Shown here piece by piece: positions 1 through 64,000 of a stretch of 64,000 nt of DNA (the first letter of the stretch is position 1; each line of letters starts with the position of its first letter). Where the stretch lies: the NCBI GenBank assembly GCA_015062245.1, contig SUVA01000001.1, forward strand, positions 12,856 to 76,855, given 5' to 3'. Under the pieces are notes generated by a model that saw nothing but the letters and a program-made list of their open reading frames with translations, did not search any database and had not been told where the DNA came from. This DNA comes from Alphaproteobacteria bacterium (GTDB lineage: Bacteria; Pseudomonadota; Alphaproteobacteria; CAAHEQ01; UBA3637). Both the position numbers and the translations under genes were made by a program.

Positions 1-8
1 ATACAGCC

Positions 9-716
9 TTATTTAGTCGGCTCAATAACCTCTGACTTTTGTGCCAGATTCGGATTTTGTTGAGGTTGTTTTCCCGGCTGTTGTAAATTTTGTTGAGCTG
101 GCATTGTCGGCGCCTGAACAAGAGGTTGTTGCATATTCGGCATACCCCCCATTTGATTTTGACCAAAAGCAGGTTGGAAACCACCTACACCTTGCGCTCC
201 ACCACCCAAAGATGTCAGCAACGCCATATTGATATCATCAAATAATTTGGTTTTACGTAAAACAGGATTTTGTTCCATATACCACAAAATATTCCGACCC
301 TTTTCATCTGTTTGAGTTATGTCCACATTTGCTTGTTGTAAAAGTTGAATAATATATTCATTGGGTGCATAATAAGCTGCAAACAAAATTAAAGGCACCT
401 TTTTGGGAGCATCCTCAATCGGAAAATCATCCAAAGAAACAATTTGATTGGCACGTTTTAAATCCTGCGATAATAAAGCCTGTAAAACATCCCAATTACC
501 ACGACGTATCGCCAATTGCATCAATGTACCGCCACAACGGGGCACTTCATCAAAATTGACATTTTTATTGATTAAATCTTGAATCTGAGTTGCATCACGG
601 GCATCCCGAACCAATGTTTGAAGCGGTGAATAGGCACACTCTGACTTTTGTGGCGCAGCCTGAACCGGCGCAGACATTAAAATCCCCAAAGCACATGTCA
701 ATAAAAGTTTTTTCAT
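9..716 (-). CDS. Secreted ankyrin-repeat protein with Q/P/G-rich low-complexity C-terminal tail
   Basis: Sec-type signal peptide (MKKLLLTCALGILMSAPVQA); two to three ankyrin-like repeats (GGTLMQLAIRRGNWDVLQALL, GRNILWYMEQN); C-terminal about 70 aa rich in Q, P and G. Confidence 0.55.
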   Translation of the reverse strand: MKKLLLTCALGILMSAPVQAAPQKSECAYSPLQTLVRDARDATQIQDLINKNVNFDEVPRCGGTLMQLAIRRGNWDVLQALLSQDLKRANQIVSLDDFPIEDAPKKVPLILFAAYYAPNEYIIQLLQQANVDITQTDEKGRNILWYMEQNPVLRKTKLFDDINMALLTSLGGGAQGVGGFQPAFGQNQMGGMPNMQQPLVQAPTMPAQQNLQQPGKQPQQNPNLAQKSEVIEPTK

Positions 717-737
717 CGGATAACCTCCCCCAATTTT

Positions 738-1355
738 TTAATCCTTGTATGGATTATTGAACAAAAAAATCTTTTTGTCAACTAAAATATTTTGTTTTAT
801 ATCAAAAAGTGAAACAGTGGACTTGATTCCCTGAATATCCAAAATATCCCATTGTTTCAATTCCAACGTATCTTTATCAATAATCAATGTCAATTCGCCC
901 AATTCTTTTGCGTCTTTTTTGTGGGCGGTGATATAATATTCATCCAAAACATCCTGAACATCTGTTACCACAAAACCCGCATCATCAAAAACCAACTTAT
1001 CACGCAAAATCCATTCCACCGGCGTTGAATTCAATTCAAAATAATTGACCTCTTCCAAATCTTTATCATGATAGATAAAATAACCCTTTGTGGCCACAAA
1101 TTCCAAAGGCGATCCTTTTTCATATTGAAGGCGCATTTGGCCCGGACGTGAAATATAAATCGTCCCCGTTTGCAAATCGTCCTTCATTTTAGAATTGAAT
1201 TGAGCGAACTTTGCCTGTAAAGTACGCATTTTGTTATAGGCCTTTTCCACTTTATTCAAAATCGCCCGTGTTTCGGGGGTATCTATTTTTTTATCCACCA
1301 CCGCATAGGACGGCATTGAAAAAGCCAAAAGCAAAAGTAGTAAAATTTTTTTCAT
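738..1355 (-). CDS. lolA: Outer-membrane lipoprotein carrier protein LolA
   Basis: 205 aa with signal peptide; LolA-like fold signature; located downstream of ftsK as in many proteobacteria. Confidence 0.7.
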   Translation of the reverse strand: MKKILLLLLLAFSMPSYAVVDKKIDTPETRAILNKVEKAYNKMRTLQAKFAQFNSKMKDDLQTGTIYISRPGQMRLQYEKGSPLEFVATKGYFIYHDKDLEEVNYFELNSTPVEWILRDKLVFDDAGFVVTDVQDVLDEYYITAHKKDAKELGELTLIIDKDTLELKQWDILDIQGIKSTVSLFDIKQNILVDKKIFLFNNPYKD

Positions 1356-1372
1356 TTATTTTCCTTTTTAAT

Positions 1373-2179
1373 TCATAAAAATGTTATTGTCCTCACAACA
1401 AAAGGTTCTTTCATGTCTTTTTTCCCTTTTATTACACATCCTTTATATCCAAATTCACGATTCGGACATTTAGCACATTCCTCTTTTGTTCCCACAGCAT
1501 AGTCTGTATCGCATTCAAACCACTTTACTGCATGATCGTATCTTAAACTTAATGGTTTATTTGGAGGAGATTCTCTAAATTCACAAAAACCATCTTTAAA
1601 AACACGATTAGGACATTTTTGGCAATCTCGTTCCCCTATCAACTCGCTCTCCTCATAACAATCAGAACAAACATGATTATATCCTCCATCATGTCGTTCA
1701 TAAAAAACAGAAATTTGATTGTCTGGACATTTTTTATGACAATAGAACGAATGTTTTCTTTCCCCATTTCTTACATAAGATAAGTATTTATGATATTCCG
1801 CATTCGGGCAAATTGAACAATCTTCTTTTTCTAGAACTATCAATACATTTGAATCTAAATAATCACATGAATAACAGCTACCATAACTTCCTCGTAAAGG
1901 ATTTTCTTTTGGACATTCTTTTAATACACTGTAAATATACTCGCCTTGATCATAAGAAATTCGATTGGAACAAATATCAAAATCTTTTTTATATTTTTTT
2001 TCACCCAACATAAAAAGCGGATAATCGCAACCTACACAATTTCCAAGACCATCCGCAAATGGCTTATCTGCAGGACAACGATCAGAAAAGTAGAATCTTG
2101 GAGTCCAAGAATCACCATAACAATCAGTGGATATAAAAGCGAATAAAACTATTAGAAGTAATTTTCTCATCCTATTCAC
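1373..2179 (-). CDS. Cysteine-rich secreted protein with repeated C-x2-CPN/CPD modules, unknown function
   Basis: Signal peptide; about 30 Cys in 268 aa; recurring CxKCPN/CPDNQ/CPNRxF motifs; lower GC than flanking ftsK and lolA; inserted between ftsK and lolA. Confidence 0.6.
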   Translation of the reverse strand: MNRMRKLLLIVLFAFISTDCYGDSWTPRFYFSDRCPADKPFADGLGNCVGCDYPLFMLGEKKYKKDFDICSNRISYDQGEYIYSVLKECPKENPLRGSYGSCYSCDYLDSNVLIVLEKEDCSICPNAEYHKYLSYVRNGERKHSFYCHKKCPDNQISVFYERHDGGYNHVCSDCYEESELIGERDCQKCPNRVFKDGFCEFRESPPNKPLSLRYDHAVKWFECDTDYAVGTKEECAKCPNREFGYKGCVIKGKKDMKEPFVVRTITFL

Positions 2180-4355
2180 CTTTCAAAATTTCGCGTTTGC
2201 CGGCCACATTCGGGGCGGATATAATGCCTTCTTGTTCCATTTTTTCAATCAAAGTGGCCGCTTTGTTATATCCGATGGAAAGTCGTCTTTGAATATAACT
2301 GGTGGTTGGTTTTTTATCACGCAAGACGATTGCCACCGCTTGGTCATATAAACTGTCCCCGCTGGATGCACCGCCTGAACCACCGGATTCAGCGCCCGCC
2401 ATTTGGGCCGATTCTTCCACAACGGCATCCAAATATTTGGGTTCACCCTGGGCCGTCCAATGTTTCACCACATTGGCCACATCTTCATCCGATACAAAGG
2501 GACCATGCACACGGGTCGGTTTATTACCCGCCGGCATATACAACATATCACCACGACCCAATAATTGTTCGGCACCTTGTTCATCCAAAATGGTGCGAGA
2601 GTCAATTTTGTTTCTGACCTGGAATGAAATACGGGATGGGAAGTTGGATTTAATTGTACCCGTCACCACATCCACCGAAGGACGTTGTGTGGCCAAAATC
2701 AAATGAATCCCCACCGCACGGGCCATTTGAGCCAAACGTTGAATCAACGGATCGGCCTCTTTACCGCATTGGCCCATTAAATCGGCCATTTCATCAATGA
2801 TAAAGACGATATAAGGAAGCGGTGTTAAATCAAAGGCCTGATCTTCCATAATGGGCTGACCCGTGGCCGGATCAAAACCCGTTTGCACACGCCTTTTTAA
2901 GGTTAAATTCTTTTCTTTGGCCTCACGCAGTTTTTCGTTAAAGCCTTCTATATTACGCACACCCAGTTGGCTCATATTCCGATAGCGGTCCTCCATTTCA
3001 TGAACCGCCCACTTTAACGCCATCAACGATTTACCCGGCTCCGTCACCACTGGGGTCAATAAATGTGGAATACCGTTATAAACCGACAATTCCACCATCT
3101 TGGGATCCACCATGATTAAACGACATTGTTCGGGGGTGAAACGATATAATAAGGATAAAATCATCGTATTGATACCCACGGATTTACCCGAACCCGTTGT
3201 ACCGGCCACCAATAAGTGGGGCATCTTGGCCAAATCCGCAAAAACAGGTCGCCCACCGATATTTTTACCCAACACAATCGGCAAAGCACCTTTATGATTT
3301 TTAAAGCCGTCATCTTCTATCATTTCACGGATATAGACCGTTTCACGATTTTGATTGGGCATTTCAATACCAATCACATTACTGCCCGGCACCACCGCCA
3401 TACGCACGGATACCACTTTCATTTCACGGGCCACATCATCAGCCAAAGTAATCACACGGGAAATTTTAATACCGCTGGCCGGTTCAAATTCATATAAAGT
3501 CACCACAGGCCCTGGGCGCGCCCCCACAACTTGCCCCTGCACTTTAAATTGCATTAAAACACTTTCCAAGGAACGGGAAATCTGATTCATCTGATCCTTG
3601 CTTAAATGCACAGCCGAAGATTCTTTCACGGGCGCCAACAAATCCGAAGACGGCAATTGCAAACCAGATGCCGGTTTTGGCACCAAAGTTTGGGGTGTTT
3701 TTTTAACCGCTTTAATTTTGGATTTCGGGGCCGACTTTTTAATTTTTTCAACCTGATGATGAATACGTAATTTTTTAAATAAAACAGAAATTTTCGCCGG
3801 CAATCTGATTCCTGTTTTATGCAATAACCACCAACAACTTTTTCCCGTGGCACGGCTGATTTTTGCAAAAGGAATTTTTAATGCCCAAACAAATAAAGCC
3901 ATATCCAATGCCACCCATAAAATCATCCAATAGCCTTTGGGAATCATCCACCATCTGTTTAAATAACGACCGATAAAACCACCAACGCCGGCCTTGAACC
4001 AAGAACGGGCTGTTTCATATTGAAAATCGCCCAACAGCCACAGCGTCCACACAAAACCCAAACCCACCAAAAACAAACGCAATTTCAACCAAGCAACCTG
4101 ACGCCATAAAAAGAGGGCAAAAATCAAACAGACAATCGGAAAAACAAAAGCCATTACCCCCAACATTTGCAATAAAATATCCGCTGTCCATGCCCCGATT
4201 GGTCCCAAATAATTTTGCATATTATCGCTGGATGTATTCCATGAATTATCATGCGCATGATAACCCGCCAAAGCGATTATCACCAAAGCGGATATCATTA
4301 TCCAAAAAACAGAACGAACTTTCGGATGCGACCAAAAACGTTTAAACATCTTCAT
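2172..4355 (-). CDS. ftsK: DNA translocase FtsK
   Basis: N-terminal multi-TM region, P/S-rich linker, FtsK motor domain with Walker A (GTTGSGKSV) and C-terminal gamma winged-helix domain. Confidence 0.9.
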   Translation of the reverse strand: MKMFKRFWSHPKVRSVFWIMISALVIIALAGYHAHDNSWNTSSDNMQNYLGPIGAWTADILLQMLGVMAFVFPIVCLIFALFLWRQVAWLKLRLFLVGLGFVWTLWLLGDFQYETARSWFKAGVGGFIGRYLNRWWMIPKGYWMILWVALDMALFVWALKIPFAKISRATGKSCWWLLHKTGIRLPAKISVLFKKLRIHHQVEKIKKSAPKSKIKAVKKTPQTLVPKPASGLQLPSSDLLAPVKESSAVHLSKDQMNQISRSLESVLMQFKVQGQVVGARPGPVVTLYEFEPASGIKISRVITLADDVAREMKVVSVRMAVVPGSNVIGIEMPNQNRETVYIREMIEDDGFKNHKGALPIVLGKNIGGRPVFADLAKMPHLLVAGTTGSGKSVGINTMILSLLYRFTPEQCRLIMVDPKMVELSVYNGIPHLLTPVVTEPGKSLMALKWAVHEMEDRYRNMSQLGVRNIEGFNEKLREAKEKNLTLKRRVQTGFDPATGQPIMEDQAFDLTPLPYIVFIIDEMADLMGQCGKEADPLIQRLAQMARAVGIHLILATQRPSVDVVTGTIKSNFPSRISFQVRNKIDSRTILDEQGAEQLLGRGDMLYMPAGNKPTRVHGPFVSDEDVANVVKHWTAQGEPKYLDAVVEESAQMAGAESGGSGGASSGDSLYDQAVAIVLRDKKPTTSYIQRRLSIGYNKAATLIEKMEQEGIISAPNVAGKREILKGE

Positions 4356-4992
4356 CTCCCCTTAATTCTTGAATCACCTGTTTTAGAAACGGTACGGTAA
4401 TTTTACGGCCTGCTTCCAATGACAATTTATCCGCCCGCTCTATCACCTGTTGCAACAACGAAAAAGAACGTGTCAAATGCATGGACAGGTAATCCAACAC
4501 CGTATCATCCACCAAAATATGACGGTCCTTAAAGGCTTTACCGGCCACCGCCCGAATCACACTTTCATCCGGCATCATAATTTCGGCCTTGGAAATCATA
4601 TTTAATCTGGATTGCAAATCCGGTAATGTAAAGTTGGGAATTTCACGGGATGTCAACAATAAATCCCCACCCATTTCCGATACAAAGTTAAATAAGTGCA
4701 ACAGGGCTTCTTCATCATTCAATTCGTGTAAATTTTCAACCACCATCTTTTTTTGAAAAGTCGGTCTGAAATTGGCGTCCAAATCTTTGGCCTGAATCAA
4801 AGTATCACAAAACAAACTGGCCAAATGGGTTTTGCCCGAACCGGCCGGACCATAAATCAACAAAGCATGTGCCGGCCAATTGGGATAACGATCAATCCAG
4901 GTAATCGCCTCTTGATTACAGGGGGCCACCCAAAATTTTTCACGTCCATAAGCTGCCCGATGGGGCAAATCAAATACCAACTGTTCGGTCAT
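4342..4992 (-). CDS. hdaA: DnaA regulatory inactivator HdaA
   Basis: 216-aa DnaA-like AAA+ fragment (GPAGSGKTHL) without DNA-binding domain; overlaps ftsK by 14 nt. Confidence 0.7.
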   Translation of the reverse strand: MTEQLVFDLPHRAAYGREKFWVAPCNQEAITWIDRYPNWPAHALLIYGPAGSGKTHLASLFCDTLIQAKDLDANFRPTFQKKMVVENLHELNDEEALLHLFNFVSEMGGDLLLTSREIPNFTLPDLQSRLNMISKAEIMMPDESVIRAVAGKAFKDRHILVDDTVLDYLSMHLTRSFSLLQQVIERADKLSLEAGRKITVPFLKQVIQELRGDEDV

Positions 4993-6038
4993 TTTTCCCC
5001 TTGATAAAAACGTGTTGTTTTATAAAAGGCATATAAATGGCGCACAACCACTCCGATAACCGCCGCCATCGGCACTGCCACCAATACACCTAAAAATCCG
5101 AATAATGCACCGCCGGCCAATAACGCAAACAAAATCCACAACGGATGTAAACCAACACGGCGACCCACCAAATTCGGGGTTAAAATATACCCTTCCAAAA
5201 TGTTTCCGACAATAAAGACGGCCAACACCCACAACACCAAATTCCACCCCATTGTTTGAACAATGGCCAAAATGACCGAAACAACCAATCCAATTAAAAA
5301 ACCAACGTAAGGAATAAAGGACAAAATACCCGTTGTAATACCGATAACAGCGCCCAAATCCAAACCCAAAATACTTAAAGCCACAGAATAATAAAGCGCC
5401 AACAACAAACACACACAGGCCTGACCACGCAAAAAACCGGACAAGGTTTTATCCAATTCTTTTACAAAAGATTGAATTTTTTCACGATGGGGATTCGGCA
5501 AAGCCTCTTGACATTTCTTTTTCATTTTCGGTAAATCCTTTAATAAATAAAACAAAATAATCGGGCTGATAAACAACAACGCCAACACATTGACAACCGC
5601 TAAACCACCCGAAACAAGCTGATTTAACCCAACGCCCAATGTTTTTAAAACGCTGATCATTGTTTGGGTTGTAATTTCGGACAAGCGGTCAATTTGTTGA
5701 TAAGATATTTCGGGTTTTGCCCACAAAACAAACTTTTTTAAATAGCCGACAAAATTATCCGCCATCAACGGCACACGGCCGATAAAGTTTGAAATCTGGC
5801 TTTGCAAAACAGGTATCAATAAAAACACCAACAAAACGCAAAACACCACCAACAAAGTAATCATTAAACCCGAAGCAAAACTGCGACCGATTCTTTTTCC
5901 CAACCACGTAACAGACGGATTCATTAAATACGCAAAAACAAATGCCAAAACAAACGGCAATAAAACCCCCTGAATCGCATTTAAAAAGCACAATAATGCC
6001 ACAACACCAACTGTGGGTAAAATCCATTTTTTATTCAT
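4989..6038 (-). CDS. AI-2E family (PerM/YdiK-like) transporter
   Basis: 349-aa polytopic membrane protein with UPF0118/AI-2E-type topology; 4-nt overlap with hdaA. Confidence 0.75.
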   Translation of the reverse strand: MNKKWILPTVGVVALLCFLNAIQGVLLPFVLAFVFAYLMNPSVTWLGKRIGRSFASGLMITLLVVFCVLLVFLLIPVLQSQISNFIGRVPLMADNFVGYLKKFVLWAKPEISYQQIDRLSEITTQTMISVLKTLGVGLNQLVSGGLAVVNVLALLFISPIILFYLLKDLPKMKKKCQEALPNPHREKIQSFVKELDKTLSGFLRGQACVCLLLALYYSVALSILGLDLGAVIGITTGILSFIPYVGFLIGLVVSVILAIVQTMGWNLVLWVLAVFIVGNILEGYILTPNLVGRRVGLHPLWILFALLAGGALFGFLGVLVAVPMAAVIGVVVRHLYAFYKTTRFYQGEK

Positions 6039-7092
6039 AATACACCTCTTTTCTGGTTAAAGTTCCACCCGGTCCGGTTAAATCAGATTGCCATGTCCAA
6101 CCGGCTTTATCCCAATTTTCGGATAATTCTTGGGCTGTACCGATAAATGAAAACGAAAGCAAAATCTGATCCTGATAGGCCCCACGAAGCGTTAAATCTT
6201 TCAAAAATTCCAACTGTCTGAATTTTTTTTCATCCCGTGCCCACATGGCCAAAGATGATTCGGATAAACGGGCATAATAGGTATTGTCTTTTAATTCAAC
6301 GCTGTCGGCCTGACGCCAATTTTGTTCCATTTTATCCAACATTTGTTGCCACGCTTCATCCAAAGAAAGCGTGCTGTACCAATCGTCCACATCCACATTT
6401 TGATGGATAATTTTTTCATCCGGCACAACCGTTGTGGTTAAACGCCAATTCGCCTCAGTTTTGGGATTGGCAAAAACAATTAAAAGCCGATCAACCCCAT
6501 AGCGATTGGCCAAAGGCATTAAAGTTTGATATTGACCGCTTTGAAGTGCTTGATGCACCGCAACCATTTCATCCACATCCCCAACGGGCAAGACCATCTG
6601 ATAAAAATCAGACAAAATATCCTTTTGGCGTAAATATTGATAAAAAACATTATCGTCTTCCACGCCCAACATACGATTGCCGGCCATCATCACAGGAATC
6701 ACCAAATACTTGGGCGGTTCTGTTTTTAAAAAATCCTGATTATGGTTGGTTAAAAAATCCTGAACGTTCTTTTCGTTAAAATGCACATTGATTTCGGCCC
6801 AATAACTTTGTGCGGTGTTTTTTTCATTTTGAATGGAAATATCACGCACCTGATTGACAATATCCTGAATGGGCAAATCGGCCACAAAAAAATATTTATC
6901 CTGCCCCAACAACTTACGCATAACTTTTGCAAAGGCCGTTCTTTGACCTTGTTCCAAAGCCATTTGTTTGGCCTGAACCGGATTATCGGCATCAGCCTGA
7001 ACCGCAATATCGGTAGCATAGTACATATCCGCATGCACCGGAAAAGCACAAACTGACATTAAAAATATACCGCTTAAAAATTTTTTTATCAT
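6031..7092 (-). CDS. Secreted hypothetical protein
   Basis: Start placed at the in-frame ATG at 7092 (MIKKFLSGIFLMSVCAFPVHA signal peptide), not at the track start 7233; overlaps the downstream transporter start by 8 nt. Confidence 0.5.
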   Translation of the reverse strand: MIKKFLSGIFLMSVCAFPVHADMYYATDIAVQADADNPVQAKQMALEQGQRTAFAKVMRKLLGQDKYFFVADLPIQDIVNQVRDISIQNEKNTAQSYWAEINVHFNEKNVQDFLTNHNQDFLKTEPPKYLVIPVMMAGNRMLGVEDDNVFYQYLRQKDILSDFYQMVLPVGDVDEMVAVHQALQSGQYQTLMPLANRYGVDRLLIVFANPKTEANWRLTTTVVPDEKIIHQNVDVDDWYSTLSLDEAWQQMLDKMEQNWRQADSVELKDNTYYARLSESSLAMWARDEKKFRQLEFLKDLTLRGAYQDQILLSFSFIGTAQELSENWDKAGWTWQSDLTGPGGTLTRKEVYYE

Positions 7093-7174
7093 TTTTTTGT
7101 TGCCCTTTTTACTGAATATGTGTATTTTAGCATAAAATTTTGTTAAAACGCAACTGAAAAAAGGAGAAAAAATC

Positions 7175-7528
7175 ATGTATGATGCAAATAATGTTTTTGC
7201 CAAAATTTTACGTGGAGAAATTCCATGCAACAAAATCTATGAAGATGAAAAGGTTTTAGCCTTTTACGACATCAATCCAAAGGCCAAAATTCACGCTTTG
7301 GTCATCACCAAAGGAATGTATGCAAATTTTCAGGATTTTTTGGAACATTCATCCGATAAAGAAATCACCGATTTTTTCCGTGCCATTGTGCATGTCGTCA
7401 ATATATTGGGATTAAAAGAAGACGGTTATCGCATTGTGATGAATACGGGCAAAAATTCAGGACAGGAAGTCCCCCACTTGCACGCCCATATTTTGGGTGG
7501 CGAAGTATTGCCGACCGACAGTTTATAA
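7175..7528 (+). CDS. HIT-family (histidine triad) nucleotide-binding protein
   Basis: HxHxHxx motif (PHLHAHILGGE); RBS AAAGGAGAA 7 nt upstream. Confidence 0.85.
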   Translation: MYDANNVFAKILRGEIPCNKIYEDEKVLAFYDINPKAKIHALVITKGMYANFQDFLEHSSDKEITDFFRAIVHVVNILGLKEDGYRIVMNTGKNSGQEVPHLHAHILGGEVLPTDSL

Positions 7529-7543
7529 AAAATTAAATTTAAA

Positions 7544-7573
7544 AAGACGCCCGATTCAAGGCGTCTTTTTTTT
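7544..7573. terminator. Bidirectional rho-independent terminator between HIT gene and nagZ
   Basis: Hairpin AAGACGCC-8 nt loop-GGCGTCTT followed by a T-run and preceded by an A-run. Confidence 0.6.
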
Positions 7574-7612
7574 ATTTGTTTTTGGCCCAATCTTCCATAT
7601 AATCAAGACCTT

Positions 7613-8707
7613 TTATCTGGACTTGATTACCTTGCGCAAATTGGCCCAATTTTCCGTACAATCTGGACCATTTGTTTGGGCTTGATTACTCTGCACTAAA
7701 TCGTTATAACGCCCCGCCAAAAACGATATATCTTTTGCCTGATACGGTTGTTTGATAACCTGAACCACCTTTTGCAAACGCTCATACGTTTTATCCGAAA
7801 TTACAGGACACGCCTTTAAAACCGAAATATTTTCTGCCACCATTTCGGGATTATTTTGATCATGGCCCGAACAATAACAAACAACATCACAACCGGCATC
7901 CAAACTGGCCCGAGCTCTTTCAACCAAAGAACCGGATAAAGCCTTCATTTCAATAGCATCGGTTATCAATAAACCGTCAAAGCCGATTTCGTTTCGGATA
8001 AAATCTATCCCTTTTTTGGATTGCGTTATCGGTTTATCATCAATCATCGGCAACACAACATGGGCCGTCATCCCAAAGGGCACAAAATTGGCCATTTGTT
8101 GAAAGGGTAAAAAATCCCTTTGAATCAAATCCATCGGCGCATCAATAACCGGCAAACCGATATGCGAATCCGTATTGGCCAAACCATGCCCCGGTAAATG
8201 TTTGATGCACGGACAAATACCGTTTTCCATATAAGTTTTAGCCAATAAAGAAGCATATTTTCCCACCACAGATGAATCCGTTGAAAAACAACGTGAAGCA
8301 ATCGCCCCTGTTGTATCGGGATGTAAAGTATCAGACACCGGTGAAAAATTGACATTGATTCCCATAGATTGTAAATCATCAGAAATTAAATCAGCGTGCA
8401 ATTTTATCGCCTCTTGTGCCAAAGGCTCATCCAATAATCCCAATTGTTGTTGACTGACATATTCACGCCAATGGGGCGGACGCATACGACGTACCAATCC
8501 GCCTTCTTGATCAATGGCAATTAAAAAATCGTCCCGTCCAACCGCTGTTTTAATATCATCGGTCAGTTTTTTTAATTGTTGCGGATTATCTATATTGCGT
8601 TTGAACAAAGTCAAACCCATCGGATTGTATGTGCGCAAAAAATCCGCCTCATCTTTTTGTAATTCAAAACCTTTTAAACAAACAAAAGCTGATTTAATCC
8701 CCATCAT
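7613..8707 (-). CDS. nagZ: Beta-N-acetylhexosaminidase NagZ (GH3)
   Basis: GH3 N-terminal domain motifs (IDQEGG, KHLPGHG). Confidence 0.8.
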   Translation of the reverse strand: MMGIKSAFVCLKGFELQKDEADFLRTYNPMGLTLFKRNIDNPQQLKKLTDDIKTAVGRDDFLIAIDQEGGLVRRMRPPHWREYVSQQQLGLLDEPLAQEAIKLHADLISDDLQSMGINVNFSPVSDTLHPDTTGAIASRCFSTDSSVVGKYASLLAKTYMENGICPCIKHLPGHGLANTDSHIGLPVIDAPMDLIQRDFLPFQQMANFVPFGMTAHVVLPMIDDKPITQSKKGIDFIRNEIGFDGLLITDAIEMKALSGSLVERARASLDAGCDVVCYCSGHDQNNPEMVAENISVLKACPVISDKTYERLQKVVQVIKQPYQAKDISFLAGRYNDLVQSNQAQTNGPDCTENWANLRKVIKSR

Positions 8708-8715
8708 AAAACTCC

Positions 8716-10014
8716 TTATCCCAAAAATTGACGAACGATAGCAACCACATCCGATACAGGCACAAACACCTGTTCTTTATTGGTCAGATTTTTAACCATC
8801 ACAACACCTTGATTGAGTTCGTTTTCACCGATATAGACGGCCACCTTTGCCCCACGTTTATCGGCACGGCCCAAAAATTTACCCGGGGCAGATGATTTAA
8901 AATCATAATCCAAGGTATAGGTCGTTTCATCCAAGCCGGCCACCAATTTTAACAATGTTGCATGCGCCTGATCACCAAAACCACCCAGCGCCACATCAAC
9001 GCCTTCGGCCTTTTCGGGGATACCGAATTTATCTTTGTATAATTCTTCCACCACAACATCACCAAAGCCCAAACCAACGGCCGAACAAGCTTTACCCGTC
9101 AAACGTTCAAACAAATGATTATAACGACCGCCACCAAAGATGGCACGGAACTTGCCCTTGGTATCAAAGCATTCAAAGACAATGCCTGTATAATAGGCCA
9201 AACCACGCACAATGGCTGTGTCAATATCCACATAATCGGTTAAATCCAAGGCCTGACAATAATCCCAAAATTGTTTTAAATCCTTCAATCCCTGACAATC
9301 CGCCGGCACAAAAGTTTCAATTGTTTGTAAATCTTTGGACAACATAAAGGCATTTATGCGTTCAATTTGAGCCTCATTGATGCCGATTTCTTTTAACATT
9401 TCGGTAAAAACTTCAGCGGGGACTTTTTCTTTTTTATCCATCACCCCCATCACAGCCAACGCATTTTCGCCCGTAATTTGCAAAGTATTTAAAAAATCAG
9501 CAACCAACACACGGTTGTTCACACGCACACGAAATTCGCCCTTTTCAAAGCCCAATCGTTTCATGGCCAAGACAGCCGTTTGAATCAAATAAGCCTCGCA
9601 AATAACACTGTCTTCCCCGACAATATCTATGTTCCATTGAAAGTGTTCACGCTTGCGTCCCAAAGAGGCACGTTCATAGCGAAAACATTGACCGATGGAA
9701 TAAACTTTACCCGTAGATGGGAAAGCTTCACGATTGCCCGAAACGATACGCACCATAGACGGTGTAATTTCGGGACGCAACGCAATGGCACGACCGGATT
9801 TATCTTCGAAATTGTAAATTTGGTCCGAAATTTCTTCACCGGCTTTACGTTCCAATAACGAAAGCGATTCCACAATCGGTGTTTCATAACGCACAAAGCC
9901 GTTTTGTTCGGCCGTTTCAGACCACACCTGCATCAATTTTTTACGAAAAATCCAATCTTTCGGTAAAAAATCACGCATACCACGCAACGGTTGAGTTTCA
10001 ATACAGTCTTTCAT
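8716..10014 (-). CDS. hisS: Histidine--tRNA ligase
   Basis: Class II aaRS motifs and HisS anticodon-binding domain. Start is probably the ATG at 10014 (MKDCIETQPLRGMRDF), which overlaps the stop of the upstream small ORF as TAATG; the track start is 10047. Confidence 0.9.
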   Translation of the reverse strand: MKDCIETQPLRGMRDFLPKDWIFRKKLMQVWSETAEQNGFVRYETPIVESLSLLERKAGEEISDQIYNFEDKSGRAIALRPEITPSMVRIVSGNREAFPSTGKVYSIGQCFRYERASLGRKREHFQWNIDIVGEDSVICEAYLIQTAVLAMKRLGFEKGEFRVRVNNRVLVADFLNTLQITGENALAVMGVMDKKEKVPAEVFTEMLKEIGINEAQIERINAFMLSKDLQTIETFVPADCQGLKDLKQFWDYCQALDLTDYVDIDTAIVRGLAYYTGIVFECFDTKGKFRAIFGGGRYNHLFERLTGKACSAVGLGFGDVVVEELYKDKFGIPEKAEGVDVALGGFGDQAHATLLKLVAGLDETTYTLDYDFKSSAPGKFLGRADKRGAKVAVYIGENELNQGVVMVKNLTNKEQVFVPVSDVVAIVRQFLG

Positions 10015-10226
10015 TATCTTCCCCTTTCTAGTTGTTCCAAACGCCATTTTATTTCGCTGGTTCTGTTTGATTTTTGTAAATCACTCAAAGAATCATCCGT
10101 ACGAATACATTCCATGCGAAACTTCAAATAAGAAATTCTTTCCTTATTTAATCTTTCAATCAATTCTTCACGGGAAATTTTATCCCCTTTAATCACAATT
10201 CTTTTTCTTTTTTTCATAGTGGGCAT
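10014..10226 (-). CDS. Small coiled-coil protein (possibly DUF465/YdcH-like), translationally coupled to hisS
   Basis: 70-aa ORF whose TAA stop overlaps the hisS ATG; charged helical sequence. Confidence 0.35.
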   Translation of the reverse strand: MPTMKKRKRIVIKGDKISREELIERLNKERISYLKFRMECIRTDDSLSDLQKSNRTSEIKWRLEQLERGR

Positions 10227-10402
10227 TATAGCATAAAAAAATCATTTTTTCAACGGCTTTTTCCAAAGCAAAATATGACTTTTGTATAACCTGAAACGCC
10301 AAAATATACAAAAAACATAAACCAGACGCTTAAAAGCCGATTTTTATCAAGAATATCAACCCGTTATATTAAAATATAACCGTTCCAACAAAGGAGGACA
10401 TT

Positions 10403-11323
10403 ATGAGAAAGCATAAAATTTTAAAAACTTTGGCCGTTATCGGTGCTTTATTTGGCACAACGCCCAAGGCAAAAGCCGCAGGTGCCGAAGATAAACAATT
10501 GGATATCAATGCGGTTGCCGAAGCCACTTTATTCGTCAACGGTGAAAAAACATCCGGTAAAGATGCTTTTGGCGATATAACAGTCCAACCCAAATTTTAT
10601 TTGGAACATGCGGATAATAAAATCGGTTATGAAGGCTCTTTTTATAACGCCAAAACAGAAGGGGTAAAAGCCGGTGATTGGATGACTTTTGTCAGTAAAA
10701 TCAACTTTGAAACAGAAAATTGGGCTGGTTTTATCGGCCGTGACTGTACCCGTTTTAAAACGGCCGGTTATGTAAACTGTCCCAGCACGACGGCTTTTTC
10801 TAATGAGGCACGTTTAAACGGAACCAGCCGTATGATGACCGGTGCCAACCTGACCTATAAACCCTGGGGTTTGGAATTGGGTTACATGGCCAATGACGGT
10901 CGTATGAGCTTTGACCACTGGGATACCGTTATGTTGGGATATAAAAAACAATTTAACGATACTTGGGGCGTTCAGTTCCAGGCCGGCGGCGGCGCCAAAC
11001 CCTTGACCTTCGGTGGTTTAACGGTGGCCTATACCCCCAATAAAGACAATGCCATTGTGGGTGAAGTGATTTACAAAAATCACAAAACAACCGGTGTCTT
11101 AACCGCCAAACACAATTTGACAGACAAATTGGCCCTGTTTGCCGGTATTGAAGTGGGTAAAAAAAGCCATGGTAAAATCGGTGGTATGGCCGAAGCCGGT
11201 ATCCACTATACAATCGGCAAAGGCTTCAGCTTGGTGGGTGCCATCCAACAGGATATCGGTGGCAAACACGCAACCCACGGAGTTATCGGATTACAATACG
11301 TCGGTAACTTTACCACCCGATAA
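10403..11323 (+). CDS. Outer-membrane beta-barrel (porin-like) protein
   Basis: Signal peptide; alternating amphipathic beta-strand pattern rich in G, Y and T; RBS AAAGGAGGA. Confidence 0.55.
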   Translation: MRKHKILKTLAVIGALFGTTPKAKAAGAEDKQLDINAVAEATLFVNGEKTSGKDAFGDITVQPKFYLEHADNKIGYEGSFYNAKTEGVKAGDWMTFVSKINFETENWAGFIGRDCTRFKTAGYVNCPSTTAFSNEARLNGTSRMMTGANLTYKPWGLELGYMANDGRMSFDHWDTVMLGYKKQFNDTWGVQFQAGGGAKPLTFGGLTVAYTPNKDNAIVGEVIYKNHKTTGVLTAKHNLTDKLALFAGIEVGKKSHGKIGGMAEAGIHYTIGKGFSLVGAIQQDIGGKHATHGVIGLQYVGNFTTR

Positions 11324-11439
11324 CCAGCAAAAAAGTTCCCCGTCATTTCGGCGGGGATTTTTTGTTGACAACAAAAAATAATTTGTATATGATGAAACCA
11401 TTATAATGTTTTTAATTTATCAAATTCGGGAGGTATTTT

Positions 11440-12831
11440 ATGAAGCATTTGTCACTATTGACAACATTGTTATTGTCATCATCTATGGTTTATGCGGGAT
11501 GGCTAACCGAAGATTATAAAGGTGATTGCTTGGAAATGATGTGTGATTGTGTGGAAAAAGACGGAATTGGATATTGTTGTCCGTCAGGGACTTCGTTTAA
11601 CGGAAAAGGAGATGCCCATATTGAATATACGCCCTGCAAGTGTTTGGGCGCAAATACATACTATAACACGACCAGCCAAAAGTGTTTATCAAAACCCACA
11701 TGCAATCCATGTCAAAAATTGAATGTAGCCACCGGTACTTGTGTGCCGGATACCTCCAAGAACAATCTGGCAGTCGGCACATGTGGAAAGTGCAACAATG
11801 GTTCGGTTATTACAGATATGACAAAGGTAACCCCCTGTAAGACCTGTAATACCACAAACTGGACATTGACAAATAGAGCCAATGGTCAGGCAGTCGGCAC
11901 ATGTGGAAAGTGCAACAATGGTTCGGTTATTACAGATATGACAAAGGTAACCCCCTGTAAGACCTGTGATACTACAAACTGGACATTGACAAATAGAGCC
12001 AACGAAACACAGGTTCAGGATGTTTGTCATATGTGCAAAGACGGCAATGTTGTATTGAAGGATTCAACAAAACAATTTATTTCCAATAATACTTGTGTTG
12101 AATGTTTGGCTGATTATGGAACAGGTAAATCCGGTGCCTGTACAACTGAAGCAAAGCCATTGTGTCAAAATAATGTATGTCAAGCATGCCCGGCCGGACA
12201 AATTTGGAATGGAACCTCTTGCGCAACACCAAGAATTTGTACTATTTTGTATAAACAAAAAAATAAAGTTGGAAATTCTAGTTACATATCTGGCGAATGT
12301 TGTAGCCCTGATCAAAAACTTGTATCAAGTACAGGTAATACACTTTTTAATGGTTATGATTTAAATAAGACAAAATACGGATGTTGTTCTGCCGATAAAG
12401 CTTATGGAGATAGCAAATGTTGCTCTTCAAGTCAAGAACCAACAAATGATGGTTGTTGTTCTTCAAGTAAAGTGTATACCAAAAACGGCATTAAAAAATG
12501 CTGTGATGGAACGGTGTCTAATAATAAAACAGTGTGTTGTACGAATAAAATAATTACTGTTGATTTTCAGGAAAGTTACACTTTTAAGTTTGATGGAAAA
12601 GTCCATGTTAAAACATATTCTGTTGGTGGAAAACATCACAGCGGTTATTGTCGTGTTTATTTAAATGGAAAACAGATAAATAAACTAGACACAGGTGGAC
12701 ACCAAGAAACAACGATAAATAAAGAAGCAGATATAACTGTCAAAAACGGCGATCGTATTTCTGTCGATGGTCATCGTGGCAGAGGCTGGCAAGAATACAT
12801 AAAAATCACATATCCCGTTTGCGACGGATAA
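11440..12831 (+). CDS. Cysteine-rich secreted protein with CC doublets, an internal 40-aa tandem repeat and a Cys-poor C-terminal beta-rich domain
   Basis: Signal peptide (MKHLSLLTTLLLSSSMVYA); many CxxC and CC motifs (CCSSSQEPTNDGCCSSSK); C-terminal about 100 aa lacks Cys. Confidence 0.65.
   Translation: MKHLSLLTTLLLSSSMVYAGWLTEDYKGDCLEMMCDCVEKDGIGYCCPSGTSFNGKGDAHIEYTPCKCLGANTYYNTTSQKCLSKPTCNPCQKLNVATGTCVPDTSKNNLAVGTCGKCNNGSVITDMTKVTPCKTCNTTNWTLTNRANGQAVGTCGKCNNGSVITDMTKVTPCKTCDTTNWTLTNRANETQVQDVCHMCKDGNVVLKDSTKQFISNNTCVECLADYGTGKSGACTTEAKPLCQNNVCQACPAGQIWNGTSCATPRICTILYKQKNKVGNSSYISGECCSPDQKLVSSTGNTLFNGYDLNKTKYGCCSADKAYGDSKCCSSSQEPTNDGCCSSSKVYTKNGIKKCCDGTVSNNKTVCCTNKIITVDFQESYTFKFDGKVHVKTYSVGGKHHSGYCRVYLNGKQINKLDTGGHQETTINKEADITVKNGDRISVDGHRGRGWQEYIKITYPVCDG
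11769..12002 (+). repeat. Near-perfect 120-bp tandem duplication (2 copies, 2 mismatches) inside the Cys-rich gene
   Basis: ggcagtcggcacatgtggaaagtgcaacaatggttcggttattacagatatgacaaaggtaaccccctgtaagacctgt... recurs at 11769 and 11889; encodes AVGTCGKCNNGSVITDMTKVTPCKTC(N/D)TTNWTLTNRAN. Confidence 0.9.
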
Positions 12832-12870
12832 ATCCATCAGGTCTATTTTGTATGATAGATGTTCTGGTGA

Positions 12871-12897
12871 AACACAAAAAACGGACGCTTTTGACGG
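12871..12897. terminator. Bidirectional rho-independent terminator
   Basis: ACGGACGC-loop-GCGTCCGT hairpin flanked by an A-run and a T-run. Confidence 0.6.
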
Positions 12898-12925
12898 CGT
12901 CCGTTTTGATTTATCCGACGGGTTA

Positions 12926-13510
12926 TTAAAAATAATAACGGGCGGATAACAACACATCATGCGAACGGATATTGTCCTTGACGTGTTCGCCTGTTGCCTT
13001 TAATTTGGAACGGCCTTCGCCCAAATCAACATAGCGATAGCCTAAATCCAAGCTCCAACAATCATTTAAGCGGTAATCAAAACCGGCACCCAAAGTCCAA
13101 GCAAATTCCATTTTGTCATCACCTTTGGTATGTGAATTGCTGTCGGTTTTGTTATAGCTCATACCCAAACCGCCCATCGCATACATTCCCATTTTTTGCC
13201 ATGGAATATTGACATACACATTGGCCAAAGCCGGAATAGACCATGTATCGGCTTCGTGTCCGTCCTGTTTAATTTTACCCCATCCACGCATACCAACGGT
13301 AATATCACCACGCAAATACGGATTCATATGGTAACCGCCACCAACGGCAAACACGCCGGATTCTTTATAATCTTTATGACCAAAGCCAAAACCGGCCTGC
13401 ATAACGGCATAACCATGATGCATACCCATTTTATAATCTTCGGCCTGGGCCCCAAAAGACGTACCAATTAAGCCCACAACAGCCAAACTTGATAATAATA
13501 ATTTCTTCAT
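12926..13510 (-). CDS. Small outer-membrane beta-barrel protein (OmpW/OmpA-N-like)
   Basis: Start at 13510 (MKKLLLSSLAVVGLIGTSFGAQA) with RBS GAAAGGAGAA; C-terminal ...SARYYF ends in aromatic F as in OMPs. Confidence 0.6.
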   Translation of the reverse strand: MKKLLLSSLAVVGLIGTSFGAQAEDYKMGMHHGYAVMQAGFGFGHKDYKESGVFAVGGGYHMNPYLRGDITVGMRGWGKIKQDGHEADTWSIPALANVYVNIPWQKMGMYAMGGLGMSYNKTDSNSHTKGDDKMEFAWTLGAGFDYRLNDCWSLDLGYRYVDLGEGRSKLKATGEHVKDNIRSHDVLLSARYYF

Positions 13511-13715
13511 TTGATTTCTCCTTTCGTTTTTTATCAGTTGAAGCAAGATTACACTGGGGTGCCAAACAAATAAATTCCAGCCTTTTGTTCCATTTTTTTT
13601 AAAAAAAATATCCTTTTATGTCAGATACATATACATGTATTGGCTTTGATAAAAAATAGTTCTTGATTTTTAAGATAAATATATTTAAACTGACAAAAGA
13701 ACAAAAGGATATAAA

Positions 13716-15187
<1,472 letters not shown>

Positions 15188-15249
15188 TTAAAAGTCAATC
15201 TTTGTCTTTTGGCTTGCAATTTTGTTTAAATTTCTTTACCCTAAAACAG

Positions 15250-16377
15250 ATGGAAAAAATTATTTGTAAAAACTGCGGGGCGACCGAATTTAAAAAAAAC
15301 GGATTTGTTTTTGGGGTTCAACGGTACCAATGCAAAAAATGTGGCTTACAGTTCACCAAAACAACGCCCCACGGCAAAGACGCCCGTGATAAAGCCACCG
15401 CTTTGGCACTGTGTCAATTGGGTGTTTCGCAAAATCAAACGGCTCAGATTTTATCTTTAACCCCCACCACTATTGCCCGATGGGTAAAGGATTTTCCAAA
15501 AAACATCCCCTACTCTTTTAACAATAATTCCAAAACAAAAGAAACGGATGAAACCACTTTGCGTGCCTATATCCGCCAGCTGTATATTGAAAACAGGGAT
15601 AGTTTCTGGGTATCTCAAAACAACTTTGCCAACGGCTATGAAGTGGATATCTTGATAAAAAACAGAAGGGTTGACCCACAAAAGAAAAAACAAACGCTTA
15701 CTTTATGCGGTTTTGGCGATTCCATTTTACAGGGTATCATTCATGATGCCCAAACAAATCAATATAAGATATTAAAAGACAGCTTTGTGAACATATCCAA
15801 AGAAAAGCTGAATATCGTTTGGCGGAATTTTGCCCGACACGGCTCAACTGTTATAGAAGGCGAAAAAGCCTTTTTATCCCACCAAATGCATGTTAAAGAA
15901 TGTGATTATGTTGTTTTTTCGTTTGGTTCCAACGAATGCAACCACGATTGGGATAAGGTTTCACAAAACCCCAATTTACCCCATCGGCCACGTCTGTCTT
16001 TGGATGAATTTCACGAAAAATATATCCACCTGATTCATTTGGCGCAAAAAAAGGGGAAAGTGCCTTTGTTGTTGTCATTACCCCCGATTGATCCGGAACG
16101 CTTTTTTAACGGCATTGTGCAAGGACGCAACAAAGAAAACCTGTTAAAAGCCATGAACGGTCAAATCAATAAAATCTATACCTGGCACAGCATGTATAAT
16201 TTGGAAGTTTTCAAAATCGCATCCGAAGCCAACGTCCCCATTATTGATATCACCACTTACTTTTTAAAACAGACCGATTATCGGGACTTTTTGTGTGATG
16301 ACGGCACCCATCCCAACCACCAAGGACACATGCTGATTGCGAGGGCTTTGAGTGATTTTTACAAAAAGTATGTATAA
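15250..16377 (+). CDS. Fusion of a transposase-derived zinc-ribbon/HTH domain (IS1 InsA / IS1595 Zn_Tnp-like) with an SGNH/GDSL hydrolase domain
   Basis: N-terminus CKNCGATEFKKNGFVFGVQRYQCKKCGLQF then HTH (GVSQNQTAQILSLTPTTIARWVK); C-terminal half has GDS(I/L) block (CGFGDSILQG) and DxxH block (DDGTHPNHQGH). Start placed at the ATG at 15250. Confidence 0.6.
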   Translation: MEKIICKNCGATEFKKNGFVFGVQRYQCKKCGLQFTKTTPHGKDARDKATALALCQLGVSQNQTAQILSLTPTTIARWVKDFPKNIPYSFNNNSKTKETDETTLRAYIRQLYIENRDSFWVSQNNFANGYEVDILIKNRRVDPQKKKQTLTLCGFGDSILQGIIHDAQTNQYKILKDSFVNISKEKLNIVWRNFARHGSTVIEGEKAFLSHQMHVKECDYVVFSFGSNECNHDWDKVSQNPNLPHRPRLSLDEFHEKYIHLIHLAQKKGKVPLLLSLPPIDPERFFNGIVQGRNKENLLKAMNGQINKIYTWHSMYNLEVFKIASEANVPIIDITTYFLKQTDYRDFLCDDGTHPNHQGHMLIARALSDFYKKYV

Positions 16378-16506
16378 TGCTTTCATAAAACGATATACGA
16401 AATGCCCATATAAACAAAACAAAAGACCAGCATTAAAAAAGTTAAATGTGATATGCATACAATTGCATTATCCTGAATATGTTTTTTAATAACCAAGGAG
16501 AAAAAC

Positions 16507-17730
16507 ATGAAAAAACTTTTTGCTGTTTCAGCGCTTTTATTAACATCAACTTTGGCCCAAGCCGGTGGCTATCAATTACAGGAATATTCCACCGCTAATA
16601 TGGGCCGCGCCTTTGCCGGTGCCGGTATTGTCGGTGATGACTATTCGGCCATTGCCTTTAACCCCGCTGGTATGGAATTGAAAAATGATGGTTTGCAAAT
16701 GGGCGTCAATTTGATTAAAATTCACTCGGTTTTAACCGGTTCTTTGAGCACAGGTAAAAGCGGTCAAGGAGAAATCCGCACACACAAAGCATTACCGCAC
16801 TTTTTTGGTCAAAAACGCATCAACGACCGTTGGACAGTCGGTGCCGGTTTTTATACCCCGTTTGGCATGGGCACATATTACACCAACAAACAATGGTTTG
16901 CAGCCAATCACGCCATCAATTCAGAAATCACAACCATGGATTTGGCCTTGGCCTCATCATATAAATTGACCGATACTTTAACCGTTGGTGGCAGCGTTTT
17001 TGCCGAATATATGGAAGCCCGTTTAACCAGTCGTGCTTTAAACGGCATGGATAACGATTTGAACGCAAACGACAATACTGCCCCCGGTTATACTTTGGGT
17101 TTAATGTATCGTCCGACACAAGATACACGCTTTGGTATCACTTATCGCAGCAAAACAACACATAAAATCCGTGGACCGCATTATATTGACAACCATCCGC
17201 TTTTAGGTTCTATTTATGGTATGGTTGGCACAAAATTGGTCATGCCTGAACATGTATTATTGTCCGCCCATCAAAAAGTGGGTAAATTCGGCTTATCCGC
17301 CAGTGCCCGTTGGACACGTTGGAGCCGTTTTGACAAATTAGATATGGATTCTTCCGCTTATTACAAAGCAACAGGCAGTGCAACATCCAAAATTCCAACT
17401 GTCAATGAAGATTGGAAAAATGCATGGATGATTGGCGTTGGTGTGGATTATTATCATAATGAAAACTGGACATTCCGTGCGGGTGTGGCCCATGATGAAG
17501 GCGCCGTCAAACGCCCTGTCACCAGAACGGCCCGTATTCCTGATTCCAATCGTTGGTTGACCACCATTGGTGCCAGCTATAAATCAGGCAATTGGCAATT
17601 GGATTTGTCCTATGGACACATGTTCTGGAAAAAAGGACGCATGAGCAATGAAGCCAGCGGAACCACATTGAACGGCGAGTTCAAAACAGGTTTGGATTTG
17701 GCCGGTGTATCCTTACAGTATAATTTCTAA
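16507..17730 (+). CDS. FadL/OmpP1-family outer-membrane hydrophobic-compound transporter
   Basis: Signal peptide; conserved N-terminal hatch motif (ANMGRAFAGAGIVGDDYSAIAFNPAG); terminal ...LQYNF. Confidence 0.75.
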   Translation: MKKLFAVSALLLTSTLAQAGGYQLQEYSTANMGRAFAGAGIVGDDYSAIAFNPAGMELKNDGLQMGVNLIKIHSVLTGSLSTGKSGQGEIRTHKALPHFFGQKRINDRWTVGAGFYTPFGMGTYYTNKQWFAANHAINSEITTMDLALASSYKLTDTLTVGGSVFAEYMEARLTSRALNGMDNDLNANDNTAPGYTLGLMYRPTQDTRFGITYRSKTTHKIRGPHYIDNHPLLGSIYGMVGTKLVMPEHVLLSAHQKVGKFGLSASARWTRWSRFDKLDMDSSAYYKATGSATSKIPTVNEDWKNAWMIGVGVDYYHNENWTFRAGVAHDEGAVKRPVTRTARIPDSNRWLTTIGASYKSGNWQLDLSYGHMFWKKGRMSNEASGTTLNGEFKTGLDLAGVSLQYNF

Positions 17731-17750
17731 TTCATACTGTCAATACGAAA

Positions 17751-17778
17751 AGAGGCTCGTTCAGGGCCTCTTTTTTTT
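17751..17778 (+). terminator. Rho-independent terminator after the FadL-like gene
   Basis: AGAGGC-loop-GCCTCT hairpin plus T8. Confidence 0.55.
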
Positions 17779-17840
17779 ATAAAAATCACTTGCATAAACC
17801 GACATAATCTGATACAACAAATAATTATAAGGAGGCAAAA

Positions 17841-18632
17841 ATGACCGAAAAGTATAACGTTATCTGTATTAAATGGGGCTCAGGTTATCCGTCCGAAGAT
17901 GCCAATAAATTATGCTCCATGATTAAACGCAATACATCATTTGATATTGATTTTTATTGTTTTACGGACAACCCCGAAGGTTTAAGTCCGGATATTATCG
18001 TAAAACCTCTGCCCGTTATGCATGTCGCACCCGAAGACAACAAATACGCCTATCGCAAAGAGGCGGGCTTATGTGATGATAATCTGGGCGGACTGACCGG
18101 TCAACGTGTCTTTTTCTTTGATTTGGATTCACTGATTGTCGGCAATCTGGATGAATTTTTCCGCTATCCCGAAGGCGATAAATTTTATATCATCAATGAT
18201 TGGAATACACGGGGCAACCACGTGGGACAGGCCAGTTGCTATTCTTTTGTGGTCGGCACTTTGGGATATGTAAAAGAATACTTTGAAGCTCACCCCAAAG
18301 AAGTGGTGGATAAATTTTATACAGCATCCCAAGAATATTTATCATCCAAAGTGATTGAAAAATACGGTCCTTTGAATTTTTGGCCGGACAATTGGTTTTG
18401 TTCTTTCAGATTCCACTGTATCCCCAAATGGCCGTTGCGCTTTTTTATGGAACCCAAAATCCCAAAACAAGAAGGGTTAAAGATGATTGCGTTCCACGGA
18501 TTGCCCGGTTTGGATGAAGCATCAAAAGGCATTTGGTGTATGAACAAAAACGATCGAAAATATCCAAGGGGTGTAAAAAAATTATACAAATATGTTCGCC
18601 CCACCACATGGGTAGATAAATATTGGAAATAA
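17841..18632 (+). CDS. Putative glycosyltransferase-like protein (nucleotide-sugar transferase fold with DxD motif), no signal peptide
   Basis: FFFDLDSLIVGNLDEFF contains a DxD-type motif; RBS AAGGAGG; cytoplasmic by sequence. Confidence 0.35.
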   Translation: MTEKYNVICIKWGSGYPSEDANKLCSMIKRNTSFDIDFYCFTDNPEGLSPDIIVKPLPVMHVAPEDNKYAYRKEAGLCDDNLGGLTGQRVFFFDLDSLIVGNLDEFFRYPEGDKFYIINDWNTRGNHVGQASCYSFVVGTLGYVKEYFEAHPKEVVDKFYTASQEYLSSKVIEKYGPLNFWPDNWFCSFRFHCIPKWPLRFFMEPKIPKQEGLKMIAFHGLPGLDEASKGIWCMNKNDRKYPRGVKKLYKYVRPTTWVDKYWK

Positions 18633-18699
18633 GGTCTTGACATTTAAAAAACAGACGTTAAAATAAAACATATTATTTTATGTTTAACGGAGTTTTGCT

Positions 18700-19359
18700 A
18701 TGTTTTTAAGCGTTCAGGAAAAAGAAATTTTTCTCACATTAACACGTTGGTTGGCATATTTGCTTATCACAATATCGGCCAGTTTTTCTTTATGGGGATT
18801 CGGTCATATTTTTCATGATACTGCCTTTGCCGAACACGGGTTGGTGGAAAATCTGCAACTGACCACTTTAAGCGCCACAATACTTTCGTTTTTACTTATG
18901 GCCGGCCGTAAAACACCCTATCGTGCCTTATGCATTTTATTTGGAACATTGTGTTTAACGGCCTTTTGTCGTGAATTGGATGCTTGGTTTGACAATCTGT
19001 GGGTGTTGGGGTGGCAATTTGCCCTGTTGTTTCCCGTTATCGCAATATTTTATATTGCCCGACATTTGACCGATTTTCGTAAAACAGTTATTGTATTTTG
19101 TCAATCTCCCGCCTTCTTTTTAATGTATTGCGCCACAATTGTATTCGGACCGATTGCCCAATGTATCGGGCATCGTGATTTTTTTGTGGATGTTTTGGGT
19201 GTTGAAACCGACAACCGATTGGTGCGCCGTTTATTGGAAGAATCCGTTGAATATATCGGCTATATTCTGTTATTGCTGTCGGCCTTTGAATTTTATTGGA
19301 TATTCATCCGTTCAAAGGGGACTTTAAACAAACAAAAACGTAAAATTAAAAGAAAATAA
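18700..19359 (+). CDS. Hypothetical polytopic membrane protein with K/R-rich C-terminus
   Basis: Five to six hydrophobic segments; lysine-rich tail KQKRKIKRK. Confidence 0.45.
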   Translation: MFLSVQEKEIFLTLTRWLAYLLITISASFSLWGFGHIFHDTAFAEHGLVENLQLTTLSATILSFLLMAGRKTPYRALCILFGTLCLTAFCRELDAWFDNLWVLGWQFALLFPVIAIFYIARHLTDFRKTVIVFCQSPAFFLMYCATIVFGPIAQCIGHRDFFVDVLGVETDNRLVRRLLEESVEYIGYILLLLSAFEFYWIFIRSKGTLNKQKRKIKRK

Positions 19360-19368
19360 AAAAAAGAC

Positions 19369-19397
19369 TTGCTTTTTAATAAAAAAAGGTGTATAAT
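19369..19397 (+). promoter_or_regulatory. Sigma70-like promoter for rpmE
   Basis: TTGCTT-17 nt-TATAAT about 35 nt upstream of the rpmE ATG. Confidence 0.5.
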
Positions 19398-19430
19398 CCG
19401 CCCAAACAATTTTAACAACTGGAGCTAACA

Positions 19431-19658
19431 ATGAAAAAAAATATACACCCTGATTATCACGAAATCACCGTTACAATGACAGACGGAACTCAATTCAAAA
19501 CACGTTCCACAATGGGTAAAGCCGGTGATACAGTGCGTTTGGATATTGATCCATTATCACATCCCGCCTGGACCGGTGTGTATCGCTTGATTGATACAGG
19601 TGGTCAGTTGGCCAAATTTAATAAACGTTTTGCGACTTTCAAAAAGAAAAGCGCCTAA
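19431..19658 (+). CDS. rpmE: 50S ribosomal protein L31 (non-zinc type)
   Basis: [27 protein letters not shown]...FNKRF; lacks the Cys zinc ligands. Confidence 0.85.
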
Positions 19659-19673
19659 TTAAAAAAGAATCAG

Positions 19674-19708
19674 AAAAAAGCGGTTTTAAAACCGCTTTTT
19701 TTATTTAC
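19674..19708. terminator. Bidirectional rho-independent terminator (rpmE / tolC-like gene)
   Basis: AAAAGCGGTTTT/AAAACCGCTTTT palindrome with flanking A- and T-runs. Confidence 0.6.
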
Positions 19709-19719
19709 GAAAAACTTGA

Positions 19720-21063
19720 TTAAAACTGACCGATAGCACGGTAAAGCTTTGCTTTGGCGGTTAAAACACCGTAAAAAGAAACAGCCAATCCTTGTCGGGC
19801 ATCTGCCAATTGTGCCTGAGCCGTCAGCAAGTTTAAGATACTTTCTTTGCCCGCCTGATAAGATACAAATGTTACACGTTCACTTTCTTTGGCCGATTTC
19901 AAAACTTCACGATTGACTTTATATGAAGAAACGGCTGTTGTATAATCTTGATAGGCCGAAAAAACCTCTTTTTGAATATTTTCTTTGATATCCTGAACAC
20001 TAGCTTCGGCTTTTTGGTATTGGAAGCGTGCCTTTTGAACACCATAGGTTGTTTTAAAGCCGTCAAAAATCGGCACATTTAAAGACAGACCGGCATTGGC
20101 CGACATTTGATAGGGACGACTATCCTGCCATGAATCATTATAGCCGGCCGAACCTTTGGCCGAAATAGTAGGATAATGGCCGGATTTGGCAATGTCTATA
20201 CCATAACGGGCGGCTTGCTGTGAAGCAAGAGCGCTTTTCATTTCAGGGCGCAATTGAACGGCTGTTTCCATCATCTGCTGAATAGTCATATCGGTTTGCA
20301 ATTTTGTAATATCGTCATCTTTATCCCTTTGGGGCAAAACCAAATTAAACTTGGTATCGGCCGGCAAATTCAACAATGTGGCCAAAGTCGCCGCCGATTT
20401 TTCAATAGCATTTTGCGCCTGTAAAACAGCCAACTCTGATTTTTGATAGGTTGTTTGCGCCAACAATTTATCGCTTAAAGAAACCATCCCCAATTGATAA
20501 CGCTTGGACGTTTCTTCATATGATTTTTTATAGGATTTAACCGATTCTTGGGCCGATTTTAAAACTTCCTGATTGGACAGCAAATCAAAATAAGCCTGAT
20601 TGACATTTAAAACCAATTCCTGCAAAGAGGCATTATAGGTAAAAGATTCCGATTCCAAATAAGCACGCATTTGATCGGTGGTGGCCCCACGGCGACCAAA
20701 ATCATAAATCAACCAACCGATACCGACATTGGCCGAATAAGGGTTAGATTTTTCCGTTTTATCGTCATCTTGATTTTTATTAAAGTTTTTTTCGGCACCG
20801 GCCGAAGCACTGACAGTGGGCAGATATTCCGATTTTGTGGCGCCTAAATCGGCCTCACGTGATTTAACCGACATAAAATCACGATTCAACGCCGGATTAT
20901 TACAAATGGCAATTTGAATTAAATTGGCCAAATCCACTTCTTTATTCATATCCAAATCGGATACACAGCCTTCGGGGGCATTTTGCGAATACACGGAAAA
21001 CGGATCCATCGCAAAGGCCGAAGCGGACAACATCAAAGAAAAAATTAAAATTTTAAACCGCAT
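19720..21063 (-). CDS. TolC-family outer-membrane efflux channel
   Basis: 447 aa with signal peptide; two OEP-repeat halves with coiled-coil segments. Confidence 0.8.
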   Translation of the reverse strand: MRFKILIFSLMLSASAFAMDPFSVYSQNAPEGCVSDLDMNKEVDLANLIQIAICNNPALNRDFMSVKSREADLGATKSEYLPTVSASAGAEKNFNKNQDDDKTEKSNPYSANVGIGWLIYDFGRRGATTDQMRAYLESESFTYNASLQELVLNVNQAYFDLLSNQEVLKSAQESVKSYKKSYEETSKRYQLGMVSLSDKLLAQTTYQKSELAVLQAQNAIEKSAATLATLLNLPADTKFNLVLPQRDKDDDITKLQTDMTIQQMMETAVQLRPEMKSALASQQAARYGIDIAKSGHYPTISAKGSAGYNDSWQDSRPYQMSANAGLSLNVPIFDGFKTTYGVQKARFQYQKAEASVQDIKENIQKEVFSAYQDYTTAVSSYKVNREVLKSAKESERVTFVSYQAGKESILNLLTAQAQLADARQGLAVSFYGVLTAKAKLYRAIGQF

Positions 21064-21199
21064 TTTCCCCTCTTTTTTTTACCAGTTTAGATAAAAATAA
21101 ATTTTTTTTCAACAATAAAATACCATACTTTCCGACAATTGAAAAATTATTTTTTAAAAGCCAGATAAAAAGTGTTACATAAAAAAGGGGGATAAATCC

Positions 21200-21376
21200 A
21201 TGAAAGATAAAAGCAAAGAACAAATCATACGGGAAACAGCCTATTATATGTGGCTGGATGCCGGCAAACCCATGGGGCAACCGGATGCGTTTTGGTATCA
21301 GGCCATTGTCAAAGTCAATGACAAACCCAAAAAGAATATGAAAGCATTAAAACAAAGACGTAGCCGTTCCCGATAG
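21200..21376 (+). CDS. DUF2934-family small protein (58 aa; not in the ORF track because it is under 60 aa)
   Basis: In-frame ORF MKDKSKEQIIRETAYYMWLDAGKPMGQPDAFWYQAIVKV...; RBS AAGGGGGA 8 nt upstream; matches the DUF2934 core (I-R-E-x-AY-x-W-x-x-G-x-P-x-G). Confidence 0.5.
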   Translation: MKDKSKEQIIRETAYYMWLDAGKPMGQPDAFWYQAIVKVNDKPKKNMKALKQRRSRSR

Positions 21377-21391
21377 TTTTTATTCATTTTA

Positions 21392-21418
21392 AAAGCCCCG
21401 AAAATCGGGGCTTTTTGT
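21392..21418. terminator. Bidirectional terminator (DUF2934 gene / rne)
   Basis: AGCCCCG-AAAAT-CGGGGCT hairpin plus T-run. Confidence 0.6.
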
Positions 21419-23350
21419 TTATCCCATCAAACGGTTCCACCATCCGCCTTTTTTGGGGGCTTCGGGTTGTTTTTCCTCTTTAACCTCAACTTTGACCTCA
21501 GCAGGTTTATTCTGCTTGACGGATTTTTCTTTTGGCGATTTTTCTTCATTCAAATTGGCACTTTCAACCACTTTGAATTTTTCTTCGCCTTTGTTGTTTT
21601 GGTTATTGCCACGATGACGATGGCGTTTATGATGATTTTGATTGTTTTGTTCTTCTTTGGGTTGTTCGGGCAACACCACCGGTTCAATTTTGAATTTCGG
21701 CATAGGGGCCGGTTGGACAATAACTTTCACACCGTCCGCACGCAAATATTCCATTTTAGAATCATCCAAACGAATCATTGTGGCATCGGCCAAAACATGA
21801 ACTTCTATACCATATTGGGCTTCCACCGCTGTCAAATAAGAACGTTTTTGATTCAAAATATAAGACGCCACCTCGGGATTGACCGTTAAAAACAAGCTTG
21901 TTTTTCCCAAACGGGCCCCGGCTTCTTCCATCAAACGAATACAGTGCGTCGCACACGATTCCACCGAACGTATAACACCTTTACCACGACAACAAGGACA
22001 CGGATGATAGCTGGATTCCAAAAAGCTGGAATGCAAACGTTGGCGTGACATTTCAATCAAACCAAAACCGGACATACGGCCCACTTGAATACGGGCACGG
22101 TCTTTACGCAAAACCTCCTTTAACCGGCGTTCCACAGCGGCATTGTTTTTGGGTTCATCCATATCAATAAAATCAATCACAATCAAACCGGCCATATCAC
22201 GCAAACGCAACTGACGAGCCAATTCATCACAGGTTTCCAAATTGGTGCGCAAGGCGGTTTCTTCTATGTTGTGTTCACGTGTGGAACGCCCTGAGTTCAC
22301 ATCCACAGCCACCAAAGCTTCCGTTTGATCAATCACCAAATAACCGCCCGAAGGTAATTGGGCAATGTTATTGTGAATGGATTCCAATTGAGCTTCCACC
22401 TGATATTCTTGGAACAAAGTTTTTTTGCCTTTATATTGTTTGACTTTTTTCACATGGGTCGGCATCAACAATTTTACAAAATCACGGGCGGATTTAAAAA
22501 CATTGTTTCCGTCAATTAAAATTTCATCAATATCCGGTGTAAAAACATCACGCAAAGAACGTTTGATGATATCGCCTTCTTGATGAATCAATTTCGGGGC
22601 AATGGATTTTAATGTCAATTCACGGATATTGTTCCATGTTTTCATTAAATAATCCACGTCACGTTTGATTTCCGTTTTTGTTTTACCCAAACCGGCCGTG
22701 CGGATAATCACACTCATCCCTTCGGGAATGTTTAACTTATCCAAAATGGCACGCAATGCTTTGCGATCTTTTTGATTGGAAATTTTGCGTGAAATACCCG
22801 AGCCATGATGATTGTTGGGCATTAAAACCGAACAACGACCCGCCAAAGAAATATAAGTTGTCATGGCGGCCCCTTTGTTGCCACGTTCTTCTTTAACCAC
22901 TTGCAACAACATCACTTGACCGGCATGAATAACTTCCTGAATTTTATATTTTTTCAGCATGTGGGGACGCAGGCGTAAATTTTCTTCCGCTTCATGCACC
23001 ACTTCCACATCCGAAGCGCTTTCCTTTTGCGGTTGGACAACTTCATTTTCATCCGACTTGTTGGCCTCTAACATTTGCTTTTTCAATTCTTCACGATCGG
23101 CCACAGGAATTTGGTAATAATCCGGATTGATTTCGCCAAAGGCCAAAAAGCCATGACGGTTTCCGCCATATTCCACAAAGCAAGCCTGCAAAGACGGTTC
23201 AACCCGCACAACCTTTGCCAGATAGATATTTCCTTTTATTTGTTTTTTGTTTTGAGTATCAACGTCCAGTTCTTCTACACGTCCATTCTCCAACACGACG
23301 ACGCGTGTTTCTTCGGGATGCACTGCATCGATAAGCATTTTTTTTGACAT
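21419..23350 (-). CDS. rne: Ribonuclease E (short alphaproteobacterial type)
   Basis: N-terminal S1 domain with a roughly 100-aa insertion, as in alphaproteobacterial RNase E; DNase I-like and Zn-link (CPCCRGKG) regions; basic K/E-rich C-terminal tail; 228-bp 5' leader. Confidence 0.85.
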   Translation of the reverse strand: MSKKMLIDAVHPEETRVVVLENGRVEELDVDTQNKKQIKGNIYLAKVVRVEPSLQACFVEYGGNRHGFLAFGEINPDYYQIPVADREELKKQMLEANKSDENEVVQPQKESASDVEVVHEAEENLRLRPHMLKKYKIQEVIHAGQVMLLQVVKEERGNKGAAMTTYISLAGRCSVLMPNNHHGSGISRKISNQKDRKALRAILDKLNIPEGMSVIIRTAGLGKTKTEIKRDVDYLMKTWNNIRELTLKSIAPKLIHQEGDIIKRSLRDVFTPDIDEILIDGNNVFKSARDFVKLLMPTHVKKVKQYKGKKTLFQEYQVEAQLESIHNNIAQLPSGGYLVIDQTEALVAVDVNSGRSTREHNIEETALRTNLETCDELARQLRLRDMAGLIVIDFIDMDEPKNNAAVERRLKEVLRKDRARIQVGRMSGFGLIEMSRQRLHSSFLESSYHPCPCCRGKGVIRSVESCATHCIRLMEEAGARLGKTSLFLTVNPEVASYILNQKRSYLTAVEAQYGIEVHVLADATMIRLDDSKMEYLRADGVKVIVQPAPMPKFKIEPVVLPEQPKEEQNNQNHHKRHRHRGNNQNNKGEEKFKVVESANLNEEKSPKEKSVKQNKPAEVKVEVKEEKQPEAPKKGGWWNRLMG

Positions 23351-23578
23351 AAATAATTCTCCAATTTATAAGGCTTGAACACCTTTCTTTGTTTAACCAT
23401 CAATGAACACAGGCCAAGCATGGTCAGCCCCATAAGAACATAAAAATAATTACAATCAAAGTTCATTTTATACATTCCTGTTCATTAAAAAAATTTTTTT
23501 GGGCAATTTTTTAATTGCACTTTTTATTATAACAGGTTATAAATAAATAAGCAAGAAAATTTTACAGGGGAATTTTAA

Positions 23579-24706
23579 ATGCGACTTTTGAAATATCTGT
23601 TATTCATATGTTTTTTTATGATAAACAGTATTTGTTTTGCCCAAACGATCCAAGATATTCGTTTGGCCACCACCCCCAATGACGGGGTACGCTTTGTGGC
23701 TGAATTGGATAAACAGGCCGATGTATCTGTTTCCAAGTTATCCAATCCGCCCCGTTTGGTTTTGGATTTCAAAAAAGCGCAATTTGATGCTCAGGTATTG
23801 CAAAAAAAATGGCCAACGGTCGGTTTTGTCAACGCCTGTCGCACAGGAAACCCTTCCAATCAATTGTCCAGAATCGTTTTGGATTTTCCCGACAACTGCC
23901 AATGGGAAGAAAAACATTTTTCATTGGAACCCCAAAGCGCCAAAAACTGGCGTTTCGTGGTGGATTTAAAACAAACAAATTCTTCAAAAACACAAACAAA
24001 GACCTCAACAAACACTCAAACAGTTAAAAAGAAAAAAATCATTGTATTGGATCCCGGTCATGGCGGGCGGGACCCCGGTGCTATATCCAGATCGGGAAAA
24101 TACGAAAAAGATTTGGTGTTAAAAATGGCCAAAGAAACAAAAGAGTTTTTGGAAAAAGCCGGTTATAAAGTTGTTTTAACACGCAGTAAAGATGTTTTTA
24201 TCTCTTTACGGGGGCGCATTAAAAAAGCCCATGAAGCCAACGGTGATTTATTCATATCCATTCATGCGGACAGCGCCAAAAATTCATCAGCAAAAGGATT
24301 ATCTATTTACACTATTTCTGAAAAAGCATCCGACAAAGAGGCAGAGGCTTTGGCCGAGCGGGAAAACAAAGCCGATATTTTATACGGCATGGATTTGGGT
24401 GATTATCAACAAGAAGTCAGCGATATCTTAATTGATTTGGCCAAAACGGATACCATGAATAAATCTTCCCAATATGCCGATAATGTTGTCAAAGAAATGA
24501 AAAAGAAAATTCAATTATTACCTAATGCGCATCGTTTTGCCGGCTTTGTGGTTTTAAAATCCCCCAACATTCCGTCTGTTTTATTGGAAATGGGTTATTT
24601 ATCCAATCGGGGCGAAGAAAAATTGATGTGGCAAAAATCATATCGCAACAAACTGTCCAAAGCATTGGTGGATGCTGTTGATAAATATTTTAAAGATAAT
24701 CCTTAA
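23579..24706 (+). CDS. amiC: N-acetylmuramoyl-L-alanine amidase (AmiC-like: AMIN domain + Amidase_3)
   Basis: Signal peptide; N-terminal AMIN-like domain; catalytic IVLDPGHGGRDPGA ... E ... H motifs. Confidence 0.8.
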   Translation: MRLLKYLLFICFFMINSICFAQTIQDIRLATTPNDGVRFVAELDKQADVSVSKLSNPPRLVLDFKKAQFDAQVLQKKWPTVGFVNACRTGNPSNQLSRIVLDFPDNCQWEEKHFSLEPQSAKNWRFVVDLKQTNSSKTQTKTSTNTQTVKKKKIIVLDPGHGGRDPGAISRSGKYEKDLVLKMAKETKEFLEKAGYKVVLTRSKDVFISLRGRIKKAHEANGDLFISIHADSAKNSSAKGLSIYTISEKASDKEAEALAERENKADILYGMDLGDYQQEVSDILIDLAKTDTMNKSSQYADNVVKEMKKKIQLLPNAHRFAGFVVLKSPNIPSVLLEMGYLSNRGEEKLMWQKSYRNKLSKALVDAVDKYFKDNP

Positions 24707-24966
24707 CGGCCCATTGCATGGGTTAAAATTTCCAAAGCCATTTTTTCATTGACATCACTTTCACCTTGGTGATTTTCATCTTCCGTTAAAATTTTAATAC
24801 CCTCACCGGCCATAGATTTGCCCATTTTTTTCACAATACCGGAGGTAACAGCTTGACCCGCCACCGGCATCAAGGTATTTAAAGCCACACCCATCATCGC
24901 CCCTTGAACAGAGGCGATTTCCAATCGGTCTGTCATCGTTTCTTTGGATTGTTTTTTATGTTCCAT
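24703..24966 (-). CDS. Small hypothetical protein (87 aa)
   Basis: Start at 24966 with strong RBS TAAGGAGG; Gly/Ala/Met-rich central segment. Confidence 0.4.
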   Translation of the reverse strand: MEHKKQSKETMTDRLEIASVQGAMMGVALNTLMPVAGQAVTSGIVKKMGKSMAGEGIKILTEDENHQGESDVNEKMALEILTHAMGR

Positions 24967-25059
24967 GTTCGCCTCCTTACATATATTATACCACAATTTT
25001 GAAATTTGTCATAAAAAACTTTCTTTTTGGCAAAAAATATGATAAAATAAGACTGTTAT

Positions 25060-25365
25060 CTGATGATAACTATGATACTAAACGGCAAGTGGAATAGATG
25101 TTGTGGACTCGGGGGCAGTACCCGACGCCTCCACCAAAAAAATTATGGGGGCGACACAGATTCGACACGCATAGTAAAGATTTGACCTTGTATCCGGTAT
25201 GGTAGCACCGTTATCGCGCTGAAAAAAATAGATGCAAACGATAATTTTGCACCTGTTGCAATGGCCGCCTAATTTAGGCGTCTGATGTGACGAATGATTC
25301 TGAAACTATTTGTACGTTTCAGTGGGGTTTGGGGTGAACCTAGCAACAGAATCACCCCACTTTTA
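25060..25365 (+). ncRNA. ssrA: tmRNA (ssrA), two-piece circularly permuted form
   Basis: Acceptor piece ends ...TCGGG-GGCAGTA-CCCGA-CGCCTCC-A-CCA at about 25136. Ten nt later the coding piece begins GGGGGCG (pairs with CGCCUCC), then ACACAGATTCGACA. Tag reading frame GCA AAC GAT AAT TTT GCA CCT GTT GCA ATG GCC GCC TAA (ANDNFAPVAMAA*) at 25234..25272; terminal hairpin GTGGGGT...ACCCCAC plus TTTT at about 25322..25364. Ends approximate. Confidence 0.75.
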
Positions 25366-25523
25366 TGTTTAAAATCAACAAGTTATAAAAAAAATAAAAA
25401 AAACTTGCACGTTGCACCGTTTTATGCTAGACTACATATCGTTCGTTCCCAAAACGGGAACCTGTTAAATTAAACAAACCGCCTTTAATTGAAAGGTTCA
25501 AGGCGATTAAGAAAGGAAGTAAA

Positions 25524-25763
25524 ATGACAGACAACAATGTAGCTGAACGTGTAAAAAAGATTATCGTTGAACATTTGGGTGTGGAAGCTGACAAAGTCCA
25601 AGATGGCGCCAGCTTTATCGATGATCTGGGTGCTGACAGCTTGGATACAGTTGAACTCGTAATGGCTTTTGAAGAAGAGTTCGGTTGTTCCATTCCAGAT
25701 GATGCAGCGGAAAAAATTCGCACGGTAAAAGATGCAGTTGACTTTATTGCAAAGCAAGTTTAA
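25524..25763 (+). CDS. acpP: Acyl carrier protein
   Basis: [20 protein letters not shown] phosphopantetheine attachment motif. Confidence 0.9.
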
Positions 25764-25784
25764 TTGACAACTTTTTCATTTCAT

Positions 25785-25834
25785 AAAGCGTTTTTGGCTC
25801 TTTGCATTTCATAAGAACCTTAAACGCTTTTTTT
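25785..25834 (+). terminator. acpP-fabF intergenic hairpin / partial terminator
   Basis: AAAGCGTTT ... AAACGCTTT arms followed by T7. Confidence 0.4.
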
Positions 25835-25849
25835 ATCAGGAGTTTTAAT

Positions 25850-27091
25850 ATGCGACGGGTTGTTATAACTGGTTTGGGGTGTGTATCCCCTTTGGGATGC
25901 GGAATTGAAAAAAACTTATCGGCCTTGAAAAACGGTGTTTCGGGCATCCGAAAGATTGACCGTTTTGATACATCGGATTTATCCGTTAAAATTGCCGGTC
26001 AAATTCCCATGGGAAAAAATGACGGAGATTTGGATTTAGATACCGTTGCTTCCCCTAAAGAACAACGCCATTATGACAATGTCGCTTTGTATGCTTTTGC
26101 CGCCGCCAAACAGGCCATGGATGATTGCGGATTCATCCCACAAACCGAGGACGAAAAAAATGCCTTTGGCGTTTATTTTGGTTCAGGACAAGGCGGTGTT
26201 AAAAGTTTTTGCGATGGTATCATCACGGTTGAACAACGTGGTCCATCACGTATTTCGCCCTTTTTTATCCCATCCATTATGATCAATCAGGCCGCCGGAT
26301 TGTTATCCATTAAATACGGATTACAAGGCCCAAATATCGCCGTTTCCACCGCCTGCGCCACAGGAACGCATGCCGTTGGTGAAGCTTATCGTTTAATTAA
26401 AGAGGGCCGTGCTGATATGATGTTGGCCGGCAGCAGTGAAGCCCCGATTTTAAAACCGGCGGTGGCCGGCTTTGGCCAATTAAGAGCTCTGTCCACCCGT
26501 GCTGATGAGCCGGAAAAAGCCTCACGCCCATGGGATAAAAACCGTGACGGTTTTGTTATGTCCGAAGGGGCCGGCGCTTTGATTTTGGAAGAATATAATC
26601 ATGCCGTGGCCAGAGGTGCCAAAATTTATGCCGAAGTAGCCGGCTATGGTATCACAGGCGATGCCTATCACATTACAGCCCCCGGCGGAACAGGCGCTTT
26701 GCGTGCCATGAAAATGGCTTTAAAAGATGCCGATATGCAACCCAAAGACATTGACTATATCAATGCCCACGGCACATCAACCCCAACGGGCGATATTATG
26801 GAATTAAAAGCGGTTAAAGAATTGTTTGATACGGATATTGCCATGTCGTCCACAAAATCCATGACAGGTCATATGCTGGGGGCTTCCGGTTCGGTGGAGG
26901 CTGTATTCAGCGTCTTAGCCATTCAAAACAATTTTATTCCGCCCACCATCAACTTGGAAAATCCGGAAGATGAAGCCGAAGGTATGAATTTAGTGCCCAA
27001 TGTGGCCCAAGAAAAACAAGTCAATGCCGTTTTAAGCAACTCTTTCGGTTTTGGCGGAACAAACGCTTGTTTAATTTTTAAAAAGGTATAA
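25850..27091 (+). CDS. fabF: 3-oxoacyl-[ACP] synthase II
   Basis: Start at 25850 (MRRVVITGLGCVSPLG) with RBS CAGGAG; active-site Cys (VSTACATG) and His motifs. Confidence 0.9.
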   Translation: MRRVVITGLGCVSPLGCGIEKNLSALKNGVSGIRKIDRFDTSDLSVKIAGQIPMGKNDGDLDLDTVASPKEQRHYDNVALYAFAAAKQAMDDCGFIPQTEDEKNAFGVYFGSGQGGVKSFCDGIITVEQRGPSRISPFFIPSIMINQAAGLLSIKYGLQGPNIAVSTACATGTHAVGEAYRLIKEGRADMMLAGSSEAPILKPAVAGFGQLRALSTRADEPEKASRPWDKNRDGFVMSEGAGALILEEYNHAVARGAKIYAEVAGYGITGDAYHITAPGGTGALRAMKMALKDADMQPKDIDYINAHGTSTPTGDIMELKAVKELFDTDIAMSSTKSMTGHMLGASGSVEAVFSVLAIQNNFIPPTINLENPEDEAEGMNLVPNVAQEKQVNAVLSNSFGFGGTNACLIFKKV

Positions 27092-27092
27092 A

Positions 27093-28091
27093 ATGCGTCA
27101 TCGTGTTTTTGTATATTTTTTATTGATTTTTGTGGCTGTTTCCTTGGTGGGGGGCAGTGTTTTATCCACCTATAATCAATTTATTTCAGAAGGACCGCTG
27201 ACCGAACAGCGTGAAATTTTAATTCAATCCGGTGAACCTTTGCGCAAAATTGCCCATCGCCTGCACCAAGAAGGCGTTATCGCCAGCCCGACTGTCTTTG
27301 AATTGGGCGTGCGTGCCATGGGCCATGGAACGGATATCAAAGTGGGCGAATACGCCATTCCCCGCCATGCCAGCATGAAATTGGTGGCCACTTTATTGAC
27401 CAGCGGGCAAACCTATGTGCGCCGTTTGGTGATTCCCGAAGGTTTAACATCATCTCAGGTGGTGGATTCAATGGAAAATATGAAAGGCCTAATGGGACAG
27501 GTTGTTCAAGTCCCAAAGAACGGAACACTATTGCCCGATACCTATCATTATTCCTATGGCGACACAAAAGAAGGGATGTTGCAACGCATGAAAAACGCCA
27601 TGACAACCACTTTGGATGAATTGTGGGCCGGCCGTGATACTTCCATTTCCATAAAAGACAAAAAGCAGGCTTTGGTGATGGCCTCTATCATTGAAAAAGA
27701 AACATCCAAAGACAGCGAACGGGCGCATATTGCATCCGTTTTTTATAATCGGATGAAGCAAGGAATCCGCCTGCAATCCGATCCAACTGTGATTTATGCC
27801 ATTACCAACGGTCAGGTGGAAAACAAAAAGCGTGTGTTTTATGAAGATTTAAAATTCCAAAGCCCTTATAATACTTATGTGATTTACGGATTGCCCCCTT
27901 CACCGATTGCCAATCCGGGGCGGGCATCCATTTATGCCGTTTTACACCCCATGAAAACGGATGATTTATATTTTGTGGCCGATGGCACAGGCGGACATGT
28001 GTTTGCCAAAACATACAAAGAACACCAAAAAAATGTTCAAAAATGGCGCCAGATTATGAAAGCCAACAAAACAAAGCCAATTACTAAATAA
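27093..28091 (+). CDS. mltG: Endolytic murein transglycosylase MltG (YceG-like)
   Basis: N-terminal TM anchor plus YceG-like domain; conserved acpP-fabF-mltG order. Confidence 0.85.
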   Translation: MRHRVFVYFLLIFVAVSLVGGSVLSTYNQFISEGPLTEQREILIQSGEPLRKIAHRLHQEGVIASPTVFELGVRAMGHGTDIKVGEYAIPRHASMKLVATLLTSGQTYVRRLVIPEGLTSSQVVDSMENMKGLMGQVVQVPKNGTLLPDTYHYSYGDTKEGMLQRMKNAMTTTLDELWAGRDTSISIKDKKQALVMASIIEKETSKDSERAHIASVFYNRMKQGIRLQSDPTVIYAITNGQVENKKRVFYEDLKFQSPYNTYVIYGLPPSPIANPGRASIYAVLHPMKTDDLYFVADGTGGHVFAKTYKEHQKNVQKWRQIMKANKTKPITK

Positions 28092-28152
28092 GGGCTCCAC
28101 TCAGATATAGAAATCCGATAATCAATGATGAAACGTTGAAGTATGAATAAAA

Positions 28153-28177
28153 AATCCCCCACACAAGGCGGGGGATT
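28153..28177 (-). terminator. Rho-independent terminator of the hydCBA operon
   Basis: AATCCCCC-loop-GGGGGATT hairpin followed on the minus strand by TTTTTT. Confidence 0.55.
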
Positions 28178-28184
28178 GTCTGTT

Positions 28185-29942
28185 TTACTTCTTATATAAC
28201 GGACGGGGTTGATAACTTGTATGCAACAAGTGGTGCGACCGTTCGGACAAAGGCTTACCCAAAAATTCGTCATATAATTTCTTTACATCCGGATTTTGGT
28301 GTGAGCAACGTTGTTTTGACCCACGATCATCCTGCATCAAACCGGCCATACGGGCCTGACGGATTTCGTCTGTCACACCCAAAGGCTGACCGCCACCACC
28401 GACACAACCGCCATCACAGGCCATCACCTCAATAAAGTGATAGGGCGGTTCTTCGCCTTTTTGTTCGGCTTCACGGACTTTTTCCAACAACGCCTGAACA
28501 TGGCCGATACCATGGGCAACGGCAATGCGGACTTCTTTACCCGCTAAATTCAAGGTCATTTCTTTAATACCTTTATCCAAGCCCAAAATCGGTTTGATTT
28601 CCAAAGCGTCTTCGGGCATTTCTTCACCCGTCACAACGGCATGAACGGTACGCAAAGCAGCCTCCATCACGCCACCTGTGAAACCAAAGACCGTGGCAGC
28701 CCCCGTATAAGAACCCAAGGGGCTGTCGGCCTGTTCTTCGGGCAGATTGACAAAGTCAATGCCGGCCTGTTTAATCATGCGGGCCAATTCTCGGGTGGTC
28801 AAAGACACATCCACATCTTGAAAGCCCGAGGAGAACATTTCTTCCGAACGCAGGATTTCAAATTTCTTCGCCGTACAGGGCATAATTGAAATCACACGCA
28901 TATTTTTGGCTTCCACACCGATTTTATCGGCATAGTAGGTCTTGCTTAAAGCACCCACAATTTCGTGCGGGGATTTGCAAGATGAAAAGTGCGGAATCAT
29001 ATCGCTATAGTATTTTTCCATATAATCCACCCATGCCGGACAGCAGGATGTAATCATCGGTAAAACACCTTTACCATTTACAAAGCGTTCAATAAATTCC
29101 GTGCCTTCTTCCATAATAGTGACATCTGCCCCAAAGTTGGTATCAAACACGGCATTAAAGCCCAAACGGCGCAAGGCGGCATATAACTTACCCGTTGTGA
29201 TTTCCCCCGGTTTATAGCCAAAGGCTTCACCGATAGCCACACGAACGGCTGGTGCAATTTGAACCACACAGTATTTGTCTTTATCCTGCAACATATTCCA
29301 CACATATTGTGTGTCATCACGTTCGGTTAAAGCCCCAGTCGGACAGTGGGCTGTACATTGACCGCACTTGATACAGGGGCTATTGCCCAATTTTTCATCC
29401 GCCGCCGGTGAAATATGTGTATTGATACCACGTTTTAACATGGACAAAGCCCACACATTTTGGGTGTTTTGACAAACTTCCACACAGCGACCGCAAAGGA
29501 TACATTTGCGCGGATCCAACACGATACTTTTGGTGGAATCATCCACGGGCAATTCTTCCTTGGTGGGTGTAATATCGGCAAATTCCGTATCACGAATACC
29601 AAAGTCGGCCGATAATTTTCTCAATTCGCAGGTATCGTTTTTCAAACAGGTCAAACATTCGTTCGGATGTTTGCTGAGTGTCAGTTTCAATACTGTGCGA
29701 CGAGCCTCAATAATATCGGGATCACGGGTAATGACTTCCATCCCTTCGGCAACCGGCGTACAACAAGAACGCACCATACGGCCATTGGATTTGACAATAC
29801 AAATACCACAGGCAGCAGTCGGAGGTAAATCCGGATGATGACACAGTGTCGGGATTTTAATTTGAACGGATTTGGCTGCATCCAAAATGGTTGTACCGGC
29901 CGGCACTTCCACGGTTTGAGAATCAATTGTTAATTTTACCAT
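28185..29942 (-). CDS. hydA: [FeFe]-hydrogenase catalytic subunit HydA (M3-type with N-terminal 2Fe-2S and three 4Fe-4S accessory clusters)
   Basis: H-cluster signatures L1 ITSCCPAWV, L2 MPCTAKKFE, L3 EVMACDGGCVGGGGQP; N-terminal CxxxxxxxxxxCxxC 2Fe-2S, H/C-ligated cluster (HPNECLTCLKNDTC), CILCGRCVEVC and CIKCGQCTAHCP ferredoxin motifs. Confidence 0.85.
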   Translation of the reverse strand: MVKLTIDSQTVEVPAGTTILDAAKSVQIKIPTLCHHPDLPPTAACGICIVKSNGRMVRSCCTPVAEGMEVITRDPDIIEARRTVLKLTLSKHPNECLTCLKNDTCELRKLSADFGIRDTEFADITPTKEELPVDDSTKSIVLDPRKCILCGRCVEVCQNTQNVWALSMLKRGINTHISPAADEKLGNSPCIKCGQCTAHCPTGALTERDDTQYVWNMLQDKDKYCVVQIAPAVRVAIGEAFGYKPGEITTGKLYAALRRLGFNAVFDTNFGADVTIMEEGTEFIERFVNGKGVLPMITSCCPAWVDYMEKYYSDMIPHFSSCKSPHEIVGALSKTYYADKIGVEAKNMRVISIMPCTAKKFEILRSEEMFSSGFQDVDVSLTTRELARMIKQAGIDFVNLPEEQADSPLGSYTGAATVFGFTGGVMEAALRTVHAVVTGEEMPEDALEIKPILGLDKGIKEMTLNLAGKEVRIAVAHGIGHVQALLEKVREAEQKGEEPPYHFIEVMACDGGCVGGGGQPLGVTDEIRQARMAGLMQDDRGSKQRCSHQNPDVKKLYDEFLGKPLSERSHHLLHTSYQPRPLYKK

Positions 29943-29954
29943 CGTTTTATTTCC

Positions 29955-31715
29955 TTATCTTTTTGTGTTGATATTACAGGCATTGATTTCTTTTTCGGTT
30001 TCAACCGCATCCGGTTCATTCCCGTCAATCAATAACGCATCATATTCTTCTTTAAAGAACTTCATGGTTGACAAAACCGGATTGGGGGCTGTTTGGCCTA
30101 AACCACACAAAGAAGCCTTTTGCATGGCGTTTCCGATTTCCTTGATTTTGGCCACATCCGCTTTGGTGCCTTTGCCATCGGCAATTTTGTTCATTAATTG
30201 CAACATTTGATATCCACCAATACGGCATGGCGCACACTTACCACAGGATTCATCCACCGTAAAGCCCAAATAGAACTTGGCAATTTCAACCATACTGTCG
30301 TCTTCATCCATGATAATCATACCGCCTGAGCCCATCATAGAACCGATTTTTTTCAATTCTTCATAGCATAACGGCATATGCAGTTCGCTGGCCGGTATCA
30401 CACCACCGGAAGGACCGCCCGTTTGAACGGCCTTAAAGGGCTTACCGGAACTGGTCCCGCCACCGACGTCGTTCACCATTTCACCAACGGTTGTTCCCAT
30501 CGGCACTTCCACAAGACCTGAATGTTTCACTTTACCGGTGATGGCAAAAACTTTTGTGCCTTTGGACGTTTCGGTGCCAACTTCGCTGAACCATTCGGGA
30601 CCGTTGACCATAATCGGTGCAATATTGGCCAAAGTTTCCACGTTGTTGATGGCCGTCGGCTTATCAAACAATCCTTTTTGTGTCGGGAATGGTGGACGGG
30701 GACGTGGTGTACCGCGCTTACCTTCCACAGACGACATCAGGGCTGTTTCTTCACCACACACAAAGGCCCCAGCCCCATAACGGATATCCGCCATAAAGTT
30801 AAAGTCTGTGCCAAAAATGTTGCGGCCCAAAATACCATAGCGTTTGGCCTGTTTAATTGCCAATTCCATCCGCTGAATCGCCAAAGGATATTCGGCACGG
30901 ATATAGAACCATCCGTTGGTGGCCCCTGTCGCATAGGCACCAATCATCATCCCTTCCAATACGGCATGGGAACCACCACCTAAAATACACGAATCCATAT
31001 AGGCGCCCGGATCGCCTTCATCACCGTTACAAATCATAAACTTTTCACCGTCAACCAAGGGCGATTTGGCCAGCATTTCCCACTTGACACCTGTGGGGAA
31101 TCCGCCACCGCCACGACCACGCAAGCCGGACTTTTTAATCACTTCCAACACTTCTTCGGGTTTCATGGTCAAAGCCTTCATCAACCCCTGATAACCACCG
31201 TTGGCAATATATTCGCCCAAATCTTCGGGATCCGAATGGCCCAACAAACGCAATACGATTTTACGTTGTTTTTGGAAAAACGGCAAATCCAAAGAAAGTT
31301 CTTGTTGTTTCAAATAATCCGAAGTATTGATTTCGCCTTCTGATTTCAACGCCGGTGCCACATGCTCGGCCACAATCAATCGGGCCATATCGGGCGTTAC
31401 ATGTTGATATAATACAGGCTTTTGACCTTTAATTTCCACACGGGCCAAAGGACCGGAGGCACACAACCCCATACAACCGGTGCAAACCATACGCACATCG
31501 GCTTCTATACCGGCCGATTTTAAAGCTTCTTTAAAAGTATCAATCACACTGGATGCACCACCTGAATGACAGCTGGTGGCATTACAGGTGTAAATGGACG
31601 CCTTAAAATGGGCCACACGTTCTTTAAATTCATCACCCAATTTTAACAATGTTTCTTTTTGGGTGCGCCCCAAAGCTTTTAATTTTTCAACTTGTTCTTG
31701 TGACAATTCTACCAT
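29955..31715 (-). CDS. hydB: NuoF-like flavoprotein subunit HydB (FMN/NAD(P)H-binding, 2Fe-2S + 4Fe-4S clusters)
   Basis: GRGGGGFPTG FMN motif; N-terminal thioredoxin-like 2Fe-2S domain (CTGCMGLCASGP); C-terminal CGKCAPCR-type ferredoxin motifs; 586 aa as in trimeric bifurcating hydrogenases. Confidence 0.8.
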   Translation of the reverse strand: MVELSQEQVEKLKALGRTQKETLLKLGDEFKERVAHFKASIYTCNATSCHSGGASSVIDTFKEALKSAGIEADVRMVCTGCMGLCASGPLARVEIKGQKPVLYQHVTPDMARLIVAEHVAPALKSEGEINTSDYLKQQELSLDLPFFQKQRKIVLRLLGHSDPEDLGEYIANGGYQGLMKALTMKPEEVLEVIKKSGLRGRGGGGFPTGVKWEMLAKSPLVDGEKFMICNGDEGDPGAYMDSCILGGGSHAVLEGMMIGAYATGATNGWFYIRAEYPLAIQRMELAIKQAKRYGILGRNIFGTDFNFMADIRYGAGAFVCGEETALMSSVEGKRGTPRPRPPFPTQKGLFDKPTAINNVETLANIAPIMVNGPEWFSEVGTETSKGTKVFAITGKVKHSGLVEVPMGTTVGEMVNDVGGGTSSGKPFKAVQTGGPSGGVIPASELHMPLCYEELKKIGSMMGSGGMIIMDEDDSMVEIAKFYLGFTVDESCGKCAPCRIGGYQMLQLMNKIADGKGTKADVAKIKEIGNAMQKASLCGLGQTAPNPVLSTMKFFKEEYDALLIDGNEPDAVETEKEINACNINTKR

Positions 31716-31732
31716 CTTTTATCTCCTTACGC

Positions 31733-32218
31733 TTACATTGCCATTGTTTCACGCCATTCGGCAATAATTTTCGGCACTTCCAACGGGGTTACACGGCCGT
31801 ATGTTTTGCCATTGACAACCACAACGGGGGCCAAACCGCAACACCCTAAACAACGCACCACCTGAATATAAAACAAACCGTCATCTGTTGTAATACCGGC
31901 CTTCACACCCAATTCGGATTCAAATGCATCAATAACGGATTGGCTTCCCTTAATATGACAGGCTGTACCATCACAAATAGAAATAACAACTTTTCCCGGC
32001 GGATTTAATTTAAAGTGATTATAAAACGTTAAAACGGAATAAATTTGAGCCATCGGAATCTTTAATTCTTCGGCCACCACTTCCATGGAACACCACGGCA
32101 CATAACCAAATGCCCCTTGGATTTCGTGCAAAGCCATGATTAAAGAACCACGTTTGCTTTTCCACTTGACCATCATTTTTTTGGTCTCTTCTTGTATTTT
32201 TGCTTTATCTTCGGACAT
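31733..32218 (-). CDS. hydC: NuoE-like thioredoxin-fold 2Fe-2S subunit HydC
   Basis: CDGTACHIKG ... VRCLGCCGLAP motif; start at 32218 (MSEDKAKIQ) with RBS AAGGAGAA. Confidence 0.75.
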   Translation of the reverse strand: MSEDKAKIQEETKKMMVKWKSKRGSLIMALHEIQGAFGYVPWCSMEVVAEELKIPMAQIYSVLTFYNHFKLNPPGKVVISICDGTACHIKGSQSVIDAFESELGVKAGITTDDGLFYIQVVRCLGCCGLAPVVVVNGKTYGRVTPLEVPKIIAEWRETMAM

Positions 32219-32252
32219 TATATTCTCCTTTTTTGTTTTAAAGATATTTTCG

Positions 32253-32280
32253 TTATAACATATATTAAAATAATACGCAA
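32253..32280 (-). promoter_or_regulatory. Candidate sigma70-like promoter for hydCBA
   Basis: On the minus strand, TTGCGT-16 nt-TATAAC about 30 nt upstream of the hydC RBS. Confidence 0.4.
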
Positions 32281-32300
32281 GAATTTTTGAACAAATAAAA

Positions 32301-32325
32301 ACCACCGTTTTATCGGTGGTTTTTA
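32301..32325. terminator. Bidirectional terminator downstream of tyrS
   Basis: ACCACCG-TTTTAT-CGGTGGT hairpin with flanking A5 and T5. Confidence 0.55.
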
Positions 32326-32329
32326 ATGT

Positions 32330-33589
32330 TTATTTTAAAATCAACCTTAGGAAATTCTTTTTGCCTTTTTGTAACAAAATGGCACCATCTTGAACATCAT
32401 CCAAAGTGATTTGTTGTTCAACAACGGATACTTTTTTCCCATTCACGGATAAACCGGATTGTTGAATCAAACGGCGGGCTTCGCCTTTGGAAGCAATAAA
32501 GCCGACAGATGTGACCAAATCCAAAATACCGATACCGTTTTGCAAATCGGATTGATTAAATTCTTGGGTCGGAACATCGGCCATATTGGTGCCTTTTTCA
32601 AACAAAGCTTTGGCGGCTTCAATGGCTTTATTGGCCTCTTCTTCACCATGCACCAACTTTGTGACTTCAAAGGCCATACGCTTTTTGGCGGCAACAATAT
32701 CGGATTTACACAAAGCATCAATTTCGGATGTTGGAATATCCGTGAACAATTTCAACAACATTTCGGTGTTTTCATCGGCGATATTGTAAAAGTATTGATA
32801 AAAGGCAAACGGCGTGGTGCGATCACGGGCCACCCACAAAGTGCCACTTTCTGTTTTGCCCATTTTTTTACCTTCTTTGGTCATTAAAAGCGGACATGTC
32901 AAACCAAAAGTATCCGGGCGGTCTTCATGTGATTTTCCTTCATCATGGATATTCATTTTGCGACTGAGTTCCGTTCCCGCTACAATATTTCCCCATTGGT
33001 CAGACCCCCCAATTTCCAAAGTACATCCATATTTGCGATTTAAGTACACAAAATCATAAGCCTGCATCAACATATAGCCCATTTCCAAAAAGGTAAGACC
33101 ACCACTTGCCATACGTGATGAATAGGCTTCACTTGCTAACATCTTATTCACGTTAAAGTGTATTCCCACCATACGCAAAAAGTCCACATAGGTATGGGCA
33201 TTAATCCATTCAGAATTATCCAAAATAATGGCCGGATTTTCACCATCTGTTTTAACAAAGCGCTTGGCCAACTCTTTGACTTCGGCAACATTATGGGTCA
33301 CGGTTTCTTTGGTCATCATTTTACGCATATCGGATTTGCCGGTCGGATCCCCCACCAAAGCCGTGGCGCCCCCAATCACCAAGATACCTTTATGACCTTG
33401 GCGTTGCAAAAGACGAAACATCATCAATGCAAAAAAGTGCCCGATATGCAAACTGTCGGCTGTCGGATCAATCCCCAAATAAAAGGTTATCGGTTTATCC
33501 CCATCAATGTTTTTACGAACCTGTTCTTCATTTGTGACCTGATACACATAGCCACGTTCTTTTAAATAATCAAAAAAACTGTTTTGCAT
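32330..33589 (-). CDS. tyrS: Tyrosine--tRNA ligase
   Basis: HIGH (SLHIGHF) and KMSKS-like (KMGKT) motifs; C-terminal S4 domain; start at 33589. Confidence 0.9.
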   Translation of the reverse strand: MQNSFFDYLKERGYVYQVTNEEQVRKNIDGDKPITFYLGIDPTADSLHIGHFFALMMFRLLQRQGHKGILVIGGATALVGDPTGKSDMRKMMTKETVTHNVAEVKELAKRFVKTDGENPAIILDNSEWINAHTYVDFLRMVGIHFNVNKMLASEAYSSRMASGGLTFLEMGYMLMQAYDFVYLNRKYGCTLEIGGSDQWGNIVAGTELSRKMNIHDEGKSHEDRPDTFGLTCPLLMTKEGKKMGKTESGTLWVARDRTTPFAFYQYFYNIADENTEMLLKLFTDIPTSEIDALCKSDIVAAKKRMAFEVTKLVHGEEEANKAIEAAKALFEKGTNMADVPTQEFNQSDLQNGIGILDLVTSVGFIASKGEARRLIQQSGLSVNGKKVSVVEQQITLDDVQDGAILLQKGKKNFLRLILK

Positions 33590-33689
33590 TTTATACCTTT
33601 CATTTATACGGTGGATTTTAATACAAAACAATTAAAAAATCAAGATTTTTCTGATAGAAAACCTGAAAGTGTTTTTTTTATTTTTTCCT

Positions 33690-33718
33690 TGCATATGTTT
33701 TCAAAGTTTATTAAAATA
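33690..33718 (+). promoter_or_regulatory. Candidate promoter about 220 nt upstream of the ParB-like gene (long structured leader)
   Basis: TTGCAT-17 nt-TAAAAT; leader contains hairpin CCAAC-TGTTCGAATCG-GTTGG. Confidence 0.35.
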
Positions 33719-33935
33719 TCCGTGCATACAGTGATTCTGTGTGTAGGCCTAGAAAACCTATGCGTTTGGCGTCTTGATTATCAAGATGATATTTTCCAAC
33801 TGTTCGAATCGGTTGGAAGGTTGTAAAATAAGGGAATAAATCCCAAATATACAACACTATTCCAAACGATAGTTTTCTAGCTTCCAACCGCCTCTCATCA
33901 AGGCGATATTTTAATTTTGAAAGGAAATCTAGAAA

Positions 33936-34493
33936 ATGAATTTTATAAAATTAAAAAAGAAAAAAGATCGGTTTGAATTTTATTTGTTTGGACATAAAAT
34001 TGTTTTTTACCGATATCTTCGTATTCTCAGGGAAATTTTTTTAATGGTTCACTATAACCAACTTAAAGAAACCCTGAAAACAAAATTTAACATCACACTG
34101 CCCAAAGAAGCCTATCATCATTTATCCGGAAATGTGGAAATTGTAAAACTTGCCTTAAAAGATTTACATGTCCCATGCGGACACAGAAAAACATGCCCCA
34201 TTGATGAAACACAAACCTATAAATATTTAAAGAATAAGAGCGCTAATTACACCTATCGCAACAAAGATTTTTATTGTGAAGCCGATGTATTTTTACCGGT
34301 TGATGAAAGTGACACTGCTAAAAGAATGTTAGAGCTGGTTAAATCATTAACACAAAAAGACGAATATGATCCATCAAAATGTGTGATTGTTGTTCGCAAA
34401 AACAATGCCATTATAGACGGCCAACATCGTGCCGCTGTTTTATATCATAAATACGGACCAAACCACAAAGTTTTGGTTGTTCGTGAAAGATAA
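33936..34493 (+). CDS. ParB/Srx-like N-terminal domain protein
   Basis: C-terminal VVRKNNAIIDGQHRAAVL resembles the ParB-type catalytic/CTP-binding motif; RBS GAAAGGAAA. Confidence 0.45.
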   Translation: MNFIKLKKKKDRFEFYLFGHKIVFYRYLRILREIFLMVHYNQLKETLKTKFNITLPKEAYHHLSGNVEIVKLALKDLHVPCGHRKTCPIDETQTYKYLKNKSANYTYRNKDFYCEADVFLPVDESDTAKRMLELVKSLTQKDEYDPSKCVIVVRKNNAIIDGQHRAAVLYHKYGPNHKVLVVRER

Positions 34494-34535
34494 AAAAATC
34501 CCCTTGTTTTCACAAGGGGGGATTTTAAAATTTAC

Positions 34536-35018
34536 TTATTTTTTTATTTTTAATTCGCTGGTACAATTGGGGCAACGGGTTGCCTTAACGGAAATCTGGG
34601 TACAGCAATAAGGACAAGTTTTTTCCGTTTTTGGGGCCGGCGCAGCCGCTTCGGCTTTATCCATTTTTTCACGCAAAGTGTTGATGGCTTTTACCAACAA
34701 AAACACCGCAAACGCCACAATTGTAAAGCTGATTAAAGCATTTAAAAATAAACCGTAATTGATGGTAACGGCACCGGCTTTTTGGGCGGCATCCAAGCTG
34801 GCATACGGACCGGCCACAGAACCATCCATCAATTTGATGTACAGATTGGTAAAATCCACTTTACCCAACAACAATCCCAACGGTGGCATCAAAATATCTT
34901 TGACCAAAGAATCAACGATTTTACCGAAACTGGCACCGATGATAATACCGATAGCCATATCCAGCACATTACCACGCAAAGCAAATTTTTTAAATTCACC
35001 AATAACATTTTTAAACAT
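34536..35018 (-). CDS. mscL: Large-conductance mechanosensitive channel MscL with C-terminal zinc-ribbon extension
   Basis: MscL TM1 signature ([35 protein letters not shown]); extra C-terminus CPYCC...CPNC. Confidence 0.85.
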
Positions 35019-35038
35019 TTTATTTTCCTTTCATTTTA

Positions 35039-35893
35039 TTATAAATCAAATAAATCGGCATACTTTAATTGCAAGCCAACCATCAAGTTTGTCCCCACTT
35101 TATCAGTACCTCTGGCCTGTCCACGGCGATAACTGACATAAGGGGCAAAAGCCAAAGTATCCGTCAAGGCGACTTCCATTTTGGCGGTTAAATCCAAATC
35201 ATATCTTAAATCTGTCGGCACAAATTCGCTGAAATGGACATAGTCGGTGTACTTGGCCGAACCCGATAACTTCACACCTTCACGAATGGGATATTCAGCA
35301 CGCAACCCGATTTCCCAACCGTGCTTCATTGTCTTTTTATCGGAATAGGTAAAATCATATTCTTGCATAGCGGCCAAATATAAATCTTTTACAAACTTAC
35401 CTTCAAATAATTTCAAACCTTCACGACCCGAAAAAGCTTTATAACGGGGCGAATCCTGATTGGCGGTAAATTCCGTTTGAAAAGCCAACTGAGCAAAAGG
35501 CCCGATATCGGCATCTTTATACTTCCACAATTTTAACGCATAGTCTGTGGATAACCAGATTTTATCGGCACTTTCGCTGGTTTCTTCCTCTTCATCCACG
35601 GGCTTGATTTTTAATTTACCATAGTTTAGCATCAAATTATTTGACCAAAAACTTTTTTCATCACTGCGGTTCAAAAAAGCATCCAATTTGCCAACGATAT
35701 TGTATTGGCTGTCCGCACTGTATGCTGAAATGGGTGAATCACTGTATTCACGGGCATTACCAACGGTTGTGTTGGAATAGCTGAGAGATATTTCACGCAC
35801 ATCCAACTGCCATGTTGGGGCTGTTTCTTCGGCCAAAGCCAACGCCGGCACAAAAGCCACACCCAATAATAAAGATTTAAAAAGTGTTTTCAT
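35039..35893 (-). CDS. Outer-membrane beta-barrel protein, family unclear (MipA/DUF481-like?)
   Basis: Signal peptide MKTLFKSLLLGVAFVPALALA; alternating beta-strand pattern rich in Y and G. Confidence 0.5.
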   Translation of the reverse strand: MKTLFKSLLLGVAFVPALALAEETAPTWQLDVREISLSYSNTTVGNAREYSDSPISAYSADSQYNIVGKLDAFLNRSDEKSFWSNNLMLNYGKLKIKPVDEEEETSESADKIWLSTDYALKLWKYKDADIGPFAQLAFQTEFTANQDSPRYKAFSGREGLKLFEGKFVKDLYLAAMQEYDFTYSDKKTMKHGWEIGLRAEYPIREGVKLSGSAKYTDYVHFSEFVPTDLRYDLDLTAKMEVALTDTLAFAPYVSYRRGQARGTDKVGTNLMVGLQLKYADLFDL

Positions 35894-36018
35894 ATTTTCT
35901 CCTTACATAAAACCTTATGTAGGATAAACAAGTTGATACAAAAAAGCAAGGAAAAATTTTATACTGGACAAACATACAAAATAATGCTATCTTCTGTCTG
36001 ATTTTAAGGAGATTCTTT

Positions 36019-36603
36019 ATGCGTTTTTTCACTTTTGTTTCGGGATTATTTATCGCCCTACCCCTTTGGGCAAATGATTTGATGAATTTAAGAAGTTACG
36101 GCAATGATTCGCCCAACAAACTATATTTATTTTCGTCATTGGCCTGTCCGCACTGTGCCCACTTTCATCAGGATGTTTTACCTGAAATTGAAAAAAACTA
36201 TGTAAAACCCGGCAAAGCAAAAATCGTGATGGTAGATATGGTTATGAACAATGCCAGCTTATTGGGTGCCATATTGTTGCGTTGCGCCCCAAAAGAAAAA
36301 CAACACGAAATTGAAAAAGAATTATACCAAGAACAAAAACAGTGGGCCTTTGATGAAAAAAAAGCCAAAATATTTTTGGCTGATATTGCCCATAAATACG
36401 GAATTTCCGCCGGTGAATTTGAAACGTGCATTCAAAATAAAGATTTACAAAAAACAATTATTACCGACCAAAAAAAATTATCCGCTACTTATGGCATCAC
36501 CCATATGCCAACCCTTATGTTTCGCAAAAATGAACAGGTGTTTTTATGGAAAGGAAGCGAAAAAGACGAAATTATGACAGGCCTTTCCCAAGCTTTTGAA
36601 TAA
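36019..36603 (+). CDS. dsbA: DsbA-family thiol:disulfide oxidoreductase
   Basis: Signal peptide; thioredoxin-fold CxxC active site (LACPHCAHF). Confidence 0.7.
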   Translation: MRFFTFVSGLFIALPLWANDLMNLRSYGNDSPNKLYLFSSLACPHCAHFHQDVLPEIEKNYVKPGKAKIVMVDMVMNNASLLGAILLRCAPKEKQHEIEKELYQEQKQWAFDEKKAKIFLADIAHKYGISAGEFETCIQNKDLQKTIITDQKKLSATYGITHMPTLMFRKNEQVFLWKGSEKDEIMTGLSQAFE

Positions 36604-36620
36604 AATTCGTTATAAAAGAC

Positions 36621-36649
36621 TTGCATTTTTTTAAAAAATTGGATATACT
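36621..36649 (+). promoter_or_regulatory. Promoter of tRNA-Ser
   Basis: TTGCAT-17 nt-TATACT ending 9 nt before the tRNA 5' end. Confidence 0.55.
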
Positions 36650-36658
36650 TACAATCAA

Positions 36659-36748
36659 GGATAGGTGGCCGAGTGGTTGAAGGCGCACGCCTGGAAAGTG
36701 TGTTTAGGGGCAACTCTAACGGAGGTTCGAATCCTCTCCTATCCGCCA
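36659..36748 (+). tRNA. tRNA-Ser (anticodon GGA), CCA encoded
   Basis: GGATAGG acceptor stem, long variable arm, anticodon loop CUGGAAA, T-arm GGAGGTTCGAATCCTCT, 3' CCTATCC-G-CCA. Confidence 0.9.
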
Positions 36749-36754
36749 GTTTTA

Positions 36755-36778
36755 GCACCCTGCGGGGTGTTTTTTTTT
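36755..36778 (+). terminator. tRNA-Ser terminator
   Basis: CACCC-TGCG-GGGTG hairpin plus T9. Confidence 0.6.
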
Positions 36779-36794
36779 ATGAGAGGATGAGAAC

Positions 36795-36937
36795 CGACAA
36801 GGAGGTTCGTTTGCGAATAAAATGAGCAGACGCCGTCAGGCGGTCCGAGTTTACGAGGACGAGGGCTTGCCCCGAGCAATCCTCTCCTATCCGCCAGTTT
36901 TAACACCCTTTTGGGTGTTTTTTTATGAGAGGATGAA
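36795..36937 (+). repeat. Partial duplicate of the tRNA-Ser 3' end plus its terminator, interrupted by about 65 bp (att-like scar or tRNA pseudogene fragment)
   Basis: GGAGGTTCG at 36801, a 65-nt insertion, then AATCCTCTCCTATCCGCCAGTTTTAACACCCTTTTGGGTGTTTTTTTATGAGAGGATGA, which repeats 36729..36793 almost exactly. Each copy is flanked by the inverted pair ATCCTCTC / GAGAGGAT. Confidence 0.6.
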
Positions 36938-37068
36938 ATTTCAAACGACTTCTGTTACTTTCTTCAACCTTTAAGCGTGCTTTAAATAATATTTAATATT
37001 TTTAGTTGTAATATGTATGAAATATATCTATAAGTATAAAACAAACAATTTAAAAAAAAGGAGAAAAA

Positions 37069-37350
37069 ATGTTAGTTTGTAAAAATGTTATTGTCAATGG
37101 GCGCAGAACCAGTATGCGCTTGGATCGTGAAACGTGGATATCTTTATCGGATATTTGCCAAAGGGAGGGGATCACAATCCACGAATTGTGTTCTAAAATT
37201 GATGCGACAAAGGGGGTGTCGGGTTTGTCATCGGCCACACGCTTGTTTGTGCTAACTTATTTTCGGTTTTTATTGAATCAATATGAACACCATAATATCA
37301 TGCAAAATAAAACCTTTAATCCCGAAGCGGTGTTAAAGCAAACGGTATAA
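37069..37350 (+). CDS. Ribbon-helix-helix DNA-binding protein (RHH_4-like)
   Basis: NVIVNGRRTSMRLDRETWISLSDICQREG matches the alphaproteobacterial RHH family; RBS AAGGAGAAAAAATG. Confidence 0.6.
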   Translation: MLVCKNVIVNGRRTSMRLDRETWISLSDICQREGITIHELCSKIDATKGVSGLSSATRLFVLTYFRFLLNQYEHHNIMQNKTFNPEAVLKQTV

Positions 37351-37411
37351 AGATGGATATCAATATAAAAATCCCCCCTGTAACAAACAGGAGGGATAAT
37401 ACACAAGAAAA

Positions 37412-38605
37412 TTACTTACATAACACACTGCTCAGCGTGAAATCCCATCCATCACGACCTTGTTGAGAACCTGTTCCGTTCATATACATCGGATAATTAC
37501 AATCCGAATATATAGTATTTATGCAAGAAACCCAACCATGCGCAGCTATTGAACAGGATCCAAATAATTCTGCACAACCCAATTCTTCGGGTTTGACCAT
37601 TTTCTCTTTTCCACCACATATGGCCACGCCATCACTGAAAGAAACTCCTCCGGAAATATTAACTTGAGTTCCTATCCGATTCCCTTCAGAATCTTTTATT
37701 TCTGTACAAGAAGATGGATTTTCAGCACAATAATCCTCATATTTTGGAAGCTCTTTGTTCGGATTTAAACAAATACATTTTTCCAAACTATTATCACAAA
37801 CTGCATACGCACCAGCACGCATTTCTTCCGCTGTGCATTCTGCGCAATCATACACACCACATGCAACAGCATTGCTGGATACAGCACAAGACCAACTACC
37901 ATTTACTGATTGATACCAATATCCCTTTAAAGCATTACAGCATTCTTCACCTGTACAGTCTTTTGTTCCAAATTCACATTTGCCATTCGAACAAGTGGTT
38001 GTTTTACCATCGGCGGTGGTGCAAGAATCTGTTGATGAAATATCACCTGTTTCAGAATCACAACATTGAGAGTCATATCCCACACAACAATCTTTTTTAC
38101 ATTCACCGCCACACCATTTATAGCCGGCAGCTTCGCACTTTCCACCTGTTGCGTCATCGTTATAATCAGCGGCGACTTTGTCGCTGGATAAATTATTATT
38201 ATAGGTTAAGGTCAATGTTGTTTCATTACATTCGGCTTTGCGAACCATGCCGCCTGACATCTTTTCCATTTGCTCACATACGGCCGAATCCATACCGGTG
38301 ATTTCCATTTTAAATTGTTCGTCATTGACTTTTTCCGGTGTGCCAAATGTTCCATATTTACCATTGCCAAAATCTTGAACATTTAGGGGTTTATCGGTTA
38401 GAATTTGGGAGGATATGGTGGTGGCAAGCATACTGGCCTGATGTAATAATTCATTCGCTTTGTGTTTTTTCATGGCGACACCATAACCATATACACCACC
38501 CACGGACAAGACACCCACGATGGCCAGTACGCCCAGCATTTCAACCATACTGCGCCCCTTTTGGCTTCTTTTATAGTTTTTGTTTGTTTTATTTTTTACT
38601 GACAT
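37412..38605 (-). CDS. Type IVb prepilin-like protein with large cysteine-rich C-terminal domain (candidate minor pilin / tip adhesin)
   Basis: Start at 38605 with RBS GAAAGGAGTC. 17-aa basic leader ending in Gly (MSVKNKTNKNYKRSQKG), then RSMVEMLGVLAIVGVLSVGG with Glu at +5, resembling TcpA/CofA N-terminal helices. About 380-aa mature part has some 40 Cys including CC doublets. Confidence 0.6.
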   Translation of the reverse strand: MSVKNKTNKNYKRSQKGRSMVEMLGVLAIVGVLSVGGVYGYGVAMKKHKANELLHQASMLATTISSQILTDKPLNVQDFGNGKYGTFGTPEKVNDEQFKMEITGMDSAVCEQMEKMSGGMVRKAECNETTLTLTYNNNLSSDKVAADYNDDATGGKCEAAGYKWCGGECKKDCCVGYDSQCCDSETGDISSTDSCTTADGKTTTCSNGKCEFGTKDCTGEECCNALKGYWYQSVNGSWSCAVSSNAVACGVYDCAECTAEEMRAGAYAVCDNSLEKCICLNPNKELPKYEDYCAENPSSCTEIKDSEGNRIGTQVNISGGVSFSDGVAICGGKEKMVKPEELGCAELFGSCSIAAHGWVSCINTIYSDCNYPMYMNGTGSQQGRDGWDFTLSSVLCK

Positions 38606-38650
38606 TTTTTGACTCCTTTCTTTTATTTGTTCAGACAGTAAATACCTTTT

Positions 38651-38740
38651 GTCATTCCCCACTTGATGGGGCATCCATAAGGATTTAATTCTATGGATCT
38701 TCGTGTCAAGCACGAAGATGACAGTGATGGGGTGGAATGA
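38651..38740. repeat. MITE-like element of about 90 bp with terminal inverted repeats (GTCATTCCCCAC ... GGGGTGGAATGAC), copy 1
   Basis: The 5' 27 nt GTCATTCCCCACTTGATGGGGCATCCA and the terminal GGAATGAC recur at 63489..63575; internal hairpin CTTCGTG-tcaag-CACGAAG. Confidence 0.45.
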
Positions 38741-38754
38741 CAAATACAGTTTAA

Positions 38755-38797
38755 CCCACTGTAATCATACAGTGGGTCGGTTGTGCGTTCGCACAAC
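38755..38797. promoter_or_regulatory. Two adjacent perfect 8-bp-stem hairpins upstream of the pilin-like gene
   Basis: CCCACTGT-aatcat-ACAGTGGG and GTTGTGCG-tt-CGCACAAC. Confidence 0.4.
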
Positions 38798-38815
38798 TTA
38801 ATATTCAAAATTAAA

Positions 38816-38832
38816 TGTGTGTGTGTGTGTGT
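38816..38832. repeat. (TG)8 dinucleotide tract about 210 nt upstream of the pilin-like gene start
   Basis: atgtgtgtgtgtgtgtgtgtac seen directly; a candidate slipped-strand site. Confidence 0.9.
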
Positions 38833-39002
38833 ACAAAGTACATCTATTTTCCCCTTTACCGTGGTTTAAACACATTTTAAATAGCCTCCTATTTCCTTTA
38901 CCTATCCCCACACTAGCATAAATCACCACCCTTGTCAAGCAGATTATTCGGATTTAAAAAATCCCCCGCACGGCACGGGAGATAATAGGAGACATTTTTA
39001 AA

Positions 39003-39079
<77 letters not shown>

Positions 39080-39120
39080 ACAGCTATATTATACGCTATT
39101 TTAATCTCTTGGTCAAGTGT

Positions 39121-41064
39121 TTATTCTGATAAAGTTTCAATCTCTATGCGATTTTTATGGATATAAATAAAATAAATCTTATTTCCTTGGGGGATTAGTT
39201 TATCAATTCGGCAATGCCCACTTTGAATCGGTAAAACGGCAAAATCGGCATTTGCGCAATAATCCGGTGATAAAGCAATCCGTTTACTTTTTATTTCAAC
39301 TATATTATCCTTTATTTTTTCCGACCGATAAAAGCCCAGTTTGTTTTGCCATAAAGTTTGTATCCAATCTTGACCATTTTCATTCGCATAGAAACGGCCA
39401 TTTTGAATATAAGCGATACTTTGGCCTTTATCCGCCACCATCATTATGGGATAATCTGAGTTAAATGCCGTCAATGTGCCCATTAAAATAAGAATGACAC
39501 CCATGATTTTACCCCAGTATTGCCAAAGACAAATAAAGATAATGCCAAAAATGATAAGGCTTAAACCGACCACGCTGAATGAAGGAAGGCTGATTTCGGC
39601 AAAGGGTAATTTTGAAATCCAATCTGCCATCTGTTCAATCCATTCAATAACTGTTCCCGCCCATTGAAAAAGGGCTGAATCCATTTCAAAGGGCATCAAC
39701 AAACATCCGATAAACAATAACGGCATAATAATCAGGGAAAATAAAAAGCTGAACGCAAGATTGCCCAAAATACCATAAGGTGTTATTTGATTAAAGTGCC
39801 ATATAATCAATGGTGTCAATCCCAATGAAATAGCCACACCCAAGGCGCAAAATTCACAAAAATGACGGATATATTTATTTTGGTTGGGCATAAATTGTTT
39901 GAATTTTTCATGAACGCTGACTAAAATTAAAACCGATAAAAAGGAAAGTTGAAAGCTGATAGACATTAAATTTTCCGGCCTGAATATCAACATACAAAAA
40001 CCGGCCAAAATAATTGTTCTGACAGAAAACGTTTTGCGATTGACCAATATCCCCAAAAACACCAAAGCAATCATTAAATAAGAACGAACGGCCGGAATTT
40101 GAAAGCCTGACAACGCCAAATAAAAGCCTGTGCCAATCAATGCAAAAACAGCGGCAATCTTTTTGGTATTCACATACAATGTTAAACGACCACACACAAC
40201 ACCCAATCCCCGAATCAAGAAAAACAAAAATCCCGCCAACAAAGCCATATGAAAGCCGGAAACAGATAAGACATGGACAATCCCTGAACGGCGATAAATT
40301 TGATATAATTCAGGGCTGACCAATCTTTGTTCACCGGTAATCAAAGGTGTGATGATACGGGCCTGATTTTCGGGTAGTATTTGAAAGACATGTTCGGTAA
40401 TTTGATGGCGCAAGCGTTGAAAAATGGTTGGCTTTGCATTTATATCCCGAATATCCAAAACCTGAACAACTTTGCCGATAGCACCGATTTTTTCAAAATA
40501 TAATCTTTTGGCCTGAGAGGTATGAAAGGGTGCTTTAATGCTTACGGGTGGCACCAAATTGACCTTTAATTTGACCCGTTGACCAACCTTTAACAACGGT
40601 TCCAAATTATCGTAATGCAGACGAATTTTATCGGGTTGCTTGATAACGCCCATCGGATAAGAGATGTTATTTAAAATCAAAATCTGTTTATCGGGTAAAA
40701 CAGTATTATCCGTAATTGTGGCTACAATAATTGTATTGGAAAGTTTTTGATTTAAAACTGGATGTGCCACCATCTGATAACGCAAATGACATATTGAACA
40801 ACCCAGCATCACAAATGTTATAAAAAGCATAAAACAAAAGACAAAATCTTTCTTATAAAATAAAATCAATCCCAGCACGGCCAAAGGTAAAATAATTATA
40901 CTTAAAATCGTGGGGAAGTGATAAAAGTATAACAATATCCCCGTCATAAATGCCAAGAAAGACCATATCAGGTGTTCCTGAAACATAGATTTAATTTCTG
41001 CTTTTAACTGTTTAATTTTGGGATGATACAGGGACAACATGGGGGATATTATTTTGAATTTCAT
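39121..41064 (-). CDS. comEC: DNA internalization competence protein ComEC/Rec2 (no C-terminal metallo-beta-lactamase domain)
   Basis: Polytopic membrane protein with Competence domain motif (ITGEQRL ... HVLSVSGFHMALLAG). True start may be an internal Met (e.g. 40986), since the track start overlaps the upstream lipoprotein gene. Confidence 0.8.
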   Translation of the reverse strand: MKFKIISPMLSLYHPKIKQLKAEIKSMFQEHLIWSFLAFMTGILLYFYHFPTILSIIILPLAVLGLILFYKKDFVFCFMLFITFVMLGCSICHLRYQMVAHPVLNQKLSNTIIVATITDNTVLPDKQILILNNISYPMGVIKQPDKIRLHYDNLEPLLKVGQRVKLKVNLVPPVSIKAPFHTSQAKRLYFEKIGAIGKVVQVLDIRDINAKPTIFQRLRHQITEHVFQILPENQARIITPLITGEQRLVSPELYQIYRRSGIVHVLSVSGFHMALLAGFLFFLIRGLGVVCGRLTLYVNTKKIAAVFALIGTGFYLALSGFQIPAVRSYLMIALVFLGILVNRKTFSVRTIILAGFCMLIFRPENLMSISFQLSFLSVLILVSVHEKFKQFMPNQNKYIRHFCEFCALGVAISLGLTPLIIWHFNQITPYGILGNLAFSFLFSLIIMPLLFIGCLLMPFEMDSALFQWAGTVIEWIEQMADWISKLPFAEISLPSFSVVGLSLIIFGIIFICLWQYWGKIMGVILILMGTLTAFNSDYPIMMVADKGQSIAYIQNGRFYANENGQDWIQTLWQNKLGFYRSEKIKDNIVEIKSKRIALSPDYCANADFAVLPIQSGHCRIDKLIPQGNKIYFIYIHKNRIEIETLSE

Positions 41065-41575
41065 TTTCCAAATGCTTTAACATTTGATTGTATAATTTGG
41101 CGTATTCTTTTTCCTTTTGCGCCAAAGATGTTTTTTTGTTCATTTTTACATAATGTTTACCACCCACTTTTAACCGATAAGGCGAAGCACCATTTTTGCG
41201 TTGCACCAATTCAATTTCATAATTTAAAGTATCCTGAATCATATCGGGTTGCCACCAATGTTGGGCAGGTAATTCTTGACGGATAATTTCTGTTTTATGC
41301 AAGATAATATATAAATCTGAATCAAGGTTTTGGGTAATAAAAGTATTATCTATCCAATTTTGCACAATTTGAACAGGTGATAAAGAAAGCCTGTTTTCAA
41401 TGTGGTGGGTTGAATCAAACTTTTTTAAATTGGATATCAACGTTATTTTTTGAACGGGAACCTGATATTGATTTTCCATCTTAAAAAACGAAGCAAAATG
41501 ATTGACAGGCGCAATCATACAAGCGCTTAAAAACAATAAAAAAGAAATTTTTTGTAATTGATTTTTTATACTCAT
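41012..41575 (-). CDS. Hypothetical lipoprotein
   Basis: Start at 41575 (MSIKNQLQKISFLLFLSAC, lipobox LSAC). Confidence 0.5.
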   Translation of the reverse strand: MSIKNQLQKISFLLFLSACMIAPVNHFASFFKMENQYQVPVQKITLISNLKKFDSTHHIENRLSLSPVQIVQNWIDNTFITQNLDSDLYIILHKTEIIRQELPAQHWWQPDMIQDTLNYEIELVQRKNGASPYRLKVGGKHYVKMNKKTSLAQKEKEYAKLYNQMLKHLENEIQNNIPHVVPVSSQN

Positions 41576-41603
41576 TGATATATTATGATTGAAATAAAGG
41601 ATT

Positions 41604-42092
41604 TTGTCAATCATGAAAAAGATAACACCGCAAAGATTAAAAAATATGGCCATTTATTATTTGCAACGTTATGATGCCGGTTCCCATAAACTGCGCACGG
41701 TTTTAATCCGAAAAATCAAAAAAGCACAAATGGAAATGCCTGTTTCAAATGAAGCTTTTATCTGGGTTGAACAGGTGATTGAACAAATGCAAAATTTGGG
41801 CTATATAAATGATGAACGTTATGGCGAAAATGTGGTCAGGCGATTATCTCAATCGGGAAAATCAACAGCCTTTATCAAAAACAAATTGAAAACGGAAGGC
41901 TTTTCACAAGGGCAAATTGATTCTTTGATTTCGGATACGGATGAATTGGCTCAGGCACGGTTATTTGTTCGCAAAAAACGTTTGGGACAGGATTTAAAAA
42001 AAGATTTGGGTAAATTGGCCCGTGCCGGATTTTCCTATGAAATTGCACGCCAAGCCCTGAATCAACCGGAATCAGATGAATTTTTTGATTGA
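41604..42092 (+). CDS. recX: RecA regulator RecX
   Basis: 162 aa; repeated three-helix modules typical of RecX. Confidence 0.6.
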   Translation: MSIMKKITPQRLKNMAIYYLQRYDAGSHKLRTVLIRKIKKAQMEMPVSNEAFIWVEQVIEQMQNLGYINDERYGENVVRRLSQSGKSTAFIKNKLKTEGFSQGQIDSLISDTDELAQARLFVRKKRLGQDLKKDLGKLARAGFSYEIARQALNQPESDEFFD

Positions 42093-42714
42093 AAAAAATG
42101 ATAAAAAAAGGTATAAAGAAAATATGTTTGAAGAATTAGAAAAAATTAAATCAGAATGTCAAAATTGTATGCGTTGCCCTTTGGGGAAAACACGCACAAA
42201 TGTTGTTTTTTCGGCCGGTGTCCCCAATTCGGATATCGTTTTAATCGGTGAAGCGCCCGGCTATAACGAAGATATGACAGGTGAACCTTTTGTGGGGCGT
42301 GCCGGTCAGTTGCTGGATAAGATTTTGGAATCGGTCGGTTTTTCACGCAAAGAAAACATTTATATTTGCAACACAATTAAATGTCGTCCGCCCGATAACC
42401 GTGATCCTTTGCCCGAAGAAAAATCGGCCTGCCGTGAATATTTAAACAGGCAGTTGGATTGTTTGAAGCCCAAAATTATCTTATTGTGCGGTCGGGTGGC
42501 TTTAACATCATTTATTGAAACAAAGCAGGGTATTTCAAAAATACGGGGCCATTGGTTTGACGGGCCCAACGGCGCCAAGATGATGCCGATTTTTCATCCG
42601 TCCTATTTGCTCAGAAATCCGTCCCATAAAGAAGGTTCGCCCAAATGGTTGATGTGGCAGGATATGAAAGAAATCCGCCGTGTTTATGATGAACTTAAAA
42701 CAGGTTTGGCATAA
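42076..42714 (+). CDS. Family 4 uracil-DNA glycosylase (4Fe-4S type)
   Basis: GEAPGYNEDMTGEPFVGRAGQLLD motif; Cys ligands (CQNCMRCPL ... CNTIKCRPP); HPSYLLRNP near C-terminus. Confidence 0.8.
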   Translation: MNFLIEKNDKKRYKENMFEELEKIKSECQNCMRCPLGKTRTNVVFSAGVPNSDIVLIGEAPGYNEDMTGEPFVGRAGQLLDKILESVGFSRKENIYICNTIKCRPPDNRDPLPEEKSACREYLNRQLDCLKPKIILLCGRVALTSFIETKQGISKIRGHWFDGPNGAKMMPIFHPSYLLRNPSHKEGSPKWLMWQDMKEIRRVYDELKTGLA

Positions 42715-43130
42715 AAATGCAAAACATCCGTCAATCGTGGTAATTTAATAATCACATCAAAGGTATATCTGTCCACAATATGATATTCTTTTAAATCAGA
42801 ACGATATAAAATCAATTCTTCACAAAACCGACCGACAATTAAAGCCTTTGCAAATAATTGTTTTAATGAATATTCCATTTGATAGGCCAACAAAGTCGGT
42901 TGGCCAAAAACAGAATCCCGTCTTTCGTGTTCATGGATGGAAAACAACTCCAATCCGTTCCACGATAAACCGTCTGTAATATGTAAAAATTGAATGTAAT
43001 CTGATGGTATTTGAATCCAACCTTTTTTAACCAAAGAAATAGAGGTTCGTTGAATGTCCATCATTTGCGCCGGCGAAAAAAATTGAGCGTAATTTTGATA
43101 AAGGGTATTCAAGATGGTGTTGATGCTCAT
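42684..43130 (-). CDS. Hypothetical protein, last gene of the T4CP operon
   Basis: 148 aa; start ATG overlaps the upstream stop as TAATG; no recognisable motif. Confidence 0.45.
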   Translation of the reverse strand: MSINTILNTLYQNYAQFFSPAQMMDIQRTSISLVKKGWIQIPSDYIQFLHITDGLSWNGLELFSIHEHERRDSVFGQPTLLAYQMEYSLKQLFAKALIVGRFCEELILYRSDLKEYHIVDRYTFDVIIKLPRLTDVLHFYAKPVLSSS

Positions 43131-43807
43131 TATCGTCCCCCTGTTTTGACGGCAATTTGTTGCAAATTGGCACTGCTTAAACCGGCCTGAGTGGAACGGT
43201 CTGATTTTTTCTTGCCCCCTGAACCTGTCATTTCACCGTTGGGAATGTAAATTTTACCCAAAGGCACAGGAATGTATAAAGTTTGCGGATGGCCCACACC
43301 GGCCGAAGTTAAAATTTGTTGATTGATATATTTGTGAATCAATTCATGAAAGGGGTGAATGGGAATCAAAACCAAATTATCCATATCCAAATTGCCCCCA
43401 TATAACAACGGATATTTTAAATGCACCGTCCAATTGGTGGGTAAAATCCCCTTGGACATATAAAAGATACTTTCTTCGGATATATCAGCACTGCGTAAAT
43501 CGTTCACATATTGGGCGACTAAATCTTTTAAAAAAAAGTGTTTAAGTTTTTCCAGTTTTTGATGAAATTCAGCTTCATTTATCGTATGCGGATAATAATT
43601 GGCCGACATCAATTCCATGCCAGCAAAATTTTCCTGTTGAAATAAATCCACCCAATAATCTTGATTTTTTATATCCGAATCCAACCCCTCCATCAAACCA
43701 TCCAAACCAATGGAATCCGTTTGTGTTTTGGGTGCCGAATTATCCATCAACTGGTCCCAGTTGTCATAAATTTCATTGCCGTCCAATTCTGTCAGATTTT
43801 CATCCAT
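43130..43807 (-). CDS. Acidic hypothetical protein co-operonic with the T4CP (candidate adaptor/chaperone)
   Basis: 225 aa; D/E-rich N-terminal half; Cys-free; overlaps the T4CP stop by 8 nt. Confidence 0.45.
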   Translation of the reverse strand: MDENLTELDGNEIYDNWDQLMDNSAPKTQTDSIGLDGLMEGLDSDIKNQDYWVDLFQQENFAGMELMSANYYPHTINEAEFHQKLEKLKHFFLKDLVAQYVNDLRSADISEESIFYMSKGILPTNWTVHLKYPLLYGGNLDMDNLVLIPIHPFHELIHKYINQQILTSAGVGHPQTLYIPVPLGKIYIPNGEMTGSGGKKKSDRSTQAGLSSANLQQIAVKTGGR

Positions 43808-46088
43808 TTAAATCATCCTTGGGTAGTGGTGGTTGAAAAGTCGGTGCTGAGGTCGGTGGTGCAAAAACCCCCTGACCCTGAGGCGGTAAAATTGCCTGAA
43901 CGGGTTGCGCATTATTTTGAAGTTGAATTTGTTGTTCTGTACTTTCTTGCGGTTGAGGTTCTTCCGATTTTTGTTGTTGGTTTTCCGGCGCCCGTCTGTC
44001 CACAATCCATTGGGGAATATATGGGGCGGTCGGAATCTGAGTCTTTTTCAAAAAGCCTTTATCCAAATAATACCGTGGTGCATCGGCCAAAATCGGATGC
44101 GATAAGAACCCTTGGAACAAAACATACTGTTTTAACATATCCAAACTTAAAATATCCGAAGCACTGACCACATCTGATTTTTGCAATTGACGGGATACGT
44201 TTTGCGAAAAGTCAAACATTTTTTGTCCTCCGCCTTCTTGTTTGGATGTGCTTTTAACTTCAATCGTTTTGGAACCAATCATTTTTACAAAACGTTCGGC
44301 TGTTTGTTCGTTGTTTTGGGATAAAATAACTTTTGCCGCCGTTGTTGAAATAATTGTTTCCAAATCGTCTTTACCGTATTGGCCGGAAATTTGGCCTAAA
44401 TCCTGCCCGATTAACAAATAGGCCACCTTTTGTCCACGACCAACAGCCGGACCGTTTTTCACACAATCCAGTTTTGGCATTTGCGGGAATTCGTCCAACA
44501 CGAACAAAACAGGACAAGGCCCACATTTTTTGCCGTCATTACCCACATACCCCGGCGGATTAGCAATTAAAAATGAACTGACCAATTCCACAAAGATACC
44601 CGTAATCACGTTCAAAGCACGGGCATCCACTTGGTTAATGGACAAATAAACGGAAATCGGTTTGATTTTGCCGTCCGCCGGATCCACCATACCACGCAAA
44701 TCACGGAAAGTAAAATCACTGAATTTGGTTCGTTCTTTTACAGCCGCATTTTTAAAAATACTGATACCTGACAAAGCGGTTGATAAAATTGACCCACGTT
44801 CTTTATCGGGCGTACTGGATAACTGATTTAATTCGGCAATAGCCCGACGGGCATAAGCAAAGCGATTACTTTCATTCACGGCCGCATCCAACACGTCCTT
44901 CATGGGATCGGCCATCATGGCCATTTGATCGCCTTCATCGGAACGGCGTTTAATATCGGCGGCGATTTTCATCTGCATATCGGTCAGCCATTCCAAAATC
45001 ATGGCAATACACGGTTCATGCCCGTGCCAGATTTCAGGCAAACCTTCCCACGTACCGACAGGCGCATAGTTATTTAAATTCAGCTGTCCTTTTTTCAAAG
45101 CATCCAAAGCAATCAAGGCACTGTTATCGGACATATCGGCATAATAGGTGGCCAAAACATTGGCGTCTTCTTGATCAAAAGAACCTTCGGATAACTTGTT
45201 GATAAAATAATCGTTGGCACGGGCCCGTTCGCATTTGCTGGCAATAAAGTGCAAAAAACCACTCATGGCATTACGACCTGTTTTACACCAGTGCGGATCT
45301 GCTCCCCCTTTGGGTTCTTCCACCAACACGGCCACCATAGAGTCAATATACATATCTCGGGCCGGTCCCAACGGGGGCAATGCCGTGGGCGATAAAGGAT
45401 TCCAGCTGGGATAAAAGACACCGTTTTGCGGTTCGTCTTGGGCGCCCCAGTTGATGATAAAAACAGGGCCTATTTTATTACGATAACCTGATGTTTGATA
45501 GCATAATTCGGGTTTCACGTCATTGACAATAATACTTAAAGAATCAGATTCAAAAATCGTGGGAATAACCACGCCGGCGGTTTTACCCGTTCCCGGCGGT
45601 GCCACCACCAAGGCGGATAAAGTGTTGGGCATTTTTAACAAACGCCCCTTAAAACGCCCCAAAACGCAACAGAATCCATCAAACAGCCCCATCTTTTTAA
45701 TATCCTGATAGGAGGCCAAACGGCCACTGCCAAAAACGGTGGACAGATTGGAATATGGGTTCGTATACAATCCGACAAAAATAATAATAGGAATAACGGC
45801 AATCGGAATAAACGGCAAAAACATTGCCACAGGCACAGGGGAAATTTCACGAAATTGTTTTATCCAATTGGCATAGGTAATAATAATTTTGCTGGGATGT
45901 AAAAATGCCTTTGACCAAAAATCCCAAGCAATGCCAACCAACGAAATATCCCCCGATAACAACCAATGTGTGATTGGTAAAATCAACAAAGACAATATCC
46001 ACGAACAAAACAATGCAAAAAGAACAGAAAGTATAACATGAGAAATATACTTATTTTTTTCTTTATATTGATCGTCTGCCATTTTCAT
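43800..46088 (-). CDS. Type IV secretion coupling protein (VirD4/TraG/DotL family ATPase)
   Basis: Two N-terminal TM helices, then FGSGRLASYQDIKKMGLF. Walker A VVAPPGTGKTAGVVIPT (compare VirD4/TraG APTRSGKGVGxVIPT) and Walker B VLFVLDEFPQMPKL. About 60-aa Q/P-rich disordered C-terminal tail. Confidence 0.8.
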   Translation of the reverse strand: MKMADDQYKEKNKYISHVILSVLFALFCSWILSLLILPITHWLLSGDISLVGIAWDFWSKAFLHPSKIIITYANWIKQFREISPVPVAMFLPFIPIAVIPIIIFVGLYTNPYSNLSTVFGSGRLASYQDIKKMGLFDGFCCVLGRFKGRLLKMPNTLSALVVAPPGTGKTAGVVIPTIFESDSLSIIVNDVKPELCYQTSGYRNKIGPVFIINWGAQDEPQNGVFYPSWNPLSPTALPPLGPARDMYIDSMVAVLVEEPKGGADPHWCKTGRNAMSGFLHFIASKCERARANDYFINKLSEGSFDQEDANVLATYYADMSDNSALIALDALKKGQLNLNNYAPVGTWEGLPEIWHGHEPCIAMILEWLTDMQMKIAADIKRRSDEGDQMAMMADPMKDVLDAAVNESNRFAYARRAIAELNQLSSTPDKERGSILSTALSGISIFKNAAVKERTKFSDFTFRDLRGMVDPADGKIKPISVYLSINQVDARALNVITGIFVELVSSFLIANPPGYVGNDGKKCGPCPVLFVLDEFPQMPKLDCVKNGPAVGRGQKVAYLLIGQDLGQISGQYGKDDLETIISTTAAKVILSQNNEQTAERFVKMIGSKTIEVKSTSKQEGGGQKMFDFSQNVSRQLQKSDVVSASDILSLDMLKQYVLFQGFLSHPILADAPRYYLDKGFLKKTQIPTAPYIPQWIVDRRAPENQQQKSEEPQPQESTEQQIQLQNNAQPVQAILPPQGQGVFAPPTSAPTFQPPLPKDDLNG

Positions 46089-46094
46089 CTCCCC

Positions 46095-47237
46095 TTATGA
46101 TAAAATTTGTTTTATTTGTTGAATGGTATCTTCCGGCAACGGTTCATATTGTTTGTTTAAAATCTCACCCAGTGTTTTTAATTCCACCGGTCCGCCAATA
46201 TCCGTTCGGCATACAATAACCCCTAAATCATTCCAAGTTCTGAGCATATCTTCGGCATTTATCAGATTCCCTTTGCGTTCAATCAACATCGGTTGAACCT
46301 TTAAATCAAAACCGGCTGAGGTCAGTTTTTGGCCAACGGCCTTCGTTTGTTGAATCAATTCAAAAACAGGCGATACCCGATGATCCGTTTCCGAAAACCA
46401 CAAAGGATCTTCGTCATTAAACGCTTCTTCATCGGCCAACCAATCCCCCTCAATATCGTCATAAATTGCCCACAACATTTGCCCCTGACAAACGGCCACC
46501 AAATCAGGCTTTTTATTGCCCAAATCAATATCCGATAAAATGGTCCACCCTGTATTTATTAAAAGTTCATGGGCGTTTTCTTCAACCGCCTGATGTGTGG
46601 GTAATTGAATTTCATCCAACGGCATATCGGCCATTTGTTTCAAATCGGGTTCAATCGGATTCCACACATTATCCGGCATAGACGGCGTTGGCGAAAAATC
46701 TTGATGATTTGTTGCGGGCGCATTTGCATAAGATGGCATTTCAGTCGACATCGGATTGGATTGCGCAAAACTTTGTTGTTGAACGGGTTGCGCACGCATT
46801 GTGGGGCCCATTGTCGGCATCGGCATCGGGCGTTGCGCCGAAATCGGTGGCGCCTTAACCGTTTTATGTGATGAATGCGACCGATTTTTGTGTTCAGAAT
46901 GTTTTGAGGCAGGGGTTATTTTTTTCTTGATATGTTGGATATGCTTTTGGGGCAACGTTCCCACCTTTTTTGCCGAAGAACGCCACTGTATCTTATTGGC
47001 CCAATACCAAATTCCCAAATACATGGGAATAACCAAAATAAAGGAAATTAAAAAAATCCAATCCCCAACGCTGGATACACGCCATCCGGCGTTTATTTCC
47101 TGAAACAAAAAACGCCACGATTCACTTGAAAAAAGGTTAAAATTCCAATTGATTTGCAAAAAACCACGGAACCACCACCCAAAAAACAGCAGTGCCACAA
47201 CAAAACCAATCAATAAAGTCCTTTTCGGATTTTGCAT
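46095..47237 (-). CDS. Two-TM inner-membrane protein with large cytoplasmic domain, first gene of the T4CP operon (DotM/IcmP-like by size and architecture?)
   Basis: Start at 47237 (MQNPKRTLLIGFVVALLFFGWWF) with RBS AAAGGAAATAAA, giving 380 aa. Two TM segments, a P/Q/M-rich linker and an acidic C-terminal domain. Ends 6 nt before the T4CP start. Confidence 0.5.
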   Translation of the reverse strand: MQNPKRTLLIGFVVALLFFGWWFRGFLQINWNFNLFSSESWRFLFQEINAGWRVSSVGDWIFLISFILVIPMYLGIWYWANKIQWRSSAKKVGTLPQKHIQHIKKKITPASKHSEHKNRSHSSHKTVKAPPISAQRPMPMPTMGPTMRAQPVQQQSFAQSNPMSTEMPSYANAPATNHQDFSPTPSMPDNVWNPIEPDLKQMADMPLDEIQLPTHQAVEENAHELLINTGWTILSDIDLGNKKPDLVAVCQGQMLWAIYDDIEGDWLADEEAFNDEDPLWFSETDHRVSPVFELIQQTKAVGQKLTSAGFDLKVQPMLIERKGNLINAEDMLRTWNDLGVIVCRTDIGGPVELKTLGEILNKQYEPLPEDTIQQIKQILS

Positions 47238-47325
47238 TTTATTTCCTTTTTCTGATGTTATTATACACAAAACAAAAGCATTTGACCAGCAAAAAATGCG
47301 ATAATTAAAAAAAATAGGAACAGAC

Positions 47326-47354
47326 TTGTAAAACAAACAAAAATAAGGTATAAT
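47326..47354 (+). promoter_or_regulatory. Sigma70-like promoter of the J-domain gene (divergent from the T4CP operon)
   Basis: TTGTAA-17 nt-TATAAT. Confidence 0.45.
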
Positions 47355-47378
47355 TTAACTTTAATTCGGAATGAAAAA

Positions 47379-47912
47379 ATGAGACGCAAAACAGAACCCA
47401 AAAAACGATTACATGATTGCGACTTCCCCGGCTGTCCCGAGGCAGGTGAATACCGTGCCCCAAAGGACAGAACGTTGCGTTCACATTATTGGTTTTGCCA
47501 AAAGCATGTGGCTGAATATAATAAAAAATGGGATTTTTTAAAAGGTCTTTCCCCCGAAGAAATAGAAGAACAATTGCGTAATGATACAACATGGCAACGC
47601 CCCCGTTGGAAGTTGGGGTCAAATATCGGCGGTATGCCCCGATTTAAAGATTCCATGAATGTTTTTTCGGAAGAACGGTTGGGGATGGACGGCGGTTATA
47701 ATCCCCCAACACAATCTTTAAAATATCCGCCCAAAGTGCAACGGGCGATTGCCTTTATGGATTTAAATGTTCCCCTTCAATTATCGGATATAAAAAAGCA
47801 ATATAAGGTCTTGGCCAAAAAGTATCATCCGGATGTCAGCAAAGCGGATGCCTCACTTTTTCAACGCCTGACCCAAGCATACGAAACTTTATTGGATTAT
47901 CTGAAAGGATAA
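47379..47912 (+). CDS. J-domain protein with N-terminal Cys/His cluster
   Basis: C-terminal J domain (KKQYKVLAKKYHPD); N-terminal CDFPGCPEAGEY ... FCQKH. Confidence 0.7.
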   Translation: MRRKTEPKKRLHDCDFPGCPEAGEYRAPKDRTLRSHYWFCQKHVAEYNKKWDFLKGLSPEEIEEQLRNDTTWQRPRWKLGSNIGGMPRFKDSMNVFSEERLGMDGGYNPPTQSLKYPPKVQRAIAFMDLNVPLQLSDIKKQYKVLAKKYHPDVSKADASLFQRLTQAYETLLDYLKG

Positions 47913-47915
47913 AAA

Positions 47916-49163
47916 ATGTCCATTTTGTTAAAAAATGTTACTTTAAATAATCAAAAAACGGATATTTTAATCAAAAATAATTACTTTGAAAAAATCACCC
48001 CTGATATCAATCAACCCGCCGACAAAGTTCTGGATTGTCAAAATTTGGCGATTTTGCCGGCTTTTTACAATTGTCATTCCCATGCACCGATGAGTATCTT
48101 TCGTGGTATCAGTGATGATAAAAATCTGTTTGATTGGTTAAACAATGATATATGGCCACGGGAAGCCAAACTGACCGAAGATATGATTTACACCGCCACC
48201 AAATTTTCCATTTTGGAAATGATTAAAACAGGTACTGTCTTTTTTTCGGATATGTACTTTGGCATGTCCGCCATGATACAGGCAGTGGCCGATATGGGGA
48301 TTCGCTCGGCTCTTTCCTGTGGTGCATTAGATTTATTTGACTCACAAAAACGGCAAAACGAAATCAAACAAATTCGTGATTTTTTTGAAATGCCCAATCC
48401 AAACCCTGATTTAATTCAAAAAACACTTTCAATCCATGCTGTTTATTCTGTTTCAAAAGAATTGATTCGCTATAATGTGGATATGGCCAAAGAACATCAA
48501 ACATATTTACATATTCATGCCTGCGAAACAAAAAAAGAAGTGGATGATTGTTGGCGTGATAATGGTTGCAGTCCGATTCAATATCTGGATATGTTAGGGG
48601 CGCTAAGCGATAAAACAATTTTGGCCCACAGTGTTTGGTTGGATGATAAAGATATTGACATTTTGGCCGAAAAGGGCGTATGGCTTTGCACCAATCCTTC
48701 ATCCAATTATAAACTCAATTCAGGCGTCTTTATGCTTCAAAAATTACTGGATAAAGGTTGCAAAATAACACTGGGAACAGACGGCGCCGCCTCAAATAAT
48801 TCATTAAATATGATGACTGAGATGAAATTATGCGCTTTATCGGCCAAAATTCAAGCCGATAATCCGACCGCCGGCAACGCCCAAGATGTATTTAAAATAG
48901 CCACCCAAAACGGGGCCAAAGCCTTTGGTTTAAACGCCGGTGAAATTGCCGAAGGAAAATTGGCCGATTGCATCTTGGTTGATTTAAAGAATCACTTTTT
49001 GACACCCAATTATAATTTGATTTCAAATATGGTCTATTCAGCCGATAGTTCCTGCATTGATACAGTTATTTGCAACGGTCAGATTTTAATGCAAAACCAT
49101 TTTATTGATGGCGAAGAAGACTTGATTGACCAGATACAACAATTCAGCCGAAAAATGATTTAA
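47916..49163 (+). CDS. Amidohydrolase-family deaminase (MtaD/SsnA/guanine deaminase-like)
   Basis: N-terminal metal ligands (NCHSHAPMS); family-typical internal H and HxH and C-terminal Asp. Confidence 0.7.
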   Translation: MSILLKNVTLNNQKTDILIKNNYFEKITPDINQPADKVLDCQNLAILPAFYNCHSHAPMSIFRGISDDKNLFDWLNNDIWPREAKLTEDMIYTATKFSILEMIKTGTVFFSDMYFGMSAMIQAVADMGIRSALSCGALDLFDSQKRQNEIKQIRDFFEMPNPNPDLIQKTLSIHAVYSVSKELIRYNVDMAKEHQTYLHIHACETKKEVDDCWRDNGCSPIQYLDMLGALSDKTILAHSVWLDDKDIDILAEKGVWLCTNPSSNYKLNSGVFMLQKLLDKGCKITLGTDGAASNNSLNMMTEMKLCALSAKIQADNPTAGNAQDVFKIATQNGAKAFGLNAGEIAEGKLADCILVDLKNHFLTPNYNLISNMVYSADSSCIDTVICNGQILMQNHFIDGEEDLIDQIQQFSRKMI

Positions 49164-49166
49164 AAA

Positions 49167-49736
49167 CTATTTTTGTATCAAGTGTTTGGCAATATCCTGA
49201 CTCAGCTTTTCCCATAATTTTGAATAACCGATAACCAAATCATCATAGGTTTTTGCGATTTCAATTTTATCGGAAAATTTTTGGCGGATAATCGTTTTGC
49301 CGTCTTTATTTTTTATTGTGTACCATGCTGTCAATTCGGCCTGATTGCCCAAAATGCCGTCCATTTGAATCACCTGAACCCAAACACGACGGTCAAATTT
49401 TTCACTGCCTATCGTGCGAATTTTGGCTTCGGATTTTGGTAATAAATTATTTAAGTTTTGCGTCAAAATACGTGTACATAAAACAGACGGCGATTCAATC
49501 CAACGATTGTATTCGGATATAAAAACTTCCGTATCATTTTTGTTTTGGGTTACAATTTGGGCCCTGTCCATATATTTGGGTAAATCAACTTTGTCCACAC
49601 CAATAAACAAATCGGCCGATTGTGAAACGCTTTTTGATTCAATAGGAGTTAAAGAATAAAACTTGGAAGTTTGAGAAACACCAAAAACACAGCCCGATAA
49701 AAGCAAACACCAAAAAGCATATTTGATTTTTTTCAT
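49167..49736 (-). CDS. PqiC/YmbA-like ABC-transport auxiliary lipoprotein
   Basis: Lipobox LLSGC; DUF330-like; last gene of an MCE-type ABC operon. Confidence 0.6.
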   Translation of the reverse strand: MKKIKYAFWCLLLSGCVFGVSQTSKFYSLTPIESKSVSQSADLFIGVDKVDLPKYMDRAQIVTQNKNDTEVFISEYNRWIESPSVLCTRILTQNLNNLLPKSEAKIRTIGSEKFDRRVWVQVIQMDGILGNQAELTAWYTIKNKDGKTIIRQKFSDKIEIAKTYDDLVIGYSKLWEKLSQDIAKHLIQK

Positions 49737-49737
49737 T

Positions 49738-50532
49738 TTATTCTCCTTTTTTGCCTTTGATTAAAGATTCCGGATGACGTTCCAAATAATCGGCCAAATT
49801 TTGCACCGATCGGGCCGCATCGGAAATATCCGTCAGGGCTTTATTGGCGTTAAAAATCACTTCATCGGTATTATCGGCTATTTTTTCCAAGGCCTTATTC
49901 AGGGTTTGGCTTGTATGCGTCAATGAAGGCAATAAAACCGGCAATTGAGTATTTAAAACATGAACAATATGATCAAATTGTTCCACCGTTTTTTGTAATT
50001 TTAAATTATCAATTCCCTGTGTTAAAGCTTCCGTCTTTGACAAAACGGTTGGGATTTGGACAAATTGGGAAAAGCCTTCTTCGGCAACGGTTTTTATTTC
50101 ACTTTCGGGCAACATAACCAACTCAATCATCAATTGTCCCGTCAAATAACTTTGGGTGGCCAAGCGCGCCCTTAACCCCCGTTGGATTAAACCTTCCAAT
50201 ACATTTTTTCGGCTCCATAAATTAGTCCATGAACTGTCGTCTTTTAACAATCCCATCGGTTTAATGCGCACATAAACCGGCACTTGAAAGGTCATATCTT
50301 GGGTATCGGCCACTAATTTTATATTGATGACCTTGCCGATTTCAACCCCACGAAAAACAATCGGCGCACCCACGGAAAGACCTTTGATGGACTCATCAAA
50401 GTACATCACAAAGACATTTTTCTTATCCTGCACAACCTTATGCCAAACGGATTGTCCGATTAAAACGAACAAGACAAGAAAACCAAGCATCAAAAACAAA
50501 CCGATGGCTTTTTTATTGGGTTCTTTTTTCAT
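49738..50532 (-). CDS. MCE-domain (MlaD/PqiB-like) periplasmic substrate-binding protein
   Basis: N-terminal TM anchor plus MCE domain. Confidence 0.75.
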   Translation of the reverse strand: MKKEPNKKAIGLFLMLGFLVLFVLIGQSVWHKVVQDKKNVFVMYFDESIKGLSVGAPIVFRGVEIGKVINIKLVADTQDMTFQVPVYVRIKPMGLLKDDSSWTNLWSRKNVLEGLIQRGLRARLATQSYLTGQLMIELVMLPESEIKTVAEEGFSQFVQIPTVLSKTEALTQGIDNLKLQKTVEQFDHIVHVLNTQLPVLLPSLTHTSQTLNKALEKIADNTDEVIFNANKALTDISDAARSVQNLADYLERHPESLIKGKKGE

Positions 50533-51286
50533 GAAAAACTCCTCTGGTTAAAAATTCATAAACACGTTCATTGGGCGGATTTTTTAATAACTCTTTCGGG
50601 TTACCTTTGGCCGAAATCGTTTGAATGGTATTATCCAAAAAGACGGCATTCTTACCAATGGCAAAAATAGATGCCAATTCATGGGTAACAATCACTATTG
50701 TTGTTTTGAATGTTTCATTGATTTGCAAAATTAAATCGTCCAAATTTTTGGAACTGACCGGATCCAATCCCGCCGATGGTTCATCAAAGTACACTATTTC
50801 TGGATTTAGCGCCAAGGCCCGTGCCAAACCAGCCCGCTTTCGCATACCGCCACTGATTTGACTGGGATAATAATCTTCAAAGCCTGCCAATCCCACCAAA
50901 GCCAATTTAAAAGCCACAATATCCTTTATTTGTTGGGCGGTATTTTGAGTATATAGTTGTAAAGGTAAAGCGATATTTTCCGCCAAAGTCATTGAGCTGA
51001 ACAAAGCCCCACTTTGATATAAAATCCCCGAATGTTTCATAAGCTCTTTTTTCTGTGATTCTGTGGCTTTTTTTAAATTGATATCCTGAATAAAGACATC
51101 GCCTTTTTGGATGGGAATCAAACCGGTCAAAGTGCGCAATAATGTACTTTTACCACAACCCGAACCACCCATAATGACAAAAATATCGCCCTTTTGAATT
51201 TCAAAATTTAAATCCTTCATAACGGTATTATCATCATAACCGATACTTAAATTTTTGGCCTGAATAATGGGCATATTTTTCATCAA
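50513..51286 (-). CDS. ABC transporter ATP-binding protein (MlaF-like)
   Basis: Walker A GGSGCGKST, signature LSGGMRKRAGLARAL, Walker B VYFDEP. Confidence 0.85.
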   Translation of the reverse strand: MMKNMPIIQAKNLSIGYDDNTVMKDLNFEIQKGDIFVIMGGSGCGKSTLLRTLTGLIPIQKGDVFIQDINLKKATESQKKELMKHSGILYQSGALFSSMTLAENIALPLQLYTQNTAQQIKDIVAFKLALVGLAGFEDYYPSQISGGMRKRAGLARALALNPEIVYFDEPSAGLDPVSSKNLDDLILQINETFKTTIVIVTHELASIFAIGKNAVFLDNTIQTISAKGNPKELLKNPPNERVYEFLTRGVFHEKRTQ

Positions 51287-52365
51287 ACACCCAACCCTTC
51301 ACAGGCCAAAGTAATCAAGCCTGTCATCACAATCATCCACACAATGGCATAAACAACGGCGTTGGTGGTTGATTTACCGACACTGTCGGCATTACGACCG
51401 CAAGTTAAACCGAAATAACATCCGCACAGCGCTATTACAACAGCAAAAACAACACCATGAAACAACCCCACCAAAAAATTGGTTATATCAAAGGAAGATG
51501 TTGTGTATTTAATGTATTCGGATAAAGGCACATCCCAAAACAAAACACAAACAAAGCAACCGCCCAAAATGCCCATAATATCCGAAATCAAAACCAAAAT
51601 CGGCATAGACAACAACAGGGCATTTATTCGTGGCAAAACCAAAAAGTCCGTCCGTGAAACGCCCATGGTTTTCAAGGCATCCAATTCTTCATTGACCTGC
51701 ATGGTGCCGATAGTGGCCGCATAAGAAGAACCCGTGCGACCGGCCATAATAATCCCCGTCATAATGGCCCCCATAATGCGTGTCATCCCGATGGTTACCA
51801 AGCTGGCCACATAAATTTGAGCCCCAAAAGTTTTTAATTGTAGCGCCCCCACAAAGGCCAAAATCAATCCCACCATAAAGCTGATTAAAGAGACGATTAA
51901 AATGGCCTTTGGTCCGCAATCACCCAAAGCGGTCCAAAAATCTTTTGACCGATACACGGCTTTGCCCGTTATTTGTCGCCCCCATCCCGATACAGATTTA
52001 ATAACAAAGTTTAATCCTTTTTGAAAACGCTCCCTGATATATAACGCTTTACCGCCCAAACGTTCCAATAAGTTTTCTTTCTTTTCCTGTTCAGCCAAAA
52101 CTTTATTTTGGGTTTGAAAGGCCAATTTAATCAACTTATCCATGTCCTTTGGTAAATGATGGGTTGAAATACTTTGTTTCGGGATATGCTTTAATCGGGC
52201 GTATAAAAAAGCAACAAAATTCATATCCCATTTTTCAATGCCGTCATTTTGAATTTGAATTTTTTTATTTTCACCACTGATATCTTTAAAGGTTGAATTT
52301 TTGGTTAAATCCCCTTTTAATAAAATCTGAATCACATGGTTGTTTTGTTTTATTTGAATCATCAT
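51283..52365 (-). CDS. MlaE-family ABC permease with roughly 100-aa N-terminal STAS-like extension
   Basis: C-terminal about 260 aa is the MlaE permease; N-terminal soluble domain. Confidence 0.75.
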   Translation of the reverse strand: MMIQIKQNNHVIQILLKGDLTKNSTFKDISGENKKIQIQNDGIEKWDMNFVAFLYARLKHIPKQSISTHHLPKDMDKLIKLAFQTQNKVLAEQEKKENLLERLGGKALYIRERFQKGLNFVIKSVSGWGRQITGKAVYRSKDFWTALGDCGPKAILIVSLISFMVGLILAFVGALQLKTFGAQIYVASLVTIGMTRIMGAIMTGIIMAGRTGSSYAATIGTMQVNEELDALKTMGVSRTDFLVLPRINALLLSMPILVLISDIMGILGGCFVCVLFWDVPLSEYIKYTTSSFDITNFLVGLFHGVVFAVVIALCGCYFGLTCGRNADSVGKSTTNAVVYAIVWMIVMTGLITLACEGLGV

Positions 52366-52495
52366 CCCACCTTATTTTGAACTGTAATATCTTTGGGATA
52401 AAAAGTCAAGCATTTTTCCAGTTTAAAACCTGATTTTTTTCTTGCATTTTTATGCATTCTTGATTAAACTGAAAACAATTATCCAAGGAGTTTTC

Positions 52496-53281
52496 ATGCA
52501 ACAATTTTTAACTTTTTTAAATACATTGGGCGGTGTAATGACCCGATTTTTTTATGCCACCGGTGAATTGGCCATTTTTACAGGTAAAGTTATCGGGGCC
52601 TGCGTAAAAAGACCTTTTTATTTTAAAGAATTGATACGCCAGTTGGTTGAAATCGGCTTTTATTCTTTACCTGTTGTGGCATTGACCACGTTGTTTTCGG
52701 GGATGGTGATTGCGATTCAAACATATGAAGCCGTATCAAAATTTTCGGCCGAAGGGGCTGTATCTATGGTGGTATTGGTGGCGGTTACACGTGAGCTGGC
52801 CCCTGTGATGGCGGCCTTGATGGTGGCCGGACGTATCGGGGCGGCAATGGCGGCCGAAATCGGCACCATGCAGGTAACCGAACAAATTGATGCCCTGACA
52901 ACATTGAACACAAATCCTTTTAAATATCTGATAGCACCACGGGTTTTGGCCGGTGTTTTGATGATGCCTGTTTTGGTTTTAATCGGGGATGTCTTGGGCG
53001 TTTGTGGCGGTTATATGGTCGGTGTGTATAAAATGGACTTTAATGCGACCACTTATTTGGTCAATACATGGAATTATTTAAGACCCATGGATATTATTTC
53101 AGGCATGACAAAAGCAGCCGTCTTCGGGTTTATTATTGCTTTGATGGGATGTTATAATGGTTTTAAATCAAAAGGTGGGGCCCAAGGCGTGGGGCAAGCC
53201 ACAACAAACGCCGTTGTGTCGGCCAGCATTTTAATTTTAATCTTCAACTATTTGCTGACAGAAGCATTCTTTAATATGTGA
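52496..53281 (+). CDS. mlaE: MlaE-family ABC permease
   Basis: Start at 52496 (MQQFLTF) with RBS AAGGAG; five to six TM segments. Confidence 0.8.
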   Translation: MQQFLTFLNTLGGVMTRFFYATGELAIFTGKVIGACVKRPFYFKELIRQLVEIGFYSLPVVALTTLFSGMVIAIQTYEAVSKFSAEGAVSMVVLVAVTRELAPVMAALMVAGRIGAAMAAEIGTMQVTEQIDALTTLNTNPFKYLIAPRVLAGVLMMPVLVLIGDVLGVCGGYMVGVYKMDFNATTYLVNTWNYLRPMDIISGMTKAAVFGFIIALMGCYNGFKSKGGAQGVGQATTNAVVSASILILIFNYLLTEAFFNM

Positions 53282-53288
53282 GGTCAAA

Positions 53289-54020
53289 ATGAAATCAGTT
53301 CAAATTGAATTAAAAAATGTACATAAAGCTTTTGGAAAAAAGGTTGTTTTGGACGGTGTGGATTTAACGGTTCACAAAGGTGAATCGGTTGTGATTATCG
53401 GGGGCTCCGGAACAGGTAAATCGGTTACATTGAAATGCATTTTGGGATTGTTAAAACCGGATAAAGGTTCGGTCAAATTTAACGGCAATCAAATTGGTAT
53501 GTTGTTCCAAGGGGCGGCTTTATTTGACAGTTTATCCGTTTGGGAAAATGTGGCTTTTGCCGTTTTGCAACAATCGGGGATGACACGTGAAAAGGCCAAA
53601 AAAATTGCCATTCAAAACTTGGCCGAAGTCGGATTAAAACCGGAGGTCGCTGATGTTTATCCGGCCGATTTATCGGGCGGTATGAAAAAACGGGTGGGAT
53701 TGGCCCGTGCCATTGCCACAAAACCCGATACATTGTTCTTTGACGAACCGACCACAGGGTTGGATCCCATTATGTCAGATGTCATCAACGATTTAATCGT
53801 GAATTCCGTGAAAAAATTGGGGGCAACAGCACTGACCATTACACATGATATGCAAAGTGCCAAAAAAATTGCCGATCGGATTGCCATGTTGTATGAAGGC
53901 AAAATTATTTGGATGGGTACAGTTAAAGAATTGGAAAAAACAAAAAATCCTTATGTGCGTCAATTTGTGGCGGGGTCTTCCAAAGGCCCCATCCAAATGC
54001 AAGTAAAGGCAGATGAATGA
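53289..54020 (+). CDS. mlaF: ABC transporter ATP-binding protein MlaF
   Basis: GGSGTGKSV, LSGGMKKRVGLARAI, FFDEPTTGLDP. Confidence 0.85.
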   Translation: MKSVQIELKNVHKAFGKKVVLDGVDLTVHKGESVVIIGGSGTGKSVTLKCILGLLKPDKGSVKFNGNQIGMLFQGAALFDSLSVWENVAFAVLQQSGMTREKAKKIAIQNLAEVGLKPEVADVYPADLSGGMKKRVGLARAIATKPDTLFFDEPTTGLDPIMSDVINDLIVNSVKKLGATALTITHDMQSAKKIADRIAMLYEGKIIWMGTVKELEKTKNPYVRQFVAGSSKGPIQMQVKADE

Positions 54021-54637
54021 TAATTAAAATTTTAGTCTTTTTATGGATTTTTATTCTTCCTATATTGTCTTTTTTATGGGAAGTTTTTTATGGAAAAACA
54101 AACCCTGTTCCCGTTTTAAATTCAAAAGGAAAAAAAGAATTTCAAAAATATTTTGGTATTTCTTTTATTGTTTCAATATTTATTTTCGTAACCGCTTATG
54201 GGTTGATATACACAAATTCAATTTCCGAATTTATAGAAAAAATAATCATTTTTTTTAAACAGCCTCTGTGGGTATTATGTGTTGTTGAAATTATGTATAT
54301 AGATACGTTTATTGCTGTGACATTTGAATTTTTGATGGGAAGGCACAAAGAAAAAAAATATTTTAATTGGAAATGGATAAAAAATAATTGGCCAATGATA
54401 AAGGCTTCTTTACCCAATATGCGGATTTTATGGTATATCCATCTTTTGGTTGTTTTCTTATCGGTTCGTAATATTTCAGATCAAGAAAGTATCTTTATAT
54501 TGTTGGTTTATCCGATAACATCGTATCTTTATGCTAAAAACGTTTATGCTTATTATATTTTTAAAAACAAAGGTTTTTGCGACTTAAACAGCGAAGAAAC
54601 CCAAAGTGAACAGAAATTCTTTTTAAAAGGCAGATAA
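54017..54637 (+). CDS. Hypothetical polytopic membrane protein (very AT-rich)
   Basis: 206 aa rich in F, I, K and Y; start overlaps the mlaF stop (ATGA); GC clearly below flanking genes. Confidence 0.4.
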   Translation: MIIKILVFLWIFILPILSFLWEVFYGKTNPVPVLNSKGKKEFQKYFGISFIVSIFIFVTAYGLIYTNSISEFIEKIIIFFKQPLWVLCVVEIMYIDTFIAVTFEFLMGRHKEKKYFNWKWIKNNWPMIKASLPNMRILWYIHLLVVFLSVRNISDQESIFILLVYPITSYLYAKNVYAYYIFKNKGFCDLNSEETQSEQKFFLKGR

Positions 54638-54967
54638 ATGATTAAATTTAATCTGATTTTACTTACAATTAAAAGGATTATTTTTGAGACAAAACAATTG
54701 CGTGAAATCTGTCCCAAATATAAAAAACATGTTTATTTTTATTTTATAGCTCTGTGGGTATTGGCATTCTCTACACCTTTTATTCCATTTCAATATGTCT
54801 TTTTATATTTGGTTTCACTTGTTGTAATTATTTTATTTTGGATGTGTTGTGAAAAAGAAACCAGAATAAAAGTATTTAGATTTATAGTAAGATTATTGCT
54901 GGCTCTTATATTATTAAGTATATTATTTATCTTTTTAGGACAATGGTTTTCTGGAGGGAAATTTTAA
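54638..54967 (+). CDS. Hypothetical small membrane protein (very AT-rich)
   Basis: 109 aa; begins at the TAAATG junction with the preceding ORF; three hydrophobic segments. Confidence 0.35.
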   Translation: MIKFNLILLTIKRIIFETKQLREICPKYKKHVYFYFIALWVLAFSTPFIPFQYVFLYLVSLVVIILFWMCCEKETRIKVFRFIVRLLLALILLSILFIFLGQWFSGGKF

Positions 54968-56346
54968 TGAAAAAAACAACGCACTTTGTTTGTCAAAATT
55001 GTGGGGCGGTTTATGGCCGATGGGCCGGTCAATGTTCGGCCTGTCATGAATGGAACACTATTCAGGAAGAAGAAATTCAAAAGCCCGACAGCCCGACAGC
55101 CACAGGCGGGCAAAACGGACGCAAAATTGAATTTTTGGATTTAAGGGGATCGCCCGAAACTTTGTTTCGTTTAAAATCCAACATTGGCGAATTGGATCGG
55201 GTGGCTGGCGGTGGCTTGGTCCCCGGTTCTGTGATTTTGGTGGGCGGGGACCCCGGTATTGGTAAATCCACACTTTTATTGCAAACGGTTTCAGCTCTGA
55301 CCAAAGGTGTGAACAAAGACGGTCGTCCCACACGTTGCGTTTATATTTCGGGCGAAGAATCGGTGGATCAGGTGCGTTTACGTGCCATGCGCTTGTCTTT
55401 GGCTGACAATCCTGTGGAATTGGCATCTGAAACACGCATGCGTGATATTGTGGCCACCTTGGATGACGACAAAGCCCCCGATATTGTGGTAATAGATTCC
55501 ATTCAAACTATGTATTCCGATATGATAGAATCGGCCCCCGGTACAGTGGGACAGGTGCGGGCCTGCGGTCATGAATTGATACGTTTGGCCAAAAAGCGGG
55601 GTTTTGTTTTATTTTTGGTGGGACACGTAACCAAAGAGGGAACTTTAGCCGGCCCCAGAGTTTTGGAACATATGGTGGATACCGTTTTATATTTTGAAGG
55701 TGACAGAGGCCATCACTTCCGAATTTTGCGTTCGGTTAAAAACCGTTTTGGTGCGACCGATGAAATCGGTGTATTTGAAATGACGGATAAAGGTTTAATG
55801 GAAGTGCCAAACCCCTCGGCTTTGTTTTTGGCCGATCGTCAAGGAAATGTATCGGGCAGTTGTGTTTTTGCCGGTATTGAAGGCACCCGTCCCATGTTGG
55901 TGGAAATTCAATCTTTGGTGGCCCCGATGGCGGGGACTAATCCACGGCGTTCTGTGGTGGGATGGGATAATAACCGATTAAATATGTTGTTGGCGGTATT
56001 AGAGGCTAGATGTGGTGTTTCTTTGGCCAATAAAGACATCTTTGTCAATGTAGCCGGTGGTATGCGATTAAGCGAACCGGCGGTGGATTTAGCGGTTGTA
56101 ATGGCTATTTTATCCTGTGCTTTTAATCATCCGTTGCCGGCCGATATGGTCTTTTTTGGCGAAATCGGTTTATCAGGGGAAATCCGTAATGTGCCTCAAT
56201 CGGATTTACGGTTAAAAGAAGCCGGTAAGTTGGGCTTTAAAAAAGCCCTGGTTCCGCCCAACAAAAACAAAAAAACAACTTTTAAAACCATGGATATCGG
56301 TAATTTAAAAACATTATTGACTTTTTTTAATAAAGGCGATAATTAA
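54967..56346 (+). CDS. radA: DNA repair protein RadA/Sms
   Basis: Start at 54967 (MKKTTHFVCQNCG) with RBS GGAGGG; C4 zinc finger; RecA-like Walker A GGDPGIGKST; KNRFG motif; Lon-protease-like C-terminal domain. Confidence 0.9.
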   Translation: MKKTTHFVCQNCGAVYGRWAGQCSACHEWNTIQEEEIQKPDSPTATGGQNGRKIEFLDLRGSPETLFRLKSNIGELDRVAGGGLVPGSVILVGGDPGIGKSTLLLQTVSALTKGVNKDGRPTRCVYISGEESVDQVRLRAMRLSLADNPVELASETRMRDIVATLDDDKAPDIVVIDSIQTMYSDMIESAPGTVGQVRACGHELIRLAKKRGFVLFLVGHVTKEGTLAGPRVLEHMVDTVLYFEGDRGHHFRILRSVKNRFGATDEIGVFEMTDKGLMEVPNPSALFLADRQGNVSGSCVFAGIEGTRPMLVEIQSLVAPMAGTNPRRSVVGWDNNRLNMLLAVLEARCGVSLANKDIFVNVAGGMRLSEPAVDLAVVMAILSCAFNHPLPADMVFFGEIGLSGEIRNVPQSDLRLKEAGKLGFKKALVPPNKNKKTTFKTMDIGNLKTLLTFFNKGDN

Positions 56347-56402
56347 AAATTATTGGACAGAAGTAAAAAAAGTTGTTATGATAATTTAAAAAGGAGAAAC
56401 AA

Positions 56403-57005
56403 ATGGGATTGGTTGATATTATCGTTTTGGCAACAATAATCGTTTCGGTATTATTTGCATTATATCGTGGATTATTGCGTGAATTATTGGGAATTACCAG
56501 TTGGATTTTTGCCGCTGCCACAGCATTGTATTCCTATCAACCGGTCAACGGTTTGTTGGTAGGACAGGTGGAAAATGTTAAAATGTGGACTTTGATTATC
56601 ACGGGATTGTTGGCCTTGGTTGTTTTAATTGTTATGACCATTGTCAATGCCCGTATTACCCACAGTTTACGCAAAAGTTCTTTATCCGGATTGGACAGAA
56701 CACTTGGCCTTGCCTTTGGTGTATTTCGGGCGGTGTTGTTGATTGTCTTGGTATGGTTGTTTGCCCGTCAAATAGCGTGGGGTCCCAAACAGGTAGAACG
56801 TATGCAGGAAAATAACTTCACCGTAAAGTATATTCAAAAATCGGCTGATTGGGCGGAAAAATTGTTGCCCGAAGGTGTACAAAAGGATATGCAACGACCT
56901 GAAAGAAAAGAAATGCCCAAATTACCCGAAGTGGAATATAAAGACGTGGACAGAGAAGCTTTGGATGAAATGATTGAAGACATTGTGGATATTGAGGAGT
57001 TTTAA
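56403..57005 (+). CDS. cvpA: Colicin V production protein CvpA
   Basis: N-terminal four-TM CvpA region; RBS AAAGGAGAAA. Confidence 0.8.
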   Translation: MGLVDIIVLATIIVSVLFALYRGLLRELLGITSWIFAAATALYSYQPVNGLLVGQVENVKMWTLIITGLLALVVLIVMTIVNARITHSLRKSSLSGLDRTLGLAFGVFRAVLLIVLVWLFARQIAWGPKQVERMQENNFTVKYIQKSADWAEKLLPEGVQKDMQRPERKEMPKLPEVEYKDVDREALDEMIEDIVDIEEF

Positions 57006-57416
57006 ATGACAAAAATCACAACCCAAAATTTGGTGGATATGGCCAAAGATTTGATTGAGGCCAGATATCAAAAAGAAGGTCATCATTCGGTGGTGGCGGC
57101 CACCCTTTTAACAAAATCAGGTCATGTTTATCAGGCATTAAATACCGGCACTAATCAACCGTCTGTGGCAACTTGTGCCGAAATTATCGCCATTGGTATG
57201 GCCCATACGGCCGAAAAAGATATGCAAATTGATACCATTGTGGCGGTGCGTGATGTACCCAGCTATGTGATATCCCCTTGTGGTAAATGCCGTGAATATA
57301 TTTCCGATTACGGCCCCAAGGCCAAAGTTGTTTTGCCGGCCAAAAACAAATGGGGATGGACAATTGGCAATATCGGTGATTTATTGCCGTGTAAATATGA
57401 AAAGAAAATAAAATGA
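57006..57416 (+). CDS. cdd: Cytidine deaminase (tetrameric type)
   Basis: Zinc ligands CAEIIAI and PCGKCREYI. Confidence 0.75.
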   Translation: MTKITTQNLVDMAKDLIEARYQKEGHHSVVAATLLTKSGHVYQALNTGTNQPSVATCAEIIAIGMAHTAEKDMQIDTIVAVRDVPSYVISPCGKCREYISDYGPKAKVVLPAKNKWGWTIGNIGDLLPCKYEKKIK

Positions 57417-57868
57417 TTCAAATTCGTTGTATCGGTAAATTAAAGCTTTCAGACCCTGAATCAAAATTGATTGAGGGATATTTAAAAAAAACACGTGAAA
57501 AAATAGAAATACGTGAATATGTTGAAAAAAAGAATTTGCCTGATGCTGATTTAAAAGAGGCCGAAGCCAAACTGTTGTTATCGGATTTACCCAATAACGC
57601 CTATGTAGTGGCATTGGATGAACATGGTCAGACGCTTTCTTCACGTGAATTTGCCGACCAATTAAAGCTTGCCAAAGATAAAGCTAACCCTATTGTTTTA
57701 ATGATCGGCGGTGCCAACGGACACGGTAAAAGCGTTTTAAATCGGGCTAATTTAAAGTTATCCTTTGGCCGAATGACTTTACCCCATTTTTTGATAAGGG
57801 TTGTCTTGGCCGAACAACTTTATCGTGCCACAACCATTTGGAATAATCACCCTTATCACAGGGATTAA
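57413..57868 (+). CDS. rlmH: 23S rRNA (pseudouridine1915-N3)-methyltransferase RlmH
   Basis: SPOUT fold; 151 aa; ...LMIGGANGHG ... LPHFLIRVVLAEQLYRA. Confidence 0.8.
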   Translation: MIQIRCIGKLKLSDPESKLIEGYLKKTREKIEIREYVEKKNLPDADLKEAEAKLLLSDLPNNAYVVALDEHGQTLSSREFADQLKLAKDKANPIVLMIGGANGHGKSVLNRANLKLSFGRMTLPHFLIRVVLAEQLYRATTIWNNHPYHRD

Positions 57869-57871
57869 ATT

Positions 57872-58537
57872 TTAATCGTCCATATATTGACGGCCGGATT
57901 TCCAATAATCATAACCGGTCATAATTGTCAAAATGGCTGCCCCCCAAAAGAAAATGGTCCCCAAGAATGTGAAGAAACCATTGGCAATACCGGCTTCGTT
58001 TGAAATCATCAACATCGGCAAAGCCATCATTTGACAGGCTGTTTTCCATTTGGCCAAACGGGTAACAGGACAACCGACTTTGATTTCGGCCAAAAATTCA
58101 CGCAAACCCGAAACCAAAATTTCACGACATAAAATAATAACAGCCGGAATCACCATAATGCCCTGCAAGCGATCTTCCCACGCCAACATCACCAAAATTG
58201 AACCGACCAACAATTTGTCGGCAATCGGATCCAACACACGGCCAAAACGGCTGAGTTGATTCCAATGGCGGGCCAAATAACCGTCCAAATAATCGGTAAT
58301 GCCGGCAATAATAAACAACACAACGCCAACCCAAGCCCACATAACAGAACTTTCCGGTGACATTTCCTTAAAGAAAAACGTTAAAACAATCAAAGGAATC
58401 GCCCACATACGCACCATTGTCAATAAATTGGGAATGTTGACTTTTTTTTCGGCTTTTTTCAAAACAGGCGCCACCTTTTTTTGAATTACAGGTGCCACTT
58501 TTGCCTTTAAGCTTTTCTTTGATTTTGTTTTTTTCAT
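57872..58537 (-). CDS. pgsA: CDP-diacylglycerol--glycerol-3-phosphate 3-phosphatidyltransferase
   Basis: CDP-alcohol phosphatidyltransferase motif DYLDGYLAR ... GRVLDPIADK; K-rich N-terminal extension; conserved uvrC-pgsA order. Confidence 0.8.
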   Translation of the reverse strand: MKKTKSKKSLKAKVAPVIQKKVAPVLKKAEKKVNIPNLLTMVRMWAIPLIVLTFFFKEMSPESSVMWAWVGVVLFIIAGITDYLDGYLARHWNQLSRFGRVLDPIADKLLVGSILVMLAWEDRLQGIMVIPAVIILCREILVSGLREFLAEIKVGCPVTRLAKWKTACQMMALPMLMISNEAGIANGFFTFLGTIFFWGAAILTIMTGYDYWKSGRQYMDD

Positions 58538-58558
58538 AAAAAACCCCTTTCGTTTTTT

Positions 58559-60367
58559 CTATGTTATAGCACTATTATGGAAAAAAGTATAGACTTTTTT
58601 TGCAATTTTTTCATTAAATCCGGGAATATTTTTAATTTGTTCCACGGAAGCCCCTGAAATGGCCCGCACGGACCCAAAGTGCAACATCAACATTTTGCGC
58701 CTTTTGGGGCCGATATCTTCAATGTCTTGCAATCGTTCATGGAAGTTTCCTTTTTCACGCTTTGCCCGATGTGAACCAATCACAAAGCGATGTGCTTCAT
58801 CACGCAAACGTTGCAACAAATGCATTAAATCGCCTTTTAAATCCAAATGAATGGGGGTATTTGGATCCGAGTTTAAATAAAAAATTTCCAAGCCTTTATC
58901 GTGTTGCCCTGCCCCTTTGGCCATCGCCAAAACTTTCATTTGAATTTGCAATTCATCCAACACCTGCATTACCGAAGACAATTGCCCCTTACCACCATCC
59001 AACAACAAAGCATCCGGCAGGCATCCGTCATTTTTGCCACGTATTAAACGCCGTTTTAACACATACCGCATCATACCAAAATCATCGCCGGCCAATTCTT
59101 GGGGAACATTATAACGGCGGTATCTGTTTTTTAAAAATCCGTCGGGACCAGCCGATACAACCGCCCCAACGGCATTTGTGCCCTGTAAATGACTGTTATC
59201 AAAAATATCCACAATTTTTAAATCACTCACACCCAATAAATCCGCAAAAGCCTGCCATGTTTTTTGTTTGTTTTCCTTGGTATTCAAGGCCCGTTCGGCC
59301 GATTGAAGCGCCTGAACCATCCAATCTTTTTTAATCTGTTTGAAGGGGGGATGATTTATTCTGATACGTTTTTGGGCAATTTCGCTGACAGCATTTGATA
59401 AAACATCATCTGTTTTCCACGAAAGACAAATCACATCCGGCGGTGGCACTTGGGTGTAAAGTTGCAAAATCAAACTGGCCAAAGTTTCATCCAATTCGTT
59501 TTCATCCACATGATTTAGGATATATTCTTGATGTCCCGTTAAACGGTCTGTTCTGTGGAAAAAGACCTGTAACGACAAAGTGTTGTTTGCATAGGCATAG
59601 GCAATTGTATCCGTATCATGATTGGGCAAAGCCTGACTGGTGCCTTGAATCCGATTGAGTGCGGCAATTTTATCACGCAAAACGGCGGCTTTTTCGTATT
59701 CCTGATTGGCGGACAGTTGCATCATTTGGGCCTGTAAATTTTCCTGAATGGTATAAGATTTTTGTGTTAGAAAATCCCTTGCCTGAGCCACTGATTTTTG
59801 ATAATCAAAAGGTGATATTTTTTGGCAACACGGTGCCGAACAACGTTTAATCTGATACATTAAACAAGGACGTGTGCGATTATTAAAATAGCTGTCTTTA
59901 CACGAACGCAACCCAAACAGTTTTTGTAATTCTATCAATGTGTGATTGACACTTTCGCCCGAATCAAAAGGCCCAAAATAATCCACGCCTTTTTGGCGTT
60001 TGCCCCGATATTTAAACAAACGGGGAAATTCATCTTTTGATAAAGCAATATACGGATAACTTTTATCGTCTTTTAATAAAATATTATAATAAGGGCGATA
60101 TTGTTTGATCAGTTCGTTTTCCAACAAAAAAGCCTCAGTTTCACCGGCTGTTTCAATCACCACAACATCTTTGACATGGGCCACCATTTCCCGAATGCGA
60201 AAAGACAATTTTTCGGGGCGTGTATAGTTGGTTAAACGATGAACTAAATCTTTGGCTTTGCCGACATATAAAACTTTGCCGTCTTCATCCAACATCCGAT
60301 AAACACCGGCTTTGTGTGAAAAAGTTTTAATTTTTTCTTTGATGATTTCGTGGCCCTGTTTCGTCAT
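58559..60367 (-). CDS. uvrC: Excinuclease ABC subunit C
   Basis: N-terminal GIY-YIG (GVYRMLDEDGKVLYVGKAKDL), UvrBC domain, RNase H-like and C-terminal HhH2 domains. Confidence 0.9.
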   Translation of the reverse strand: MTKQGHEIIKEKIKTFSHKAGVYRMLDEDGKVLYVGKAKDLVHRLTNYTRPEKLSFRIREMVAHVKDVVVIETAGETEAFLLENELIKQYRPYYNILLKDDKSYPYIALSKDEFPRLFKYRGKRQKGVDYFGPFDSGESVNHTLIELQKLFGLRSCKDSYFNNRTRPCLMYQIKRCSAPCCQKISPFDYQKSVAQARDFLTQKSYTIQENLQAQMMQLSANQEYEKAAVLRDKIAALNRIQGTSQALPNHDTDTIAYAYANNTLSLQVFFHRTDRLTGHQEYILNHVDENELDETLASLILQLYTQVPPPDVICLSWKTDDVLSNAVSEIAQKRIRINHPPFKQIKKDWMVQALQSAERALNTKENKQKTWQAFADLLGVSDLKIVDIFDNSHLQGTNAVGAVVSAGPDGFLKNRYRRYNVPQELAGDDFGMMRYVLKRRLIRGKNDGCLPDALLLDGGKGQLSSVMQVLDELQIQMKVLAMAKGAGQHDKGLEIFYLNSDPNTPIHLDLKGDLMHLLQRLRDEAHRFVIGSHRAKREKGNFHERLQDIEDIGPKRRKMLMLHFGSVRAISGASVEQIKNIPGFNEKIAKKVYTFFHNSAIT

Positions 60368-60425
60368 ACTTTATAGAATAGCCCGAAACCCGCCAAAAGT
60401 CAATTTTAAATTTTTTCCAATAATT

Positions 60426-61529
60426 TTAAAAGCGTGGGCTTAATGTTAAATTGTCCGCATAAATCCTGAACGTTTTGATATGATTTTTTTTGCCCTTTTT
60501 AACGGCACGAATCAAAACATTTTTGGCCGTATGTTCCATGGGAATAAACTCCATCACCTGAACACTGTATCCTTGGGCTTCCAATAAATTCGCCCGAACG
60601 GCATCCGTTAAAAGGGCCGAAAAACGTTCTTTAATCAAACCGTATTTTGTCATTATCGGCCAAGCATTTTTGATTTGAGAATTGATTTCATGCTGACAGC
60701 ACGGCACCGATAAAATAATCGGCACATCCCAACAAATAGCATTAAACAAAGCGTAATCCGTGGCGGTATCACAGGCATGTAAAGATACAATCATATCTAT
60801 TTGCTTTGTCGGTTTAAATCCATTGATATCACCAATTTGAAATGATAAATTTTGATAACCGTATTTTTCGGCCACAATATTGCATTTTTCAATAACTTCC
60901 GATTTTAAATCCAGTCCGATAACCGTCGCATTTAATTTTTTGATTTCGGTTAAATAATAGTATAACACAAAAGTCAAATACGATTTTCCGCAACCAAAGT
61001 CAATAACCGTGATATCAGCTTTGGACCAATTCTTTAAAGTGTCATCCACCATTTCCAAAAACTTATTTATTTGACGGAATTTATCCATTTGTGAGGCAAT
61101 AATTTTGCCCTCTTTTGTCATAACACCAATATCAATTAAAGGCGGAATTTTTTCATTTTCAGGCAACAAATAATTTTTAAGCCGGTTATGAGTTTGAATT
61201 TTTTCGTTTCTTTGTTCATGGTGATGGGTTGAAACAATCATTTTTCCTTTTTTGCTGACTTTGATTTCAATATCTTCATGCGTGGCAAAAAAATTCAATT
61301 GTTTATATTTAACATTAAATAATTCTTGGATACGATTATTTAAATCAGAAATTGTTTTGATGTTTTCCTGAAAAGCCTGTTTATCCGTATAAAGGGTCAT
61401 TTGCCACATAGATTTATTTTTAATTAAAATGGGCACAATAACCGCCTTATTATAGGCAAAAGATTTATCCTTTTTATTACTTAAAACAATTTTTGAAAAA
61501 GGCTGTTTTAAAAGTTCGTTTATTTGCAT
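60426..61529 (-). CDS. Class I SAM-dependent methyltransferase (Methyltransf_32-like) with about 150-aa N-terminal domain of unknown function
   Basis: Motif I VIDFGCGKSYL; downstream VSLHACDTATD motif. Confidence 0.65.
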   Translation of the reverse strand: MQINELLKQPFSKIVLSNKKDKSFAYNKAVIVPILIKNKSMWQMTLYTDKQAFQENIKTISDLNNRIQELFNVKYKQLNFFATHEDIEIKVSKKGKMIVSTHHHEQRNEKIQTHNRLKNYLLPENEKIPPLIDIGVMTKEGKIIASQMDKFRQINKFLEMVDDTLKNWSKADITVIDFGCGKSYLTFVLYYYLTEIKKLNATVIGLDLKSEVIEKCNIVAEKYGYQNLSFQIGDINGFKPTKQIDMIVSLHACDTATDYALFNAICWDVPIILSVPCCQHEINSQIKNAWPIMTKYGLIKERFSALLTDAVRANLLEAQGYSVQVMEFIPMEHTAKNVLIRAVKKGKKNHIKTFRIYADNLTLSPRF

Positions 61530-61624
61530 TTTTGATTGGGGCCAATTTTAAATTTGATTTGTTGTGTGTTTTGTTTTTCTGTGAATTTTAACAAAAGCCC
61601 CATGAAATGTCAAGCATTATAAAA

Positions 61625-61706
61625 AAGTCGCCCAAACGGACGACTTATCTGAACTGGTAGAGAACGTCTTGCCCCGCACGGACTGAAAAAGACAAAAAAA
61701 TAACCT
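61625..61706 (-). repeat. Conserved 3'-UTR/terminator module of the MORN-like cassette, degraded copy 1
   Basis: Shares CACGGACTGAAAAA and the terminal hairpin plus T-run with copies at 62543..62660 and 63585..63694; the first hairpin AACCTCTACC is half-lost here. Confidence 0.6.
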
Positions 61707-62324
61707 CTATCGAGCTTTTAAATCTTTTAATTTTTTCTGTCTCGCCATACGTTCGACTTTTCTTTCTGCTTTCTCCTGTTCTGTCTTTGGAAAAACTTCT
61801 CTATAGTCACGCACAAGTTCTTTTTTACGCCCTTTGCTACAAGAACTGTCCAAAAGTTTTGTCAGTGTTCTTCTTTTTCGAATGTGTCTAAATCCAAAAA
61901 TAGGGATAGAAACCCCTTTATCTATAACTTTTCCATCTCGATATCGAACAAAAGCCCCTTCAGGGCGTATACCTATACCATCATAACGCCCAACGTACTT
62001 ACATTTTATATCCTTCCCATTTGAAGCGTATATTTCTCTTAAAATTTTACCATCTGAACGAGAACTCTCCTTTGCCCAAACTTTTCCACCATCATAATAC
62101 TCTGTATAAAGCCACTTTCCATCCTTATGTACAAATTTAGACTCTATTTCACCACTTTCATCAAAATTCAAACTCTCCCCATCAAGAAGGCCATTTTTGT
62201 CTACAATACGAATTCCTTCAATCCTCCCCTTCCCCAAAAGAACATCCCAAAAACTTCTGGGGGAATAATATTCTATTTTTTGAATATGACCATCCTTTAA
62301 CTTTTTTCTAACTGTTTCACGCAT
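61707..62324 (-). CDS. MORN/YwqK-like repeat protein, paralog A
   Basis: Start at 62324 (MRETVRKKLKDGHIQ) with RBS GAAAGGAAAT. Shares N-terminal box, G-periodic repeats (YxxxG, DGK) and the C-terminal REYREVFPKTEQEKAERK...KxLKA box with 62678..63319. Confidence 0.55.
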   Translation of the reverse strand: MRETVRKKLKDGHIQKIEYYSPRSFWDVLLGKGRIEGIRIVDKNGLLDGESLNFDESGEIESKFVHKDGKWLYTEYYDGGKVWAKESSRSDGKILREIYASNGKDIKCKYVGRYDGIGIRPEGAFVRYRDGKVIDKGVSIPIFGFRHIRKRRTLTKLLDSSCSKGRKKELVRDYREVFPKTEQEKAERKVERMARQKKLKDLKAR

Positions 62325-62542
62325 TCTATTTCCTTTCAATTGAATTAAGTCATATCTCAATTAAAACAAATTTTCCCCATAAAGTCAACAGTTTTTCGAA
62401 TTAAAATTTCTGAGAGAAATTTTAGCTATCCAGATGATAAGATATTGATAAATAAGGATATTTCTTAATTACTGGTCCGTGTAAGCATCATTTTTGGCCT
62501 TCTTTGATACAACCTCACACGGACTTGTATAACTTATTGATT

Positions 62543-62660
62543 TTAAAAGAAAAAAGCGCCTTCATCAGGCGCTATCCAAGAACTGGTGGAGGAGGTCTTG
62601 CAGGACACGGACTGAAAAATCACAAAGAACAACCTCTACCATCACGCAGGTAGAGGTTAA
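62543..62660 (-). repeat. 3'-UTR module copy 2: stem-loop AACCTCTACC/GGTAGAGGTT, then 60-nt spacer, then rho-independent terminator
   Basis: Read on the minus strand after the gene B stop: AACCTCTACC-tgcgtga-TGGTAGAGGTT ... CAGTCCGTG ... AGCGCCTGATGAAGGCGCT-TTTTTT. Confidence 0.65.
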
Positions 62661-62677
62661 AATTTGAAATAATTTTT

Positions 62678-63319
62678 TTATTTTCCTTGAGCTTTTAACT
62701 CTTTTATTTTTTTCTGTCTTGCCACACGTTCGGCTTTTCTTTCTGCTTTTTCCTGTTCTGTTTTGGGAAAAACCTCTCTGTATTCCCTAACCGTGTGTTT
62801 TTTATTTCCTTTGCTAGTCACACTATCTAGAAACTCAGTCAGTCCTTTTCTATCCTTAATGGTTTTTCCATTTGTACGAACACCTTTATCCACTACCTGT
62901 TCATTCTGATCATATTCAACAAAATGTCCATCGGGTATCCATGTTGTTCTAATTGAATCCTCAAAATGCGGATCATATGAATATTTTTGATATCCTGTAA
63001 ATTCTTCTTCTTTTGTTCCGTCTGGTCTATATATATACGTTGTTCTTGCATGGTCGGATTTTTTACTGTGAAGCTTTCCTTTTGTATCATAATTTTCATC
63101 GGATATTAATAGGTTTTTCTTATACACACATCTACTAGAAATACTCCCGTCTTTTCTATAGCTAATACATTCTCCATCTTTTTTACCGTTTTTATCAAAG
63201 ATCATAATATCTTCAATTTGTCCTCTTCCCAAAAGAACATCCCAAAAACTTCTTGGATGATAATAATATGTCACCTGTATATGACCATCTTTTAACTTTT
63301 TTCTAACTGTTTCACGCAT
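62678..63319 (-). CDS. MORN/YwqK-like repeat protein, paralog B
   Basis: 213 aa; RBS GAAAGGAATATTAAATG; same N- and C-terminal boxes as paralog A with a divergent middle. Confidence 0.55.
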   Translation of the reverse strand: MRETVRKKLKDGHIQVTYYYHPRSFWDVLLGRGQIEDIMIFDKNGKKDGECISYRKDGSISSRCVYKKNLLISDENYDTKGKLHSKKSDHARTTYIYRPDGTKEEEFTGYQKYSYDPHFEDSIRTTWIPDGHFVEYDQNEQVVDKGVRTNGKTIKDRKGLTEFLDSVTSKGNKKHTVREYREVFPKTEQEKAERKAERVARQKKIKELKAQGK

Positions 63320-63488
63320 TTAATATTCCTTTCGGTTTAATCGATCTAGGTTTTTATTAAAACAAAAGTTCACCTTATAGTCAACAGTTTTTTGAAATAT
63401 ATGGGATAAATTTTTGATTTCCCGAAGCTCGGATATTGATTTCAAAGGATTTTTACACACTTGCACACGGACTTGTCCATTTTTATCT

Positions 63489-63575
63489 GTCATGCCCCAC
63501 TTGATAGGGCATCCAGTGGCTATATATTCCTTATTGTGTACTTACGCATTTGATTCCCGATCAGGTCGGGAATGA
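63489..63575. repeat. MITE-like element copy 2 (GTCATGCCCCACTTGATAGGGCATCCA ... GGGAATGAC)
   Basis: Same 27-nt 5' end and GGAATGAC terminus as 38651..38740; internal hairpin TTCCCGA-tcaggt-CGGGAA; sits about 170 nt upstream of the paralog B start. Confidence 0.45.
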
Positions 63576-63584
63576 CTCTAAGTA

Positions 63585-63694
63585 AAAAAAGCGCCGTTTT
63601 CAGGCGCTATCCAAGAACTGGTGGAGGAAGTCTTGCATAGCACGAACTAAATTTCATAAAAAATAACCTCTACCATCGCGTAGGTAGAGGTTGA
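63585..63694 (-). repeat. 3'-UTR module copy 3
   Basis: AACCTCTACC-atcgcgt-AGGTAGAGGTT hairpin, then terminator AAAGCGCC-gttttc-AGGCGCT. Confidence 0.6.
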
Positions 63695-63697
63695 AAT

Positions 63698-64000
63698 TTA
63701 TACACGCCCCTGCTTCACAGTACTTTGAATACGCATTTTTTCGGCACGGTCTTTATCAATTATTTTTTGCATTTCTTCTGCACTTATATTTTTGACTTTT
63801 TGTCTTACTCCTTTATTTATTTCAACCATCTTTCCTCCAACCATTTCAATTGTATCTGGAGAAGTAAATTGGTAAACAGGTGTTGCTTCCATAGTTGTAG
63901 AGTATACCGCATAGGAATCTAGCCCCAACAGGGAACCTTCAATCCATTCAAAAGGTTTGTTTCCCTTTTCTCTAAAAACTACTTTTCTTTCATGTTCAAT
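63698..64000 (-). CDS. Third paralog of the cassette family, 3' part only (gene runs past the window end)
   Basis: C-terminal KDRAEKMRIQSTVKQGRV* resembles the K/R/E-rich tails of paralogs A and B and is followed by the same 3' module; the reading frame stays open upstream of the track's first Met. Confidence 0.3.
   Translation of the reverse strand: MEHERKVVFREKGNKPFEWIEGSLLGLDSYAVYSTTMEATPVYQFTSPDTIEMVGGKMVEINKGVRQKVKNISAEEMQKIIDKDRAEKMRIQSTVKQGRV

Follow-up and report, generated by a model that had tools for sequence, protein, structure and literature searches.

A probable tRNA-anchored, hypervariable gene-cassette array in an uncultured alphaproteobacterium

The array and its boundaries

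We analysed a 64 kb stretch of DNA (the window, 64,000 nucleotides) and found that its last part, from position 61625 onward, is probably (about 0.6 by our estimate) the distal half of a tRNA-anchored hypervariable gene-cassette array, remodelled by recombination between repeats. On balance, the array appears to extend from a tRNA-Tyr(GTA) gene, beginning at its 3′ end, to a methyltransferase gene. The tRNA gene lies ~1.7 kb past the end of the window behind two further cassettes, as read from the same locus in other assemblies (L001, with tRNA-Tyr at 7552-7637; window position = 73320 - L001 position), and in this respect the original prediction, that the array continues beyond the window, was borne out. 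The window's array is common to independent assemblies from JGI, ENA, Logan and NCBI; three long contigs span the region from ProRS to uvrC, and shorter contigs represent parts of the array. The genes run in one direction, as had been predicted, and the strand is the minus strand for all of them. The genes at this end of the locus are as follows.

60426..61529, minus strand: SAM methyltransferase (Methyltransf_32; Pfam 144.9 bits), flanking housekeeping gene
61585..61613, minus strand: methyltransferase promoter-like site, TTGACA-17-TAAAAT with upstream TG; 11/12 consensus matches
61707..62324, minus strand: g1, 205 aa, with a K/R/E-rich helical tail behind a divergent MORN_2-like repeat core of predicted beta-hairpins
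62678..63319, minus strand: g2, a 213-aa MORN_2-like paralog of g1 by sequence comparison (MBE6445864.1)
63698..64000, minus strand: 3′ part of g3, cut by the window end and unrelated to g1 and g2

The methyltransferase gene is the distal array boundary in the window's species, where it flanks all three alleles (A, B and C) described below. Each cassette consists of a promoter-like element (TTGACT-17-TYTAAT), a ribosome-binding site, one ORF and one or two intrinsic (Rho-independent) terminators. The spacers are 300-380 bp long and 70-85% alike across cassettes and species, and the ORFs between them are mostly unrelated orphans. All five intergenic units, the tRNA-to-g4 spacer included, align over their full length. 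A spacer profile matched the tRNA-proximal spacer with E = 9e-20, and its only matches in the 64 kb window were 61651-61711, 62322-62671 and 63317-63702. The amplified paralog family that had been proposed is replaced by a row of unrelated ORFs (212 aa, 265 aa and two MORN-like genes, with an Ank-like gene in sister strains) that have only the spacers in common.

The same spacers with different cargo were found behind the same tRNA-Tyr in other species, or behind tRNA-Ala in L015, where the tRNA 3′ end is also CCTCCACCA. Cargo sets differ in five further arrays besides alleles A, B and C. L014 carries a MORN-like protein of 208 aa and a Cys-rich protein of 96 aa between tRNA-Tyr and tRNA-Gly-tuf, L017 combines a DUF805 protein with a Cys-rich one of 167 aa, the cargo of L078 is a canonical, secreted MORN protein (203 aa), and L016 (UBA3637) has a single 250-aa gene, with a T2-type terminator after the tRNA and a T1-type terminator after the distal linker. 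Across the sample of ~8 distinct arrays, all from one narrow clade, the system is restricted to a small clade of uncultured Alphaproteobacteria.

The 3′ module and its tRNA-like core

Behind the ORFs lies a 3′ module in the order hairpin terminator, linker AGTCCGTG-N4-GCAAGAC-N-TCCTCCACCAGTT and second terminator. The sequence GAACTGGTGGAGGAGGTCTTGC, with three or fewer mismatches, gave three matches against 0 expected. The original prediction placed the same module after each gene; the module does occur three times, while the 10-bp stem of its hairpin is complete only twice (62631-62658 and 63665-63692). The elements are listed below.

61625..61646, minus strand: distal terminator T1, AAGTCGTCCG-TTTG-GGCGACTT plus T-run
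61652..61684, minus strand: linker A, with octamer O1 at 61677-61684, GCAAGAC at 61666-61672 and core CTCTACCAGTT at 61652-61662
61702..61709, minus strand: hairpin right half TAGAGGTT, overlapping the g1 TAG stop codon; left arm and loop deleted
62555..62573, minus strand: terminator T2 of cassette g2, AGCGCC-TGATGA-GGCGCT plus TTTTTT
62581..62613, minus strand: linker B, with O1 at 62606-62613, GCAAGAC and core CTCCACCAGTT at 62581-62591
62630..62659, minus strand: g2 hairpin, the first intrinsic terminator; 10-11 bp stem AACCTCTACC-N8-GGTAGAGGTT with T-rich tail
63590..63608, minus strand: terminator T2′ of cassette g3, from a terminator scan
63616..63648, minus strand: linker C, with degenerate O1 CACGAACT at 63641-63648, GCAAGAC and core CTCCACCAGTT at 63616-63626
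63665..63692, minus strand: g3 hairpin terminator, fold z = -5.0

The last 11 nt of the linker are a copy of the tRNA-Tyr 3′ end: CTC(C/T)ACCAGTT is present at the tRNA end and in every linker, and the core AACTGGTRGAG occurs three times in the window against 0.02 expected. Upstream of these ~11 nt, likeness between linker and tRNA was not significant (p = 0.05-0.7). In linker A, whose O1 reads CACGGACT on the plus strand, the core CTCTACCAGTT copies the tRNA-Tyr 3′ end, and the adjoining T1 is of the same type as the terminator after the tRNA-Tyr gene; this distal-end sequence is conserved in L009 and L072. Both the tRNA-Tyr anchor and the tRNA 3′-end copy in the module had lain outside the view of the original prediction.

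Alleles and recombination

Three alleles were found within the species: A (g4-g3-g2-g1), B (g3-g1-ank) and C (g4-g3-g2/g1 hybrid-ank). They differ by single-cassette indels, whose breakpoints fall within the octamer, the hairpin and the conserved C-terminal box of the paralogs. Unequal recombination, as had been predicted, has left a g2/g1 hybrid gene in the sister strain L072, which is 100% gene 2 up to ~nucleotide 540 and then continues as the gene-1 3′ end; the spacer between the two genes and the body of gene 1 have been lost, with the crossover in the C-terminal box. Alleles B and C carry an Ank-like cassette, for which linker A is the 'empty-site' junction. That cassette is bounded by direct TTTCAGTCCGTG repeats, of which allele A has a single copy, 91-96% identical to the left flank of the cassette upstream of the octamer and 88-92% identical to its right flank downstream. 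Deletions from an ancestor with five cassettes would suffice to produce all three alleles, and no insertion event was observed among them. Three indels with three breakpoints fit general recombination rather than one dedicated crossover site; a repeat of 8-13 bp is short for RecA-dependent recombination.

These observations suggest that cassettes may be deleted, fused and reshuffled by recombination for which the spacer repeats, and in the paralogs the C-terminal coding box, would be the substrates, with the tRNA-like core and the octamer marking the cassette joints. The array was probably built by successive insertions beside the tRNA 3′ end, and its later remodelling would be mainly by general recombination between repeats. 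Neither the 64 kb window nor up to 10 kb of flank around the related loci fetched held a gene that we recognised as an integrase, transposase or other recombinase; this check covered the called genes of L001, L072 and L078-L081 and those ORFs of the window that were inspected or scanned, part of them against Pfam. This negative result counts against our reading, which then gives no account of how unrelated ORFs came between identical spacers.

We consider it rather unlikely that the array arose by integron-like capture, in which a distant recombinase would insert and excise ~1 kb circular cassettes, either at the tRNA-like core or at the octamer. Primary attachment would then take place at the 3′ end of tRNA-Tyr (tRNA-Ala in L015), the spacer would be the cassette-borne site, and the octamers O1, O2 and O3 would be bound by the recombinase. 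Unrelated cargo between near-identical spacers is what such capture would produce, and every array lies 3′ of a tRNA ending in CTCCACCA, but a recombinase gene adjoins no array. The Ank-like cassette, with its direct octamer repeats and the single-copy empty site of allele A, fits capture, as does a second breakpoint directly 3′ of the octamer in a comparison of L014 with L016; the other indels, however, break in the hairpin and inside coding sequence. L016 resembles an attL/attR pair (tRNA, core and T2 at one end; linker, core and T1 at the other), and the sequence types after the tRNA CCA are those after the linkers. Against this, no circular or isolated cassettes were found, and the spacer profile matched no locus fetched from IMG/VR by two short-pattern scans, where the exact-pattern matches look like chance. 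Furthermore, the cassettes carry their own promoters, unlike integron cassettes, and the hairpin, which several cassettes lack, does not resemble attC.

A more specific proposal, which we also hold to be improbable, is an undescribed gene-capture platform in which a distant recombinase would insert single-gene cassettes with their own promoters at the tRNA-Tyr (and tRNA-Ala) 3′ end, with AGTCCGTG / GCAAGAC / CTCCACCA acting as the cassette-borne and chromosomal recombination site. It would supply a rumen alphaproteobacterium that has a type IV secretion coupling protein with changing effector- or immunity-like proteins bearing K/R-rich C-terminal tails. If true, the platform would function as an integron that has a tRNA as its anchor and no integrase gene.

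Comparison with known systems

Most known arrays of exchangeable one-gene cassettes are those of integrons or the immunity-gene arrays of Bacteroidales. The present array is built differently, with a tRNA 3′ anchor, a promoter and terminators for each cassette and no visible recombinase. Like integrons, including super-integrons and CALIN, it consists of co-oriented ~1 kb cassettes with one ORF, mostly orphan, followed by a repeated hairpin element, and its cassette content depends on the strain. However, an integron has intI, attI and a common promoter Pc, whereas no intI lies near the array, whose anchor is a tRNA 3′ end in place of attI; integron cassettes are mostly promoterless, whereas those of the array have their own promoter-like element and predicted terminators. 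The attC site, an imperfect palindrome (57-141 bp) that has extrahelical bases as well as RYYYAAC and GTTRRRY boxes, keeps its structure and not its sequence; the array hairpin is a perfect 10-bp stem with an 8-nt loop and is conserved in sequence. As a candidate attC site the hairpin was rejected, its flanks (TTTCAAC and GTTATTT/GTTGTTC) not fitting the boxes.

Like the array, islands and prophages that accrete in tandem at tRNA genes follow a tRNA gene directly on its 3′ side, repeat the tRNA 3′ end in direct orientation at every unit boundary and have the tRNA's own terminator type after the distal repeat. The array differs from them in its units of ~1 kb with one gene, its tRNA repeat of ~11 nt and its lack of an integrase or excisionase. 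It thus has the direct repeats of a tRNA island and not the integrase, being made up of cargo ORFs only.

YwqK/MORN_2-type proteins are annotated as antitoxin or immunity proteins, and polyimmunity loci and rAID-1 arrays, like the array, are tandem, same-strand rows of small heterogeneous genes that vary between strains. The rAID-1 arrays of Bacteroidales have repetitive intergenic sequences 'reminiscent of integrons' (Ross et al., bioRxiv 10.1101/471110), and ankyrin-repeat proteins (Imm-Ank) are among the immunity families of polyimmunity loci (Zhang et al. 2012, PMC3482391). In contrast to both, the array has no adjacent XerC/D-type recombinase in its flanks and no Imm family at threshold, its long spacers have separate promoters and terminators where the spacing in those loci is short and polycistronic, and its host is an alphaproteobacterium.

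The array is small and clean enough for dissection, and it preserves, within one species, a natural history of how cassettes were lost and reshuffled and genes fused. As far as its sequence can indicate, it would show how a gut or rumen lineage without cultured members keeps orphan genes both expressed and open to exchange. Should a dedicated recombinase exist, the system would represent a new class of gene capture; otherwise it is a tidy case of spacer-mediated modular evolution.

Octamers and promoter-like elements

The octamer CACGGACT occurs five times in the window against 0.58 expected, with four copies in the last 2.4 kb, and the complementary CACGGAC is at 62475. Its recurrence therefore agrees with the original prediction; its presence inside every 3′ module does not, the copy in the third being degenerate. 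Past the 3′ module, the remainder of the spacer carries the octamer as an inverted repeat and, after it, the promoter-like element. The octamers and promoter-like elements of the spacers are the following.

62360..62388, minus strand: g1 promoter-like element, TTGACT (62388..62383), 17 nt, TTTAAT (62365..62360)
62473..62526, no strand assigned: octamer inverted repeat upstream of the g1 promoter, with O3 at 62475-62482 and O2 at 62518-62525
63356..63384, minus strand: g2 promoter-like element, TTGACT (63384..63379), 17 nt, TTTAAT (63361..63356)
63466..63473, no strand assigned: octamer O2 of the g3/g2 spacer, its O3 partner missing from the spacer
63479..63592, no strand assigned: extra block of ~110 bp with two small palindromes, between terminator and O2

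In the cassettes read, from several species, TTGACT-17-TYTAAT lies ~35-60 nt upstream of the start codon and is conserved in position and sequence. The conserved leader AGTCAACAGTTTTT of the original prediction, which indeed precedes both paralogs (g1 and g2), is the -35 box of this element read on the opposite strand. The promoter scan missed the g1 element because its -10 box has no A at position 2. With a predicted promoter of its own, each cassette is expected to be self-contained in expression. The inverted repeat at 62473..62526, with arms of ~11 bp and a loop of 27-31 nt, has counterparts after the tRNA in L001, L014, L016, L078 and L079, and the ~110 bp block is also found in spacers of L017, L072, L074 and L078. 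Most plausibly, the octamers would be binding sites for a protein, either a recombinase or a regulator.

A reading of the spacers as purely regulatory would make them units of promoter, operator and terminator for a co-regulated gene set, in which one transcription factor binds the inverted repeat as its operator. The array would have grown by ordinary tandem duplication that took in the tRNA 3′ end, its ORFs diverging or being replaced afterwards, and no cassette would have been mobile. The fixed positions of the promoter-like and terminator elements, the inverted repeat ~100-150 bp upstream of each -35 box and the age of g1 and g2, which are true old duplicates (dS 0.8-1.7), all speak for it. 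Nevertheless we regard it as quite improbable: duplication and divergence would not leave 70-85% identical non-coding DNA beside dissimilar ORFs, several cassettes that look functional lack the inverted repeat or have only part of it (the g3/g2 spacer, L015 cassettes 1 and 2, and L017), and the octamer is at no other promoter in the other 61 kb of the window.

Terminators

The region holds nine terminator-like sites against 1.8 expected, five of them within the three modules. A T-rich run directly follows the hairpin, which therefore scores as an intrinsic terminator too, and the hairpin and the GC stem are predicted to be two tandem intrinsic terminators. Terminator stems vary between cassettes, with at least six different self-complementary sequences, and pairing is always kept. 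The hairpin, with its perfect 10-bp stem and 8-nt loop, is invariant in stem sequence in 12 copies.

Post-transcriptional control through a stable 3′ hairpin, as originally proposed, is not upheld. That the module is an RNA element of the 3′ UTR (a stabiliser, a tRNA-like processing signal or an anti-Shine-Dalgarno mimic acting after transcription) we consider very unlikely, for although it folds better than shuffled controls (z = -3.6 for g2 and -5.0 for g3), all four stem substitutions remain paired, as G.U, only on the sense strand and the linker contains ACCUCCU (CCUCC), the two terminator stems account for the folding energy, an Rfam search of the module gave no family below E = 1, the stem shows no compensatory double changes and is conserved as sequence and not only as structure, the linker has no conserved pairing, and several cassettes are without the hairpin.

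Cargo proteins

The original prediction described three paralogs with shared boxes at both ends. This holds for the genes at 61707-62324 and 62678-63319 and fails for the one at 63698-end: g3, which is 265 aa when complete and has a hydrophobic stretch at residues 24-69, is without both boxes, and BLASTP against gene 2 gave E = 0.54. The products of g1 and g2 are 55% identical, with nearly identical N-terminal (~36 aa) and C-terminal (~50 aa) boxes around a divergent core. Conserved ends around a variable core were confirmed by dN, which is 0.14 and 0.18 for the two boxes and 0.72 for the core. By sequence, g1 and g2 represent one old duplicated cargo.

Cargo proteins fall into few families plus singletons, and only one family reaches the Pfam threshold. 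The g1 and g2 proteins share with MORN_2 (PF07661)/YwqK proteins a repeat core, and differ from them in their unique terminal boxes, in the lack of an adjacent toxin gene and in direct PF07661 scores of 20.4 and 15.6 bits, below the gathering threshold of 29.6; NCBIfam gave no match for the MORN-like cargo. At the profile level the cores match true MORN_2 proteins, with E down to 7e-18. A profile of eight family members found 291 proteins at E <= 1e-3, matching only over query positions ~25-140 in up to 15 stretches, and six sampled matches confined to the repeat core score 42-185 bits on PF07661. The conserved N-terminal box and the K/R/E-rich helical C-terminal box were found in only ~4 protein clusters worldwide. 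An AlphaFold2 model of the MORN-like cargo (pLDDT 70.9) has 13 strands in hairpins and three C-terminal helices, and Foldseek with this model found only single-layer beta-sheet and YD-repeat proteins (TM ~0.35).

No toxin-like gene lies beside the MORN-like genes, their neighbours being other cargo or the methyltransferase gene, and no recognised immunity (Imm) family was found among the cargo in Pfam or NCBIfam, where MORN_2 and Ank matches were sub-threshold only. The MORN-like, Ank-like and Cys-rich secreted proteins would be obvious candidates for interaction factors of the organism, and our low-confidence guess is that the cargo may be accessory proteins, either secreted or translocated factors for interaction with hosts or competitors, or immunity-type proteins. 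Separately, the genome encodes a VirD4-type (type IV secretion) coupling protein, and basic K/R-rich C-terminal tails are common to several cargo proteins.

Genes of the array and its extent

All coding sequence within 61625-64000 lies on the minus strand. The same DNA is available in the opposite orientation as the locus L001 (window position = 73320 - L001 position). The window and L001 together hold the following features.

61707-62324, minus strand: g1, 205 aa
62678-63319, minus strand: g2, 213 aa, protein MBE6445864.1 ('MAG: Alphaproteobacteria bacterium')
63698-end, minus strand: g3, complete form 265 aa, hydrophobic stretch at residues 24-69
L001 7552-7637: tRNA-Tyr(GTA), about 1.7 kb past the window's end, the terminus of the array

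The original prediction described these three co-oriented genes as paralogs. This is correct for g1 and g2, which share 55% identity: their cores have diverged, and the boxes at the N-terminus (~36 aa) and C-terminus (~50 aa) hardly differ. The third ORF is ruled out as a paralog, having E = 0.54 against g2 and no relevant Pfam match. An exact match to the g2 protein is encoded by 18 contigs, which belong to JGI, ENA, Logan and NCBI assemblies. As had been anticipated, the array runs past the window: in L001 g3 is completed and followed by g4 (212 aa) and then by the tRNA.

Across tRNA-Tyr from the array, outside the window, a divergent block of unusual genes (L001 2105-7436) extends towards ProRS. 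It includes a divergent kinase-like gene of 384 aa, a PHP and GH77 fusion of ~890 aa, a Cys-rich, lipoprotein-like ORF of 189 aa and a neighbouring ORF with a weak ART-PolyVal match. The 384-aa protein has kinase-like catalytic motifs and no Pfam hit, and one homolog is named a serine/threonine kinase by NCBI; in several related species, too, its gene adjoins tRNA-Tyr.

Anatomy of the repeat unit

The five intergenic stretches (tRNA-g4, g4-g3, g3-g2, g2-g1 and g1-methyltransferase) can be aligned over their full length.

Parts of the spacer, in the direction of transcription
(a) hairpin AACCTCTACC-N8-GGTAGAGGTT with a T-rich tail
(b) linker TTTCAGTCCGTG-N4-GCAAGAC-N-TCCTCCACCAGTT
(c) GC stem and T-run
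(d) ~20 nt, then the inverted repeat (A/G)AGTCCGTGTG-N27-31-CACACGGAC(T/C)
(e) ATCCTTTAAAATCAATA and a small palindrome
(f) TTGACT-17-T(T/C)TAAT
(g) GAAAGGA-type ribosome-binding site and ATG

Parts (a) and (c) both score as intrinsic terminators, and the stem of (c) varies in sequence among cassettes with its pairing always kept. At the 3' end of g1 the hairpin is reduced to its right half, which provides the TAG stop codon of the gene; the full hairpin has two copies in the window. A 22-mer of the module (terminator, linker, terminator) occurs three times, with 0 expected, and the octamer CACGGACT five times in 64 kb, with 0.58 expected, four of the five being in the array region. A profile of the spacer matched these three array places only in the 64-kb window. 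The repeated non-coding DNA, including the predicted octamer clustering, is thus real and well above chance level.

The octamer proved to be a component that the linker and the inverted repeat have in common, and its copies (AGTCCGTG) are putative protein-binding sites. The 'leader motif' that had been noted, AGTCAACAGTTTTT, is indeed present, but is the -35 box on the opposite strand. Together with its -10 box it probably forms a working promoter, TTGACT-17-TYTAAT, which our promoter scan omitted because the -10 box does not have the usual A at position 2.

The linker closes with 11 nt, CTCCACCAGTT, that match exactly the end of the tRNA-Tyr gene together with the first three bases downstream, and the distal linker (61652-61684) is followed by a terminator of the same type as that after tRNA-Tyr. 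Upstream of these 11 nt, similarity to the tRNA is not significant. The module as a decayed copy of the tRNA's 3' third was accordingly rejected: alignment upstream of the last 9 nt was no better than that of shuffles (p = 0.05-0.7), and the ~11-nt core alone is shared.

MORN-like proteins g1 and g2

Direct Pfam scores for MORN_2 were 20.4 and 15.6, below the threshold of 29.6. When a g1/g2 family profile was searched against 1.84 billion representatives, only ~4 full-length relatives were recovered; in 291 further proteins the repeat core alone was matched, often many times each, and those sampled were true MORN_2 proteins (42-185 bits). An AlphaFold2 model of g2 (pLDDT 70.9) comprises a series of beta-hairpins followed by three helices, for which Foldseek returned generic beta-hairpin-repeat matches only, with low TM.

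Comparison of g1 with g2 bore out the description of conserved ends around a divergent core, with dN and dS of 0.136 and 0.84 in the N-terminal box, 0.72 and 1.67 in the core, and 0.18 and 0.83 in the C-terminal box. By these values g1 and g2 are old duplicates whose ends are under purifying selection, with occasional conversion. Recent gene conversion as the sole source of the conserved ends is rejected by the box dS of ~0.8 against dN of 0.14-0.18, although mosaic conversion does occur, in one strain allele (allele C, below). In a g1 ortholog pair across species the core had a dN/dS of ~0.8, a mark of fast protein evolution.

Strain alleles and recombination products

Within the species of the window we found three alleles with identical flanks on both sides.

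Cassette arrangements within the species
Allele A (window): g4-g3-g2-g1
Allele B (L010 and L009): g3-g1-ank, ank being an Ank-like cassette
Allele C (L072): g4-g3-g2/g1 hybrid-ank

The Ank-like cassette is flanked by direct TTTCAGTCCGTG repeats, which are a single copy in allele A. There, sequence upstream of the octamer is 91-96% identical to the left flank of the cassette and sequence downstream is 88-92% identical to its right flank, which places the switch at the octamer. Comparison of L014 with L016, two loci of other genomes, showed another breakpoint immediately 3' of the octamer. At the g1/ank junction (L009 939-1020, L012 790-860, L072 9120-9200) the linker core and terminator are absent, and the module octamer runs straight into the sequence found elsewhere behind the second octamer, equivalent to the loss of 88 bp between direct copies of the octamer.

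In allele B, the g3/g1 junction looks like a recombinant of the g3/g2 and g2/g1 spacers of allele A that changes over within the hairpin or close to it. The hybrid gene of allele C (L072 8488-9123; protein P0009, 211 aa), present on five contigs from different samples, is 100% g2 to about nucleotide 540, then mosaic, and g1-type through the stop codon and half-hairpin. It represents an unequal crossover within the conserved C-terminal box, in agreement with the unequal recombination originally proposed. Starting from an ancestor with five cassettes, a single deletion would suffice to give each of the three alleles.

Arrays in other genomes

The element is rare. The g2 family forms eight clusters among 5.8 billion proteins, the hairpin pattern was found in 2 of 185,579 species genomes, and the linker pattern gave four genuine metagenome matches, the other two of the six (the high-GC loci L021 and L023) being due to chance. 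Two short exact-pattern scans of IMG/VR yielded four matches to the hairpin and 44 to octamer-GCAAGAC; because none of the loci fetched fits the spacer profile, we regard them as chance matches and reject a phage or plasmid origin. A widening of the sample through the conserved distal 'RYLVI' gene yielded two homolog clusters only.

All arrays recovered with their start lie immediately 3' of a tRNA, whose end sequence is CTCCACCA.

Related loci
L014 (GCA_045537185.1): rpoH-like sigma gene, tRNA-Tyr, MORN-like 208 aa, Cys-rich secreted 96 aa, 128-aa gene, tRNA-Gly, tuf
L016 (UBA3637): flanks as L014; single 250-aa Ank-like cassette
L017: left flank as window; DUF805 protein and Cys-rich 167-aa protein
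L078: left flank as window; decayed cassette and secreted canonical MORN protein, 203 aa
L015: array behind tRNA-Ala(CGC), the 3' end of which is also CCTCCACCA

L016 has a cassette-type terminator after the tRNA and a T1-type terminator, like the distal one of the window, after the distal linker. Widening the sample through the 384-aa neighbour added L078 and L079 and two array-free loci of more distant relatives, L080 and L081, with neither tRNA nor array at that position. In L079 (9600-9891, minus strand), from a more distant species whose flanking protein is 66% identical, a terminator, octamer inverted repeat and spacer follow tRNA-Tyr, and the next genes (330 aa and 208 aa) have no further linker or module. 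This arrangement may be an ancestral or a decayed state of the array.

From species to species, and next to ORFs unrelated to each other, the non-coding spacers remain 70-85% alike, the hallmark of a cassette system and not of a diverged paralog family. The system is confined to a small uncultured clade; UBA3637, a relative, is a reported rumen taxon.

Cargo and possible function

By all-against-all comparison the cargo proteins form a small number of families (MORN-like, Ank-like and Cys-rich) besides singletons, and in Pfam and NCBIfam only DUF805, in one protein, passed a threshold. The idea of an amplified family of one paralog fails here, as the cargo is mostly unrelated.

Nine soluble cargo proteins (from L001, L014, L015, L016, L019 and L072) that have no other relationship carry 11-16 Lys/Arg within the C-terminal 40 residues. 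The g3 and Ank-like proteins share a motif, RERDxSGxKxT..F (44% identity over 43 aa, E = 1e-4). The tails or the motif could serve these proteins as a shared signal for targeting or translocation. The window also encodes a chromosomal VirD4/TraG-family type IV secretion coupling protein (43800-46088, minus strand; T4SS-DNA_transf, 186 bits). Its neighbours at 46095-47336, 43130-43807 and 42684-43130 have no Pfam match, and no other type IV secretion genes were recognised in the window. Speculatively, the tails and the VirD4/TraG-type protein hint at translocated effectors.

Mechanism and relation to known systems

The loci thus display a modular anatomy, anchoring at a tRNA, two terminators per module, cargo that differs by strain and species, and three recombination products. 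We favour, with a probability of roughly 60%, a tRNA-anchored cassette array remodelled by recombination between its repeats. Insertions beside the 3' end of the tRNA would have given rise to the array in the first place. Its remodelling has the look of general recombination among repeats of differing length, since the breakpoints are not the same.

The octamer junctions fit a site-specific event too, as expected of a dedicated integron-like system acting in trans; we consider this unlikely, as neither the window ORFs inspected or scanned nor the genes called in the fetched loci include a recognisable recombinase, and the breakpoints fall at different positions. More doubtful still is a purely regulatory reason for the conservation of the spacers. 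An RNA-level 3'-UTR function of the module is very improbable, since an Rfam scan of 60000-64000 (E <= 10) gave chance-level matches only (best E = 1.4) and no known RNA family, and the predicted consensus structure has only the hairpin and a weak 6-pair stem, with no compensatory pairs.

The tRNA-anchored array shares cassette logic with integrons, but has neither intI nor attC, and its cassettes carry putative promoters. Like tRNA-integrating islands with tandem accretion it has tRNA 3' repeats, but it has no integrase and one gene per unit. Polyimmunity loci and rAID-1 arrays are likewise variable arrays with repetitive intergenic DNA, whereas here there is no XerD-type gene and no recognised immunity family, and the spacers are long with their own putative promoters. 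Our literature search found no account of such an arrangement, which is not proof that none exists. The array offers a compact natural system, limited to its small clade, in which the stocking and exchange of orphan genes can be studied.

Other elements

An extra block of ~110 bp (window 63479-63592) is inserted between terminator and octamer repeat in some spacers. It carries two small palindromes, TTCCCGA..TCGGGAA and ATGCCCCA..TGGGGCAT, and recurs in L017 (5960-6080) and in L078 (positions 140-250 and 840-950 of the reverse complement of 6900-9900). A 28-bp relative (93% identical) lies at window 38650-38677, upstream of a pilin-like gene. The block looks like a small dispersed palindromic repeat.

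An ORF at 15202-16377 (plus strand) was considered as an IS1-type transposase and rejected: its N-terminal zinc-ribbon and HTH resemble IS1 InsA, and a GDSL lipase/acylhydrolase domain is attached. A secreted ankyrin-repeat protein is encoded at 9-716 (minus strand; Ank_4, 29 bits). A Fe-hydrogenase / NuoE-NuoF-like operon at 28185-32305 (minus strand), judged by eye only, would point to an organism that lives anaerobically. A permuted (two-piece) tmRNA gene at 25044-25363, with the tag ANDNFAPVAMAA, is consistent with an alphaproteobacterial origin.
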